From: an uncultured Candidatus Saccharibacteria bacterium
GTDB taxonomy: Bacteria > Patescibacteriota > Minisyncoccia > Minisyncoccales > RBG-13-42-11
DNA: 28,789 bases
Reading direction: 5' to 3'
Assembly (NCBI GenBank): GCA_964474185.1
Contig: CAYYRI010000001.1
Location: 1 to 28,789 of the forward strand
In this document: piece by piece, positions 1 through 28,789 of the stretch
Layout of the letters: each line of letters opens with the position of its first letter
Position numbering within the stretch: the first letter of the stretch is position 1
Notes under the pieces: model-generated
What the model was told of the DNA's origin: nothing
What the model saw: the letters and a program-made list of their open reading frames with translations, nothing else
The model's database searches: none
Translations under genes and position numbers: made by a program

Positions 1-96
1 TGGGAAGAATTGCGAACAATACCATTAGATGAATTTACTGAAGAGAAGTTGGCAAATATTTTTGAAGATTTGGCCAGAAAATGCAGAATATTATAA
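1..96 (+). CDS. 3' end of an unidentified CDS entering from the left edge (...WEELRTIPLDEFTEEKLANIFEDLARKCRIL*)
   Basis: Frame 1 is open from the window edge to TAA at 94-96. A hairpin terminator follows. No recognisable domain in the 31 residues visible. Confidence 0.3.
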   Translation, partial: WEELRTIPLDEFTEEKLANIFEDLARKCRIL

Positions 97-104
97 TAAA
101 CGAG

Positions 105-136
105 AAAGGTGTCAGATTGTCTTTTCTGGCACCTTT
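105..136 (+). terminator. Rho-independent terminator-like hairpin
   Basis: AAAGGTGTCAGA (105-116) pairs with TCTGGCACCTTT (125-136), with one mismatch. A T-rich tract (TCTAATTTATTT) follows. Confidence 0.5.
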
Positions 137-294
137 TCTAATTTATTTATTCGTTTTATTTATCGAAATAATTTGATTTTTCAAAAATTAGTTAGATATT
201 CGAAGTATTCATTGTGTTTATACTTCTTTCCGTATTCTGAACAAAAAAACCCATCGCTGGGCAATTTTTAAAAAGATTAACTTTAAGTTAAAGT

Positions 295-525
295 TTATTT
301 CATTGATTTTAGTATTTCTTCTTTTTTGAATTCTTTTTCGAGAAGAAATTTACAGATATTATTAACAACTTCACTTTTAACATTGTTGTGTCTTGGGATG
401 GTAGTCTTTTTCCCATTTTCTATACATTTTGCACAACTATGATTACCGCCTTCGGATATAGAAAGTCCAAATCGTTTGAGGGCACTGATTATTTTATCAT
501 ATTTTCCTGGGAAGAAAAAACTCAC
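295..525 (-). CDS. hicA: HicA-family mRNA interferase toxin (type II TA)
   Basis: 76 aa. Contains ...KRFGLSISEGGNHSCAKCIENGKKTTIPRHNNVK..., matching the HicA pattern G-(S/G)-N-H...T-I-P-R-H. Lies directly downstream of a HicB-like ORF. Confidence 0.75.
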   Translation of the reverse strand: MSFFFPGKYDKIISALKRFGLSISEGGNHSCAKCIENGKKTTIPRHNNVKSEVVNNICKFLLEKEFKKEEILKSMK

Positions 526-537
526 GAAGGTTGGAAT

Positions 538-879
538 TTAACGAGACGCTCCTTGGGTAAAGAGTATAGTAATTGGTTGCCGTGGAAATGTTGCAGAAGC
601 ACATTTGTCCCAGGTTTGGATTTTCTTTTTTAATTTCTCGGCTGGGAAATAACGTGGCAAAAAAGAAAAATACTCTACGGGGATATCGAAATAAGTATAA
701 ACCGCATCATTAACCATTACAAATAATTCTTCTCCATTCTCGGCCTGTGTAAAACAGCCGGGCAAGCTTAATATCTCCACCCAAAAACCTCCATCTTTAG
801 ATTTCCCAATCCTGACCTTAATGGAATGTGGGAGTTGAGATTGATGGTGGACTAGTTTAGTAAAATCAATAGAGGACAT
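538..879 (-). CDS. hicB: HicB-like antitoxin (UPF0150 N-terminal fold)
   Basis: 113 aa. GGFWVEILSLPGCFTQAENGEELFVMVNDAV matches the HicB motif (LPGC-x-TQG-x-T-x-EE). A 12-nt gap separates it from hicA. Confidence 0.7.
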   Translation of the reverse strand: MSSIDFTKLVHHQSQLPHSIKVRIGKSKDGGFWVEILSLPGCFTQAENGEELFVMVNDAVYTYFDIPVEYFSFLPRYFPAEKLKKKIQTWDKCASATFPRQPITILFTQGASR

Positions 880-922
880 AAATATAAAACATTTTATTTA
901 CTTAAAACGTTCTTCTTTTTTT

Positions 923-951
923 ACTCTATCGCAAGCAAAAAAGGTAGTCAA
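923..951 (-). promoter_or_regulatory. Candidate sigma70-type promoter for hicBA
   Basis: Minus strand reads TTGACT (951-946), 17-nt spacer, TAGAGT (928-923). Lies about 45 nt upstream of the hicB start. Confidence 0.3.
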
Positions 952-1118
952 GAAGTGGAATGGTAGCATAATCGAGCTTTTAAAAAGTGATTTTTATCTA
1001 AACCTTCACCTCCAACTTAAACTTGAGATAATTGTTGGGATACTGTCCCTGCTTTAAAAAACGGGCAAGCCGTAAGAAACATCGGCCTCGACTTCGATAA
1101 TCTGGGCGTCCAAACCCA

Positions 1119-1493
1119 CTATTTATTTTCGCACTTTATGCAAAATCGGGCTTCGGGATGAACTTTTAATCTCTCTTCGGGAATTTCTTTCCCGCATTTT
1201 TCGCAGATTCCATATTTTCCCCTTTGGATTTTTTCCAAAGCCAGATTGATATCTTTCAAACTTGTTTCCAAGTTGTGTTCTATGGGTAAAAGATTGCCGT
1301 ATTCCGTCACTTCGTCGGCCGCTTTTTCCAAAGCGGCGCTGCCCGATTCTCCCCCGTCAAATTTCGGAAAACGCGTATCCCAATCCCCCTTAACCTTTTC
1401 ATCTTTTTTCGCAAAGCTTTTAAGCTGCTGTTCGGTCGCCGTCTTTTGTTTTTCCAATCTTTCTTTTAATTCATCAATTAATTTATTATTCAC
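1119..1493 (-). CDS. DksA/TraR-family C4 zinc-finger protein
   Basis: 124 aa. C-terminal CEKCGKEIPEERLKVHPEARFCIKC is the TraR/DksA C4 zinc finger, with a coiled-coil-like N-terminus. The start codon is GTG, and there is no other in-frame start. Confidence 0.8.
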   Translation of the reverse strand: MNNKLIDELKERLEKQKTATEQQLKSFAKKDEKVKGDWDTRFPKFDGGESGSAALEKAADEVTEYGNLLPIEHNLETSLKDINLALEKIQRGKYGICEKCGKEIPEERLKVHPEARFCIKCENK

Positions 1494-1622
1494 CTCGTTA
1501 GAAGTCTGCCGTTATATAACATATAGTTAATTTCAGACAGACTTTTGTTTCTTGATTTCACCCCGTTATTTTAAAACAGAAAAAATTTCTATAATTTTTT
1601 CTGCCAAGGACTTCTAACGGGG
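1493..1622 (+). repeat. About 130-nt element with terminal inverted repeats, copy A (family shared with 18321-18454)
   Basis: Left arm CCTCGTTAGAAGT (1493-1505) pairs with right arm ACTTCTAACGGGG (1610-1622). Shares AATTTCAGAC and the CAGAAAAAATTT...AATTTTTTCTG hairpin with copy B. Confidence 0.7.
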
Positions 1623-1632
1623 TTCATCTTTT

Positions 1633-2625
1633 TTACTGAGTTAATTTATTTAAGACCTTTGTCATGCTTTCTCCGGAAGTCGTCCAGAGGAAGTAATCAT
1701 CAAGCATGGAATAGCAGATGCCGAAATTGGCTGGCGGGAAAGAAATATAGCGGAAGCTCGTTCCCTTATAGGAAGCCGTCCTGAAGTAAGAAACCGGGGC
1801 CATCCCTTGTTTTCCCAAGACCGTGAAAAGCGCTTCCGTGTCTTTTTCCATCGTCGGCTCCCAGGAATTCAACGCGTTAACCAGGCCCGCCTTGTCTTTG
1901 ATTTCGGCCGCAAAACCCAGCCGGTTTGCGCCTATGCTGGAATAAATGAATAAAGTGAAGTCGTCGTTTAATTTATCCAGGAATCCTTCGGGCGTTTTTA
2001 CTTGGAATAATTCAAAAAATTCTTTTAATCCTAAAATTTTATTTTCCGTTTTGTTTTCGATTAAAATCCGCACAAAACTGTCGGCATCAAATTTTTTCCC
2101 CAAAATATCCGGTAAAGAAGTCGATGCTTCTATCGGAGACGAAATTTCCAATGTTTCGGTGGCGTTTACCGAAATTAAAGATAGGGGGATGACAATTTCC
2201 TGCCCTTCGGTAACTTCTTCTCCCGTGGGAGTTATTTCTTCTCCGGGCGTTATCTCTTCCTCCGGAGGATTCTCCGTTTTCCTTATCCCGAAGAACCAAT
2301 AAAAAAATCCAACGAATAAAAAAAGAACCGACACAGCAATTATTCTTATCAGAACTTTTTGAAAAGGAGAAGGTTTTTTTGGGAATTTCGGAATTAAGCT
2401 TTCAACCTTTCCTTTTTCTATTCCCTCCTCTTCTTTTTCGACCCGTCCTGCGGGAAGCTTGCTCGCCTCGGGAATTTTTTCTCCCGGGGTTATCGCGGCA
2501 ATTCTTTCTCTTTCTTTCTGAGCTTCCGTTTCCCGGAGCCTGGCAACGTCTTTTTGCATTGTGACGATTTCTTCTCTTTTCAGAAATTCCAACCTCTCCT
2601 CCGGTTTTTTTTGATTTTCCTCCAT
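1633..2625 (-). CDS. Hypothetical single-pass membrane protein (charged N-terminus, one TM helix, about 200-aa C-terminal domain)
   Basis: 330-aa ORF. TM segment IRIIAVSVLFLFVGFFYWFF, followed by a Pro/Glu/Thr-rich linker. Tightly packed, starting 3 nt after the pnp stop. No family recognised. Confidence 0.65.
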   Translation of the reverse strand: MEENQKKPEERLEFLKREEIVTMQKDVARLRETEAQKERERIAAITPGEKIPEASKLPAGRVEKEEEGIEKGKVESLIPKFPKKPSPFQKVLIRIIAVSVLFLFVGFFYWFFGIRKTENPPEEEITPGEEITPTGEEVTEGQEIVIPLSLISVNATETLEISSPIEASTSLPDILGKKFDADSFVRILIENKTENKILGLKEFFELFQVKTPEGFLDKLNDDFTLFIYSSIGANRLGFAAEIKDKAGLVNALNSWEPTMEKDTEALFTVLGKQGMAPVSYFRTASYKGTSFRYISFPPANFGICYSMLDDYFLWTTSGESMTKVLNKLTQ

Positions 2626-2628
2626 TTT

Positions 2629-4791
2629 TTAGGGTTTGTCTCTCGCCTCTTTTAACGAGAGGTTAATTCTTCCTTGTTCGTCAATTGAAATCACTTTAAC
2701 GGGAATAATATCCCCGATTTTTACTATGTCTTCCACTTTATTGACTCGATAGTCAGCCAACTGGGAAATGTGAACCAGTCCGTCCTGGCCGGGTAAAATT
2801 TCGACGAAAGCGCCGAAATCCAGAATTCTTTGTACTTTGCCCTGGAATATTTCCCCCACTTTTACCTCTCTGGTGATATTTTTTATCCAGTCGGCGGCTT
2901 TTATTCCGGCTGTTTCTTTTTCAGCGGTGATGAAGATTCTCCCCGAATCTTCGATGTCGATTGAAACTCCGCACTCTTCGATTATTTCATTGATAATTTT
3001 CCCTCCGGGGCCGATCACCTCCCTGATTTTCTCGGGATTAATCTGCAGAATTATGATTCTCGGGGCGTAGGGTGAAAGTTCGGGCCTGGAGCTTGAAATA
3101 ACCTTTGACATTTCGTCCAGGATCTGAAGCCGGGCCCTTTTTCCCCGGGCAAGGGCTTCTTTTAAAATTTCTTCTCCGATTCCCTCGATTTTTACATCCA
3201 TCTGGATCGCGGTTATCCCGTCTTTTGTTCCGGCTATCTTGAAATCCATGTCTCCGTGATGATCTTCCGGTCCCTGTATATCGGTTAAAATTTTGTAATT
3301 GCCTTTGCCATCCTGCATCAATCCCAGAGCGATTCCGGCCGCCTGTTTCTTTATCGGCACTCCGGCATCCATCAAAGCCAAAATTGAACTGGAAACCGAA
3401 GCCATTGAAGTGGAGCCGTTGGATGAAAGAATTTCAGTGACAATTCTCATCGTGTAAGGAAATTCATCAAAACTCGGAATGAGGGGGAACAAAGCTTTTT
3501 CCGCCAGCATGCCGTGGCCGATTTCCCGCCTGCCCGGCCCCCTTAAGGGTTTTATCTCTCCGGAAGAATAGGGCGGAAAATTGTAGTGATGCATAAAACG
3601 TTTTTTCCCGGTAACTTCCATGCCTTCCAGCAGTTTTACGTCGCTCGGCGCTCCCAAAGTTAAAATCGAAAGAGCATGGGTGATGCCCCGGCAAAATAAA
3701 CCCGAGCCGTGAGTTCTCGGCAGTAATCCCACCTCAACCTGGATTTTTCTTATTTCATCGATTTTCCTGCCGTCGGGTCTTTTTTCCGAAGCGATCGCGT
3801 TTTTATGGACCAATCTGTTGATTTCTTCCTCGAAAATCCGAGCCGCAGCGGAGGATGAAGAAGAGGATTTATTCTCTTCGCCCATACTGGCAGGATATTT
3901 CCTCCGGATATGATAAATCAGCTCGTCTTTAAGTTGATTTACATCGTCCATCCTTTCTGCTTTGTCTTTCTGATAAAGGGCATTTTCCAGCCTGTCCCCC
4001 AGAAAATCCTTGATTTCTTTTTCCAATTCCGGATCTTGCGGAGGCTCGTTGATTTTAATTTTTTCTTTCCCGACTTTTTCGGCAATTTCTTTTTGGAAAT
4101 CGATCAGTTTTTTTAAATAAGGCTTGGCCGATTCTATCGCCTCCACGACCACGCTTTCCTCGATTTCATCTCCTTCGAGCTCCATCATACTGATCAAAAC
4201 ATCGTCATTATCTTTGTTCCCTAAAAATCGCGCGGATGGGGAAGACATCCCCGTTACGGCAAAATCCAAATTGCTTTTTTCCCTTTCGGCATAGGTAGGA
4301 TTCAAGATAAATTTTTCTTCTCCTTTTCCGATTCTCAAAGCGGCTATGGGGCCTGACCAGGGAATGTCGGATATGGAGAGCGCAAGAGAGGCCGCAATCA
4401 ATCCTATGATATCCGGGTCGTTTTCTCCATCCCAGGAAAGGCAGGTGACAACCACCTGAACTTCTCTTTTTAAATTCTGGGGAAAGCAGGGCCTGATTGC
4501 TCTGTCGATGAATCGGGAAGTCAAAATAGCCTCATCCGAAGGCCGACTTTCCCTTCTTAAGTACCTGGAACCTAATATTTTTCCGGCGGCATAAAATCTT
4601 TCCTCATAATCAACGGTTAAAGGGAAAAAACCCGCTCCCTCAGATTCGTTTTTAGACATTACCGCCGTAGCCAAAACCAGAGTGTCTCCGTATTGAACCA
4701 AAACATTGCCCGACGCTTGTTCGGCCAGATTCCTGATTTCCACTTTAAGTTCTTTTCCTCCGATTTCTAGTTTGAAAGTTTCCTTGATCAT
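2629..4791 (-). CDS. pnp: Polyribonucleotide nucleotidyltransferase (PNPase)
   Basis: 720 aa. Two RNase PH-like halves (FPLTVDYEERFYAAGKI; GLLPRTHGSGLF), KH (GPGGKIINEIIEE) and S1 (VGEIFQGKVQRILDFGAFVE) domains. Confidence 0.97.
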   Translation of the reverse strand: MIKETFKLEIGGKELKVEIRNLAEQASGNVLVQYGDTLVLATAVMSKNESEGAGFFPLTVDYEERFYAAGKILGSRYLRRESRPSDEAILTSRFIDRAIRPCFPQNLKREVQVVVTCLSWDGENDPDIIGLIAASLALSISDIPWSGPIAALRIGKGEEKFILNPTYAEREKSNLDFAVTGMSSPSARFLGNKDNDDVLISMMELEGDEIEESVVVEAIESAKPYLKKLIDFQKEIAEKVGKEKIKINEPPQDPELEKEIKDFLGDRLENALYQKDKAERMDDVNQLKDELIYHIRRKYPASMGEENKSSSSSSAAARIFEEEINRLVHKNAIASEKRPDGRKIDEIRKIQVEVGLLPRTHGSGLFCRGITHALSILTLGAPSDVKLLEGMEVTGKKRFMHHYNFPPYSSGEIKPLRGPGRREIGHGMLAEKALFPLIPSFDEFPYTMRIVTEILSSNGSTSMASVSSSILALMDAGVPIKKQAAGIALGLMQDGKGNYKILTDIQGPEDHHGDMDFKIAGTKDGITAIQMDVKIEGIGEEILKEALARGKRARLQILDEMSKVISSSRPELSPYAPRIIILQINPEKIREVIGPGGKIINEIIEECGVSIDIEDSGRIFITAEKETAGIKAADWIKNITREVKVGEIFQGKVQRILDFGAFVEILPGQDGLVHISQLADYRVNKVEDIVKIGDIIPVKVISIDEQGRINLSLKEARDKP
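3837..3882 (-). repeat. GC-rich hairpin repeat inserted in phase within pnp (encodes GEENKSSSSSSAAARIF)
   Basis: Minus strand GGCGAAGAGAATAAATCCTCTTCTTCATCCTCCGCTGCGGCTCGGA closely matches 10021-10066, 10258-10303 and 20401-20446. Confidence 0.75.
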
Positions 4792-5291
4792 TTTTTGAAA
4801 AGATATTTCTCCGGGTTATCCTCTAGATTTATGAATTCGTCGGCTCCTTCTTTTATTTTCAACGAAGCCGATTTTCCGAAAGCGATGACTTCTATCCTCT
4901 TACCCTGGTTTCTTAAAAATTCGATCAATTGCAGGAAGTCGCCGTCTCCCGAAGCCAGAACAATGGTATCTATACTGGGTGCGATTCTTATGGCATCAAC
5001 CGTGATGCCGACGTCCCAGTCGGCTTTTTTTAATCCGCCGAAATATTCCTGCAGATCCTTGACCCTCATTTCAATTCCCAATTTAGTCAGGGCTTCAAAA
5101 AAGGGTTTTTCCTCGCCGGTTTTTGTCCTGACGACGTAAGCGAATGCCCTAATCAGATTTCTCTGCGATATGCCCAATTTTAAAACGGCTCCGAAATTAA
5201 CCCGAGCTCCGTATAAATTTTTGGCCGAATGATACAGGTTTTGAACGTCGATTAAGACGGCCACCCTTTGTCCTTCGTGTTTTATCACCAT
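4788..5291 (-). CDS. NYN-domain (LabA-like) predicted ribonuclease
   Basis: RVAVLIDVQNLY...VLASGDGDFLQLIEFLRNQGKRIEVIAF is typical of the NYN/LabA family. Its stop overlaps the pnp start (ATGA). I prefer the ATG at 5291 (MVIKHEGQRVAV...) because the longer ORF (to 5393) reads through a structured non-coding region. Confidence 0.8.
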   Translation of the reverse strand: MVIKHEGQRVAVLIDVQNLYHSAKNLYGARVNFGAVLKLGISQRNLIRAFAYVVRTKTGEEKPFFEALTKLGIEMRVKDLQEYFGGLKKADWDVGITVDAIRIAPSIDTIVLASGDGDFLQLIEFLRNQGKRIEVIAFGKSASLKIKEGADEFINLEDNPEKYLFKK

Positions 5292-5292
5292 A

Positions 5293-5439
5293 CCCAGTAT
5301 ATCAACCCCGTAGCGAACTTTAGTTCGCAACAGGGTTCTTACTTTGATTATATTATTGTGCCCAGCATCTATCTTTGTGTTTTGAAAAACCATTTACTAA
5401 TCCGCCTTGGGTGGATTAGTACGGGGTTGTATTACTGGG
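5293..5439 (-). promoter_or_regulatory. Structured rpsO-to-NYN/pnp intergenic leader (long closing helix plus two internal hairpins)
   Basis: CCCAGTATATCAACCCCGTA (5293-5312) pairs with TACGGGGTTGTATTACTGGG (5420-5439) as 7+10 bp around a 3-nt mismatch. Inner hairpins are GCGAACTTTAGTTCGC and CTAATCCGCCTTGGGTGGATTAG. Confidence 0.45.
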
Positions 5440-5446
5440 CATAAAA

Positions 5447-5716
5447 TTACTTCTTTAATCCTCCGATTTTTTTCACGATACTGTTGTATCTTTTGGTGCT
5501 CTCTTTTTTCAGATAATTCAGGAGAGACTTTCTTTTCGAAACCATTTTCAGAAGTCCCCTCTTTGAATGGAGGTCTTTGGAGTGCTTTTTCAAATGCAAA
5601 AGCAGCCGCTTTATCTCTTCGGTAAGCAAAGCAATCTGGACTTCCGGAGAACCGGTATCGACATCGTGAATCTTGTAATCCTTTATTAAATTTTCTTTTT
5701 GTTCAGGTGTAAGCAT
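5447..5716 (-). CDS. rpsO: 30S ribosomal protein S15
   Basis: 89 aa. ...[50 protein letters not shown]... is a canonical S15 sequence. Confidence 0.97.
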
Positions 5717-5740
5717 ATTTTTTTAATTTTTACTTTTTAT

Positions 5741-5820
5741 GCCCTTCGACAATGCTCAGGGTACTTTGCCTCGCTGGCTCGCTTTTTTGCTTGCACTGAG
5801 CGAGCGGAGCGAGTCGAAGT
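5741..5820. repeat. Modular GC-rich palindromic element in the tRNA-Lys/rpsO spacer
   Basis: CCCTTCGAC...GTCGAAGTG ends. The inner inverted pair is CCTCGCTGGCTCGC / GAGCGAGCGGAGCGAG. Modules recur at 18199-18256, 1090-1112 and 11441-11463. Confidence 0.5.
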
Positions 5821-5821
5821 G

Positions 5822-5894
5822 TGCCCCCACCAGGACTCGAACCTGGAGTCAACTGCTTAAGAGGCAGCTGCTTTACCAGTTAAGCTATGAGGGC
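5822..5894 (-). tRNA. tRNA-Lys (anticodon CUU)
   Basis: 73 nt, cloverleaf folded by hand. Acceptor GCCCTCA/TGGGGGC, D arm GCTT-AACTGGTA-AAGC, anticodon loop CT-CTT-AA, T arm CCAGG-TTCGAGT-CCTGG, discriminator A. CCA is not encoded. Confidence 0.9.
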
Positions 5895-5899
5895 AGTTT

Positions 5900-6385
5900 C
5901 TATTGGATCGGACATTTCCCCGTGAATTCCCACCAATTTCCCAGACCCGTCCACTCTTGAATGCCCATGAAACCAAGGAGGGTGTTCAGAAGAATCCAAG
6001 CTATAAAAATAATCACTATGCCGATAATCGCCGCCGTAATCACTGATTTTGCCCGGTTCAAACTTTGGGGATTAATGCCGGCGGTTAAAAGATATAATCC
6101 GCCGATGATCAGCATTAGACCGCCGATTACGGGAGTGAGACAGGTCAGAATGAAATTAATGATATTGGTGATAAGGACAAAAATATGGCAGAATTGGCAA
6201 GCTGGCTGTTCCTGTCCTCCGCAGGGGACAATCGGTCCGCCGCAGTCCGCCAGAACCTGATTAGCCGGAAATAAAAAAAATCCGATTAGAATTCCTGACA
6301 ATATTAAATTTGGAAATTGGAATCTGGAAGCGAAGAGCGTTTGCTTTTCTTTATTTCGTTGCGACTCGATAATTGAAAATTTCAT
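5900..6385 (-). CDS. VirB2/TrbC-like (T4SS-pilin-like) small membrane protein of the type common in CPR genomes
   Basis: Signal/TM segment, then Cys motif CGGPIVPCGG...ACQFCHIFVLITNIINF, then two hydrophobic helices (PVIGGLMLIIGGLYLLTAG...AAIIGIVIIFIAWILLN). Start taken at MKFSII (6385); the upstream ATG at 6400 lies in a hairpin. Confidence 0.6.
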   Translation of the reverse strand: MKFSIIESQRNKEKQTLFASRFQFPNLILSGILIGFFLFPANQVLADCGGPIVPCGGQEQPACQFCHIFVLITNIINFILTCLTPVIGGLMLIIGGLYLLTAGINPQSLNRAKSVITAAIIGIVIIFIAWILLNTLLGFMGIQEWTGLGNWWEFTGKCPIQ

Positions 6386-6415
6386 ATACTGAGCTTCCAT
6401 TTATTATTTATGGAA

Positions 6416-6460
6416 GCGAAGTCGAAGAAGAGGAGAAAATCCTCTTCGCCTGCTGTGCCC
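6416..6460 (+). repeat. Diverged copy of the GTCGAAGAG-hairpin repeat family
   Basis: GCGAAGTCGAAGAAGAGGAGAAAATCCTCTTCGCCTGCTGTGCC contains the hairpin GAAGAGGA/TCCTCTTC and a related tail. Confidence 0.5.
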
Positions 6461-6536
6461 CCGGAAGGAGTCGCCCCGCACCAGAACAAGTTCGGTACGG
6501 GGTCTTCGGTCGCCGAAGGCGACCTCGAAACCCTTA

Positions 6537-6608
6537 TGCCCTCGCCAGGACTCGAACCCGGACCTCGGGGTCCGAAGCCCCGCATGATATCCGTTTCACC
6601 ACGAGGGC
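6537..6608 (-). tRNA. tRNA-Arg (anticodon UCG)
   Basis: 72 nt. Acceptor GCCCTCG/CGAGGGC, anticodon stem CGGGG/CCCCG with loop CT-TCG-GA, T arm CCGGG-TTCGAGT-CCTGG, discriminator A. CCA is not encoded. Confidence 0.9.
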
Positions 6609-6634
6609 GATTAATATTTATTCTATCATAAAGA

Positions 6635-6663
6635 TTGAAAAAGACAAGTTTTTGAGATAAGAT
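6635..6663 (+). promoter_or_regulatory. Candidate promoter for cca
   Basis: TTGAAA (6635-6640), 17-nt spacer, TAAGAT (6658-6663). Lies 19 nt upstream of the ATG. Confidence 0.3.
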
Positions 6664-6681
6664 GAACCCAGCAAAAGAAAA

Positions 6682-8163
6682 ATGCTTATTCCCAAGGAGG
6701 TAAAATTTTTAATTGGAGAATTGAAAAAGAAGGGCTTTGAAGCGTATGTCGTCGGCGGTTGCGTCAGGGATTTTTTGAGAGGAGTTTCTCCAAAAGACTG
6801 GGATGTAGCCACCTCGGCCCGACCCGAGGAAATCCAAAAAATTTTTCCTAAGAGTTTTTACGAAAACAGATTTTTGACCGTAACCGTGCAGACGGGAAGC
6901 AAGAGCCCCGAATCAAAAGAAATTGAAATAACAACTTACAGGTCGGAAGCAAGATATACCGACAAGCGCCATCCTGACGAAATAAAATTCGCCGAAACCC
7001 TGGAAGAAGATTTGGGAAGAAGGGATTTCACGATAAATGCCATGGCCATCGACTTGGCTAAGCCAAGTTTCAAAACAAGTTTCAAAATCATCGATCCTTT
7101 TAACGGTCAACAGGATCTGAAGAATAAAATGATTCGGGCTGTTGGCAATGCCCAAGACCGGTTCGCCGAGGACGCTTTGAGGATGATGAGAGCGGTCAGG
7201 TTTGCCGCAACTTTGGACTCATCCGTCAGCTGGCGGATAGAAGAAAAAACGCAGGAAGCGATCAAAAATAATTCTTTCTTATTGAAGGCGATTTCCCAGG
7301 AAAGAGTCAGAGACGAATTGATGAAAATTATTATGACAGAGAGAGCGATGGAGGGTATAGAACTTTTAAGGCAGCTTAACTTGCTAAAATATATTATTCC
7401 GGAATTGGAGGAAGGTTACGGCACCAGCCAGAATAAGCATCATATATATGAATGCTACGAGCATTATTTAAGGTCCTTTGATTACGCAGTAAAACATAAT
7501 TTTAATAAGTATGTCAGACTGGCCGCTTTGTTCCATGACATCGGCAAGCCCCGGGCAAAACGGGGAGAAGGCAAGGACGCGACCTTTTACGGCCACGAGA
7601 TAATCGGAGCCAGAATGACAGCCCAAATTCTGGGCAGATTAAAATTCCCCAAAAAAGAAATTGAAAAAATAGTGAGATTGGTCAGATACCATCTTTTTTA
7701 CTATAATGTCGGAGAAGTTTCGGAGAGTTCGGTGAGGAGATTGGTTCTTAAGGTGGGTCCCGAAGACATGGAAGAATTGTTGCAGCTGAGAATGTCAGAC
7801 AGAGTGGGCTCGGGAGTTCCCAAAGCCGAACCTTACAAATTAAGGCATTTGAAATACGTGATTGAAAAAGTCGCCCAGGATCCGATTTCGGCAAAAATGC
7901 TCAAGACTTCGGGCGATACGATAATGAAAATTTTGAAAATCAAACCGGGGCCCAGAATAGGGCAAATTCTGGACGTTTTATTGGGTCTGGTTTTGCAAGA
8001 TCCGAAGAAAAACAAAAAAGAATTTCTGGAAAAGGAAATTAGAAGATTGGGAAAATTATCCGATAAAGAATTGAGGGCTTTGACCCAGAAGGCCCGGAAA
8101 GAGCGGGAAGAAATAACAATGAAAAGGGACGAAATGACGAAAAAGAAATACTGGGTGACGTAG
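6682..8163 (+). CDS. cca: CCA-adding tRNA nucleotidyltransferase (class II, with HD domain)
   Basis: 493 aa. N-terminal GGCVRDFLRGVSPKDWDVATSARPEEI and RDFTINAMA polymerase-beta motifs; HD motif LFHDIGKP. Confidence 0.9.
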   Translation: MLIPKEVKFLIGELKKKGFEAYVVGGCVRDFLRGVSPKDWDVATSARPEEIQKIFPKSFYENRFLTVTVQTGSKSPESKEIEITTYRSEARYTDKRHPDEIKFAETLEEDLGRRDFTINAMAIDLAKPSFKTSFKIIDPFNGQQDLKNKMIRAVGNAQDRFAEDALRMMRAVRFAATLDSSVSWRIEEKTQEAIKNNSFLLKAISQERVRDELMKIIMTERAMEGIELLRQLNLLKYIIPELEEGYGTSQNKHHIYECYEHYLRSFDYAVKHNFNKYVRLAALFHDIGKPRAKRGEGKDATFYGHEIIGARMTAQILGRLKFPKKEIEKIVRLVRYHLFYYNVGEVSESSVRRLVLKVGPEDMEELLQLRMSDRVGSGVPKAEPYKLRHLKYVIEKVAQDPISAKMLKTSGDTIMKILKIKPGPRIGQILDVLLGLVLQDPKKNKKEFLEKEIRRLGKLSDKELRALTQKARKEREEITMKRDEMTKKKYWVT

Positions 8164-8167
8164 TTCG

Positions 8168-8304
8168 GTTATCACTTTTCCAAAGAAACACAATAATTTT
8201 CCCCAGCGTGGAAAATTTTGTTCGGCTCTCGGCCTCGCTCTTCCCGCTTTAGCGGGAAACCGTGCCCGTTCGGCCTCCGAGACGTTCTTTGAGAAAAGGA
8301 TAAC
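8168..8304 (+). repeat. 137-nt element closed by about 21-nt inverted repeats, with a GC-rich structured interior
   Basis: GTTATCACTTTTCCAAAGAAAC (8168-8189) pairs with GTTCTTTGAGAAAAGGATAAC (8284-8304). Inner hairpins are AATTTTCC/GGAAAATT and TTCCCGC-TTTA-GCGGGAA. Confidence 0.5.
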
Positions 8305-8376
8305 CTCACTTTACTGAAAAATTTTTACCTCGCTTGAATTTGATTATTTAGAAATTAAGATTTAGAAATTATTATA

Positions 8377-8447
8377 CGGGGCATAGTATACCGGTAGTAC
8401 GCACGCTTCGGGTGCGTGAAGATTGGGTTCAATTCCCAATGCCCCGA
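8377..8447 (+). tRNA. tRNA-Pro (anticodon CGG)
   Basis: 71 nt. Acceptor CGGGGCA/TGCCCCG (the C1:G72 pair typical of bacterial tRNA-Pro), anticodon stem CACGC/GCGTG, loop TT-CGG-GT, T arm TTGGG-TTCAATT-CCCAA, discriminator A. CCA is not encoded. Confidence 0.9.
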
Positions 8448-8450
8448 CAT

Positions 8451-8524
8451 GGGCCTGTAGTAAAACGGCATTACGCGGCATTCGCATTGCCGAGGTCCGG
8501 GTTCAATTCCCGGCAGGTCCACCA
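8451..8524 (+). tRNA. tRNA-Ala (anticodon CGC), CCA encoded
   Basis: Acceptor GGGCCTG/CAGGTCC with the G3:U70 alanine identity pair, loop TT-CGC-AT, T arm CCGGG-TTCAATT-CCCGG, ACCA 3' end. Confidence 0.92.
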
Positions 8525-11286
8525 TGAATTCAATGCCTTTTCTCTGGATAATTTTTAGTTATTTTTTAGGGTCTATTCCCTTCGGTTATTTAATCGGCCG
8601 TTTATCGGGAAAAAATGTTTTAGAAGTTGGCTGGAGAAAAACTTCGGGCAGCAATGTTTTTAAAAACGTAGGAAAATGGCAGGGAGTTTTGACTGCAATT
8701 TTAGATGTTTCCAAAGGATATGCGGCAGTTTACGGAGCCAGGACGCTGGGCCTATCTTCGGAAGTTCAGGTTCTTTCCGGGGTGGCGGCGGTTACGGGCC
8801 ATAATTGGTCTCTGTTTTTGAAATTTGCCGGAGGGCGGGGCATCGGCACCTTTGCCGGCGCCTTTTTGGCTTTGTCTCCCCAAATTCTTCTCTTTTCCAT
8901 CATCCCCCTTATTATTTTAGCCATTGTTTGGAATGCCGCAATCGGGACCATTTTATTTTTATTCACTGCAATTTTCCTTTCCCGGTATCTTAATCAATTT
9001 GGGACGGCGGGAGTTTTTACAACTTTGTCCTTAGTCCCCATTTTCATTAAAAGATTAAGCCCGATCGAAGAAATCAAAGAATCTCAGAGAAAAGCGCAAT
9101 TATTAAGAAATCGTCTTATTTTTGACGATGACGTGGCTTTGTTGGAGTTGAGAATCAAAAGAATTTTCCAAAAAACAAAAGGCAGCCACGGTTTATTTAT
9201 GAAAATAATGAAACCCGTTACCGCTCCTTTCTGGCTGCCCCCGAAAGTCGGCTGGCAGGTGGCGAAATTCGGGGTAAAGATGGCTAAAAAACCGATAGGC
9301 AAATTTATTTTGAAACCTCAGGAAAAAGTCGTTAACGAAATTAAAACAGAGGACTTTAAAAAAATGATGGTCGCCGCCGCCAAAAAAATCGTTGTGCATC
9401 AGGAGGAAATCAACAAAATAAACGTTTTCCCCGTGGCGGACAAAGATACTGGTTATAATTTGGCGGCTACTTTATTGGGGATTGAGGGAACAATCTCCCA
9501 AAGAAATTACCAAACCCTTAGAGAGTTGACCAAAGACATCAAAGAGGCGGCGATGATTAACGCCAGGGGAAACGCCGGAATGATTTACACGGGTTATCTG
9601 ATTGAAGTTCTGGACAGAGTGAAACATTTGGAAACGATAGATGCCTTTCATTTGGCTCTGGCGATGCGAAGAGGGATAAAAGCGGCAAGATCCTCCATTG
9701 CGGAACCCGTGGAAGGAACGATTTTGGACACGGTAAAAGCCGCCGGAGAAAGAGCTTATGAAGTCGCCAAATTTAAAGATCCCGCCCTCGGCAAACAGGA
9801 AAAAAACATAATTAAAATGCTGGAGGAAGCTCAGAAGAGCTCGGATATCGCCCTTAAAGAAACGAAAGAGAAATTACAAGTTTTGAAGGAAAACGACGTG
9901 GTTGATGCCGGGGCCCTGGGTTTCGTCAAAATCTTAGAGGCCTGGGTTGAAAGCCTGAAGGGAGTTGAAGTAGCCAGCCCCATTTTTTCGCCGGAAACAG
10001 AAGAGAAGCTAAAATACAGAGTCGAAGAGGATAAATCCTCTTCTTCACCCTTCGCTGCGGCTCGGGTATACGAAGTGGTGCTGAGTTTCAGAAAAAATAA
10101 AGAAATCAGCGCAGAAGATTTAAAAAATGAATTATCTTCTTTGGGCGACAGTTTGGAGATTCTGGAACTGGAAGACAAAATCAAACTTCATATTCATACG
10201 AACGAGCCGGAGCTTGTTCGAGAAAAATTCAGGCACTTGCCGGAGTTTGAATCAAGGGTCGAAGAGCTTTTATGCTCTTCTTCACCCTTCGCTGCGGCTC
10301 GGGCGATTGAAGACATGGAACATCCGGGCTTGGCAGGCGATGAATCTAAAGATTCATCTTCACCTACCCGAGCGCAGCGAAGGGTGGAAAAGAACAGAAT
10401 GTTCTTTGATTCGCCTCGCCGCGCGCTCGGCTTGGTGGTTGATGAAGTTGCCGATTTACCGAAAGAATTTTTAGAAAAATATAATATTGAAGAAGTGCCT
10501 TTTACGACCAGGTTTCCGGACGGAGAATTCATCACTTCAAAAGAAGATATTTATCAGAAAATGAAAGAAGCTTTGGCAACCGGGCGCCATTTGCCCACTA
10601 CTGCCGCCCCTTCGTTCAAAAATTTCCTTTCGGTTTATCAAAACGCTCTGAAAAATTTTGAAAAAATTTTGGTGATCACCATTTCTTCGAAGCTTTCCGG
10701 CGCTTACAGTTCGGCCAGAATCGCCCGTTCCGTTTTCAAAAAACCGGAAAAGCTTGATATCTTCGTTTTCGACTGTTTTACCGCCGAAGTCGGCGAAGGT
10801 CTGGCCGCGATAAAAACGCAGGAATTGATTTCCCAGGGCAAAACGACCGAAGAGATTGTGGAAAAACTGAAAGAATTTTGTCCAAAGATTACTTTATTGG
10901 CCTGCATAGACGATTTTAAATACGTAGTCAGGGGAGGAAGAGTCAGATTGCCAAAAATATTCATTGGACCTACCTCGTTCATCCAGAAATTGGGAATCAG
11001 GTTTTTGGTGGGTTTGAAAAACGGAAAGGTCAAATTCTTCGGGGCGAGTTTGGGGAAAGACAAGGCGAGAATCCTGGCCGAAGAGATTGATCTGCAAAGA
11101 CGAGGCGGAGCTATCCAGGTGGCCATAGCCCACGCCGATAATTTGAAAGAAGCCCAGAAACTTAAAACCGAACTGGAAAAAAGGCCCCAAATAAAAGTTT
11201 TATACATTTCTTCGGTATCGCCGGTGGTGGCAACCCATACGGGGCCCGGGGCGCTTCTCGCGGCCTTTCATCCGATTGACAAATAA
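8524..11286 (+). CDS. plsY: Single ORF fusing a PlsY-like acyl-phosphate:G3P acyltransferase, a Dak2/DhaL (FakA-like) kinase module and a DegV (FakB-like) fatty-acid-binding domain
   Basis: PlsY part, residues 1 to about 195: LGSIPFGYLIG, DVSKGY, GHNWSLFLKFAGGRGIGT, multiple TM helices. Dak2 part, about 270-480: INVFPVADKDTGYNLAAT. Central part: LGDSLEILELEDKIKLHIHTNEP. DegV part, about 637-920: VVDEVADLPKEFLEKYNIEEVPF...TTAAPSFKNFL...ITISSKLSGAYSSA. No stop codon anywhere in 920 codons. Confidence 0.85.
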   Translation: MNSMPFLWIIFSYFLGSIPFGYLIGRLSGKNVLEVGWRKTSGSNVFKNVGKWQGVLTAILDVSKGYAAVYGARTLGLSSEVQVLSGVAAVTGHNWSLFLKFAGGRGIGTFAGAFLALSPQILLFSIIPLIILAIVWNAAIGTILFLFTAIFLSRYLNQFGTAGVFTTLSLVPIFIKRLSPIEEIKESQRKAQLLRNRLIFDDDVALLELRIKRIFQKTKGSHGLFMKIMKPVTAPFWLPPKVGWQVAKFGVKMAKKPIGKFILKPQEKVVNEIKTEDFKKMMVAAAKKIVVHQEEINKINVFPVADKDTGYNLAATLLGIEGTISQRNYQTLRELTKDIKEAAMINARGNAGMIYTGYLIEVLDRVKHLETIDAFHLALAMRRGIKAARSSIAEPVEGTILDTVKAAGERAYEVAKFKDPALGKQEKNIIKMLEEAQKSSDIALKETKEKLQVLKENDVVDAGALGFVKILEAWVESLKGVEVASPIFSPETEEKLKYRVEEDKSSSSPFAAARVYEVVLSFRKNKEISAEDLKNELSSLGDSLEILELEDKIKLHIHTNEPELVREKFRHLPEFESRVEELLCSSSPFAAARAIEDMEHPGLAGDESKDSSSPTRAQRRVEKNRMFFDSPRRALGLVVDEVADLPKEFLEKYNIEEVPFTTRFPDGEFITSKEDIYQKMKEALATGRHLPTTAAPSFKNFLSVYQNALKNFEKILVITISSKLSGAYSSARIARSVFKKPEKLDIFVFDCFTAEVGEGLAAIKTQELISQGKTTEEIVEKLKEFCPKITLLACIDDFKYVVRGGRVRLPKIFIGPTSFIQKLGIRFLVGLKNGKVKFFGASLGKDKARILAEEIDLQRRGGAIQVAIAHADNLKEAQKLKTELEKRPQIKVLYISSVSPVVATHTGPGALLAAFHPIDK
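10021..10075 (+). repeat. GC-rich hairpin repeat, in phase inside the fusion ORF (encodes VEEDKSSSSPFAAARVYE)
   Basis: GTCGAAGAGGATAAATCCTCTTCTTCACCCTTCGCTGCGGCTCGGGT contains the hairpin GAAGAGGA-TAAA-TCCTCTTC. About 46 of 52 nt are identical to the intergenic copy at 20401-20452. Confidence 0.8.
10258..10413 (+). repeat. Cluster of three hairpin-repeat modules (one direct, one hairpin-only, one inverted) forming the linker before the DegV domain
   Basis: 10258-10303: GTCGAAGAGCTTTTATGCTCTTCTTCACCCTTCGCTGCGGCTCGGG. 10339-10358: GATGAATCTAAAGATTCATC. 10366-10413: ACCCGAGCGCAGCGAAGGGTGGAAAAGAACAGAATGTTCTTTGATTCG, the reverse complement of the family consensus with a different but still paired hairpin. 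Confidence 0.75.
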
Positions 11287-11350
11287 GTTTTTTTTGTTAG
11301 AATTAAATCAGTCCGTGAAAATTGCGGACACTTTTATTAACAAATAACAA

Positions 11351-11463
11351 CCCATATCGGAGATGGGTCGGAAGAACCCTCTGGTTCTTCCGTATAGGAA
11401 AACAGCCGGGCTTTGCCCGCGTTAGAAACCGAGGGTTTCTAAAGAGCGAGCGTAAGCGAGCGA
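11351..11463 (+). repeat. About 110-nt structured repeat, copy 1 (inverted copy at 21880-21984)
   Basis: CCCATATCGGAGATGGGTCGGAAGAACCCTCTGGTTCTTCCGTATAGGAAAA ... AAACCGAGGGTTTCTAAAGAGCGAGCGTAAGCGAGCG. The core of about 48 nt is nearly identical to the reverse complement of 21937-21984. Confidence 0.7.
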
Positions 11464-11481
11464 CTAAACTTTGTAATACCT

Positions 11482-13689
11482 ATGGACATAAAAAATTTTG
11501 CATCGGCCATCGCCCAAATTGCCGAAGAAAAAGGCATTTCAGCGGAAAAGGTTTTGGAAACCATTGAGATGGCCATCGCCGCCGCTTACAAAAAGGATTA
11601 CGGCAAAAAAGGCCAAATAATCAAAGCCAAGCTTGATTCGGAATCTGGCGATGTTAAGTTTTGGCAGGTGAAATTGGCGGTTGCAAAATCAATGATTTAT
11701 TCCGAAGAAGAATTGAAAAAGCTCGCGGAGAAAGCCGCAATTTCTCAAAGGCCAGTTTCCGTCGAGAATGAATTCTCGGAAGAAGAAATCAAAGGCGAAA
11801 AGAAAGTTCGTTTTAACCCCGAGAAGCATATTATGCTCGAGGACGCAAAAAAGATAAAACCGAAAATAAAAGCGGGCGAAGAGTTTGAAACGCCTTTGGA
11901 ACCTCAGAAAGATTACGGAAGAATTGCCGCCCAGACGGCAAAACAAGTAATTCTCCAGCGAATCAGGGAAGCGGAAAAAGAAAGCATATTCTCTGAATAT
12001 AAATCCAAGGAAGGAGAAATAATTTCCGGTATCGTCCAGAGGATCGAGGGCAGAAACGTCTTTTTGGACATAGGCAAGACATTGGGCGTTTTGCCGAGAG
12101 AAGAGCAGGTTATGGGAGAATTTTACCGCCCCGGCCAGCGGCTTAAAGCATACGTTTTGAAAGTTGATGAAACCCCTAAGGGCCCAATAATTTTTTTATC
12201 AAGAGCTTATCCAAAATTGATTTCAAAGCTTTTTGAATTAGAGGTGCCTGAAATTTCTTCCGGCCAGGTCCAGATAAAATCAATTGCCAGAGAGGCTGGT
12301 TCGAGGTCGAAAATTGCGGTGGCGACCGAAGCGGATGGAGTAGATCCGATAGGAAGCTGTTTTCCGGGCAGAACTTTAATTCTAATGGAGGATTTCAGTT
12401 ATAAACCCATTGTTCAACTATCAAAAGGAGAAGTAGTTTTCACTCATTTAGGGAACCGAGAAATAATCTCAAAAACTTTTAAAAGGATATGGAATGGAAC
12501 TACTTTAAAATTTGAAGTTTTTGGAATTCACCAGAATTTAGAAGTTACTAAAGAACATCCGTTGCTTTTTACCCTTGGCTACGACCAAAAAAAAGAATTT
12601 AAAGAAGCTTCGAGAATTAAAAAAGGCTATTTAGCAATCCCTACTTTAGAAAATGTAGTATTTGATAAAACTATTTATCATTTCGAAAAAGAAAAAGATT
12701 TTTTATGGGTTTTGGGAATATATTTAGCTGAGGGTTCTTTGGATCGCGCGGAGGTTAATTTCACCCTCTCTAAACAAGAAAAAGATAAAGCATTAAAGAT
12801 AAAAGATATAATGGAAAAATATGGGGGCAAGGTTTATATTAGAGAATCTAACTGTCGCCCTTCAGTTTTAGATATTAAATTATTTGGAGAATATTGGAGA
12901 AAAATATTCAAAGAATTGGGCGGAGAGTATTGCGATAGAAAAAAAATAAATTCAAGATTAATGTTTTTAAGCCCAAAATTACAACTCGAAATTTTCAAAG
13001 GGTGGAAAGATGGAGATGGTTATTTTGATAAGAAAAGAAACCGAACTATAATAGTTACAACCTCAGAGAATCTTCTATGGCAGATGTATCATATTTTACT
13101 TAGAAATAAAATTAGAGCCAATATGCAAAAACGAAAAGACCGAGAGGGTCGAAAAGATGCTTATCAATTGGAAATCGCCAATAATAAGACGAGAGATTAT
13201 CGGGGATTTTTTCGAGGTGATTATTATTTTTCACGCATCAGAAAAATAGAAAGAGGACCTTGTTCTTCGGGCCGCCAGGTTTACAACCTTGAGGTAGGGG
13301 ATGATAATTCCTATATAGCTTACTCAGTGGCAGCACATAATTGTGTCGGCCAAAAAGGAACGAGAGTAATGGCCGTGATAAACGAACTGGGCGGAGAAAA
13401 AATCGATATTATCGAATATTCGCCAGAACCCGAAAGGTATATTGCCAACGCCTTATCCCCCGCCAAAGTTTTAGAAGTAAAAATTCTGCCGAAAAATAAA
13501 GCCCAGGCCGTTGTTCCCGAAGACCAATTGTCTTTGGCCATCGGCAAAGACGGCCAAAACGTCAGATTAGCGGCGAAATTAACGGGCTGGAAAATAGACG
13601 TTAAGGGTCCGGAAGAGGAAAAAAAACAAGAAGTCGAAGAAACAAAAAAAATAAAAAAACCAAGAAAAAAACCCAAAAATAAAATATGA
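11482..13689 (+). CDS. nusA: Transcription termination/antitermination factor NusA, interrupted by an intein
   Basis: N-terminal domain, S1 ([21 protein letters not shown]) and KH1/KH2 domains. The extein junction DPIGS|C...HN|[24 protein letters not shown] restores the conserved DP(V/I)G(A/S)CVG motif. Lys-rich C-terminal tail. Confidence 0.95.
12358..13341 (+). mobile_element. Intein (328 aa) with LAGLIDADG homing-endonuclease domain inside nusA
   Basis: Cys1 ([13 protein letters not shown]), block B TKEHP, LAGLIDADG motifs LGIYLAEGS and [11 protein letters not shown], block [23 protein letters not shown] followed by +1 Cys. In frame (residues 293-620). Visibly more AT/Lys-rich than the flanking nusA sequence. 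Confidence 0.9.
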
Positions 13690-15668
13690 TTTTTATTCCA
13701 ATCATCGCTTCAATAGTTTCTTTAATTTTTGCTTATTTTTTAATTCAGGAAGTGAACAAATCTTCGGCGGGAACGGGGAAAATGATTGAGATAGCCCAGG
13801 CCATAAAAGAGGGAGCCGTGGCTTTTCTAAAAAGACAATACAGAACCATCGGCATCGTGGCCGTAATTTTATTTTTTATTCTTTTTGCAACCTTGGGGAT
13901 AAAATCCGCCTTAGGTTTTTTAATCGGAGCCCTGGCTTCCGCCCTTTCCGGTTTTATCGGAATGATGGTTTCGACTAAAGCCAATGTCAGGGTGGCGGAA
14001 ATTGCGAAACTTGGGTTAAAACGGGCTCTTAATTTGTCTTTTAAGGGAGGTTCCGTAACCGGATTTTTAGTGGTAGGGTTGGGACTCTTTTCGGTTTCCG
14101 TGTTTTATCTTTTAACCCAGGATTTGAAAGCTTTAATTGCTTTGGGTTTCGGAGGCAGTTTAATTTCAGTTTTCGCGAGACTGGGCGGGGGAATTTACAC
14201 TAAGGCCGCCGATGTCGGGGCCGACTTGGTCGGCAAAGTAGAAAAAGGAATTCCCGAAGACGACCCGAGGAATCCGGCGGTCATCGCCGACCAAGTCGGA
14301 GACAACGTCGGTGATTGCGCCGGCATGGCAGCCGATCTTTTCGAGACTTACGTAGTAACGATAATAGCGGCAATGGTTTTGGGAGGACTTATTTTTCCCA
14401 ATTTGCCCGAAGCCATATTTTTGCCCTTAATTTTAGGTTCGATCGGCATTTTAGCTTCGATTATTTCAACTTTTTTCGTCAGGCTTCCGAAAAATCAATC
14501 GGTTATTTCCGCTCTTTACAAAGGGCTTTTGGGAGCCGGAATTTTATCGGCCATCGGGTTTTTGCCCGTGATTTTGCAAGTGAGCAAGGATTTCAAAATG
14601 TCGCCCCTGAGTCTTTATTTACCGGCGCTAATCGGTCTTTTGATTGCCGCCGGCATGTTTTTAATTACGGAATTTTTTACTTCCAAAAAATACTCTCCGG
14701 TTCAATCCATTGCGAAGGCTTCCCAGTCGGGCCACGGCACCAACATAATTGCCGGTTTGGCCGTTGGGATGAAATCGACAATCCTGCCGGTTATTTTAAT
14801 TTCAGCGGGAATTTTAATCAGCTTTTCTAGCGGAGGATTGTACGGTTTGGCGCTTTCGGCTTTGGCGATGCTTTCTTTAAGCGGCCTGATCATCGCGTTG
14901 GATTCTTACGGTCCTATAACCGACAATGCCGCCGGTATTTCTGAGATGGCGGGCCTTCCGGAAGAAACAAGGGCCATAACCGATGCTTTGGATTCCATCG
15001 GCAATACGACTAAGGCGGTGACCAAAGGCTACGCGATAGCTTCGGCGGGATTGGCCGCCCTGGTTTTATTTTCCGCTTTTAATCAGGAGTTGTCGGATTA
15101 CGGCGCAAAAGTAAAATTTATGCTGGACGATCCGAGGCTTCTAGTCGGGCTTTTTGCCGGCGGAGTCGTCGCTTATTATTTCGTGGCCCTGGCCATGGAA
15201 TCGGTAGGGAAAGCCGCGGGAAAGGTGGTTGAAGAAGTGAGGAGACAATTTAAGGAAATTCCGGGGCTTATGGCTGGTTTGGCCAAACCGGATTATTCCA
15301 AATGCGTTGATATTGTAACGAAATCCGCTTTAAGGGAAATGATAGTCCCCGCCTTATTGCCGGTTGTTTTTCCGATTTTAATCGGCAAAATCTTGGGGCC
15401 GGAAGCTTTGGGCGGTCTTTTAATAGGTTCAATCATCGTGGGAATATTCTTAGCCATACAAATGACTTCCGGGGGAGCCGCTTGGGATAATGCAAAAAAA
15501 TATATTGAAGAAGGAAACTTGGGAGGCAAGGGTTCTTTCGCCCATCAGTCAGCCGTTACCGGCGACACAGTGGGAGACCCTTATAAAGATACGGCAGGGC
15601 CCGCCATAAACCCCATGATAAAAATACTCAACATCGTAGCTCTTCTGATAGTTTCTTTCCTGGTGTAA
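13686..15668 (+). CDS. hppA: Membrane-bound proton-translocating pyrophosphatase
   Basis: 660 aa, polytopic. Signatures [30 protein letters not shown] and [18 protein letters not shown]. The GNTTKA motif (Lys) is the variant associated with K+-independent enzymes. Its start overlaps the nusA stop (ATGA). Confidence 0.95.
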
Positions 15669-15813
15669 TCAAAATTTCGCCCACAAAACGATCGTGACAT
15701 TCGGGCTTGGCCACATCGTGAAAAAACCGAGTATCTGTTCCCAGGACATATTTCACCTCCTCTCAAAAGAACAATGATTTATTTTTGTACGGTTTCGCCG
15801 GAAAAGTCAAAAT

Positions 15814-15841
15814 TTGATTTTCAGAAAATTTGATATATAAT
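15814..15841 (+). promoter_or_regulatory. Candidate clpP promoter giving a leaderless or near-leaderless mRNA
   Basis: TTGATT (15814-15819), 16-nt spacer, TATAAT (15836-15841). The clpP ATG (15848) begins 7 nt after the -10 box. Confidence 0.5.
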
Positions 15842-15847
15842 TATTCT

Positions 15848-16432
15848 ATGAACTTGATTCCGACGGTTATAGAAAAATCGCAATATGGAGAAAGGGCATA
15901 TGATATTTATTCTCGTCTTTTGAAAGACAGGATTATATTTTTGGCCGGTCCCATCACGGACATTGTGGCAAACTCGATCATTGCCCAGATGCTTTTTTTG
16001 GCGTCGAAAGACCCGAATAAAGGCATCCAGATTTACATTAATACTCCGGGCGGGTCGGTTACGGCGGGCATGGCGATTTATGATACGATGCAGTATGTAA
16101 AACCGGACATTTCCACGGTTTGCATAGGTCTTGCGGCCTCTATGGGCGCTACTTTGCTGGCGGCGGGAAAGGAAGGAAAACGTTTTGCCCTGCCCAACTC
16201 CCAGATTTTGCTCCATCAGGTAGCCGGGGGCGTGACGGGAGCCGCGGTAGAAATCGAAATCACGGCGAAACAGATTGTTAAGATAAAAGAAAAATTAAAC
16301 AAGATTTTAGCCAAACATACCGGCCAGCCTTTGGAAAAAATTGAGAGAGATACCGACAGAGATTTCTATCTTTCCGCCGAAGAAGCGAAAGAGTACGGAC
16401 TAATCGACGTGGTGATTAAGCCGAAATCTTGA
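15848..16432 (+). CDS. clpP: ATP-dependent Clp protease proteolytic subunit
   Basis: [32 protein letters not shown] is a canonical ClpP N-terminus. Catalytic Ser in GLAASMGA and His in LLHQ. The ORF-track start at 15830 is a TTG inside the promoter, so it was not used. Confidence 0.95.
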
Positions 16433-16435
16433 TAA

Positions 16436-17470
16436 ATGAAAAAGTTTTGGAATTCAAAAAAGTTTTGGCTGATTTTTGCCCTAATTGGAATAGGGCTTTT
16501 TATTTGGTTTTTCTGGCCTTCCGCCAAAATTCGATGGGGAGTTCCCGAAGAAATTAAAAATTCCGCCGGAACTCAGACAGAAATTAACAAATCGGTTTCT
16601 TCCGTCTATCGATACGATTTCCAAAAACAAGAGTATCTTTCCGACGAAGGACAAAGCTGGCAAAACTCGGACCTTGTTCGTTTTATTTACGATTTGGCTC
16701 CCGCAGGTTCAACATTAGAAAAATGTTATTATTTTCTTTATGACAATTTGAAAAAAGAAATGACGGGAGGGGGCCAGAGAAAATGCAATTCAAATCTGAC
16801 AATTACGGTCGGAGAAAATAAAAATTGCTCCTCGCAGAGCGAAAACGCCTGCACTTTATACGCATATGCGGTGGATAATTCAGGAATTCAGGGCGAGATG
16901 GCAACGGTCACTTATCACATTGATTGGGAATCTCCCAAAGTAGGAAAAGTTTCCAAGCAGGATGGCATCTTCCGGGCCGAAGTTTCGGATAATATTAAAG
17001 TGGGATATTGCTGGCTTTATCTTAATAATAAAAATGTGGGGTCAATGAAAATAGAAAATAGTTTGACTGTTTTAGAATATCTTGTCTCCGATAAAGAATC
17101 CTATGCCGCTTTTATAAGATGCGCCGACCAATATGATTCGGGAAGAGCGGGATATCTTAACTTAGCTTTCGGAGAGTCAGCCGAGTTTATGATTCCGGTA
17201 AACCATCCTCCCCAGATTTCTTTCTGCAGGGTTTCTCCTACTCAAGGGGGTATCCAGACTGATTTTCAATTCAGCGCGGCGGTCTCGGATTCTGACGGAG
17301 ACAGTCTTTCTTATAATTGGGATTTTGGAGACGGGAAAAGCTCCGACGAAGAAAATCCCATTCATCAATATTTTTCTCCCGGAACTTACACGCCAAAAAT
17401 CACTGTTTCCGACGGAAAAGGAGAAGAGGTTAGCTGCTCCACCGCTTGGGCGGTTGTCTCTAAAGAATAA
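16436..17470 (+). CDS. Membrane-anchored/secreted protein with C-terminal PKD domain
   Basis: N-terminal TM helix (FWLIFALIGIGLFIWFFW). The C-terminus FSAAVSDSDGDSLSYNWDFGDGKSSDEENPIHQYFSPGTYTPKITVSDGKG is a typical PKD repeat. Confidence 0.8.
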   Translation: MKKFWNSKKFWLIFALIGIGLFIWFFWPSAKIRWGVPEEIKNSAGTQTEINKSVSSVYRYDFQKQEYLSDEGQSWQNSDLVRFIYDLAPAGSTLEKCYYFLYDNLKKEMTGGGQRKCNSNLTITVGENKNCSSQSENACTLYAYAVDNSGIQGEMATVTYHIDWESPKVGKVSKQDGIFRAEVSDNIKVGYCWLYLNNKNVGSMKIENSLTVLEYLVSDKESYAAFIRCADQYDSGRAGYLNLAFGESAEFMIPVNHPPQISFCRVSPTQGGIQTDFQFSAAVSDSDGDSLSYNWDFGDGKSSDEENPIHQYFSPGTYTPKITVSDGKGEEVSCSTAWAVVSKE

Positions 17471-17489
17471 CTTGTGATATTATTAATTA

Positions 17490-18152
17490 ATGGTTAAAAA
17501 ATTTTTAAAGATTTCTCTATTTGCCGGAATTTTGGGTTTTTTCATTTTTGGAGCAGGTTTTTCTTTTGCCGTAAGTGCGCCGACCGGTCTGACTCCCTGC
17601 GGCGGAGAGCAGCCCTTAGCTGTTATGCTTGATTGGGACGATGCGGCAGTCCATCATTATGAATTGTATTACAAGAAAACGGATGAAACCAACTGGCAAG
17701 ACAGGTATCCTTCGATATCTCAATATCAGGTAACGGGTTTGTCGCCCGGCCAGAATTACGAATGGTATGTGGTAAGCTGCGGCAATGCCGAATGCAGCGA
17801 CAAGGCCCAGAGCGGAGCCTGTTCTTTTATCACTCAGCAATTGGCTCCTCCGCCCGGCGATGGCAACGGCGGCAACGGCGGCGATAACAGTCCCGTAGAT
17901 TTGACTAATCCCTTGCAAGCCAAAACTTTACAGGAAGCGATTGACGCTTTTGTTAAATTCCTTTTTTATCTTGCGATGGCAGTGGCTCCGATTTTAATAG
18001 TTTACGCGGGTTTCTTGATTCTTACGGCCGGCGGCGACGCGACAAAAATAAAAAAAGCAAGACAAATAATTTTGTGGACCTTGATAGCGGTGGCTATCAT
18101 TCTATTTGCTAAAGGTTTTCCCGCTCTGATAAAAGGGGCTTTGGGAGGATAG
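17490..18152 (+). CDS. Signal peptide + FN3-like domain + Gly/Asn linker + VirB2/TrbC-like pilin-like C-terminal domain
   Basis: FN3-like segment: APTGLTP...YELYYKKTDETNWQDRY...YQVTGLSPGQNYEWYVV. C-terminal two-helix hydrophobic module: FLFYLAMAVAPILIVYAGFLILTAGGDATKIKKARQIILWTLIAVAIILFA, like the 5900-6385 protein. Confidence 0.65.
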   Translation: MVKKFLKISLFAGILGFFIFGAGFSFAVSAPTGLTPCGGEQPLAVMLDWDDAAVHHYELYYKKTDETNWQDRYPSISQYQVTGLSPGQNYEWYVVSCGNAECSDKAQSGACSFITQQLAPPPGDGNGGNGGDNSPVDLTNPLQAKTLQEAIDAFVKFLFYLAMAVAPILIVYAGFLILTAGGDATKIKKARQIILWTLIAVAIILFAKGFPALIKGALGG

Positions 18153-18190
18153 TTTCTAAAATTTCTAATTTCTAAATCCTAATTTCTAAA
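18152..18190. repeat. Short tandem heptamer array (TAATTTC-type units)
   Basis: GTTTCTAAAATTTCTAATTTCTAAATCCTAATTTCTAAA lies immediately after the stop codon. Related units occur at 8345-8372 (opposite orientation) and 19997-20015. Confidence 0.6.
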
Positions 18191-18212
18191 CTACCCGTCC
18201 CTGAGGGCGATA

Positions 18213-18265
18213 GTCGAAGAGAACCTAGTTCTCTTCTTTTGCCTCGCTTTGCTCGGCGTTTGACG
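18213..18265 (+). repeat. Diverged intergenic copy of the GTCGAAGAG-hairpin repeat family
   Basis: GTCGAAGAGAACCTAGTTCTCTTCTTTTGCCTCGCTTTGCTCGGCG contains the hairpin GAAGAGAAC/GTTCTCTTC. It is preceded by CCCTGAGGGCGATAGTCGAAG, the reverse complement of the module at 5744-5765. Confidence 0.55.
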
Positions 18266-18320
18266 TTTTTTAAAAATTTTGCTAAAATGTAATTGTCCTT
18301 ATGATTAACCAATTTACGAA

Positions 18321-18454
18321 CCCCGTTAGAAGTTTGTCTTTACGCGATAAAGATAGCCAATTTCAGACGATCCTATTAAATTTCATTGATAGGTTTGTTT
18401 GTTCAGCGCAGAAAAATTTTATTGAAATTTTTCTGTCCAAGACTTCTAACGGGG
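18321..18454 (+). repeat. About 134-nt element with perfect 13-bp terminal inverted repeats, copy B (family shared with 1493-1622)
   Basis: CCCCGTTAGAAGT (18321-18333) pairs with ACTTCTAACGGGG (18442-18454). Internal features are AATTTCAGAC and the hairpin CAGAAAAATTTTATTGAAATTTTTCTG. It ends 12 nt before the rny ATG. Confidence 0.75.
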
Positions 18455-18466
18455 CAAGCTTAAACC

Positions 18467-19996
18467 ATGAATCAAATTATCCTACTAATAATAGGCATTA
18501 TTGTATTGGCGGCGGGATCATTTTTGGGTTACTACGCCAGGCAATCGATTGCCCAAAAACAAGCCGGAACCTTAGAGGCCAAACTTCAGAAAAAAGTCTT
18601 AAAAGCGAAACAGGATTCTGACGTAATCCTGGCCGAAGCCAAACAAAAAGCTCAAGAATTTTTAGAATCAACTAAGAGGGCGGTAGAAAACAGGCGCGAA
18701 GAGGTTTACAAAACCGAGCAGCTTTTGCTGAGGAGAGAAAACATTTTAGACCAGAAACTTTCCAATTTTGAAAGAACTCAGAGAGAATTCGAGGCCAAAG
18801 TGGAAAGATTAAGGGCGATAAAGGAAAGTCTGGAAGGTTTAAGGCAGGAAGCCATAACAAATTTAGAAAAGATTGCCAAACTTCCGCGGGAAGAAGCAAA
18901 AAAAGAACTTCTTCTGAACCTGGAGAAAGAATATCAACAGGAGATTTTAGAAAAACTCAGGGGACTGGAAAAAGAAGGGTGGGAAAAATACGAAAACAGG
19001 GCCAAAGAGTTGCTGGCAACGGCTATCCAAAAATTCGGTTTGAGCCAGGCCCAGGAAATCACAACCACCTCTTTGAATTTGCCCTCGGAAGACATTAAAG
19101 GCAAGATAATCGGAAAAGAGGGAAGAAACATCAGAACCTTGGAAAAATTAACCGGAGTGGAAATAATCGTAGACGAGACTCCGGAATCGGTAGTCATTTC
19201 CGGGTTTGATCCCGTCCGCCGGCAAATTGCGAAAGTCGCTCTTGAAAAATTAATCCAGGACGGAAGAATACAGCCCGCCAGAATCGAGGAACAAGTTCAA
19301 ATAGCCGAAAAAGAAATAGTGAAACAAATCAAGGATGCGGGAGAGACGGCAGTTTACGACGTGGGGCTTATCGGCCTTGAACCCAAATTGGTTCAGTTGT
19401 TGGGAAGATTGAAATTCAGAACGAGTTTCGGCCAAAACGTTTTGCTCCATTCGATTGAAGTGGCTCATCTGGCTTCAGCTTTGGCCTCGGAAATCGGGGC
19501 GGATCCTTTAATCTGTAAAAAAGCAGGCCTTCTCCATGATATCGGCAAAGCGGTTGATCACCAGGTTGAGGGTTCTCATGTCGATATTGGAATCAAGATT
19601 TTGGAGAAATTCGGAGTGGAAAAAGAAGTGATATCCGCCATGAAATCGCATCATGAGGAATATCCGGCCGAAACCATTGAGGCGACCTTGGTGCAGACGG
19701 CGGATCAAATTTCGGGAGCCAGGCCCGGAGCGAGAAAAGACACTCTGGAAAATTATCTGAAAAGGCTGGGAGAATTGGAGAGCATCGCTTTGCGATTCCC
19801 GGGAGTGGAAAAGGCCTGGGCTTTGCAGGCAGGCAGGGAAATAAGGGTTTTTGTAAAACCCGAGACGATTGACGACTTATCGGCCAGAAATTTAGCCAAA
19901 TCCATTGCTAACAGTATTCAGGAAGAATTGAAATACCCGGGAGAAATCAAGGTTAACGTGATCAGGGAATTAAGGGTGACGGAATACGCTAAGTAA
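18467..19996 (+). CDS. rny: Ribonuclease Y
   Basis: 509 aa. N-terminal TM helix, long coiled coil, KH (KGKIIGKEGRNIRTLEKLTGVEIIVDE) and HD domain (LLHDIGKAVDH), and a C-terminus typical of RNase Y. Confidence 0.95.
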   Translation: MNQIILLIIGIIVLAAGSFLGYYARQSIAQKQAGTLEAKLQKKVLKAKQDSDVILAEAKQKAQEFLESTKRAVENRREEVYKTEQLLLRRENILDQKLSNFERTQREFEAKVERLRAIKESLEGLRQEAITNLEKIAKLPREEAKKELLLNLEKEYQQEILEKLRGLEKEGWEKYENRAKELLATAIQKFGLSQAQEITTTSLNLPSEDIKGKIIGKEGRNIRTLEKLTGVEIIVDETPESVVISGFDPVRRQIAKVALEKLIQDGRIQPARIEEQVQIAEKEIVKQIKDAGETAVYDVGLIGLEPKLVQLLGRLKFRTSFGQNVLLHSIEVAHLASALASEIGADPLICKKAGLLHDIGKAVDHQVEGSHVDIGIKILEKFGVEKEVISAMKSHHEEYPAETIEATLVQTADQISGARPGARKDTLENYLKRLGELESIALRFPGVEKAWALQAGREIRVFVKPETIDDLSARNLAKSIANSIQEELKYPGEIKVNVIRELRVTEYAK

Positions 19997-20026
19997 AAAT
20001 TTCTAATTACTAATGTTTAATCGAAA

Positions 20027-20052
20027 CCCCGCCAGAATATATTCTGGCGGGG
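20027..20052. terminator. Bidirectional rho-independent terminator between convergent rny and the tRNA operon
   Basis: Perfect palindrome CCCCGCCAGAATATATTCTGGCGGGG, flanked by T-rich tracts on both strands. Confidence 0.8.
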
Positions 20053-20059
20053 TTTGCGT

Positions 20060-20133
20060 TGGAGCGGGATATGGGAATCGAACCCATCTTTTCACCTTGG
20101 AAGGGTGACGTTGAGCCGCTCAACTAATCCCGC
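20060..20133 (-). tRNA. tRNA-Gly (anticodon UCC), CCA encoded
   Basis: Acceptor GCGGGAT/ATCCCGC, D arm GTTG-AGCGGCT-CAAC, anticodon stem TCACC/GGTGA with loop CT-TCC-AA, T arm ATGGG-TTCGATT-CCCAT, discriminator U followed by CCA. Confidence 0.92.
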
Positions 20134-20134
20134 A

Positions 20135-20354
20135 TCGGGGCACTGGGATTCGAACCCAGACTAAATCCTCCCACCCCAGTACTAAAAATTAACTTTCGGG
20201 GTATCCAGATTTGAACTGGAACTAAATCCTCCCAAAGGACTCGTGCTACCATTACACCATACCCCGTTAATTTTAGTACGGGGCAAGAAGGACTCGCCTG
20301 CCCCGTAGTGAGCTTCGCTCTACTACCGGGGTGCTACCGTTGCACTATGCCCCG
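20135..20354 (-). other. Interrupted (split, intron-containing or decayed) tRNA-Pro-like gene enclosing tRNA-Pro(UGG)
   Basis: The 5' part (20354-20331) is CGGGGCA-TA-GTGC-AACGGTA-GCAC. The 3' part (20172-20135) is GGGA-GGATT-TAGT-CTGGG-TTCGAAT-CCCAG-TGCCCCG-A. The acceptor strands are perfectly complementary. See the first finding for details. Confidence 0.55.
20196..20266 (-). tRNA. tRNA-Pro (anticodon UGG)
   Basis: 71 nt. Acceptor CGGGGTA/TACCCCG, D arm GTGT-AATGGTA-GCAC, anticodon stem AGTCC/GGATT with loop TT-TGG-GA, T arm TCCAG-TTCAAAT-CTGGA, discriminator A. CCA is not encoded. Confidence 0.9.
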
Positions 20355-20363
20355 TTCGCGCTT

Positions 20364-20392
20364 ATTTTAATAAAAATTACACTTTTGGTCAA
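20364..20392 (-). promoter_or_regulatory. Candidate promoter of the minus-strand tRNA operon
   Basis: Minus strand reads TTGACC (20392-20387), 17-nt spacer, TAAAAT (20369-20364). The 5' end of the outer tRNA-Pro-like gene (20354) lies 10 nt downstream. Confidence 0.5.
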
Positions 20393-20400
20393 TATTTTAA

Positions 20401-20452
20401 GCGAAGAGGATAAATCCTCTTCTTTACCTTTCGTTGCGGCTCGGGTGTATGA
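20401..20452 (+). repeat. Intergenic copy of the GTCGAAGAG-hairpin repeat family
   Basis: GCGAAGAGGATAAATCCTCTTCTTTACCTTTCGTTGCGGCTCGGGTGTATGA is near-identical to the coding copy at 10021-10075. Confidence 0.75.
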
Positions 20453-20507
20453 TATACTAAATCAATGAATTCCATTCATTTCATTTCTCACTAATGTTCA
20501 AAAATCA

Positions 20508-21458
20508 ATGAATCTTAAAGGATTTTGCGAACAATTGAATGTTTCCTCCCAATGTCGGAAATACGGTTTGTCTCTCTGGCAGTGTCCTCAGTTTCTTTTT
20601 TTAGTGATGGGATTGATTATCATTGGTTCCAGCCTGACCGTCTATGCCATCGGAAACAGATTTATTGAAGACCCTACATTGGTGGCCTTGCTCGTGCTTT
20701 TTATTTCCGCCATTTTGTTTGTTGTCGCCACTATTATTACCCGGAGTTTCGAAAGACTGGCGGAAGCCAGCCGCATGAAATCGGAATTCGTCAGCGTTGT
20801 TTCCCATCAGCTTCGTTCCCCTCTTTCCAATTTAAAATGGGTTATTGAATTTTTGATGTCGGGGAGGGTCGGTTCGGTCACCGAGAAACAGTTGGAATAT
20901 TTCAAAATATTAAAGGAAAACGGCGACAGGATGACAGAATTGGTTTCGGATTTGCTGATCGTTTCCCGAATCGAACAGGGAAGATTGCCGCTGAAAAAAG
21001 AAAAAATCTCCCTGGATGATCTGGTCGGAGAAGTAATCAGAGAGATGGAAATTTTCGCCCGGGCCTCAAACGTAGAAATAGATTCAAAATCGGAAAAAAA
21101 TCTGCCCCCAATTGTTACCGACTATTTCCAATTGAAATTGGTGATTGTGAATCTTTTGGACAACGCCATCCGCTACGTCAAAGGAAAAGGAAGGGTGGAA
21201 ATAATATTGGAAAAAAAGAATAAAAATTTGCATTTTGAAGTTAAGGACAACGGAGTCGGCATCCCCCAGGATGATAAAAAATATATTTTTCAGAAGTTTT
21301 TCCGGTCGGGGAACGTTCTGCGGCATCAAACCAAAGGCTCGGGATTGGGTTTGTATATCGCCAAATCAATTGTCGAAAAATTAGGAGGGAAAATCGGATT
21401 TTCAAGCCGGGAAAGCGTTGGGTCGACTTTCTGGTTTAATCTGCCAGTTAAACAATAA
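20508..21458 (+). CDS. Sensor histidine kinase (HisKA + HATPase_c)
   Basis: Two TM segments, H-box SEFVSVVSHQLRSPLS, N-box LLDNAIRY, G-boxes DNGVGI and GSGLGLYIAKSIVE. Confidence 0.9.
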   Translation: MNLKGFCEQLNVSSQCRKYGLSLWQCPQFLFLVMGLIIIGSSLTVYAIGNRFIEDPTLVALLVLFISAILFVVATIITRSFERLAEASRMKSEFVSVVSHQLRSPLSNLKWVIEFLMSGRVGSVTEKQLEYFKILKENGDRMTELVSDLLIVSRIEQGRLPLKKEKISLDDLVGEVIREMEIFARASNVEIDSKSEKNLPPIVTDYFQLKLVIVNLLDNAIRYVKGKGRVEIILEKKNKNLHFEVKDNGVGIPQDDKKYIFQKFFRSGNVLRHQTKGSGLGLYIAKSIVEKLGGKIGFSSRESVGSTFWFNLPVKQ

Positions 21459-21468
21459 GAAATTATAT

Positions 21469-21837
21469 ATGAAAACAATATTATTTGTTGAAGACGAGTC
21501 TGTTCTTCAAAAAACTTTCGGAGAAGTTTTGAAACAAGAAGGGTATGAGGTAATTTCTGCCTTAGACGGCCAAATCGGTTTAAGATTGGCGAAAGAAAAG
21601 AAGCCGGATTTGATCTTGCTCGATTTGATCTTGCCCAAAATTCACGGCTTTGATGTTCTGAAAAAACTCAAAGAAGACAAGGAAACCCAGGAAATTCCGG
21701 TGATTGTTTTGACCAATCTTGAAGGGATAGGCGACGTGGATAAAGCTCTCGAGTTGGGAGCAACCACTTATTTGGTAAAGGCCCAATACACCCTTGAAGA
21801 GGTGGTCGAAAAAATTAAAAAAGCCCTAGGGAAATGA
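21469..21837 (+). CDS. Single-domain (CheY-like) response regulator
   Basis: MKTILFVEDE..., phospho-acceptor context PDLILLDLILP, and VIVLTN...KA. No output domain. Start taken at the ATG at 21469 rather than the longer ORF overlapping the kinase gene. Confidence 0.9.
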   Translation: MKTILFVEDESVLQKTFGEVLKQEGYEVISALDGQIGLRLAKEKKPDLILLDLILPKIHGFDVLKKLKEDKETQEIPVIVLTNLEGIGDVDKALELGATTYLVKAQYTLEEVVEKIKKALGK

Positions 21838-21879
21838 CCAAGTCAGGTCGCGGCACGCGCGAATTATTTCTGATGTCGC

Positions 21880-21984
21880 CTTTCGGGCGAGCGCGCTAAC
21901 GCCGCTCCTTAACAACCCTCGGTTTTTAATATTTTTCCTACACGGAAGAACCGGAGGGTTCTTCCGACCCATCTCCAATGCGGG
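21880..21984 (-). repeat. About 105-nt structured repeat, copy 2 (inverted relative to 11351-11463)
   Basis: The reverse complement reads CCCGCATTGGAGATGGGTCGGAAGAACCCTCCGGTTCTTCCGTGTAGGAAAA...AAACCGAGGGTTGTTAAGGAGCGGCGTTAGCGCGCTCGCC. Confidence 0.7.
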
Positions 21985-22012
21985 ATGTTAATTATAAAGT
22001 ACTTATAAAAAT

Positions 22013-23767
22013 ATGAGGGTAGAACCGCAACAATTAAAAGCCTTTCTTTTGGACGCCAAATTGGTTACCGAAGAGCAATTCGACGGGGCCGCAAAGATTG
22101 CCCAAGATTCCAATCAAAGAGTGGGAGATGTTTTAGTTTCCCAAGGAATTATTCCCCAGGAAGATCTGATCAAATTGGAGGCATATATTTTGGGGATTCC
22201 GTTCGTCAATTTGGAAAAAGAGAAAATTGAAGATGAAATTTTAAAGATGATTCCCGAGCCCATAGCCCGTTCGAATAACATCGTCGCTTTCAGAAAAAAA
22301 GGAAACGAGCTGGAGGTGGCGATGCTCGACCCCGAAGATTTGAGAACGATCGAATTCATTAAAAAAACGGCCAATCTTAAAATCTTACCCAGATTAACCA
22401 CTCCCGAAAGCATTAAAAACGTCTTGAGACAATATCAACAAACTTTGGAAGTCGAATTCGGAGAAATTATAAAAAAAGAGGCCGGAGTGATAAAACCGAT
22501 AAAGGAAGAAGAAACAGTGGAAACGGGAGAAGACCTCAGGAAAGCGGCCGAAGAATTGCCGGTAATTAAAATTGTCGATACTTTATTGAAACACGCCATC
22601 TTGCAGAGAGCTTCGGACGTTCATATTGAGCCCACGGAAAAAGAAGTTCTGGTCCGTTATCGAATCGATGGAATTTTGAGAGACGCCATGACTCTGCCCA
22701 GATTAGCCGCCTCGGGAATCGTCGCCAGGATAAAAGTCCTTTCCAATCTGAAACTTGACGAACACAGGCTTCCCCAGGACGGACGTTTTAAGGTTGAAGC
22801 CGAGGATTACAAATATTCAATAAGAGTTTCAGTTTTGCCGGTTTTCGACGGCGAAAAAATCGTAATGAGGCTTCTGCCGGAAACCGCCAAAGCTTTTACC
22901 TTGGAGCAGATAGGGTTAAGAGGAGATGCGTTGGAAACCATTCAGGATAATTTAAGGAAACCGGTAGGTATGCTTTTAGTAACCGGTCCCACCGGTTCCG
23001 GGAAAACCACTACCCTATACGCAATGATGGAAATTTTAAATACCCCCGGCGTAAACATTTCAACAGTTGAAGATCCTATTGAATATAGGATGCCCAGAGT
23101 TAATCAGACTCAGGTTAATCCCAAAATCGGCCTGACTTTTGCTTCGGGGTTGAGATCTCTGGTCAGACAAGACCCGGACATACTTATGGTCGGAGAAATC
23201 CGAGACAGCGAAACCGCAGGCTTGGCGATTAACGCCGCCTTAACCGGGCATTTGGTTCTTTCAACTTTGCATACTAATTCCGCTTCAGGCTCCCTGCCCC
23301 GGCTGATCGATATGGGAGCCGAACCCTTTTTAATCTCCTCGACCTTAAATTGCATTTTAGCTCAAAGGCTGGTGAGGAGATTATCTGAGGAAAAGACAAA
23401 ATACATCCTGAAAGATTCCGAACTTAAAAACATAGCCAAATATTGCGATTTGGACAGGATTTTGAAAATTTTGAAAGAAGAAAAATTGGTGAAACCGAAA
23501 ACTGCCTGGAAGAGCATCGAATTCTTCAGACCCCCCTCGAAGATGAGCAAAGAAAGTCCGGAGGGCTACCGGGGGAGAATCGGAATTTATGAAGTTTTAC
23601 CGGTTACCGAAACCATAAAAGAATTAATCGTAAGACAGGCAAATTCCGACCAAATTCAGGCCCAGGCCCAAAAAGAAGGAATGAGGACGATGATCGAAGA
23701 CGGATTTATAAAAGCCGCCCAGGGAATAACCAGCATCGAAGAAGTATTAAGGGTAATTGTAGAGTAA
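22013..23767 (+). CDS. pilB: Type IV pilus assembly / type II secretion ATPase (PilB/GspE family)
   Basis: 584 aa. N-terminal MshEN-like domain, Walker A GPTGSGKTTT, Asp box, Walker B ILMVGEIRD, His box LVLSTLHTN. Confidence 0.95.
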   Translation: MRVEPQQLKAFLLDAKLVTEEQFDGAAKIAQDSNQRVGDVLVSQGIIPQEDLIKLEAYILGIPFVNLEKEKIEDEILKMIPEPIARSNNIVAFRKKGNELEVAMLDPEDLRTIEFIKKTANLKILPRLTTPESIKNVLRQYQQTLEVEFGEIIKKEAGVIKPIKEEETVETGEDLRKAAEELPVIKIVDTLLKHAILQRASDVHIEPTEKEVLVRYRIDGILRDAMTLPRLAASGIVARIKVLSNLKLDEHRLPQDGRFKVEAEDYKYSIRVSVLPVFDGEKIVMRLLPETAKAFTLEQIGLRGDALETIQDNLRKPVGMLLVTGPTGSGKTTTLYAMMEILNTPGVNISTVEDPIEYRMPRVNQTQVNPKIGLTFASGLRSLVRQDPDILMVGEIRDSETAGLAINAALTGHLVLSTLHTNSASGSLPRLIDMGAEPFLISSTLNCILAQRLVRRLSEEKTKYILKDSELKNIAKYCDLDRILKILKEEKLVKPKTAWKSIEFFRPPSKMSKESPEGYRGRIGIYEVLPVTETIKELIVRQANSDQIQAQAQKEGMRTMIEDGFIKAAQGITSIEEVLRVIVE

Positions 23768-23768
23768 T

Positions 23769-23800
23769 AAATCCGAAGCACGAAATCCGAAATCCGAAAC
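23769..23800 (+). repeat. Heptamer tandem array (AAATCCG units) at the left edge of the pilB-pilC insert
   Basis: AAATCCG AAGCACG AAATCCG AAATCCG AAAC. Confidence 0.6.
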
Positions 23801-23808
23801 AAATTCAA

Positions 23809-24174
23809 ATGGATAAAATTAAAAATTCAAAACAATACGATTTAGAAGAACGCACATTCGAATTTGCAAAGAGAGTAAGAATTTTTGTTAAAGAACTTTC
23901 CAAGACAATAGGAAATATTGAAGATGGGAAACAACTTATCCGATCTTCCGGTTCAATTGGCGCTAATTATATTGAAGCAAATGAATCTTTAAGCAAGAAA
24001 GATTTCGTTATACGAATTAAAATCTGTCGCAAAGAAGCAAAAGAGAGTAAATACTGGTTGCTGCTTATAGATGTTTATAACAATCAAAAATTGGAAAAAG
24101 AACGCCAAGAGCTTACAAAAGAAGCCACTGAGTTAATGATGATTTTCAGTTCCATTATGAGAAAATCTATGTGA
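23809..24174 (+). CDS. Four-helix-bundle protein (23S rRNA intervening-sequence protein / Avd-like family)
   Basis: 121 aa. YDLEERTFEFAKRVRIFVKEL...GKQLIRSSGSIGANYIEANESLSKKDF...ICRKEAKESKYWLLL is characteristic of this family. Confidence 0.85.
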   Translation: MDKIKNSKQYDLEERTFEFAKRVRIFVKELSKTIGNIEDGKQLIRSSGSIGANYIEANESLSKKDFVIRIKICRKEAKESKYWLLLIDVYNNQKLEKERQELTKEATELMMIFSSIMRKSM

Positions 24175-24183
24175 AAAAAGAAT

Positions 24184-24606
24184 ATGAAATACAAAAATCC
24201 AAAAGTTATAGAAAATAAGGTCACTAAAAATATTGAGGATAAGGCAAAAGATTATATTGTTAAATATTTAAAAGAACATGACGGGATAAAGGCCGACGAT
24301 ATTAAGCGGAAATTAAAAAAGGGAGCTGATATTAAAATTTTCAAAAATGGAAAATGCATAAAATGGATTGAAGCAAAGGGTTGCAATAAAAAAGAAACAA
24401 ATATCAGAATTACACCTCAATCGTTATTCACAATTGCAGAAGAAGGCGGGCTTAAAAATTACTTTATCTATTTTGTTTATGAAATGAATTCTAAAAAGCC
24501 GAAGCTTGTCATTTTTGATTATGAAACATTCAAGAAACATAAAATTATAGAAATTAAGTATATAATTCAACCATCTAAAATTAAACATAAGGTAATAGGT
24601 TTATGA
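24184..24606 (+). CDS. Small PD-(D/E)xK nuclease-fold-like protein (DUF3883-like pattern)
   Basis: 140 aa. GADIKIF-x9-IEAKG gives a D...E-x-K arrangement, followed by IRITPQSLFTIAEE and YFIYFVYEM, as in DUF3883-type domains. The call is based on motifs only. Confidence 0.55.
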   Translation: MKYKNPKVIENKVTKNIEDKAKDYIVKYLKEHDGIKADDIKRKLKKGADIKIFKNGKCIKWIEAKGCNKKETNIRITPQSLFTIAEEGGLKNYFIYFVYEMNSKKPKLVIFDYETFKKHKIIEIKYIIQPSKIKHKVIGL

Positions 24607-24668
24607 TTTTGAATTTTGAATTTGGAATTTAGATATTGTTTCGAATTTCGATATTCGAATTTCGAATT
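24605..24668 (+). repeat. Heptamer tandem array (ATTTTGA / TCGAATT units) at the right edge of the pilB-pilC insert
   Basis: ATTTTGA ATTTTGA ATTTGGA ATTTAGA TATTGTT TCGAATT TCGATAT TCGAATT TCGAATT. The TCGAATT part is an imperfect inverted copy of the left array. Confidence 0.65.
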
Positions 24669-24677
24669 TAAATAAGT

Positions 24678-25898
24678 ATGCCGAAATATTTTTATATTGC
24701 AAAATCTTTGAAAGGAGAAGAAAAATCCGGAGTAATGGAAGCAAAAGACACGCACCAGCTGGCGGAAACCTTGAAAAATCAGGGGTTTATTTTAATTAAA
24801 GCCGAACTCGAGAAGGGTAAGTCGGGAAAAAGAAAAATTAATTTTTCCGTCCCCTTTTTCGGCGGAGTTTCATTGACGGAAAAAATGATGTTCACCCGTA
24901 ATCTTCAGGTGATGATATCTGCGGGTCTTCCCCTGCCGAGATCCCTGGAGACTCTGGCCCTCCAAAGTAAAAGTAGGGTATTTAAAAAAGCGCTTTTGGA
25001 AATAAAAGAAGAAATAACCAAGGGAAAAAGTTTTTCCGAAACCCTGGCAAAATACCCCAATATTTTTTCCGAACTTTTTCAAAGCATGATCAGGGTTGGC
25101 GAAGAATCGGGCACCTCGGAAGACGTTTTGAAAGTTTTAACCAGGCAGATGGAAAAAGAACACGAGCTGCGTTCAAAAATACAGGGGGCGATAATGTATC
25201 CTACGGTCATACTTTGCACCATGATTGGCATCGGTGTTTTAATGCTTGTCATGGTCGTTCCAAAACTCGCGGAAACTTTTAAGGAATTGGAAATAGAACT
25301 TCCGGTTACCACCAAAATAGTCATTGGTCTCGGCACTTTTTTGGTCGAAAAGTGGTTTTTGATTGTCCCGATTATTATCGGTTTTTCGTTTTTGTTCTGG
25401 ATGGTTCTGAGAACCCAGACGGGGAAAAAAATAATTGATACCTTGTTCTTGAAACTTCCCATCATTTCCCCCCTCATTAAAAAAACGAACTCGGCTTCTA
25501 CTGTTAGAACCTTAAGCTCTCTTATTGCTTCCGGCGTTCCCATTGTTAAGTCTTTGGAGATTGTTTCGGGAACCTTGGGAAATATGTATTATAAAAACGC
25601 CGTTTTGGCGGCGGCGCAAATCGTCAGAAAGGGAGGAAAACTATCCGAAGCCTTATCAGTCTACCAAGACATTTATCCTCCGATTGTTTTTCAAATGATC
25701 CAGGTGGGAGAGGAAACCGGAGAAACGTCGAGCATTCTATCCAAACTGGCTGATTTTTTTGAAACCGAAGTGACCAATGCCACTCAAAACATGGCCTCGT
25801 TGATCGAGCCCGTTTTAATGCTGATTATCGGAGGAGCAATAGGCTTTTTCGCCATTTCAATGGTTCAGCCCATGTACTCGATGCTTGGGGCATTGTAA
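24678..25898 (+). CDS. pilC: Type IV pilus / T2SS platform protein (PilC/GspF family)
   Basis: 406 aa. Two T2SSF repeats (FTRNLQVMISAGLPLPRSLE...; TVRTLSSLIASGVPIVKSLE...) and three TM segments. Confidence 0.95.
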   Translation: MPKYFYIAKSLKGEEKSGVMEAKDTHQLAETLKNQGFILIKAELEKGKSGKRKINFSVPFFGGVSLTEKMMFTRNLQVMISAGLPLPRSLETLALQSKSRVFKKALLEIKEEITKGKSFSETLAKYPNIFSELFQSMIRVGEESGTSEDVLKVLTRQMEKEHELRSKIQGAIMYPTVILCTMIGIGVLMLVMVVPKLAETFKELEIELPVTTKIVIGLGTFLVEKWFLIVPIIIGFSFLFWMVLRTQTGKKIIDTLFLKLPIISPLIKKTNSASTVRTLSSLIASGVPIVKSLEIVSGTLGNMYYKNAVLAAAQIVRKGGKLSEALSVYQDIYPPIVFQMIQVGEETGETSSILSKLADFFETEVTNATQNMASLIEPVLMLIIGGAIGFFAISMVQPMYSMLGAL

Positions 25899-25899
25899 A

Positions 25900-26382
25900 A
25901 TGTCCACTTTTTATTTGAATAAAACTGACGACAGGGGAAGGGGAGGAGGGGGAGGAATGACGATGGTGGAAATGGTGGTCGTTTTCGGCGTTATCGGTAT
26001 TTTGGCCCTTGCCACCATTCCGGCATTCAGGGTGTTTCAGCCCAATTTGGAATTATCAAGCGCCGCGCGAGATCTGGCCACCGATCTCCGTTATGCCCAG
26101 CAATTGGCGGTAACCGAGCAGGTGGAGCACGGGATTTATTTTTCCACCACGACAAATGAATACCAAATAATCAGATTCGGGGCGATAGAAGAAATTTTGG
26201 AAACCAAGGAGCTTCCCGATAAAGTCAGTTTCCAAGAAGTCCTCGGATTTACCGGTTACAGAGTAAAATTTAATCCCTACGGTGCGGCGCAAGAAAGCGG
26301 GAATATCGCTTTAATCAATACTAAAAACTCCACTACGACCGTCGAGGTCAGACCCTCGGGTTTTGTAAAAATAATAAAATAA
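25900..26382 (+). CDS. Prepilin-type protein, GspH/FimT-like minor pilin
   Basis: Class III signal ...GGGGG|MTMVEMVVVFGVIGILA (Glu at +5), then SSAARDLATDLRYAQQLAV, typical of GspH/FimT. ATG at 25900 is preferred over TTG at 25885. Confidence 0.8.
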   Translation: MSTFYLNKTDDRGRGGGGGMTMVEMVVVFGVIGILALATIPAFRVFQPNLELSSAARDLATDLRYAQQLAVTEQVEHGIYFSTTTNEYQIIRFGAIEEILETKELPDKVSFQEVLGFTGYRVKFNPYGAAQESGNIALINTKNSTTTVEVRPSGFVKIIK

Positions 26383-26388
26383 AATTTA

Positions 26389-26805
26389 ATGAAATTTAAA
26401 AAAGGGTTTACTTTGATCGAAGTATTGGTGGCTATTTTTGTTTTGACCGTCGGGATCGTCGCAGTGTTGCAGGCCTTCCCCTTAGGAACATACATCCAGA
26501 AATCTTCCCAGATGACCACGGTGGCAATTCAGTTGAGCCAGGCGAAATTGGAAGAATTGGTCTCAAAATCATACGACGATCCCCTGCTTGCCTTGGGCAC
26601 CACGACCGAATCATACGGAACCGTTTCCGGTTTCAATTCATACAAAAGAACAGCAAGGATAAATTACTACGATCCCAATAATCCTTCCCAAATACCCGTT
26701 GCCGATTTGGGAATTAAAAAAATAGAAATAACCGTATTTTGGAAATCTCCCTTGGGAGTTGCGGAAAAAGAAGTGAAAATAGCCACTTTATTTTCTCAAA
26801 AATGA
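26389..26805 (+). CDS. Prepilin-type protein, PilV/GspI-like minor pilin
   Basis: MKFKKG|FTLIEVLVAIFVLTVGIVAV is a canonical prepilin cleavage/methylation motif. Confidence 0.85.
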   Translation: MKFKKGFTLIEVLVAIFVLTVGIVAVLQAFPLGTYIQKSSQMTTVAIQLSQAKLEELVSKSYDDPLLALGTTTESYGTVSGFNSYKRTARINYYDPNNPSQIPVADLGIKKIEITVFWKSPLGVAEKEVKIATLFSQK

Positions 26806-27380
26806 GCAAAAAAAAGGTTAAAAATTATTCATCGCGGGGATTTTCTTTGACCGAACTGCTGATTACCATAACCATTTTTGTTATGGTTACCAGCGCGGTC
26901 TACGGGGGATATTCTTTAAGCCAAAAAGCCTATTCGGAGGGCGAAATATCTGCCGAAATAACCCAAAACGGCAGGGTAATTATCGAAAGGATCAACAGGG
27001 AAATTCGTCAGGCAAAAGAAATAGTGGGCGATTTTCCGGAAGAAAGAGCATTTGCCCAGGAAGAAATCATATTCGAAGACGGCCACACGACAACAACTTA
27101 TCATTATATTCGTTATTTTAAAGCCGACGGAGAAATAAAAAGAGAAGTAACGGGATATTATTTTTCCGGCGACCCCGAGGAAACGCTTGTTCCCTGGGAC
27201 GCCGTGCCTCCCGTGGGCCAGACTCTGCAGACCAAAACCTTGGAAGAGGCAAGGACGATTGGAGAATGGGTTTTAAATCTGGAATTCTGGGGCTCGAAAG
27301 TGATAAATATTGCCTTAACCCTTCAAAAAAAAGACAAAGTTTTCATTTTGGAATCAGAAATTTTCGGCAGGAATTTATAA
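26802..27380 (+). CDS. Prepilin-type protein, PilW/GspJ-like minor pilin
   Basis: MSKKKVKNYSSRG|FSLTELLITITIFVMV. Its start overlaps the previous stop (ATGA). Confidence 0.8.
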   Translation: MSKKKVKNYSSRGFSLTELLITITIFVMVTSAVYGGYSLSQKAYSEGEISAEITQNGRVIIERINREIRQAKEIVGDFPEERAFAQEEIIFEDGHTTTTYHYIRYFKADGEIKREVTGYYFSGDPEETLVPWDAVPPVGQTLQTKTLEEARTIGEWVLNLEFWGSKVINIALTLQKKDKVFILESEIFGRNL

Positions 27381-27391
27381 AATTATTTTAC

Positions 27392-28789
27392 ATGGGAAAA
27401 ATTTTTCAGGAAAAAGGAGTCATTCTGATTATCAGTGTTTTGATTCTTGGTGTATTATTAACTTTAGGAGCTTATTTTTTAACTTTTACCCTGACCGAGT
27501 CCCGAATTTCCAAAAGCCAGATCGCGGGCATCCAGGACTATTATTTGGCGGAAGCGGGAGTCAACGAGGCAATCTGGAAATTAAAAAACGACCCCGAATG
27601 GAAAAGCAATTTTGAAACCGAGCCAATCTGTGATAGTTGGTCAGCGAATTTTTCCAGGAGTAATACTTTACTTCCAAGCAGTTCTTACCAAGTCCAAATT
27701 CAGAATTCTGATTGCGCAAGGGGCCAAATAATCGCCACTTCTTCGCTAAATATTGCCAACGGAAAAATCGCCCAAAGGGTTGTCAAAACAAAAGTATTCA
27801 AGGCTTACGGTTCTCTTACCGGCGACAGTGCGGTATTTTCCGGAGGAACGAGCGAAAATATTAATATTAATGCCAGTATTTTGAACGTTTATGACAGTAA
27901 TTTTTGGAGTAATCACAATCTGAATATTTCCTGGTCCAGCGATGTAAATCTGTTCGATGACTTAAATACAGAGAAAGTAGAGGGCAAGGCCCTGGCTAAT
28001 GGAAATCTCTCTGTTTCCCAGTCAAGCACTTTAGACGCCACGGCTAACTGTGCCAAAAACGTCTGCCAGGGCGATTGCCTCGAAGAAGGGTGTCCGCCCG
28101 CCTCAATTTCTATGCCGGCGATTGATTTTGATTCCACTGATCCTAATTCTTATAAAAGCAAAGCCAGTACGACTCAGGATACTGGTGTCTGTAATGTTCT
28201 GTGCAATGGAAGTCCTTGTTCCACCCGATGCGTATTCACCAGCAGCGAATTCAGCAATCTCTTGTGGCAGGTAGGGCCGGATGGGACGTTGACGCTTAAC
28301 AACGAAATTACTTATGTTACGGGCGGTATTGAATTAAAAGGCGGCAGGCGTCTTCAAATAAACGGTACTTTAGTCGCTGATTCAACAATTGATATTGGAG
28401 AGAAGCAGTGCTGGACGAATAACGGTCAAAAAGACTGTGGTTATGACCAGATTACTGTCAGCGACCCGGGAGAGGGCAAACCGTCGGGCATTTTGACAAA
28501 AGGAAAAATCAATTTCGGCCTTTATTCTTCTTACCAGAATTTCGAAATCGTGGGCCTTGTTTATGCGAACGATGAAATTAGCTTGGTCAGTATGCCCTCG
28601 GCTTTCACCATAAGGGGAGGAATTTTGGGAAGAAAAATTTCAGTGACCAGCGCCTGGCATAATCTTAATATTTATCTGGACAACACAATAATTACGGAAG
28701 GAATCTGGGGCGGGTCCAAGCCTCCCGAAGGGACAGCTCCTCCCTATTCTCCCGTGGTCACCGTCGAACACTGGGAAGAATCTTATTAA
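27392..28789 (+). CDS. PilX/GspK-like N-terminal domain protein with a large Cys-rich C-terminal region (candidate pilus-tip protein)
   Basis: MGKIFQEKGVILIISVLILGVLLTLGAYFLTFTLTESRISKSQIAGIQDYYLAEAGVNEAIWKL resembles the PilX N-terminal domain. Downstream there are many Cys clusters (CAKNVCQGDCLEEGC; CNVLCNGSPCSTRC). Stop at 28787-28789. Confidence 0.7.
   Translation: MGKIFQEKGVILIISVLILGVLLTLGAYFLTFTLTESRISKSQIAGIQDYYLAEAGVNEAIWKLKNDPEWKSNFETEPICDSWSANFSRSNTLLPSSSYQVQIQNSDCARGQIIATSSLNIANGKIAQRVVKTKVFKAYGSLTGDSAVFSGGTSENININASILNVYDSNFWSNHNLNISWSSDVNLFDDLNTEKVEGKALANGNLSVSQSSTLDATANCAKNVCQGDCLEEGCPPASISMPAIDFDSTDPNSYKSKASTTQDTGVCNVLCNGSPCSTRCVFTSSEFSNLLWQVGPDGTLTLNNEITYVTGGIELKGGRRLQINGTLVADSTIDIGEKQCWTNNGQKDCGYDQITVSDPGEGKPSGILTKGKINFGLYSSYQNFEIVGLVYANDEISLVSMPSAFTIRGGILGRKISVTSAWHNLNIYLDNTIITEGIWGGSKPPEGTAPPYSPVVTVEHWEESY

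Follow-up and report, generated by a model that had tools for sequence, protein, structure and literature searches.

The window, a 28,789-nt stretch from an uncultured Candidatus Saccharibacteria bacterium, carries on its plus strand a single 920-aa frame at 8524..11286, with an ATG start and a TAA stop exactly as given in an earlier reading made from the sequence alone (the sequence-only reading). Pfam and NCBIfam matches place along it, from the N-terminus, a PlsY-type 7-TM acyltransferase, a Dak2/FakA_N kinase, the middle domain of FakA and a full-length DegV/FakB domain, giving the layout PlsY*-linker-Dak2-FakA_M-DegV. Ahead of the ORF, also on the plus strand, lie a promoter-like site (8347-8375, consensus scan), tRNA-Pro(CGG) (8377-8448) and, abutting it, tRNA-Ala(CGC) (8451-8524), which together probably form its expression context. 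The ATG at 8524 and the encoded CCA end of tRNA-Ala have their A in common. A second ATG, at 8533 (Met4), agrees with the N-termini of homologues and may be the true start. A terminator-like hairpin was found at 11311-11329 by consensus scan.

Pfam searches of the 920-aa protein matched G3P_acyltransf/PlsY at aa 12-171 (E 9e-30), Dak2 at aa 303-475 (E 3e-25), FakA-like_M at aa 517-572 (E 3e-10) and DegV at aa 636-911 (E 2e-51, profile positions 3-273 of 280), supporting all four modules of the sequence-only reading in the order proposed there. The same search gave no match to PF13684 (FakA_C/Dak1_2), even at E <= 1, and the DegV domain is complete, which bears out the suggestion that DegV has replaced the C-terminal domain of FakA. 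These E-values and the unbroken 2.76-kb frame are far beyond chance. The predicted membrane protein joins three enzyme-family domains, and its host belongs to the ultrasmall Patescibacteria/CPR bacteria. The AF2 model of the full-length protein (pLDDT 78.6, pTM 0.49) has confident domains and disordered linkers.

The N-terminal domain, here called PlsY*, begins with a seven-helix membrane core (aa 1-178; 8524..9057, plus strand) defined by Pfam and a domain model. Its PF02660 score is 104.3 bits against a gathering score of 24.1 (aa 12-171), its helices are predicted at aa 3-27, 51-74, 79-94, 107-117, 119-135, 138-155, and 159-178, and its family motifs are GW[RK]KTSGSNV (36-45), GHNWS (92-96), and GGRG (103-106). 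When modelled alone, PlsY* reaches a pLDDT of 91 and a pTM of 0.87, and the only significant PDB matches of this model are the PlsY crystal structures 5xj5-5xj8 (TM 0.73-0.76 over 188-192 columns). A PlsY*-specific cytoplasmic helical extension, recognized by alignment, follows at aa 179-218 (9058..9177, plus strand; pLDDT >90 in the domain model). It comes after the invariant K176-R177-L178-S179-P180, contains an invariant R197 and near-invariant F200/D201, and stands where canonical PlsY has motif 3 (H-x-x-N-I-x-R-L); stand-alone PlsY* genes (213-252 aa) carry the same extension. In PlsY the G3P site is open toward the cytoplasm, and the motif-3 tail forms part of that site (PMC5700162). Since PlsY* has the 7-TM PlsY fold and a strongly basic tail (22 K+R versus 8 D+E in aa 176-270), its C-terminus is predicted to be cytoplasmic. 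The topology, a point of caution in the sequence-only reading, is thereby shown, in the model, to place the soluble modules in the cytoplasm.

The acceptor pocket of PlsY* differs from that of PlsY. In Aquifex PlsY, the G3P pocket consists of a phosphate clamp (Ser35/Arg45/Lys104/Asn180), ligands of the 2-OH group (Ser142/His177), and an oxyanion residue (Asn37). In an alignment with Aquifex and E. coli PlsY, for which HMMER and MAFFT agree on the register, the corresponding PlsY* residues are W37/K47/R105/P180, T142/R177, and K39. All of these replacements are invariant in 56 homologues except K47 (48/56), and four basic residues, K39, K47, R105, and R177, remain in the pocket. The "phosphate hole" that binds acyl-phosphate in PlsY, formed by His92, Thr41, and the G-G-K-G-V-A loop (PMC5700162), is retained: 55 of the 56 sequences have H93, S43 is invariant and differs conservatively from Thr41 of Aquifex, and within the G-G-R-G-I-G loop G103-G104-R105-G106 are invariant in all 56. 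Altogether, aa 1-200 hold about 40 invariant positions although the sequences are just 50-60% identical overall. With TIGR00023, the NCBIfam equivalog model for PlsY, PlsY* scores 93.3 bits, below the cut-off of 137.2, and a stand-alone PlsY* scores 97.2, while an adjacent "type A" PlsY paralogue in L036 passes at 142.9 bits; some relatives thus have a canonical PlsY next to PlsY*. By these comparisons PlsY* is a distinct PlsY paralogue, not an orthodox G3P acyltransferase. Because the G3P ligands are substituted and the score falls below the cut-off, the earlier statement that this part acylates glycerol-3-phosphate must be treated as an assumption.

PlsY* is joined to the kinase by a Lys- and aromatic-rich tether (aa 219-268; 9178..9327, plus strand; pLDDT 43-58) that occurs in the fused form only. 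The tether is moderately conserved (LLPPKxGWxxAKFGVKxAKKPI; 47-76% tblastn identity in relatives), and at a split locus, L017, the corresponding segment is the N-terminus of a separate 638-aa kinase protein. Two further low-confidence stretches contain repeat elements. An in-frame 48-nt repeat insertion of family D1, VEEDKSSSSPFAAARV (aa 500-515; 10021..10068, plus strand; pLDDT 38), sits between LKYR and YEVV, has exact 28-mer copies and is missing in 53 of 56 homologues. The linker between the middle and DegV domains (aa 583-631; 10270..10416, plus strand; pLDDT 32-43) spans 49 residues, versus about 15 aa in typical homologues. Most of it derives from a palindromic repeat element, in frame, whose arms lie at 10270-10303 and 10358-10399 (inverted repeats I2, I3, and I7), and its RNA fold has a predicted energy of -78.6 kcal/mol (z = -7.7).

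The Dak2/FakA_N ATP-binding kinase domain occupies aa 269-480 (9328..9963, plus strand) and superposes on FakA_N of S. aureus (7rzk/8vit) with a TM of 0.94-0.96 and an rmsd of 1.3 A. HMMER alignment to 7w7h_A, 8vip, and 7rm7 equates N300, D306, D308, T309, N350, and D461 with N32, D38, D40, T41, N82, and D185 of SaFakA, which are its ADP-(Mg)2 ligands (PMC9136124), and all six are invariant in 56/56 sequences. The FakA middle (L/M) domain follows at aa 516-582 (10069..10269, plus strand), delimited by alignments and by its FakA-like_M match (PF21645; 40 bits versus a cut-off of 24.9). Its H556-I-H558 corresponds to SaFakA H282/H284, mutation of which lowers activity about 100-fold (PMC9136124), and both histidines are invariant in the 56 homologues; residue roles in this domain are taken from PMC9136124 and PMC10848957. 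These invariant ATP-Mg ligands and H556/H558 support the prediction that the kinase is competent. The sequence-only reading had called the central module typical of YloV/FakA, but the alignment has no Cys at the position of the FakA catalytic/Zn Cys (Sa C240 / Ss C244). The canonical Y-C-T-E aligns to Y-[RQK]-Y-E in this family, with Arg, Gln, or Lys in most homologues; in the window protein the equivalent position, just ahead of Y516, is Val515 of the repeat insertion. Two NCBIfam models match only in their N-terminal parts: YloV aligns over profile positions 1-284 of 530 (210 versus a cut-off of 396) and FakA over its first ~285 positions (132 versus 975). The missing FakA_C is the FakB-binding domain, and FakA_NL, without the C domain, is active when given 10 uM FakB. 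It follows that a tethered DegV domain could stand in for FakA_C.

This DegV/FakB-type fatty-acid-binding domain is complete (aa 632-920; 10417..11283, plus strand), scoring 198 bits with TIGR00762 (cut-off 99.7) and 175 bits with PF02645 (cut-off 27). It superposes on FakB1/TM841 and other FakB structures (5uto, 6alw, 1mgp, 2dt8, 4x9x, and 7w7h_E) with a TM of 0.80-0.86 and an rmsd of 2.6-4.6 A. Aligning the domain with TM841, B. subtilis DegV, and other proteins equates T693 (48/56), S721/S722 (43/56 and 47/56), R806 (55/56), and H905 (49/56) with T62, S95, R173, and H270 of FakB1, where Thr62/Ser95/His270 form the carboxylate network and Arg173 is catalytic (PMC8892158). The residues contacting the fatty-acid carboxylate are thus largely conserved, and the domain is predicted to bind fatty acids.

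The triple architecture was found in at least 117 protein clusters (50-99% identity, ~100% coverage) and recurs in NCBI, JGI, ENA, and Logan assemblies. A survey of 55 GTDB Patescibacteria species representatives for split and fused versions, as the sequence-only reading had proposed, found 17 fused in one frame, 36 with a PlsY* gene to which no kinase is attached, and one (L017) split with the same gene order; fusion is therefore not obligatory. Fak double fusions also lie directly upstream of PlsY-family genes at L046, L049, L050, and L053. The number of clusters, the one-frame loci, the conserved order at L017, and the Fak fusions beside PlsY genes show that the fusion is under selection. 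The identical 920-aa protein occurs with the same neighbours on an independent JGI contig, and an ENA variant is identical at 912/920 positions without gaps. The fusion is real and not an assembly error; a sequencing, assembly, or gene-calling artefact, a reading to which we give almost no weight, is effectively refuted by these independent contigs and the 17 one-frame genomes. It is very improbable that the long ORF, though real, yields separate proteins through internal starts or linker proteolysis, leaving the fusion mechanistically meaningless. The repeat insertions tolerated by disordered linkers, the viability of split forms in relatives, and the ability of FakA domains to function when supplied apart fit such a scheme, but at least 117 clusters keep the frame across the two junctions, the tether at the junction shows sequence conservation, and a consensus scan of the plus strand detected no promoter-like site in the ORF before one at 11276-11303, which overlaps the stop codon and includes only the last ~10 nt of the frame.

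The same three domain families make up the FakA/FakB-PlsY pathway of Firmicutes (S. aureus, S. suis; 7W7H, 7RM7, 5UTO). The window protein shares with it the Dak2 ATP-Mg ligands and H-x-H middle domain of FakA, the Thr/Ser/His/Arg carboxylate network of FakB, and a PlsY-fold membrane enzyme of the kind that consumes the acyl-phosphate product, a role that here is assigned by homology. In Firmicutes, however, these are three proteins with FakA_C as the FakB dock, whereas here one polypeptide has DegV in place of FakA_C, does not conserve the Cys that belongs to the C1H3 zinc site, and carries a PlsY domain whose acceptor pocket differs and which continues into an additional C-terminal extension. 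Unlike Firmicutes, the host group is reported to lack PlsX and ACP (PMC7242380).

The fusion is less singular than the sequence-only reading implied. Li et al. (2017) reported PlsY-DegV fusions in Bellilinea and Thermanaerothrix (UniProt A0A0P6X7I7 and A0A0P6XUK7) and interpreted them as channelling labile acyl-phosphate (PMC5700162). In both cases PlsY is N-terminal and DegV sits on its cytoplasmic C-terminus, but those two database entries, from thermophilic Chloroflexi, have no Dak2 and middle domains in between. Single-chain Dak2-FakA_M-DegV proteins (~600 aa, annotated "DegV family protein") are common in several phyla, including Zixibacteria, Atribacteria, Marinimicrobia, and Bipolaricaulota; they have the architecture of aa 269-920 of the window protein but no membrane domain. 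The three Pfam domains were all matched in four relatives of this size (P0130, P0132, P0140, and P0176), and CPR members are 36-50% identical in the Dak2 domain. The canonical Cys motif occurs in 175 of 240 such proteins that were fetched, and many non-CPR members keep it. A preprint (bioRxiv 10.1101/2021.02.16.431466) attributes Dak2-DegV fusions to Erni et al. (2006), and our literature search found no functional study of the single-chain Dak2-FakA_M-DegV proteins. With this half and PlsY-DegV already reported, only the triple fusion appears to be undescribed. The Dak2-DegV pairing also resembles DhaK/DhaL, in which an EDD-fold partner holds the substrate while the DhaL/Dak2 nucleotide domain phosphorylates it, a pair that FakA_N/FakA_C mimic (PMC10848957). 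However, the DhaK/DhaL substrate is dihydroxyacetone, where a fatty-acid carboxylate is proposed here, and that system has no counterpart of the middle domain or the membrane acyltransferase.

We consider it probable (roughly 0.6) that this one chain, anchored in the membrane, works as a machine by which exogenous fatty acids are incorporated. The C-terminal DegV domain would pick a free fatty acid off the membrane surface in the manner of FakB, and the Dak2 and FakA middle domains would move the gamma-phosphate of ATP onto the bound carboxylate to give an acyl-phosphate, with the covalent DegV tether taking over the FakB-docking role of the absent FakA_C. The labile acyl-phosphate would then be handed to a PlsY-type 7-TM domain, either the N-terminal one on the same chain or that of a dimer partner joined via the middle domain, and the PlsY-type domain would put the acyl chain on a glycerol-phosphate-type acceptor at the cytoplasmic membrane face. 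We infer the catalytic steps, the channelling, the dimerisation, and the acceptor identity; G3P is the default acceptor by homology, yet its binding residues are all changed. The three-step fusion of the sequence-only reading stands as to its domain families, their order, and its reality, but not as to G3P acylation, which it had assumed. Since Patescibacteria are reported to be without PlsX and ACP, the triple fusion would supply their acyl-phosphate. For Nealsonbacteria, PlsY and PlsC have been reported present and PlsX and ACP absent, with the acyl-phosphate source stated as unknown; a fused kinase would answer this published question of what makes acyl-phosphate in CPR bacteria without PlsX, and would explain how bacteria unable to make fatty acids put scavenged ones into their own lipids. 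Against the single-chain machine count the substituted G3P residues, the sub-cut-off score of PlsY*, the lack of a Cys240 equivalent, the pTM of 0.49, and the non-obligatory nature of the fusion.

Two other readings keep the kinase and differ over PlsY*. That PlsY* is inactive, serving as a membrane anchor or a fatty-acid/acyl-phosphate portal while the acyl-phosphate goes to another enzyme, is improbable. Its canonical acceptor-site residues are gone, its score is under the PlsY equivalog cut-off, and related genomes have other PlsY paralogues; but the ~40 invariant positions include S43, the GGRG loop, and all the substituted pocket residues except K47, with H93 in 55/56, a pattern that points to an active site and not a mere anchor, and 36 species have PlsY* as a gene on its own. 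Somewhat less doubtful, though still a tentative possibility, is that behind the same kinase front end PlsY* transfers acyl groups from acyl-phosphate to some acceptor that is not G3P, such as scavenged lysophospholipid or lysophosphatidic acid, the G3P step being done by a separate PlsY paralogue. The whole G3P-ligand set is swapped, mostly invariantly, whereas the site for acyl-phosphate remains; a Trp stands where the phosphate clamp has Ser35, and the conserved extra cytoplasmic extension substitutes for motif 3. Of the 36 stand-alone PlsY* genes, 16 have another PlsY-family gene no more than 6 kb away, and one type of these neighbours passes the equivalog cut-off, but none was found within 6 kb at any of the 17 fused loci. 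Moreover, K39, K47, R105, and R177 could still clamp the G3P phosphate, and the PlsC reported in Nealsonbacteria argues against such a role, whereas CPR cells show lysolipid enrichment and have no ACP, on which the PlsC donor is usually carried. If PlsY* does use another acceptor, of which lysophospholipid from the host or lysophosphatidic acid would be the most attractive, CPR membrane lipids would be assembled and remodelled without ACP or CoA, with acyl-phosphate used for every acylation by way of the fused kinase and other PlsY paralogues.

The open reading frame at 8524-11286 (+) runs through 920 codons without interruption, and Pfam identifies four domains in its product: PlsY/G3P_acyltransf (aa 12-171, E 9e-30), Dak2 (aa 303-475, E 3e-25), FakA-like_M (aa 517-572, E 3e-10), and DegV (aa 636-911, E 2e-51, with the profile spanned almost entirely). 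NCBIfam agrees, with DegV (TIGR00762) well over its cut-off and the YloV/FakA models aligning through their first ~285 profile positions only. The domain order proposed in the sequence-only reading therefore holds, as does its suggestion that the FakA_C domain is missing, since a Pfam search as permissive as E <= 1 found no match to PF13684. In an AlphaFold2 model built from 56 homologues, the domains are modelled with confidence (pLDDT mostly 78-94), and three or four stretches are disordered (219-222, 252-265, 483-512, and 584-629). In Foldseek searches, the DegV part superposes on DegV structures of the FakB1/TM841/TTHA type (TM 0.80-0.86) and the Dak2 part on Staphylococcus aureus FakA_N (TM 0.94-0.96, rmsd 1.3 Å). 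The N-terminal 225 aa, modelled separately (pLDDT 91, pTM 0.87), have five PlsY chains as their sole significant PDB matches (TM 0.73-0.76, 29% identity). The whole-protein model, with a pTM of 0.49 and an rmsd of 26 Å when superposed on 7W7H, is uninformative on the DegV-Dak2 interface. We refer to the N-terminal domain and its stand-alone homologues as PlsY*.

The fusion is present in independent assemblies and conserved, which rules out an assembly artefact. A second, independent JGI metagenome contig encodes an identical protein with matching downstream genes, an ENA variant is identical at 912 of 920 positions (eight differences, no gaps), and the genes remain in one frame across species, so the read-through is real. 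In a database search, at least 117 clusters from NCBI, JGI, ENA, and Logan assemblies share the four Pfam domains (50-99% identity, ~100% coverage, 814-920 aa); public annotation gives a name to few of them, and then plainly as 'glycerol-3-phosphate acyltransferase' from Pacebacteria, Parcubacteria, or Patescibacteria. The sequence-only reading had looked to related genomes for split and fused versions, and both exist. Sampling one genome per GTDB species with flanks of +/-6 kb yielded 56 loci, all with Patescibacteria-type or uninformative names except one from an 'uncultured Dehalococcoidales' MAG (L040). Among 55 PlsY*-type genes, 17 are full one-frame fusions (763-899 aa, one ending at a contig edge), 36 are stand-alone (213-252 aa), and two are truncated. 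A Ca. Nealsonbacteria locus (L017) carries a split version in unchanged order, in which a 223-aa PlsY-like gene and a 219-nt gap precede a 638-aa protein consisting of an N-terminal basic tether followed by Dak2-M-DegV. Relatives with shared synteny, among them L024 (CCA-adding enzyme ... PlsY* ... NusA, H+-PPase), carry a stand-alone PlsY* in the slot upstream of nusA that is filled by the fusion in the window. The occurrence of the same partners in fused and split form within one lineage is a classical signature of functional coupling.

The soluble half of the protein looks catalytically competent from its conserved residues. The ADP-(Mg)2 ligands of S. aureus FakA_N (Asn32, Asp38, Asp40, Thr41, Asn82, and Asp185; PMC9136124) align with N300, D306, D308, T309, N350, and D461, each unchanged in all 56 family members. 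Mutation of the His-x-His motif in the FakA middle domain lowers activity about 100-fold (PMC9136124), and the corresponding H556/H558 are invariant. Firmicute FakA has a third catalytic residue, Cys240, whose equivalent in Streptococcus suis (Cys244) forms a C1H3 zinc site with the two His (PMC10848957). This Cys is not conserved in the family of the window protein, where the canonical Y-C-T-E aligns to Y-[R/Q/K]-Y-E. The Cys motif is kept by 175 of 240 fetched single-chain relatives of 540-680 aa; those that do not have it include the Dak2-M-DegV proteins closest to the window protein (for example, homologue P0130). The FakB1 carboxylate network Thr62-Ser95-His270 and catalytic Arg173 (PMC8892158) correspond to T693, S721/S722, H905, and R806, which are conserved for the most part.

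The FakA_C of S. aureus and S. suis, a degenerate domain related to DegV/DhaK, docks FakB and pairs with FakA'_N (PMC10848957). When FakA_C is removed (FakA_NL), activity is retained with FakB at 10 µM. By analogy, it makes sense that a real DegV covalently tethered in the FakA_C position would provide a high local concentration. Numerous ~600-aa proteins with exactly Dak2, FakA_M, and DegV, usually named 'DegV family protein', are found in Patescibacteria, Zixibacteria, Atribacteria/Caldatribacteriota, Marinimicrobia, and Bipolaricaulota; PF13684 and PF02645 both match some of these single-chain proteins. Proteins of ~830 aa matching the Dak2, FakA_M, PF13684, and DegV models are also present and possibly represent full FakA plus DegV. 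A bioRxiv preprint (10.1101/2021.02.16.431466) mentions Dak2-DegV fusions and credits them to Erni et al. 2006. Since the Dak2-M-DegV arrangement extends beyond the window, the protein is best described as PlsY* joined to a pre-existing single-chain fatty acid kinase; the triple fusion proposed from the sequence is genuine, but its kinase-DegV part is already widespread on its own and not unique to it. Six loci (L002 at 3610-4476, L003 at 6019-6888, L006, L010, L015, and L018) have a separate FakB-like DegV gene upstream of the fusion, directly adjoining it in five of the six and encoding a product ~35% identical to the fused DegV. It may supply an extra fatty-acid selectivity subunit; the window has no separate DegV at this position.

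The acyltransferase domain retains the acyl-phosphate site of PlsY. HMMER alignment against 5xj5 and MAFFT alignment with Aquifex and Escherichia coli PlsY gave the same ungapped register. An alternative register for motif 1, placing S41-G42-S43-N44 on G-S-G-N, is contradicted by both alignments, and its 4-residue shift breaks the fixed L-D-x-x-K-G spacing. At the acyl-phosphate site, Aquifex His92 corresponds to H93 (55 of 56 members), Thr41 to an invariant S43, and the G-G-K-G loop to an invariant G-G-R-G. The G3P-contact and oxyanion positions are substituted at seven sites, nearly all invariant within the PlsY* family: Ser35 to Trp37, Asn37 to Lys39, Arg45 to Lys47, Lys104 to Arg105, Ser142 to Thr142, His177 to Arg177, and Asn180 to Pro180. 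Motif 3 (H-x-x-N-I-x-R-L) is absent from PlsY*, which instead has K-R-L-S-P and a conserved helical extension (aa 179-218; modelled pLDDT >90) shared with the stand-alone genes. Against the NCBI PlsY equivalog model, the domain reaches 93 bits, below the cut-off of 137. By these sequence criteria PlsY* is a distinct PlsY paralogue, and its prediction as an acyl-phosphate-dependent acyltransferase is well supported. The sequence-only reading had PlsY acylating G3P; the acyl-phosphate side of that proposal is well supported, whereas G3P as the acceptor is not well supported, as its ligands are all changed. The pocket is still basic and could bind G3P differently or accept another phospho-acceptor. 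The gene upstream of PlsY* in locus L052 was considered as a G3P dehydrogenase, which would have favoured G3P as the acceptor; it has weak ApbA/PanE-like matches only.

In Aquifex PlsY, the active site and both of the long functional loops face the cytoplasm, and the motif-3 tail after TMH7 supplies G3P-binding residues (PMC5700162). The model of the window protein contains seven PlsY helices (aa 3-27, 51-74, 79-94, 107-117, 119-135, 138-155, and 159-178), and basic residues (K+R) outnumber acidic ones (D+E) by 6 to 1 in the motif-1 loop and by 22 to 8 in the tail after TM7 (aa 176-270). Because of this PlsY-like sidedness and the basic tail, the kinase and DegV modules are predicted to lie in the cytoplasm, matching the pathway requirement. 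The uncertainty about topology raised earlier is thereby answered at the level of prediction: PlsY homology and the positive-inside rule both place the C-terminus in the cytoplasm.

In Firmicutes, Fak-PlsY is an established pathway. Patescibacteria (CPR), which account for much of bacterial diversity, are without fatty-acid synthesis. We infer every catalytic step of the following scheme. The DegV domain would collect free fatty acid from the membrane surface, the Dak2 and M domains would then phosphorylate the DegV-bound fatty acid, and the acyl-phosphate would pass to the PlsY* domain one tether-length off. Acyl-phosphate is labile and probably escorted, according to Li et al. 2017, who reported two Chloroflexi proteins fusing PlsY to DegV and took them to support channelling (PMC5700162). 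The M domain is a dimerisation module in FakA (PMC10848957), which makes a domain-swapped dimer of the window protein plausible by analogy. In a lipidomics study of Nealsonbacteria, Probst et al. 2020 found PlsY and PlsC present and PlsX and ACP absent, and explicitly asked for the source of the acyl-phosphate needed by PlsY (PMC7242380). The PlsY seen there probably belongs to the PlsY* family, and the candidate source is a kinase joined to PlsY* in a third of the species. This conserved protein would provide a concrete answer, in which free fatty acids are phosphorylated and consumed on the spot. The triple fusion also offers evidence from nature for FakB-to-PlsY channelling, until now only a suggestion based on the two PlsY-DegV entries, and it suggests that FakA_C would be dispensable once FakB is tethered. 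A search of the full-text literature, in which subscription journals are mostly outside coverage, found no description of a PlsY-Dak2-M-DegV fusion or of any CPR Fak system, and turned up only the PlsY-DegV note and the Dak2-DegV mention.

In related genomes, extra PlsY-family genes often adjoin PlsY*, with up to three further types that differ in acceptor-site motifs (L029, L032, L036-L039, L041, L042, L044, L047, L055, L046, L049, L050, L053, and L021). Type A (G-S-K-S-x-T-A-T-N-V-A-R ... R-N-N-I-K-R-L), in which the phosphate clamp is retained, is the only further type over the NCBI PlsY cut-off, at 143 bits. Type B (G-T-G-N-V-G-A-M-N-V-S-R) often lies immediately 3' of a Dak2-M-DegV gene, following it within ~20-45 nt in L046, L049, and L050, and type C is a third variant. 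Such a neighbour occurs within 6 kb in 16 of the 36 stand-alone PlsY* loci and in none of the 17 fused loci. The remodelled PlsY* acceptor pocket and this variety of PlsY paralogues, up to three types in such small genomes, suggest acyl-phosphate chemistry yet to be explored. In several Nealsonbacteria-like genomes (L023 at 1939-5939, L025, L030, L033, and L045), the stand-alone PlsY* gene is immediately preceded by an operon of the biotin-dependent acyl-CoA carboxylase type (biotin carboxylase, BCCP, biotin ligase, and mmdA-like carboxyltransferase), an unexpected neighbour for a lipid acyltransferase in organisms said to be without fatty-acid synthesis.

The window protein is ~55 aa longer than its typical ~860-aa homologues because short repeat elements are inserted in frame in two disordered linkers. 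A 48-nt insert (10021-10068; VEEDKSSSSPFAAARV) is shared only with the two closest relatives of the window protein. The second is a palindromic element (~10270-10400, arms 10270-10303 and 10358-10399) with an RNA fold of -78.6 kcal/mol (z = -7.7). The dispersed repeat core, TCTTCTTCACCCTTCGCTGCGGCTCGGG, encodes ...KSSSSPFAAAR... one way and ...SSSPTRAQRRVEK... in the inverted copy. Copies outside the ORF are located at 3837-3864 (-) and 20418-20445 (+), one in frame within the PNPase gene (NKSSSSSSAAARI), the other intergenic. Other fusion-family members have related inserts at the same linkers; a degenerate 18-mer search of 58 fetched loci found no copies of the repeat. It looks like a MITE/RPE-like element tolerated in coding sequence and resembles the Rickettsia palindromic elements, which insert into ORFs.

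Directly upstream of the fusion ORF, the region 8347-8533 encodes tRNA-Pro(CGG) and tRNA-Ala(CGC), and the final A of the encoded CCA end of tRNA-Ala is the A of the ATG at 8524. Both tRNAs lie downstream of the one promoter-like site nearby (8347-8375), so the fusion mRNA may be processed from a joint tRNA-mRNA transcript and have almost no leader. Met4 (8533) agrees with the N-termini of homologues. Downstream, nusA (11482-13689) encodes 735 aa versus 381-408 aa in relatives and contains a 328-aa intein with a LAGLIDADG endonuclease (12358-13341, +). The intein begins with Cys, ends with His-Asn, is followed by a +1 Cys, and interrupts the first KH domain at its conserved DPIG|xVGQxGTRV motif, in a stretch of low GC (0.36 over 12001-13000). 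Two small ORFs at 23809-24606, of the 23S_rRNA_IVP family and NOV_C, lie between a type IV pilus ATPase (22013-23767) and a platform protein (24678-25898) in a region of GC 0.32 (24001-25000); they may represent the insertion of a mobile or defence cassette. The ORFs at 1633-2625 (-) and 27266-28789 (+) have no match in a Pfam search. Two T4SS_pilin-domain proteins (5900-6400, -, and 17490-18152, +), one carrying an fn3 domain, and a PKD-domain protein (16436-17470) are surface proteins typical of episymbiotic CPR.

Follow-up and report, generated by a model that had tools for sequence, protein, structure and literature searches.

A 48-nucleotide double-hairpin repeat, probably a miniature mobile element of Patescibacteria, within interdomain linkers of a PlsY-FakA-DegV fusion protein

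A 28,789-nucleotide stretch of Candidatus Saccharibacteria DNA (the window) contains four full copies, one 46-nt inverted copy and one 5' half copy of a short double-hairpin repeat (Table 1), which is probably a miniature, non-autonomous mobile repeat family of Patescibacteria that is defined by its target, is compatible with reading frames, and has here expanded pre-existing linkers. The unit is 48 nt long (46-47 nt in sub-families) with the consensus GGCGAAGAGGATAAATCCTCTTCTTCACCCTTCGCTGCGGCTCGGGTA, and we found no published description of it in Patescibacteria in the literature. It has expanded two pre-existing interdomain linkers of a PlsY-FakA-DegV fusion, a lipid-scavenging enzyme, together with a variable region of PNPase. 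We infer that its mobility is selfish and that its transposition is of the HUH type, acting on single strands at a defined nick site.

Table 1. Element copies, target motif and host gene in the window.
Feature	Coordinates	Strand	Basis
Host gene, 920-aa PlsY-Dak2(FakA N)-FakA_M-DegV fusion	8524..11286	+	Pfam, homologues, alignment, AF2 model
Full 48-nt copy, site 1	10021..10068	+	nhmmer profile and covariance model
Native target motif TAC GAA GTG, directly 3' of the site 1 copy	10069..10077	+	Present in element-free orthologues
Full 48-nt copy, site 2, variant stem GAAGAGC/GCTCTTC	10258..10305	+	nhmmer profile and covariance model
Third sense copy, 5' half covering positions 1-29, GGCGATGAATCTAAAGATTCATCTTCACC	10336..10364	+	Profile and covariance model
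Inverted 46-nt copy, sub-family with stem AAAGAAC/GTTCTTT	10365..10410	-	Profile and covariance model
Candidate 3' part of the interrupted sense copy, degenerate, CCTCGCCGCGCGCTCGGCTTG	10413..10437	+	Sequence reading alone
Full 48-nt copy within pnp, sense to the gene	3835..3882	-	Profile and covariance model
Full 48-nt intergenic copy adjoining a tRNA cluster	20400..20447	+	Profile and covariance model

An nhmmer profile built only from copies outside the window matched the full copies at 10020-10075(+), 10258-10313(+), 20400-20453(+) and 3883-3827(-) with E values of 5e-21 to 1e-16, and the inverted copy at 10406-10357 with an E value of 3e-9; the tail 21-mer CACCCTTCGCTGCGGCTCGGG has four matches with three or fewer mismatches, against none expected from 100 shuffles. 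A sequence-only reading of this DNA had described four hairpin modules in the fusion gene, and all four lie exactly where it placed them. The repeat that it gave as a 46-nt unit is real, but the sense units have 48-nt boundaries and are thus two bases longer. Similarly, the segment at 10339-10358 that it took for a hairpin-only unit does hold a hairpin, but this is actually part of positions 1-29 of a sense copy abutting the inverted copy, matched by nhmmer with an E value of 0.003 (10335-10364) and by the covariance model with an E value of 8.9e-5 (model positions 6-31). The same 5' half-copy unit occurs alone, as GDESKDSS, in the homologue P0010. The inverted copy is read through as PTRAQRRVEKNRMFFD, and its junction with the half copy looks like a nested insertion, an arrangement also present in L145, L147 and L134; the 3' rest of the sense copy that it interrupts, now degenerate, may follow it, although judged by eye this assignment is uncertain. 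The site 1 copy is translated as VEEDKSSSSPFAAARV (residues 500-515, in the part of the fusion protein that separates Dak2 from FakA_M), the site 2 copy, which is common to L147/P0018, as VEELLCSSSPFAAARA, and the pnp copy as GEENKSSSSSSAAARI (residues 304-319), all three of these sense copies using one shared frame, as had been noted.

The family extends well beyond the window. In a search of 185,579 species genomes the element was found at 24 loci in 14 Patescibacteria assemblies and in no other genomes, and at least 120 metagenome stretches carry it; the profile search gave 301 matches in 1.08 Mb of Patescibacteria DNA (the 14 assemblies and more than 100 metagenome contigs). There are 133 copies in unique contexts; every copy stems from a pattern-based sample, and the search itself partly fixed the tail positions. 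Within ORFs of at least 100 aa are 107 of these copies, 28 of them antisense, and the other 26 lie outside ORFs. More than 60 different housekeeping genes serve as hosts, including those for FabZ-NMO, YceG, PBP2, PheT, a P-type ATPase, AddB/UvrD, UvrA and PNPase. Some 46-mers are identical between very different genomes, and a search for a phage vector gave no matches among 2.9 million viral contigs.

The host gene allows the age of the fusion to be compared with that of the element. It had been suggested that a FakA-like gene and DegV were joined by read-through once these elements had entered the intergenic spacer between them, with the 10258-10413 cluster constituting essentially the entire linker, and this cluster does fill most of the present linker. 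However, the four-domain PlsY-Dak2-FakA_M-DegV fusion is found with a short native linker and without the element in at least 117 of the best 120 homologues (most of the 120 being 845-870 aa), down to 50% identity, and syntenic L146 also carries the fusion, with a native linker of about 15 aa (RV-EDMESQMKKTEKKP-LGLVIDE) and no element. We regard the spacer-insertion scenario as refuted. The fusion predates the element, and the cluster lengthened a linker that was already there, with about 15 aa, to about 62 aa.

Empty and filled versions of the same sites are available for several copies. The site 1 insert of 16 aa is present only in relatives with at least 86% identity and is absent from orthologues with 78% identity or less, which read LKYR/YEVV (a slash marks the junction); the empty site reads TACAG(G)/TACGAAGTGG in DNA. 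Empty sites in L146 correspond to site 2 (GGGTT/GAAGACATGGA) and, in a syntenic position, to the copy at 20400 (TTGA/TATGATATAC). In the near-identical strains L021 and L114, 193 flanking nt agree except for one mismatch, and a clean 48-nt indel separates the two, but since the stem of the polymorphic L021 copy is decayed, this difference may represent precise loss or strain recombination instead of a new insertion. The pnp insertion is orthologous in L008 and L145, where L145 has further copies, partly inverted, in the same place, and PNPase has received independent insertions at two different sites. The PNPase of L147 was considered as an empty site and set aside as not clean: its region is shorter by 21 nt and may hold a decayed copy. 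Dispersal in many unrelated genes and presence or absence among orthologues are the behaviour that the sequence-only reading had likened to that of the Rickettsia palindromic elements (RPEs).

The position of insertion is closely defined, with 3 nt between it and a native GA(A)GA motif on its 3' side. GA occupies positions +4/+5 in 16 of 17 candidate empty sites, about 15 of which are truly empty; at site 1 the GA of the native motif forms element positions 52-53, and position 53 is A in 130 of the 133 copies. The motif nnnGAAGA is native in empty sites and conserved on one flank. Close neighbours on the same strand abut exactly in 13 of 21 cases. With regard to a classical target duplication, the per-copy comparison of positions i and i+48 gave a signal only at position 0/48 (84 observed, 64.7 expected), with positions 1-13 and 49-61 uncorrelated. 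Several filled/empty pairs have no duplicated TA, and a model of TA duplication would produce a stop codon at site 1, with which the sequence there disagrees. Base pairing between guide and target in the manner of IS608 was rejected, as positions 26 (C/T) and 52 (G/A) show no covariation (p=0.65); four C32 copies keep A53.

These observations bear on whether transposition is needed at all. Local slippage or duplication, combined with gene conversion between GAAGA-rich sequences, could account for the tandem arrays and for the similarity of the flank to the 5' end of the element, but it does not readily accommodate a spread of copies over many contigs and more than 60 unrelated genes, the fixed 3-nt offset from GA or the sharp 48-nt boundaries, and the likeness of flank and 5' end in individual copies does not go beyond the consensus. 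We regard this explanation as very improbable, and favour insertion of a mobile unit.

The unit comprises two adjacent hairpins at element positions 4-23 and 27-47, the first with an A/G-rich 8-bp stem and a TAAA loop, the second G+C-rich, with ACCC/GGGT closing GC/GC around a variable tetraloop. Both are backed by compensatory changes among 135 distinct copies. Two-sided changes occur at five of the eight stem pairs, with 96% of cells paired, in agreement with the earlier observation that stems vary while pairing is kept. Compared with shuffles, 93.8% of cells are paired against 83.9%, and 162 cells have two-sided changes where 37.5 are expected; in slid controls 43-59% are paired. A mutual-information signal at positions 28/46 corresponds to hairpin 2, and the scan of flank against interior is dominated by register shifts of short-stem variants. 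A further helix suggested by folding prediction, between tail CTTCG and flank CGAAG, was discarded because pairing is partial across copies and shows no covariation. Terminal inverted repeats, a trait of MITEs, are absent, the 5' end being GGCGAAGAGG and the reverse complement of the 3' end TACCCGAGCC, such that the ends are not complementary to each other. Conservation has no codon periodicity, third codon positions being conserved like first and second, and together with the antisense and intergenic copies and the covarying stems this argues, as had been proposed, that the nucleic acid and not the peptide is the conserved unit.

Selection could in principle keep the hairpins as DNA or RNA structures that benefit the host, such as a site of pausing, a determinant of RNase action or stability, or a signal for recombination. 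Preservation of both hairpins through compensatory change, the identical 46-mers in very different genomes and the persistence of copies within essential genes are all compatible with a cis-acting element of this type. However, the proportions of sense and antisense copies match the prediction from the target motif alone, which leaves no extra strand bias relative to transcription, and insertion polymorphism, tandem arrays and decayed copies all occur. The stems are almost purely Watson-Crick, with 11 one-sided changes against 142 two-sided ones, and this fits DNA on either strand better than RNA in one direction. The hairpins are not terminator-like: we rejected an intrinsic terminator as there is no terminator-like site at any copy in 9800-10600, and TTCACCC, not a T run, comes after the stem. 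Matches to Rfam families do not rise above chance, with only tRNAs matching at the gathering score and, below threshold, chance matches of miRNA precursors to a large inverted repeat. A cis-acting role is unlikely, although less so than the other alternatives considered here, and a mobile repeat remains the preferred reading, one in which copies may still benefit the host through RNA or protein.

About 68% of the coding copies are in the frame giving SSSPFAAAR, and this peptide, which is rich in Ser and Ala and lies in linkers or loops, could be viewed as a useful protein module (a flexible linker, or a site of modification or cleavage) spread by recombination. The bias (s1 0.70, a3 0.20, s2 0.06 and a1 0.05; p=3e-25 against a uniform distribution) is, however, reproduced by the phase of GAAGA in element-masked ORFs, which predicts 0.67, 0.14, 0.10 and 0.10 (chi-square p=0.09). 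The bias follows from the codon phase of the target motif, the 48-nt length and the stop-free frames, four of the six, and because it is predicted without selection on the peptide, such selection is not needed. Genes are not broken by insertion because the unit is 16 codons long and placed beside Glu/Asp codons. Also contrary to a protein module, third codon positions are conserved as strongly as first and second, the 28 antisense copies encode unrelated peptides, 26 copies lie outside ORFs, and the majority of orthologues have no insert. The module explanation is already largely refuted, and we consider it highly unlikely. A purifying filter does act on length, copies whose length is not a multiple of three being depleted in ORFs: multiple-of-three copies are 133 coding and 29 non-coding, and the remaining copies 15 and 23 (Fisher p=4e-7). 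The inserts lie in linkers with AF2 pLDDT below 50, and residues 482-514 of the fusion protein are all below 50.

In the reading that we propose, the element inserts directly 5' of nnnGA(A)(G)(A), frequently with TA before it, at a motif mostly in codon phase (GAA-GAA, Glu/Asp codons). Motif phase, a 16-codon unit and four stop-free frames together explain why genic copies usually survive; the commonest translation is (G/V)EEDKSSSSPFAAAR(V), a smaller number of copies give RAAAKGEEEDLSSS from the other strand, and the encoded peptides form disordered loops. The 5' end of the element, TA/GGCGAAGA, resembles the target, and this mimicry explains the exactly abutting tandem arrays and nested clusters; one cut, ↓nnnGAAGA, would define left end, right flank and target. 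More speculatively, and with considerable doubt, no transposable unit known in bacteria may be smaller than these 46-48 nt, which would consist of little more than two hairpins and a nick motif, be moved by a trans-acting nuclease of Patescibacteria of the HUH-type or other single-strand class, and be pre-adapted to coding sequence; if so, linker and loop expansion would be ongoing in essential proteins of a minimal-genome phylum. No recurrent gene or gene cluster was seen near copies in 1.1 Mb of flanks, and no Y1-transposase-like (IS200-like) ORF among 3190 flank ORFs compared with one query sequence. Inverted pairs in L076 and L057 were considered as an autonomous parent element and rejected, since they fall in ordinary separate genes.

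Several known systems share features with this element. RPEs (RPE-1 to RPE-10; Ogata et al. 2000, 2002, summarised in PMC10969869) are about 100-150 bp long and restricted to Rickettsia. They are likewise selfish hairpin repeats in frame in unrelated housekeeping genes, with a tolerated peptide and no known transposase, but the present element, at 46-48 nt (16 aa), is about three times smaller, folds into two small hairpins where RPEs form one long palindrome, has a defined target (↓nnnGAAGA) and resides in Patescibacteria. It is probably unrelated to RPEs, from which length, fold and host set it apart. The mitochondrial G+C clusters of yeast and the double-hairpin elements (DHEs) of Allomyces (Paquin et al. 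2000, cited in PMC4478555) are similarly mobile G+C-rich hairpin units of 40-50 nt in an A+T-rich genome, with constrained stems, variable loops, a very short target, tandem or merged clusters and no known dedicated enzyme (PMC4478555). They are organellar and mostly intergenic, whereas our copies are mostly genic, and the yeast cluster GC42 duplicates AG (PMC4478555), compared with a putative duplication of at most 1-2 nt here. Subterminal hairpins without terminal inverted repeats, no clear target duplication, a short motif conserved on one flank, precise loss and gain, and similar cleavage sites at element end and target are shared with REP/REPIN-RAYT and other IS200/IS605-derived systems (PMC3201880, PMC5027513, PMC8266576). 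In contrast, REPs lie outside genes and are associated with a RAYT gene, whereas no Y1 gene lies in the 1.1 Mb of flanks, and relative to IS608 the element lacks guide-target covariation and is in its entirety smaller than a single IS608 end. The mycobacterial MIRUs, located between operon genes, are units of about 50 nt, often in tandem. They resemble the element in this size and arrangement and in having open frames phased with neighbouring genes, but are intergenic in operons and are not double hairpins.

To our knowledge, in-frame selfish repeats have so far been treated as a peculiarity of Rickettsia. A much smaller and probably unrelated family across Patescibacteria suggests that mobile DNA can also inhabit the coding sequence of other genomes that are reduced and have scarce intergenic space, and in-phase insertion gains a simple and testable reason in the phase of the target motif and the 16-codon length. 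The nick motif can be used in a search for the enzyme. For CPR proteins, the 16-aa inserts inflate and distort alignments, the placing of domain boundaries and the statistics of protein families, and they are usable as strain-level markers.

The four hairpin modules that the sequence-only reading described in the fusion gene lie where it placed them, as checked on the window sequence. The window has four matches to the 21-nt tail CACCCTTCGCTGCGGCTCGGG (allowing three mismatches), whereas 100 shuffles have none, and a repeat finder links 10023-10073, 10260-10310 and 20402-20452 with 3830-3883, which lies inside pnp in inverted orientation. A profile built from copies outside the window recovers the four full copies with E values of 5e-21 to 1e-16 and the inverted copy with 3e-9. 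The supposed hairpin-only unit is present (E 0.003 by profile, 9e-5 by covariance model) but is not a separate module, corresponding instead to the first 29 positions of another sense copy; because it abuts the inverted copy, the arrangement looks like one copy nested inside another. Two sub-significant profile matches (E 0.01-0.06) in the spacer before tRNA-Arg may be decayed copies.

Coordinates of the element copies, their host gene and neighbouring features
Feature	Position	Strand	Remark
Host ORF, 920 aa	8524-11286	+	contains hairpin-repeat region
PlsY (G3P_acyltransf) domain	residues 12-171		Pfam
Dak2 domain	residues 303-475		Pfam
FakA-like_M domain	residues 517-572		Pfam
DegV domain	residues 636-911		Pfam
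Full copy	3835-3882	-	in pnp
Full copy, site 1	10021-10068	+	Dak2/FakA_M linker
Full copy, site 2	10258-10305	+	FakA_M/DegV linker
Partial sense copy	10336-10364	+	element positions 1-29
46-nt inverted copy	10365-10410		abuts partial sense copy
Full copy	20400-20447	+	intergenic
Weak matches	6330-6376; 6424-6451	+; -	before tRNA-Arg
Hairpin 1	element positions 4-11 with 16-23
Hairpin 2, outer helix	element positions 27-30 with 44-47
Hairpin 2, inner helix	element positions 34-35 with 40-41
NusA	11482-13689	+	735 aa
~110-nt repeat	11337-11448; 21903-21998	+; -	intergenic
Third small repeat	1577-1622; 18409-18454		gene ends
tRNA-like sequences	20135-20195; about 20270-20356	-

Searching 185,579 species genomes with a strict 24-nt pattern identified 24 loci in 14 assemblies, all labelled Patescibacteria (Nealsonbacteria, Paceibacter, 'Saccharibacteria' MAGs and 'Patescibacteria group'), with eight copies in one Nealsonbacteria MAG and three in a closed 639-kb genome. 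The same pattern matched at least 120 metagenome stretches and none of 2.9 million viral contigs. The collected loci provide 133 copies in unique contexts, and a profile search of the 1.08 Mb of collected DNA gave 301 matches, among them sub-families that differ in stem and tail; the element forms a family dispersed among Patescibacteria. Its consensus is TA/GGCGAAGAGGATAAATCCTCTTCTTCACCCTTCGCTGCGGCTCGGGTA/nnnGAAGAA, the search pattern itself having fixed most of the tail positions, and its left boundary is sharp in the 133 copies. The G+C content is 56% for the element and 76% for its tail, against 42% for the window.

To examine structure, 150 covariance-model matches (135 distinct sequences) were aligned over three helices. 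Standard pairs fill 93.8% of cells, compared with 83.9% in shuffles and 43-59% with slid partners, and two-sided changes number 162 cells where 37.5 ± 4.6 are expected, so that stems indeed vary while pairing is kept. Five of the eight pairs of hairpin 1, which is predicted by single-strand folding in all window copies, show two-sided changes (G-C to A-T in 46 cells, for example). Since only hairpin 1 guided the alignment, hairpin 2 provides an independent test; in some copies its inner helix is AT/TA instead of GC/GC, and its tetraloop varies freely. Wobble changes are rare (11 one-sided, against 142 two-sided), consistent with a hairpin at the DNA level that can be used in both strands. Conservation has no codon periodicity, with mean information of about 1.10, 1.10 and 1.15 bits at codon positions 1, 2 and 3 among positions left free by the search pattern. 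Assuming translation from open frames, 28 of 107 coding copies are antisense and are predicted to encode RAAAKGEEEDLSSS or other peptides, and 26 of the 133 copies are not within any ORF of 100 aa or more. As the sequence-only reading proposed, the conserved entity is the nucleic acid, not the peptide.

The right flank is also conserved: position 53 is A in 130 of 133 copies, and position 52 is G or A. Searching joined flanks recovered 17 candidate empty sites, about 15 of them truly empty; 16 of the 17 have GA at +4/+5, and about 10-11 have TA just before the insertion point. The conserved flanking bases are native. We considered whether the flank is instead a copied target duplication. Per copy it is no closer to the element's own 5' end than the consensus predicts, and in comparisons of positions i and i+48 the sole correlated pair is 0 against 48, so that any duplication would span at most 1-2 nt. 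The flank reflects a preference for certain targets and is not copied sequence.

The in-phase insertion noted earlier is real and is explained by this target together with the length and open frames of the unit. Expected frames were derived by masking element copies in long ORFs of these loci, placing a 48-nt unit 3 nt before each GAAGA and retaining the four stop-free frames only. The expected fractions are 0.67 for sense frame s1 (the SSSPFAAAR frame), 0.14 for antisense a3, and 0.10 each for sense s2 and antisense a1; those observed are 0.70 (73 copies), 0.20 (21), 0.06 (6) and 0.05 (5), respectively (chi-square p=0.09, versus p=3e-25 against equal use of the four frames). Phase and orientation thus follow from three factors: the target falls mostly in runs of Glu/Asp codons, the unit measures 48 nt, and frames that contain stops are lost. 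Selection on frame can also be seen in the counts, as copies with lengths that are multiples of three are 133 coding and 29 non-coding, and those of other lengths 15 and 23 (Fisher p=4e-7). The left junction, TA/GGCGAAGA, matches the element's own target, which accounts both for exactly abutting arrays and for nested clusters such as 10258-10413. Thirteen of 21 close same-strand neighbours have gaps of -3 to 0, and arrays of two to four head-to-tail units with zero spacer occur at six other loci (L076 4183-4322; L007 250-360; L040, L064, L072 and L075), some of them of a 46-47-nt sub-family and then intergenic.

Orthologues differ in the presence of copies. At site 1 the insert is exactly 16 aa long, lies between LKYR and YEVV, and is found only in the window protein and three relatives of at least 86% identity; it is missing from all 15 more distant homologues aligned; element-free orthologue DNA reads TACAG(G)/TACGAAGTGG. 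Site 2 is common to the window and L147, a 74% identical relative, and is missing from L146, which has no copy across 13 kb of synteny. In PNPase the element occupies one site in the window, L008 and L145 (the last with additional, partly inverted pieces there) and a different site in Paceibacter. Two loci, L021 and L114, match over 193 flanking bases except for one mismatch, and what separates them is a clean 48-nt indel, which may be a precise loss because the stem of the L021 copy is decayed. Host genes number more than 60, including FabZ-NMO, YceG/MltG, PBP2, PheT, UvrA, PNPase, a P-type ATPase and an AddB/UvrD-type helicase-nuclease.

The proposal that insertion created the read-through fusion does not hold. 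Dak2, FakA_M and DegV are in one protein in all 120 best homologues, down to 50% identity, and PlsY is fused too in at least 117; these are typically 845-870 aa long. Element-free homologues align with a short native linker, RV-EDME-x(7-10)-PLGLVVDE, and thus the fusion is older than the element. One copy between Dak2 and FakA_M, together with the cluster between FakA_M and DegV, makes the window protein about 55 aa longer. AlphaFold modelling (mean pLDDT 70) gives values below 50 for residues 482-514 and 581-632, between confidently folded domains, placing the inserts in predicted linkers, as anticipated. At the linker hot spot, homologue P0002 (87% identity) has a further, different rearrangement, in which a duplicated PRQRLGLI segment flanks an additional stem-only unit, GDEFKDSSSS. 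In essentially all Patescibacteria homologues, close or distant (P0001-P0120), one polypeptide comprises PlsY, the N-terminal and middle domains of FakA and FakB-like DegV, with DegV where the usual FakA C-terminal domain would be; by its predicted domains this single membrane-anchored protein covers the entire route from activation of exogenous fatty acids to acyl transfer.

Taken as a whole, the element is probably a selfish, non-autonomous mobile repeat. It forms hairpins but has no terminal inverted repeats, its target motif lies on one side only at a constant distance of 3 nt, gain or loss of the 48 nt is sharp, and it mimics its own target. A single cut, ↓nnnGAAGA, would mark the target and both ends, the left one within the element and the right one in the flank; single-strand HUH systems, among them IS200/IS605, REP-RAYT and IS91, follow this logic (PMC3201880, PMC5027513, PMC8266576). 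No guide-target covariation was found across copies, and the flanks contain no recurring gene and no IS200-like ORF (with an approximate query); we regard an HUH-type mechanism as a tentative and rather doubtful suggestion. The element behaves like the Rickettsia palindromic elements (review PMC10969869), as first proposed, and in anatomy it most resembles mitochondrial G+C clusters and double-hairpin elements (PMC4478555), but it belongs to neither group because size, structure and host differ, and the absence of terminal inverted repeats rejects a MITE in the strict sense. We found no description of such an element for Patescibacteria in the literature.

Several neighbouring features were also noted. 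NusA is 415-435 aa in syntenic relatives, and its extra length here consists of an intein that includes a LAGLIDADG homing-endonuclease domain (Pfam Intein_splicing 316-620, LAGLIDADG_3 501-569). The fusion gene is thus followed, only 200 nt downstream, by a second in-frame selfish element that is unrelated to the first. A dispersed multi-hairpin repeat of ~110 nt (…GGAGATGGGTCGGAAGAACCCTCTGGTTCTTCCGT…AAACCGAGGGTTTCT…), with pieces in at least 12 other Patescibacteria loci and no match in Rfam, could represent a further mobile family or else an RNA that has not been described. A third small repeat, also present in locus L083, has the hairpin CAGAAAAATTT…AAATTTTTCTG followed by CCAAGGACTTCTAACGGGG. 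Two tRNA-like sequences, uncalled by ARAGORN and Rfam, adjoin the element copy at 20400; one duplicates the 3' half of the tRNA next to it (repeat D9), and the other, with ends resembling tRNA-Pro (repeat I20), is possibly an interrupted or intron-bearing tRNA.

Follow-up and report, generated by a model that had tools for sequence, protein, structure and literature searches.

A full-length LAGLIDADG intein in the KH1 domain of a bacterial NusA

The nusA gene present in the stretch of DNA analysed here (28,789 nt, hereafter the window) is interrupted by an in-frame insert. Profile matches, a predicted fold, an exactly corresponding empty site and residue conservation support its assignment as a class-1, full-length LAGLIDADG intein in the KH1 domain of NusA. 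The element belongs to an ordinary type of selfish DNA; nusA seems not to have been reported as a host for one before. The reading that we consider likely is that of a self-splicing class-1 intein that carries a two-motif LAGLIDADG homing endonuclease, spreads by homing among nusA genes of CPR bacteria and reached this gene through a single ectopic event. Titles of the 80 best-matching GTDB nusA loci (Nealsonbacteria, Paceibacteria, Staskawiczbacteria and the like) place the host, an uncultured CPR bacterium, in the Nealsonbacteria/Paceibacteria group.

Insertion site and host gene

The interrupted gene is a 735-aa NusA ORF located at positions 11482-13689 (+ strand, like all features given below), in which the insert corresponds to amino acids 293-620 according to the ORF list and its translation. 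At the DNA level it extends from 12358 to 13341, i.e. 984 bp in frame or exactly 328 codons, and encodes 38.8 kDa of protein from Cys1 to Asn328. It opens with CFPGRT, closes with SVAAHN and is immediately followed by CVGQKG, so that the first residue downstream (+1) is also a cysteine. The boundaries, the length and the junction residues (Cys1, His-Asn and Cys+1) proposed by the initial annotation were borne out to the base by this translation, and all motifs that it had quoted (splicing blocks and two LAGLIDADG motifs) were found in the insert. Neither a second nusA nor a second intein occurred within the 28,789-nt window. The nusA stop codon and the beginning of the H+-pyrophosphatase gene (13686) overlap.

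The N-extein (amino acids 1-292; 11482-12357) comprises the NusA_N domain (Pfam NusA_N, 2e-30), S1 (1e-7) and the first 20 positions of the KH1 profile, and ends in ...DGVDPIGS; it also matches the NCBIfam NusA model TIGR01953. The C-extein (amino acids 621-735 plus stop; 13342-13689) starts with Cys+1 and completes KH1, including its GQKG loop, before continuing into KH2 and a tail rich in lysine; it matches KH_5 (positions 21-69) and KH_NusA_C. Nucleotide identity to the intein-free locus L001 reached 89.6% and 95.3% for the N- and C-extein, respectively.

Insertion took place between Ser292 and Cys+1. When the insert was deleted in silico, TIGR01953 matched in one stretch (E 3e-114) instead of two, and Pfam KH_5 was covered from 1 to 69 of its 69 positions instead of being split after position 20 (20 + 49 positions). 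This is an in-frame insertion whose removal yields a contiguous conserved host protein, and the restoration of KH1 announced in the initial annotation was observed. The spliced protein could be aligned to Thermotoga maritima NusA (PDB 1hh2) across DPIGACIGEGGSRI, which positioned the junction (^) in DPIG(A/S)^C(I/V)G-x-x-G, two residues upstream of the KH1 GxxG tetrapeptide (GQKG). The location in KH1 is thus correct, but the proposed position inside GxxG is not (G-S^C-V-G-Q-K-G).

The intein is poorer in GC than its surroundings, with GC and GC3 values of 0.327 and 0.253, the exteins having 0.431 and 0.445, respectively; among 984-nt tiles of the window, just 2.6% were equally AT-rich. The A/T-rich character noted initially was thereby recovered, but not the Lys-rich one, lysine accounting for 11.3% of intein residues versus 14.0% in the exteins.

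Organization of the intein

Three parts were distinguished. The N-terminal Hint (splicing) lobe (amino acids ~1-105; 12358-12672) contains block A (Cys1-Phe-Pro-Gly) and block B (T64-K-E66-H67-P68). It is followed by the LAGLIDADG homing-endonuclease domain (~106-285; 12673-13212) with motif 1, LGIYLAEG (E125-G126), and motif 2, FKGWKDGDG (D220-G221). The C-terminal Hint lobe (~286-328; 13213-13341) displays block F and block G, SVAAHN (His327-Asn328).

Profile searches with the insert alone gave a clear match to Pfam LAGLIDADG_3 (E 1.2e-11), and the NCBIfam model TIGR01443 (intein_Cterm) scored 19.5-22.9 bits, above its cutoff of 15.6. Pfam Intein_splicing was matched with E 1.8e-7, its 31.5 bits lying under the gathering score of 35.8, whereas Pfam Vint and Hint produced weak matches to residues 1-72 and 1-89 and the NCBIfam N-terminal intein models did not match the insert.

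An AF2 model of the intein (pLDDT 91.7, pTM 0.90), a prediction made from an alignment of 12 sequences, displayed an all-beta N-terminal lobe and, more generally, beta-rich N- and C-terminal lobes flanking two predicted alpha-beta-beta-alpha-beta-beta-alpha repeats, an order of elements that corresponds to a pseudo-dimeric LAGLIDADG core. When this model was compared to the PDB with Foldseek, the top 16 matches were all intein-endonucleases (E 6.6e-17 to 6.6e-11). The best one was the TliVMA intein (7qsu; E 6.6e-17, TM 0.76), followed by PI-SceI, PhoVMA, PI-PfuI and 2cw7. Free LAGLIDADG enzymes came thereafter (I-DmoI and I-Tsp061I; E ~1e-6 over ~177 columns). Since the family profile found no solved intein among PDB sequences, this resemblance at the fold level relies on the predicted model.

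Residue conservation was strong where splicing and cleavage would require it. Cys1 was invariant in all eight full-length NusA inteins, as well as in the full-length peptidase inteins presented below. T64 and H67 (the Thr-x-x-His of block B) and H327-N328^C (block G) were likewise invariant, the complete sets among the eight NusA inteins being C1, G4, T64, E66, H67 and P68 in the N-terminal lobe and V308, N310, L311, E312, D316, N317, S318, Y319, H327 and N328 in the C-terminal one. The acidic pairs of the two LAGLIDADG motifs (Glu125-Gly126 and Gly219-Asp220) were invariant across NusA and peptidase inteins. All these invariants except Cys1 held when four peptidase inteins were added, two of which (P0004 and P0005) are truncated at the N-terminus and hence have no Cys1. 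Block F is atypical: it usually reads VYDL...HNF in inteins. Here an invariant VxNLE...DNSY (VYNLE...DNSY in the window copy) replaces both the Asp and the His by Asn.

Pairwise identity among the eight NusA inteins ranged from 53 to 87%. Between the window and the intein-bearing locus L004, dN/dS was 0.09 for the whole intein and 0.077 for the endonuclease domain. The element is therefore under purifying selection throughout, including an endonuclease domain with a dN/dS of about 0.08.

Class-3 inteins have no Cys1 nucleophile and carry a Trp-Cys-Thr triad, while BIL domains lack an endonuclease and end in a C-terminal junction of atypical form. Both assignments were rejected because Cys1, His-Asn, Cys+1 and an endonuclease domain are present. 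It is very improbable that we are dealing with a non-splicing domain (degenerate intein or Hint/BIL-like) retained in mature NusA, or with an assembly chimera. The Intein_splicing score under its threshold and the unusual block F would suit a non-splicing domain, but Cys1, the block B Thr/His, His-Asn and Cys+1 are maintained across alleles only 53-87% identical, a retained insert would leave KH1 split into its 20 + 49 profile positions, and the predicted model is a closed Hint fold with a PI-SceI-like endonuclease. As an unspliced insert would break KH1 of a core transcription factor of which the window holds a single copy, splicing by the standard class-1 route is presumably efficient. The endonuclease, too, is presumably active now or was so recently. 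The full-length LAGLIDADG intein of the initial annotation was thus upheld by profiles, predicted fold and invariant residues, together with the exact empty site.

Empty sites and distribution

The nearest NusA in a collection of 5.8 billion proteins, P0015, has no insert (90% identity over the best local alignment, i.e. the N-extein). The contigs encoding it (L001-L003) are 89-95% identical to the window at the nucleotide level and share its gene order (PlsY-FakA-DegV fusion, nusA, H+-pyrophosphatase, ClpP, PKD protein and RNase Y). Their alignment with the window broke at 12353/13341, exactly at the junction, revealing a clean 984-bp insertion; the empty site of L001 reads GAGGGAGTAGATCCGATAGGTTCT^TGTGTCGGCCAGAAGGGAACAAGA.

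An orthologous insert at the identical site was found in at least eight other NusA clusters, namely P0008-P0014 (56-84% overall identity) and the fragment P0006, and the intein-bearing NusA proteins share the consensus DP[IV]G[SA]^C...HN^C[VI]GQ[KR]G. Scanning of JGI metagenomes retrieved six NusA loci with the intein, all of them with an intact reading frame. Independent assemblies from several sources gave the window allele itself on 17 contigs, and it also occurs in NCBI nr and UniRef; it is therefore no assembly artefact, and the finding of other alleles in other samples further argues against a chimera. The insert was absent from all 80 best-matching nusA loci of GTDB species representatives, and the element is therefore sporadic within the Nealsonbacteria/Paceibacteria group. 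The survey for intein-free nusA recommended by the initial annotation provided both natural empty sites at the exact junction and a set of uninterrupted genes. All counts of NusA inteins are lower bounds, since NusA-intein proteins that the full-length query had found were missed when word-indexed searches used just the intein or its profile.

Among 83 intein-free relatives, DPIG and VGQ[KR]G on either side of the junction were essentially invariant, in agreement with the initial expectation of targeting to a critical site. This expectation did not extend to the +1 residue, which was Cys in 24 of them, Ala in 26, Met in 24, Leu in five and another residue in four. All nine intein-bearing alleles have Cys at +1, versus 24 of the 83 intein-free ones (Fisher 4e-5, phylogeny being ignored). 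Since +1 varies in intein-free relatives and is Cys in every carrier, the intein appears to depend on a residue that NusA can spare, and only a minority of alleles would be able to host it.

The same distribution bears on the possibility that the insert is a conditional-splicing switch, in which a signal (redox via a Cys1/Cys+1 disulfide, temperature or RNA) would gate RNA binding by KH1. The interruption of an RNA-binding domain in a global transcription factor, the use of Cys as nucleophile at both junctions and the intactness of the element in every allele seen are in favour of this idea, as are the regulatory roles discussed for some inteins in passages of PMC4760082 and PMC10663303. Yet, most close relatives, including the closest one, live without the intein, which fits a selfish element better, and we regard such a switch as improbable.

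Related inteins and origin

Searched exhaustively with HMMER, a set of 1.84 billion representatives yielded 3438 relatives at E <= 1e-3, 63 of them at E <= 1e-30. Besides the window's own protein, the top matches were 30-52% identical to the query. Nearly all of them lie ~50-120 residues into their host proteins, with a junction of the type ...Q-G-x-x-G-[ST]^C...HN^C-[VAGT]-[GAS]... The spliced host of P0131 matched Pfam Peptidase_C1 (1.6e-10) and a precomputed match to C1 (PF00112) exists for P0005, whereas a Pfam scan of six spliced peptidase-like hosts gave no match for five of them. The label "papain-like" used here accordingly derives from P0131, P0005 and the Q...G-S-C, G-G-H and N-S-W-G motifs that these hosts share, as read by eye. 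The +1 Cys of these inteins presumably corresponds to the catalytic cysteine of the host. A contig of 75 kb and 31% GC that carries one of these genes also encodes an MCM helicase; another of the genes is surrounded by small ORFs without Pfam matches.

In a neighbour-joining tree of 80 inteins (calculated without support values), NusA inteins formed one clade nested in the peptidase radiation. The NusA site G-S^C-V-G-Q also resembles peptidase sites such as T-G-T^C-V-G-Q-A and S-S-S^C-V-G-Q-A. This likeness extends to DNA, where ATAGG...^TGTGTNGG is common to the NusA site and that of P0128. Tree and target similarity together suggest a single ectopic invasion of nusA from the papain-like peptidase intein family.

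Vertical descent and lateral spread

The closest genome is intein-free while more distant ones carry the intein. Moreover, the intein is more conserved than the gene that hosts it in two comparisons. Between the window and L004, the proportion of synonymous differences was 0.48 for the intein versus 0.73 for the exteins, although the extreme AT3 of the intein may bias this comparison by deflating synonymous distance. Nucleotide identity between the same two loci was 85% across the intein, reaching 93% at the 5' end, versus 65-86% in the flanking exteins; between the window and L094, it was 77.6% versus 57-70%. Greater similarity in a selfish insert than in the essential gene around it is what homing between lineages would be expected to produce. 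Of six distinct NusA alleles examined, five have an intein whose GC content is 6-11 points under that of the flanks. The horizontal acquisition that the initial annotation had deduced from codon style is thus supported, through the empty site of L001 and the comparisons with L004 and L094, by evidence stronger than composition alone.

Other observations point to inheritance with the host. Intein and extein identities broadly co-vary across pairs, and in L007, from a GC-rich host, the intein is nearly ameliorated (GC 0.51 versus 0.54); much of the history may therefore be vertical. A three-way site analysis did not reveal a convincing co-conversion tract: the window exteins agree with the empty-site relative until only 4 nt remain before the junction. 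The codon of the -1 Ser (AGC in the window, AGT in L004, TCT in the empty-site relative) was considered as a trace of co-conversion and dropped because extein sites follow the empty-site relative; its interpretation as an imported flank is also undercut by the intein-bearing L094, which displays GGT TCT.

These vertical signals, together with the restriction of every copy to one CPR clade, would suit an intein that can still splice but whose endonuclease has ceased to home, i.e. an old passenger that was precisely deleted in most lineages and whose endonuclease domain was kept for structure or for a role beneficial to the host. We consider this alternative unlikely, although less so than the others. 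Invariance of the LAGLIDADG acidic residues and glycines and the low dN/dS of the domain argue against it, as do the excess similarity of the intein in the L004 and L094 comparisons, its absence from the closest genome and its deviating composition. Altogether, in the reading that we favour, the intein seems to have been inherited vertically for part of its history and to have homed occasionally.

Discussion

A scheme for the NusA element can be proposed from these data. The 84-kDa precursor would splice itself, starting with an N-S acyl shift at Cys1 helped by Thr64 and His67 of block B. Trans-thioesterification to Cys+1 would follow, then cyclisation of Asn328 helped by His327 and, finally, an S-N shift. 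The expected products are a 45-kDa NusA with intact KH1 and a free 39-kDa intein. Either free or still embedded in the precursor, the endonuclease would use Glu125 and Asp220 to cut intein-less nusA in the region around ...GGN-(AGC, TCT or GCT)^TGY-GTN-GGN-CAR..., and recombinational repair from an intein-bearing copy would bring the element into the cut allele. Such homing would account for both the patchy distribution and an intein similarity exceeding that of the host gene. The element would have originated in one ectopic jump from the large family of inteins that interrupt papain-like peptidases at their catalytic Cys (G-S^C-V-G), and its carriers would be limited to NusA alleles with Cys at +1. 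A more elaborate scenario, which we hold to be rather far-fetched, combines a post-translational gate on elongation and termination in these CPR bacteria with reduced genomes, in which redox state or some other signal would control splicing and thereby RNA binding by KH1 via Cys1/Cys+1, with a cross-domain jump from a papain-like peptidase gene borne by a virus or an archaeon and sharing the G-S^C-V-G target.

What is new here is the host protein and its insertion site; the understanding of how inteins work is unchanged. A bacterial elongation/termination factor and an RNA-binding KH domain are added to a list of hosts mostly composed of replication, repair and nucleotide-metabolism proteins. 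In addition, CPR bacteria provide a family of compact (328 aa), apparently active LAGLIDADG inteins for which the natural target is defined and empty sites occur in nature, so that splicing and homing can be tested directly. The relation to the peptidase inteins provides a tangible example of an intein changing its insertion site ectopically, from one protein to an unrelated one with the same short G-S^C-V-G motif.

The initial annotation had called a transcription elongation factor an unusual host. Full-text literature searches for a natural NusA intein retrieved NusA and inteins solely in the role of expression tags, and no relevant result came from those that joined inteins with CPR or Patescibacteria. 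NusA is likewise unmentioned in the article text of the survey by Novikova et al. 2016 (PMC4760082). The initial statement therefore holds, but has to be qualified for transcription as a whole, since RNA polymerase inteins are known (article text of PMC4760082; PMC1635734). The same article text counts archaeal and chloroplast RNA polymerases among intein hosts and reports few inteins in core transcription and translation components, and eukaryotic RPB2, RPA2 and RPC2 inteins were described in PMC1635734. The NusA element shares with these inteins a selfish nature and a conserved site in a core transcription protein. They reside, however, in catalytic subunits from archaea, organelles and eukaryotes, whereas the NusA intein interrupts an RNA-binding KH domain of a bacterial elongation/termination factor and is carried by CPR bacteria.

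At the level of organization, the closest solved systems are PI-SceI from yeast VMA1 and the archaeal TliVMA and PhoVMA inteins (1vde, 7qsu, 7qss and 7qst), which are the best fold matches of the predicted model (E 6.6e-17 to 1e-12, TM 0.64-0.76). They have in common with the NusA intein Cys1, T-x-x-H, His-Asn and Cys+1, a two-motif LAGLIDADG endonuclease inside a Hint fold and insertion at a ligand-binding loop that is conserved in the host protein. In contrast, sequence identity is only 12-18%, without significant match even by profile. The NusA intein is also shorter (328 aa versus ~360-454), its host is a bacterial transcription factor instead of an ATPase subunit and its block F reads VYNLE...DNSY.

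The nearest relatives are the inteins of papain-like (C1-like) peptidases (P0002-P0005 and P0126-P0165, from metagenomic contigs; 30-52% identity, E down to 5e-91), a large family anchored at the catalytic Cys that is apparently undescribed, our literature search on inteins in papain-like peptidases having found no paper. They are equal in length to the NusA inteins, which nest within them, and display the same invariant motifs and similar flanks (G-[ST]^C-V-[GA]). The host protein differs and the host organisms probably do so too. Peptidase_C1 was reached by only two of the hosts checked. The +1 Cys, presumed active-site nucleophile in the peptidases, is a dispensable residue in NusA.

Finally, LAGLIDADG enzymes of CPR rRNA introns such as I-ShaI (PMC11270868) belong to the same nuclease superfamily and the same bacterial radiation, where they are abundant and where homing with occasional ectopic transposition was proposed for them (PMC11270868). 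Unlike the NusA endonuclease, which is a two-motif enzyme lodged within a protein-splicing element, those enzymes are mostly single-domain, free-standing and encoded by introns that are removed as RNA.

Gene neighbourhood of nusA

The nusA gene of the window was found outside the usual rimP-nusA-infB order and was instead flanked by a lipid-metabolism fusion gene and a gene for an H+-translocating pyrophosphatase, whose start overlaps the nusA stop codon (ATGA, 13686-13689); this placement was common to all relatives examined. The fusion gene (8524-11286, plus strand) joins PlsY (G3P acyltransferase), a Dak2/FakA-like fatty-acid kinase and DegV in a single ORF of 920 aa. It was kept in the three syntenic close relatives with an empty nusA site (L001-L003). 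In the intein-bearing locus L004, nusA was preceded instead by two separate genes that each encode PlsY only.

Dispersed repeat and lowest-GC stretch

A short repeat with the core CTCTTCTTCACCCTTCGCTGCGGCTCGGG, preceded by a small hairpin, was scattered through the window. Two exact copies of this core and two with 3 mismatches were recorded, where none would be expected by chance. Three repeat copies lie in frame within the fusion gene (10038-10066 and 10275-10303, both on the plus strand, and an inverted partial one at 10358-10399) and read as ...SSSPFAAAR... at the protein level; the others occur at 3837-3865 (minus strand) and 20417-20445 (plus strand). The repeat-bearing region of the fusion gene also differed in length between relatives (865, 891 and 910 aa). 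Coding sequence may thus tolerate here a repeat of miniature size that is mobile or prone to recombination.

GC content in the window was lowest at about 23741-24725, where it fell to 0.28 over 984 nt, below that of the intein. This stretch comprises two small ORFs (23809-24174 and 24184-24606) located between the genes for the ATPase (T2SSE) and the platform protein (T2SSF) of a type IV pilus; the two ORFs may encode pilins or represent a segment gained recently.

Related inteins in papain-like peptidases

A large family of LAGLIDADG inteins (P0002-P0005 and P0126-P0165) was observed in papain-like cysteine peptidases, inserted directly in front of the Cys presumed to be catalytic, at the site Q-G-x-x-G-S|C...HN|C-V-G/A. 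Of the representative clusters that reached E<=1e-30, 63 in number, the majority belonged to this family, and no description of it was found in the searchable literature. Examples are L006 (6187-7146), L088 (about 8190-9170), L090 and L097. One host contig (75 kb, 31% GC) encodes an MCM helicase and may be archaeal or viral.

The +1 position in KH1

Among the intein-free nusA loci of CPR relatives (L008-L087), Cys, Ala and Met occurred in about equal shares at the position equivalent to the intein +1 Cys (13342-13344). This position appears functionally unconstrained for NusA, and its residue determines whether a nusA allele can carry the intein. NusA of both E. coli and Thermotoga displays Cys at the matching KH1 position.

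Follow-up and report, generated by a model that had tools for sequence, protein, structure and literature searches.

A complete tRNA-Pro(UGG) gene nested within an interrupted tRNA-Pro(UGG) gene of a Patescibacteria genome: a probable tRNA replacement cassette

The anticodon loop of tRNA genes is a classical target of integrases and a classical sublocation of integration. Integrative elements that target tRNA genes (phages and islands) insert inside the gene, bring tRNA sequence that saves its function, leave a displaced fragment behind and reuse the locus; those known carry the 3' part of the tRNA only, displace a single 3' fragment that persists as a direct repeat, are kilobases long and encode an integrase. 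The intervening sequences of rRNA genes, many of which have been reported in CPR bacteria, are extended helices in the loops of a structural RNA gene and are removed by RNase III without re-ligation. In the engineered 'tRNA scaffold', the anticodon stem of a tRNA receives a recombinant RNA, and the acceptor and T arms are left intact. Split tRNAs of the Nanoarchaeum type have their halves at separate loci, are joined in trans via complementary leaders and are the only copy of that tRNA. The smallest group I intron known to us has about 200 nt. Group I introns comprise about ten helices with a catalytic core of about 100 nt (PMC4033280). The spliced tRNA introns of archaea carry a bulge-helix-bulge, which consists of two 3-nt bulges separated by 4 bp; the splicing endonuclease cuts there, and ligation of the pieces yields the sole copy of that tRNA. 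The presence of similar inserts in many archaeal intron-bearing and split tRNA genes suggests mobility (PMC4033280).

Here we describe a tRNA-in-tRNA unit of 220 nt, 20354-20135 on the minus strand of the window (the whole stretch of 28,789 nt that was analysed; the parts of the unit and tRNA-Gly are on its minus strand unless noted). As in the original prediction, a complete tRNA is nested in an interrupted one and is reached through a helix that continues the outer anticodon stem; every element was found where it had been placed. The inner tRNA-Pro(UGG) and its complementary arms of 21 and 22 nt lie exactly between U33 and U34 of an outer tRNA-Pro(UGG), the remains of which we call the shell. 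A promoter-like site, TTGACC-17-TAAAAT (20392-20364; 10 of 12 matches in a consensus scan), ends 9 nt before the outer 5' end and not 10 nt as first given. The shell opens with tRNA positions 1-25, CGGGGCATAGTGCAACGGTAGCAC (20331-20354), made up of the acceptor 5' strand CGGGGCA, TA and the D arm GTGC-AACGGTA-GCAC, and this part pairs with 20142-20136 in the free-energy fold. Between its D stem and position 26 the shell already holds a second insert, the 35-nt hairpin H1 (CCCGGTAGTAGAGCGAAGCTCACTACGGGG with the tail CAGGC; 20296-20330). Positions 26-33, GAGTCCTT (G-AGTCC-TT; 20288-20295), end at U33, are identical to positions 26-33 of the inner tRNA and pair with GGATT at 20168-20164. The 5' arm of the cassette, CTTGCCCCGTACTAAAATTAA (20267-20287), begins with the family-wide junction motif CT(T/C)(G/A)C and is complementary, with two 1-nt bulges, to the 3' arm, AAGTTAATTTTTAGTACTGGGG (20174-20195). 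Between the arms lies the inner tRNA-Pro(UGG) (20196-20266; 71 nt, no encoded CCA), which was called by ARAGORN and matched Rfam RF00005 with 61 bits. The cassette (20287-20174) measures 114 bp, 71 nt of which are tRNA and 43 nt the rest, with no ORF inside. Shell positions 34-73 follow, TGGGAGGATTTAGTCTGGGTTCGAATCCCAGTGCCCCGA (20135-20173): TGGGA, GGATT, TAGT, the T arm CTGGG-TTCGAAT-CCCAG, the acceptor strand TGCCCCG and the discriminator A. The two acceptor strands of the shell are, as had been noticed, perfectly complementary and the same as those of tRNA-Pro(CGG) at 8377-8447. All stems of the shell are perfect, UGGGA is kept at its 3' junction and there is no point-mutational damage. One spacer base separates the shell from tRNA-Gly(UCC) (20060-20133; ARAGORN and Rfam), and between the latter and the convergent RNase Y gene lies a G+C-rich hairpin, AAACCCCGCCAGAATATATTCTGGCGGGGTTT (20024-20055, no strand assigned), which is kept in the related locus L109 and, from its sequence and weak Rfam terminator-type matches, is likely to be a bidirectional terminator. 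No shell fragments were found around the other tRNAs of the window. A CCA-adding enzyme is encoded at 6682-8163.

The outer gene is recognizable by statistical as well as structural means. An nhmmer profile of the tRNA-Pro genes of relatives matched the outer 3' half with E = 6e-8 (profile positions 33-71) and the 5' part with E = 0.04 (profile positions 1-24). When both inserts were deleted in silico, the resulting 71-nt sequence was called tRNA-Pro(UGG) by ARAGORN. Folding of 20135-20354 by free energy alone gave the nested double cloverleaf at -102.8 kcal/mol (z = -6.9, with 0 of 200 shuffles as good), and the nested fold of locus L092 reached z = -7.2. The nested copies share identical stretches of 14-22 nt that might confuse an assembler, which speaks for an assembly or binning artefact; the nesting could also be a one-off local rearrangement in decay. 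However, the same nested sequence was found in at least seven other metagenome assemblies or contigs. L001-L004, L110 and L134, which come from different samples and assemblers, share it (one base off in L001), and the close relative L109, with genes 90-94% identical to those of the window, has the same nesting, so that mis-assembly is excluded. Since about 25 more distinct loci in other species have the same junction and architecture, we regard an artefact or a one-off event as next to impossible.

The position of the unit points to the identity of the outer gene. About 45 related genomes have one tRNA-Pro(UGG) at a distance of 0-12 nt upstream from tRNA-Gly(UCC), the Pro-Gly pair being downstream of RNase Y, and in L086 the order is promoter, tRNA-Pro, 1 nt and the same tRNA-Gly. 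The outer 5' and 3' ends of the window's unit sit exactly where the ends of these single tRNA-Pro genes lie. Because most relatives have their single tRNA-Pro here and with the same promoter in front of it, it is the outer gene that is resident and has become a shell. The promoter site is conserved before the single tRNA-Pro of L086 and before the units of L085, L109 and L127, the last two of them nested, which makes it plausible that shell, inner tRNA-Pro and tRNA-Gly would form one transcript, as was originally proposed. The further argument that retention of the promoter speaks against decay of the outer gene fails, because the inner tRNA requires that promoter.

The likeness to split or intron-containing archaeal tRNAs, drawn in the original prediction together with a re-joining of the halves, did not find support. 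The intron-bearing, split and tri-split tRNAs of Nanoarchaeum, Caldivirga and Thermoproteales, like the locus described here, have several non-canonical interruptions and complementary sequences that unite the pieces. Unlike them, this locus belongs to a bacterium, its insert holds a working tRNA of the same identity, and most homologous shells cannot yield the anticodon. At the boundaries 20288|20287 and 20174|20173 the free-energy fold contains no bulge-helix-bulge but a nearly continuous helix, interrupted only by 1-nt bulges at 20288, 20178 and 20188; an archaeal-type intron was rejected on this ground. Neither the EndA nor the RtcB family was among the 20 larger ORFs of the 28.8-kb window that were scanned against Pfam. 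In contrast to split tRNAs, the halves belong to a single 220-nt unit with one promoter, and an intact tRNA of the same anticodon lies between them. Group I introns of bacterial tRNAs share with the cassette the anticodon loop, the precision of insertion, the absence of duplication, a 5' exon ending in U and an insert ending in G, and their homing into empty alleles with co-conversion is the pattern that we infer for the cassette, although nothing suggests that the cassette is spliced. An Rfam search at E <= 10 over 19950-20500 returned the two tRNAs and weak terminator-like noise and no group I intron or other ribozyme; with just 43 nt in the insert besides the tRNA, a group I intron, a ribozyme or another known RNA was rejected as well.

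Splicing, the reading preferred in the original prediction, would make the outer gene a working, twice-interrupted tRNA-Pro(UGG) from which both inserts are removed before the exons are ligated, whether by an archaeal-type endonuclease and ligase or by some bacterial route, and the cell would then have two tRNA-Pro species. The joined exons would read ...GAGUCCUU|UGGGAGGAUU..., minus the 35-nt hairpin. Exact removal of both inserts, and of nothing less than both, does restore a perfect 71-nt tRNA-Pro(UGG); the four shell stems are intact, divergence from L109 is low, and the 3' exon starts with UGGGA, which is kept at the junction of six shells (the window, L092, the middle layer of L100, L109, L130 and L131). 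Nevertheless, we consider such splicing very improbable. Each boundary falls within a continuous helix or at its edge, most of the 114-nt insert is a tRNA, and two inserts at different positions (three or four in L092) would each have to be excised precisely. TGAAGGA, TAAGGGA, TAAAGGA or TGAAGAA stands at the 3' junction of 10 of the 16 outer genes that can be compared, so that the UGG anticodon cannot be restored, and these variants share no common anticodon. The shell was lost without replacement in L132, a strain of the same organism, and its D arm is destroyed in L109. Moreover, the outer gene is not needed by the cell, as the inner gene has the same anticodon.

The nesting in the window is one case of a recurrent arrangement. 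A scan of metagenomes for the junction pattern returned 43 loci, about 25 of them distinct and nested, and three (L103, L116 and L119) chance matches; nesting or its remnants were also found in five of 80 syntenic GTDB loci (L028, L037, L046, L011/L092 and L083). All nested loci share the junction CTT|CT(T/C)(G/A)C, always at the same position of tRNA-Pro(UGG). Arms homologous to the window's 5' arm occur at about 25 other loci, and the inverted motif CTTGCCCCG...CGGGGTG is conserved at the cassette ends in all families. The window conforms to this pattern: complementary arms enclose an intact tRNA, the insertion follows U33 of a tRNA with the same identity, and the 3' junction is rich in purines. 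Some nested loci have two or three layers (L097, L099, L100, L101, L104, L106, L117, L123 and L127), and in each of the 17 such loci scanned ARAGORN found exactly one intact tRNA-Pro(UGG), the innermost. The genes seen to hold arm-flanked cassettes were solely those of tRNA-Pro and, with arms of a similar kind, of tRNA-Gly: L127, L097 and L117 contain nested units of tRNA-Gly(UCC), of which those in L127 have arms (CCCCGCCC...GGGCGGGG) in the style of the tRNA-Pro cassettes. Hairpins like H1 recur too, with the same tail and in an equivalent position within the outer shells of L108, L127, L129 and L100, as more divergent versions in L130 and L101, as a remnant in L117, and between positions 39 and 40 instead in L092 and L131. 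By BLAST over about 0.6 Mb of window and loci, H1 was confined to interrupted tRNA-Pro genes, and a dispersed repeat was ruled out. The sober alternative first offered, a tRNA gene destroyed by insertions, came closer to the truth than splicing, but it misses this recurrent, site-specific family of tRNA-carrying cassettes. Full-text searches of the literature returned no description of nested, interrupted or intron-bearing tRNA genes in CPR/Patescibacteria, and these loci apparently constitute a widespread family of tRNA-carrying insertions in ultra-small (CPR) bacteria that is undescribed in the literature searched.

Comparison with known mobile DNA sets the cassette apart. Where known integrative elements carry a part of the tRNA and genes of their own, the cassette carries the whole tRNA gene, displaces both halves of its target symmetrically, is small and geneless, and is nested rather than tandem; it ends in inverted instead of direct repeats, and its junctions contain no duplicated overlap. 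Miniature inverted-repeat elements and insertion sequences would likewise have inverted arms, but neither a target-site duplication nor, in the roughly 0.6 Mb searched with H1, dispersed copies were found. Scans of viral contigs for the cassette or its junction gave nothing beyond chance matches in unrelated coding sequence, and a phage origin was rejected.

Cassettes and shells have separate histories. The T arm of the inner tRNA, TCCAG/TTCAAAT/CTGGA, is of the type found in L109, L130, L092, L094 and L129, and we refer to the cassette family with the window's cargo type as E1. E1 cassettes are 87-97% identical while their shells are only 59-82% identical, and the window shares arms and cargo type with L109, L130, L092 and L094 at 87-97% identity. 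Between the window and L130 the 5' arms are identical and the 3' arms nearly so, with flanking genes just 67-75% identical. The 3' shell half of L126 is chimeric, being of the L113 shell type up to GTTCAA and from there on of the type to which its own 5' half belongs; such chimeric shells (L126 and L113), with crossovers within the tRNA halves, indicate homologous exchange. Neither an enzyme nor a donor-recipient pair nor near-identical genomes with an empty and a filled locus came to light, so that how the cassette spreads is something that we infer.

We consider it probable that the unit arose when a mobile tRNA replacement cassette entered the resident tRNA-Pro(UGG) gene, and that the shell is co-transcribed with the cassette and not re-joined. 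The outer gene would be the tRNA-Pro(UGG) that this Patescibacteria (Nealsonbacteria-like) genome had originally, cut between U33 and U34 by a cassette that brought its own complete tRNA-Pro(UGG), differing in sequence type, which would now be the functional gene of the locus. The cassette, which encodes no enzyme, probably spreads by recombination via the highly conserved tRNA halves on both sides, in a manner akin to the homing of introns, in which adjoining exon sequence is co-converted. Its cargo offers an intact target in turn, so that later rounds would stack cassettes into the two or three layers seen in some genomes, each round turning the previously working gene into a shell. One promoter would yield a transcript of shell, cargo and tRNA-Gly. 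Since the arms prolong the shell anticodon stem into a helix of about 30 bp, this precursor should fold as a cloverleaf within a cloverleaf, from which the inner tRNA and tRNA-Gly would be matured by RNase P, RNase Z and the CCA-adding enzyme, with both pieces of the shell as unjoined by-products.

The replacement cassette might be moved by something other than general homologous recombination. A dedicated enzyme acting in trans, such as a tyrosine or serine recombinase, a HUH-type single-strand transposase or a homing endonuclease, could recognise the anticodon stem-loop of tRNA-Pro(UGG) together with the CCCCG/CGGGG arm ends. The invariant insertion point after U33, in a loop of the kind that integrases favour, and the inverted motif at the ends of all families would suit such an enzyme, as would the arms, which when joined end to end form a stem-loop resembling an anticodon arm, and the nested tRNA-Gly arms of L127 in the same style. 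Homing-dependent mobile elements do exist in this genome (its NusA carries an intein with a LAGLIDADG domain), and a 223-aa helix-turn-helix protein is encoded repeatedly in the Pro-Gly spacer of relatives. However, that protein also occurs at loci without nesting, and its predicted fold (pLDDT 81) found no match at E < 0.001 among solved nucleases and recombinases. The cassette has no linked enzyme gene, the junctions have neither a duplicated overlap nor a target-site duplication, the viral contigs scanned gave no match to cassette or junction, and the crossovers inside tRNA halves speak for homologous exchange. For these reasons, a trans-acting enzyme seems doubtful to us.

It is also conceivable, and we hold it at slightly under an even chance, that the cassettes are a new class of enzyme-less selfish element, which breaks an essential single-copy tRNA gene at the anticodon loop and supplies its own copy. 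The host could then not lose the cassette without exact repair, and, because the cargo re-creates the target, cassettes would pile up as Russian dolls. Given the nested tRNA-Gly(UCC) units, the same principle would operate on other tRNAs. On this account, complementarity of the arms would be preserved at the level of DNA, and the locus in the window would be young and fully preserved.

Shells are dispensable and undergo decay, and a series from intact shells to remnants was observed. Most shells are without the UGG anticodon, 8 of the 16 that have both halves carry 1-4 stem mismatches, and some miss a whole half: the 3' half is absent from L037, L102 and L132, and crumbs alone persist in L046 and L085. 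In L132, the flanks of which are 99.5% identical to those of the window, the DNA between the copies of the repeated TGGGAGGATTTAGT has been deleted, which joins the 5' part of the inner gene to the 3' part of the outer one and leaves a single chimeric tRNA 1 nt from tRNA-Gly. Damage is greater in the outer than in the inner layers of L100 and L123. The cargo of L093 and L028 is identical (71/71) while their shells differ at about 16 of 75 positions (hand count), and the L028 shell has 4 stem mismatches. In L109 the shell D arm and the hairpin have been replaced by unrelated sequence.

Some features of the shells nevertheless appear conserved. The acceptor 5' strand, the anticodon-stem strand and the entire 3' half survive in L109 despite its destroyed D arm, and in the shell parts outside the D arm and both arms the window differs from L109 at 1 of 106 positions (0 of 22 in the 3' arm), against 7 of 63 (about 11%) in neighbouring non-coding sequence and 5 of 41 at the start of the kinase gene. 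More divergence would be expected of a relic under no selection at all, unless the block had been exchanged of late. Some constraint, or a very recent exchange, is therefore real, and on this point the original prediction remains favoured. The acceptor stem is 7/7 paired in 13 of 16 shells (two with one G-U), with its strands more than 200 nt apart. The arms, which differ greatly between cassette families, always match their partner, and so something maintains their pairing.

These observations could mean that the shell has been co-opted as an RNA scaffold that decodes nothing, its acceptor stem, T arm and long helix being selected to hold the nested fold. It would stop near-identical shell sequences from mispairing with the cargo and might offer sites for RNase P, RNase Z or RNase III. 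Besides the low divergence from L109 and the paired acceptor stems, this would agree with the nested fold being the free-energy minimum in the window and L092, and with a recurrent change in the former anticodon loop, where GGGAG, which forms two G-U pairs with CUUCUU, repeatedly becomes AAGGAG or AAGAAG with Watson-Crick pairs, by which the helix is lengthened. In topology the locus equals the engineered tRNA scaffold, with cargo RNA at the end of an extended anticodon stem; the laboratory chimera, however, stays whole, whereas here the arrangement is natural and RNase P and RNase Z should release the cargo tRNA. Several findings are at odds with a selected scaffold. L037, L102 and L132 lack the 3' half and still function, as do L046 and L085, which have hardly any shell. 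The block that is so similar in L109 is flanked on both sides by replaced sequence and could stem from recent exchange. Unrelated hairpins are inserted in the shell T loops and D arms of L092, L097, L100, L108, L123, L127 and L128. Lastly, the comparison of relatives for compensatory changes in the enclosing helix, proposed as a check, gave no support to RNA-level selection: an excess of G-U over A-C had been expected, but the arm pairs comprised 302 Watson-Crick pairs, 2 G-U and 7 A-C mismatches, an asymmetry that is not significant. Pairs were counted on the arms, since a count on the whole-region fold is inflated by inherited pairs and by inner acceptor stems. RNA-type compensatory evolution of the arms is thus not supported, and well-paired arms fit DNA-level templating (for instance, template-switch correction of quasi-palindromes) as well as or better than RNA compensation. 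Taken together, we think a scaffold role unlikely.

Hairpins inserted into the D region and the T loops of shells resemble the intervening sequences of rRNA genes, which occur in the same group of organisms. The cassette differs from the latter in that fragmented rRNA stays functional while a tRNA cut in its anticodon loop would not, and in that it additionally carries a replacement gene.

If the replacement reading is true, tRNA genes of CPR bacteria turn over from inside, a small cassette replacing the working gene and leaving the old gene as a shell, and nested loci would be a natural record of successive gene replacements with one layer per event. It would further suggest that mobile DNA can spread between diverged genomes with tRNA halves of 30-40 nt as the sole shared homology, and the locus would be a natural counterpart of the engineered tRNA scaffold. 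Standard tRNA finders report the innermost gene only, so that shells are invisible in annotations and can be mistaken for introns or split genes. The groundwater and sediment communities from which such genomes come have been widely sampled.

The nested unit of the window occupies 220 nt on the minus strand (20354-20135), and its order can be read directly from the sequence. Positions 1-25 of an interrupted outer tRNA-Pro(UGG), the shell (CGGGGCA-TA-GTGC-AACGGTA-GCAC), are followed by a 35-nt hairpin insert (20330-20296), shell positions 26-33 (G-AGTCC-TT), a 21-nt 5' arm (CTTGCCCCGTACTAAAATTAA), a complete 71-nt inner tRNA-Pro(UGG), the cargo (20266-20196), a 22-nt 3' arm (AAGTTAATTTTTAGTACTGGGG) and shell positions 34-73 (TGGGA-GGATT-TAGT-CTGGG-TTCGAAT-CCCAG-TGCCCCG-A); tRNA-Gly(UCC) begins 1 base beyond the shell 3' end. 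The two arms and the cargo make up a 114-bp cassette (20287-20174) inserted between U33 and U34. ARAGORN and Rfam reported the inner tRNA-Pro and tRNA-Gly at this locus and nothing of the shell, whose pieces were recovered with a profile built from the tRNA-Pro genes of relatives (3' half, E = 6e-8; 5' part, E = 0.04). Folding the 220 nt by free energy alone gives one cloverleaf enclosed in another (-102.8 kcal/mol, z = -6.9), and in-silico deletion of both inserts leaves a sequence that ARAGORN calls tRNA-Pro(UGG). The inner gene is a different allele, as shown by its T arm (TCCAG/CTGGA versus CTGGG/CCCAG in the outer gene), and differs at about 14 of 71 positions by our count. On the same strand, 9 nt separate the outer 5' end from an upstream promoter-like TTGACC-17-TAAAAT. 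The anatomy described in the original prediction is therefore accurate, and its single transcript, which would start from this one site, is plausible.

An artefact is ruled out by independent assemblies. The RNase Y protein adjoining the locus is also encoded on four other contigs (ENA, JGI samples), the tRNA region of which is >99% identical to the window, nesting included; two further contigs (L110, L134) carry an identical unit, and the close relative L109 is nested as well. Two of the compared contigs show single-base variants that could be rare alleles or errors of sequencing: in L001, C replaces A at ~4736 (window 20201) in the acceptor 3' strand of the inner gene and breaks one pair, and L004 (coverage 2.7x) has two changes in the tRNA-Gly anticodon stem (window ~20096-20098).

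The window has a gene complement characteristic of Candidate Phyla Radiation (CPR) bacteria (type IV pilus genes, T4SS-type pilins, RNase Y, PNPase, a proton pyrophosphatase, a CCA-adding enzyme), and its RNase Y shares 64-81% identity with the enzymes of MAGs assigned to Nealsonbacteria and other Parcubacteria. In about 45 of these MAGs, one single tRNA-Pro(UGG) gene ends 0-12 nt before tRNA-Gly(UCC), and the pair is convergent with RNase Y. The plain form is exemplified by L086 (RNase Y 83% identical), with the same promoter, tRNA-Pro, 1 nt and the same tRNA-Gly. Because the start and end of the window's outer gene exactly match those of this single gene, the outer gene is the resident and the inner tRNA with its arms the newcomer. 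In another contig, L088 (1534-1802), the RNase Y protein is the same as in L086, tRNA-Pro is reduced to its last six bases before tRNA-Gly and the upstream gene differs (2-phosphosulfolactate phosphatase family); this is a rearrangement breakpoint inside tRNA-Pro. The 2.6-kb contig L084 (JAWOEA010000046.1), placed in the bin of an Undinarchaeales archaeon, encodes an RNase Y with 67% identity to that of the window; it probably belongs to Patescibacteria and was mis-binned.

From the anatomy and established tRNA processing, we infer the following working of the locus. One promoter would transcribe shell, cargo and tRNA-Gly together, and the arms would lengthen the shell anticodon stem to a ~30-bp helix capped by the cargo cloverleaf. 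The cargo and tRNA-Gly would be freed by RNase P and RNase Z and finished by the CCA-adding enzyme (encoded at 6682-8163); the shell pieces would stay paired and presumably then be degraded. The original prediction favoured instead an archaeal-style tRNA in a bacterium, the outer halves being re-joined after removal of the inserts. The bulge-helix-bulge motif is defined by 3-nt bulges separated by 4 bp (PMC4033280), and it is absent from the shell/insert boundaries of the fold, which has 1-nt bulges only (20288, 20178, 20188). The insert lies far below the size of a group I core and matches no Rfam family. Re-joining would also need exact removal of two inserts in the window, and of three or four in the syntenic genome L092, to yield an anticodon that the inner gene already supplies. 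For these reasons, a re-joined outer tRNA is highly improbable.

Nesting or its remnants recur in syntenic genomes (L028, L037, L046, L011/L092, L083), in all of which the junction ...CTT|CT(T/C)(G/A)C directly follows U33. A metagenome scan for that junction plus a tRNA-Pro start retrieved 43 loci, ~25 of them distinct nested loci; these counts are lower bounds, since a fixed junction motif and a tRNA-Pro D loop were required. Three of the 43 (L103, L116, L119) were chance matches. Two- or threefold nesting was seen in nine loci (L097, L099, L100, L101, L104, L106, L117, L123, L127), the order in L123 being 5' half, arm, 5' half, arm, intact tRNA, arm, 3' half, arm, 3' half. ARAGORN, run on 17 such loci, called a single intact tRNA-Pro(UGG) in each, always the innermost. 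Nesting extends beyond tRNA-Pro: tRNA-Gly(UCC) units are nested with same-style arms in L127 (~14400-14589, plus strand), L097 (~6040-6320, plus strand) and L117 (downstream of 4267). In L127, the whole anticodon arm of the outer tRNA-Gly (GCGGGGGTAATTCAACGGTAGAATAG ... ACGTCACGGGTTCGAATCCCGTCTCCCGCTCCA) is replaced by arms CCCCGCCCATTA/TAATGGGCGGGG around an intact tRNA-Gly, and L046 retains, downstream of tRNA-Gly, a 3' tRNA-Gly remnant whose T loop contains a hairpin.

The arms sort into families, three of which are described here: that of the window, E1 (arms CCCCG(T/C)AC(T/C)AAAAT(T/C)AA, cargo T arm TCCAG), a second with arms CCCGCCAAAATTTT and a third with arms CCCC(G/A)TTAGAAAT. E1 cassettes are 87-97% identical while the shells of their loci are only 59-82% identical; between the window and L130, a locus whose neighbouring genes are only 67-75% identical, the 5' arms are identical and the 3' arms nearly so. 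These comparisons point to the cassette as the unit that moves. Adjoining shell halves can travel along: the 3' shell half of L126 is of the type of another locus, L113, up to GTTCAA and then of the type matching L126's own 5' half, with a broken T stem, which looks like co-conversion during homologous exchange. We infer spread by recombination between alleles. As the cargo is an intact tRNA-Pro(UGG), an incoming nested allele could recombine with it and add a layer, and an incoming uninterrupted allele could strip one. That a dedicated enzyme acting in trans moves the cassette, instead of plain recombination, is a possibility to which we give a minor weight. The cassette encodes no enzyme, no near-identical filled and empty pair was found among the loci compared, and the 223-aa helix-turn-helix protein that relatives often encode in the tRNA-Pro/tRNA-Gly spacer lacks support as a candidate.

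Shells decay in several ways. Among 16 shells with both halves, stem mismatches number zero in eight and 1-4 in eight, and in 10/16 the 3' junction reads TGAAGGA, TGAAGAA, TAAGGGA or TAAAGGA, not TGGGA. In-silico removal of the cassette from these ten leaves no Pro anticodon, nor any anticodon common to them. Each of these purine runs pairs with the CUUCUU at the 5' junction, and the helix therefore continues across the former anticodon loop. The 3' half is absent or truncated in L037 and L102, mere crumbs of shell are left in L046 and L085, and outer layers are more damaged than inner ones in L100 and L123. The cargoes of L093 and L028 are identical (71/71) and their shells differ at ~16/75 positions (hand count), that of L028 having four stem mismatches. 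Further hairpins have been acquired in shell D regions and T loops; the one in the L127 T loop is of a type (GAAGAGATTTATCTCTTC) that is also intergenic, including upstream of the window's promoter. This small palindromic repeat, GAAGAG(G)ATTTATC(C)TCTTC, lies at 20403-20422 in the window and in intergenic DNA of L127, L093, L109 and L028, besides the copy in the L127 tRNA-Pro shell; copies are scattered through those genomes, and tandem copies often precede the tRNA promoter. In L132, a strain of the window's organism with flanks 99.5% identical, a deletion between repeated TGGGAGGATTTAGT joins the 5' part of the inner gene to the 3' part of the outer one, giving one chimeric tRNA 1 nt from tRNA-Gly. 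In L109 (genes 90-94% identical to the window's), the shell D arm and hairpin are swapped for unrelated sequence. By these two cases, the shell is dispensable.

It is conceivable that the shell serves as a scaffold, keeping the precursor in the nested fold and guarding the cargo against mispairing with the near-identical shell sequence. The window and L109 differ at 1/106 positions over both arms and the shell outside its D arm, compared with 7/63 in adjacent non-coding DNA and 5/41 at the kinase gene start, and the acceptor stem is 7/7 in 13/16 shells. This role is a live rival, though of low probability. Arm sequences diverge greatly between families, yet partners always match, with 302 Watson-Crick pairs, 2 G-U pairs and 7 A-C mismatches in 24 arm pairs. 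Compensatory evolution of RNA helices normally leaves many G-U pairs and few A-C mismatches, and template-switch correction of quasi-palindromes is a known mutational process. The counts seem to fit DNA-level maintenance, such as template-switch correction, better than RNA compensatory change; they also agree with strict selection for Watson-Crick pairing.

Among known systems, the nearest are integrative elements that target tRNA genes and restore the gene into which they insert. The cassette shares their logic of target-restoring insertion but carries a whole gene, has inverted arms, lacks an integrase and nests its copies. Group I intron homing is also close, with precise insertion and co-converted flanking exons, although the cassette has no ribozyme; the likeness to archaeal disrupted tRNAs is only superficial. 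The full-text literature searched, with incomplete coverage, contained no description of one tRNA gene nested in another, nor of an interrupted tRNA gene in a CPR bacterium. The cassette is an apparently undescribed variant of target-restoring insertion in a tRNA gene, with a substantial chance of deserving the status of a new class of selfish element. In place of an archaeal-style tRNA, the locus would represent a widespread, layered and apparently undescribed route of tRNA gene replacement.

Other elements lie at or near the locus. The conserved 223-aa protein is repeatedly encoded in the tRNA-Pro/tRNA-Gly spacer (minus strand at 4150-4821 in L005 and 4141-4812 in L047; also L035, L063, L069, L095), with a remnant in L083/L131, and looks like the product of a mobile gene using this locus. 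It combines an N-terminal helix-turn-helix with an alpha/beta domain without family or structural match, its family has ~1,200 members in Patescibacteria, and a guess that it is a LAGLIDADG protein was not supported. A small 125-aa ORF without Pfam match (L047, 4909-5286, minus strand; L133, downstream of a degenerate 3' shell half) adjoins tRNA-Pro in unrelated contigs, another sign of an insertion hot spot. Large hairpins of ~90 nt (AAAATCCCCCG ... CGGGGGATTTT) adjoin tRNA-Pro/Gly in L010 (~4300-4390, minus strand) and L085 (~3530-3630, minus strand) and form another palindromic element family, with ends CCCCCG/CGGGGG.

Elsewhere in the window, all on the plus strand, the 735-aa NusA gene (11482-13689) contains, between the S1 and KH domains, an intein bearing a LAGLIDADG homing-endonuclease domain, so homing-type elements live in this genome. 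A low-G+C insert of ~900 bp (23768-24677) separates the genes for the pilus ATPase (T2SSE) and platform (T2SSF) and encodes a member of the '23S rRNA intervening sequence protein' family (23809-24174) and a NOV_C-domain protein (24184-24606); it is recent, since the two pilus genes are adjacent in L109. Finally, a fused 920-aa ORF (8524-11286) joins a PlsY-type glycerol-3-phosphate acyltransferase, a Dak2/FakA-like domain and a DegV domain, and starts at the last base of tRNA-Ala (8451-8524).
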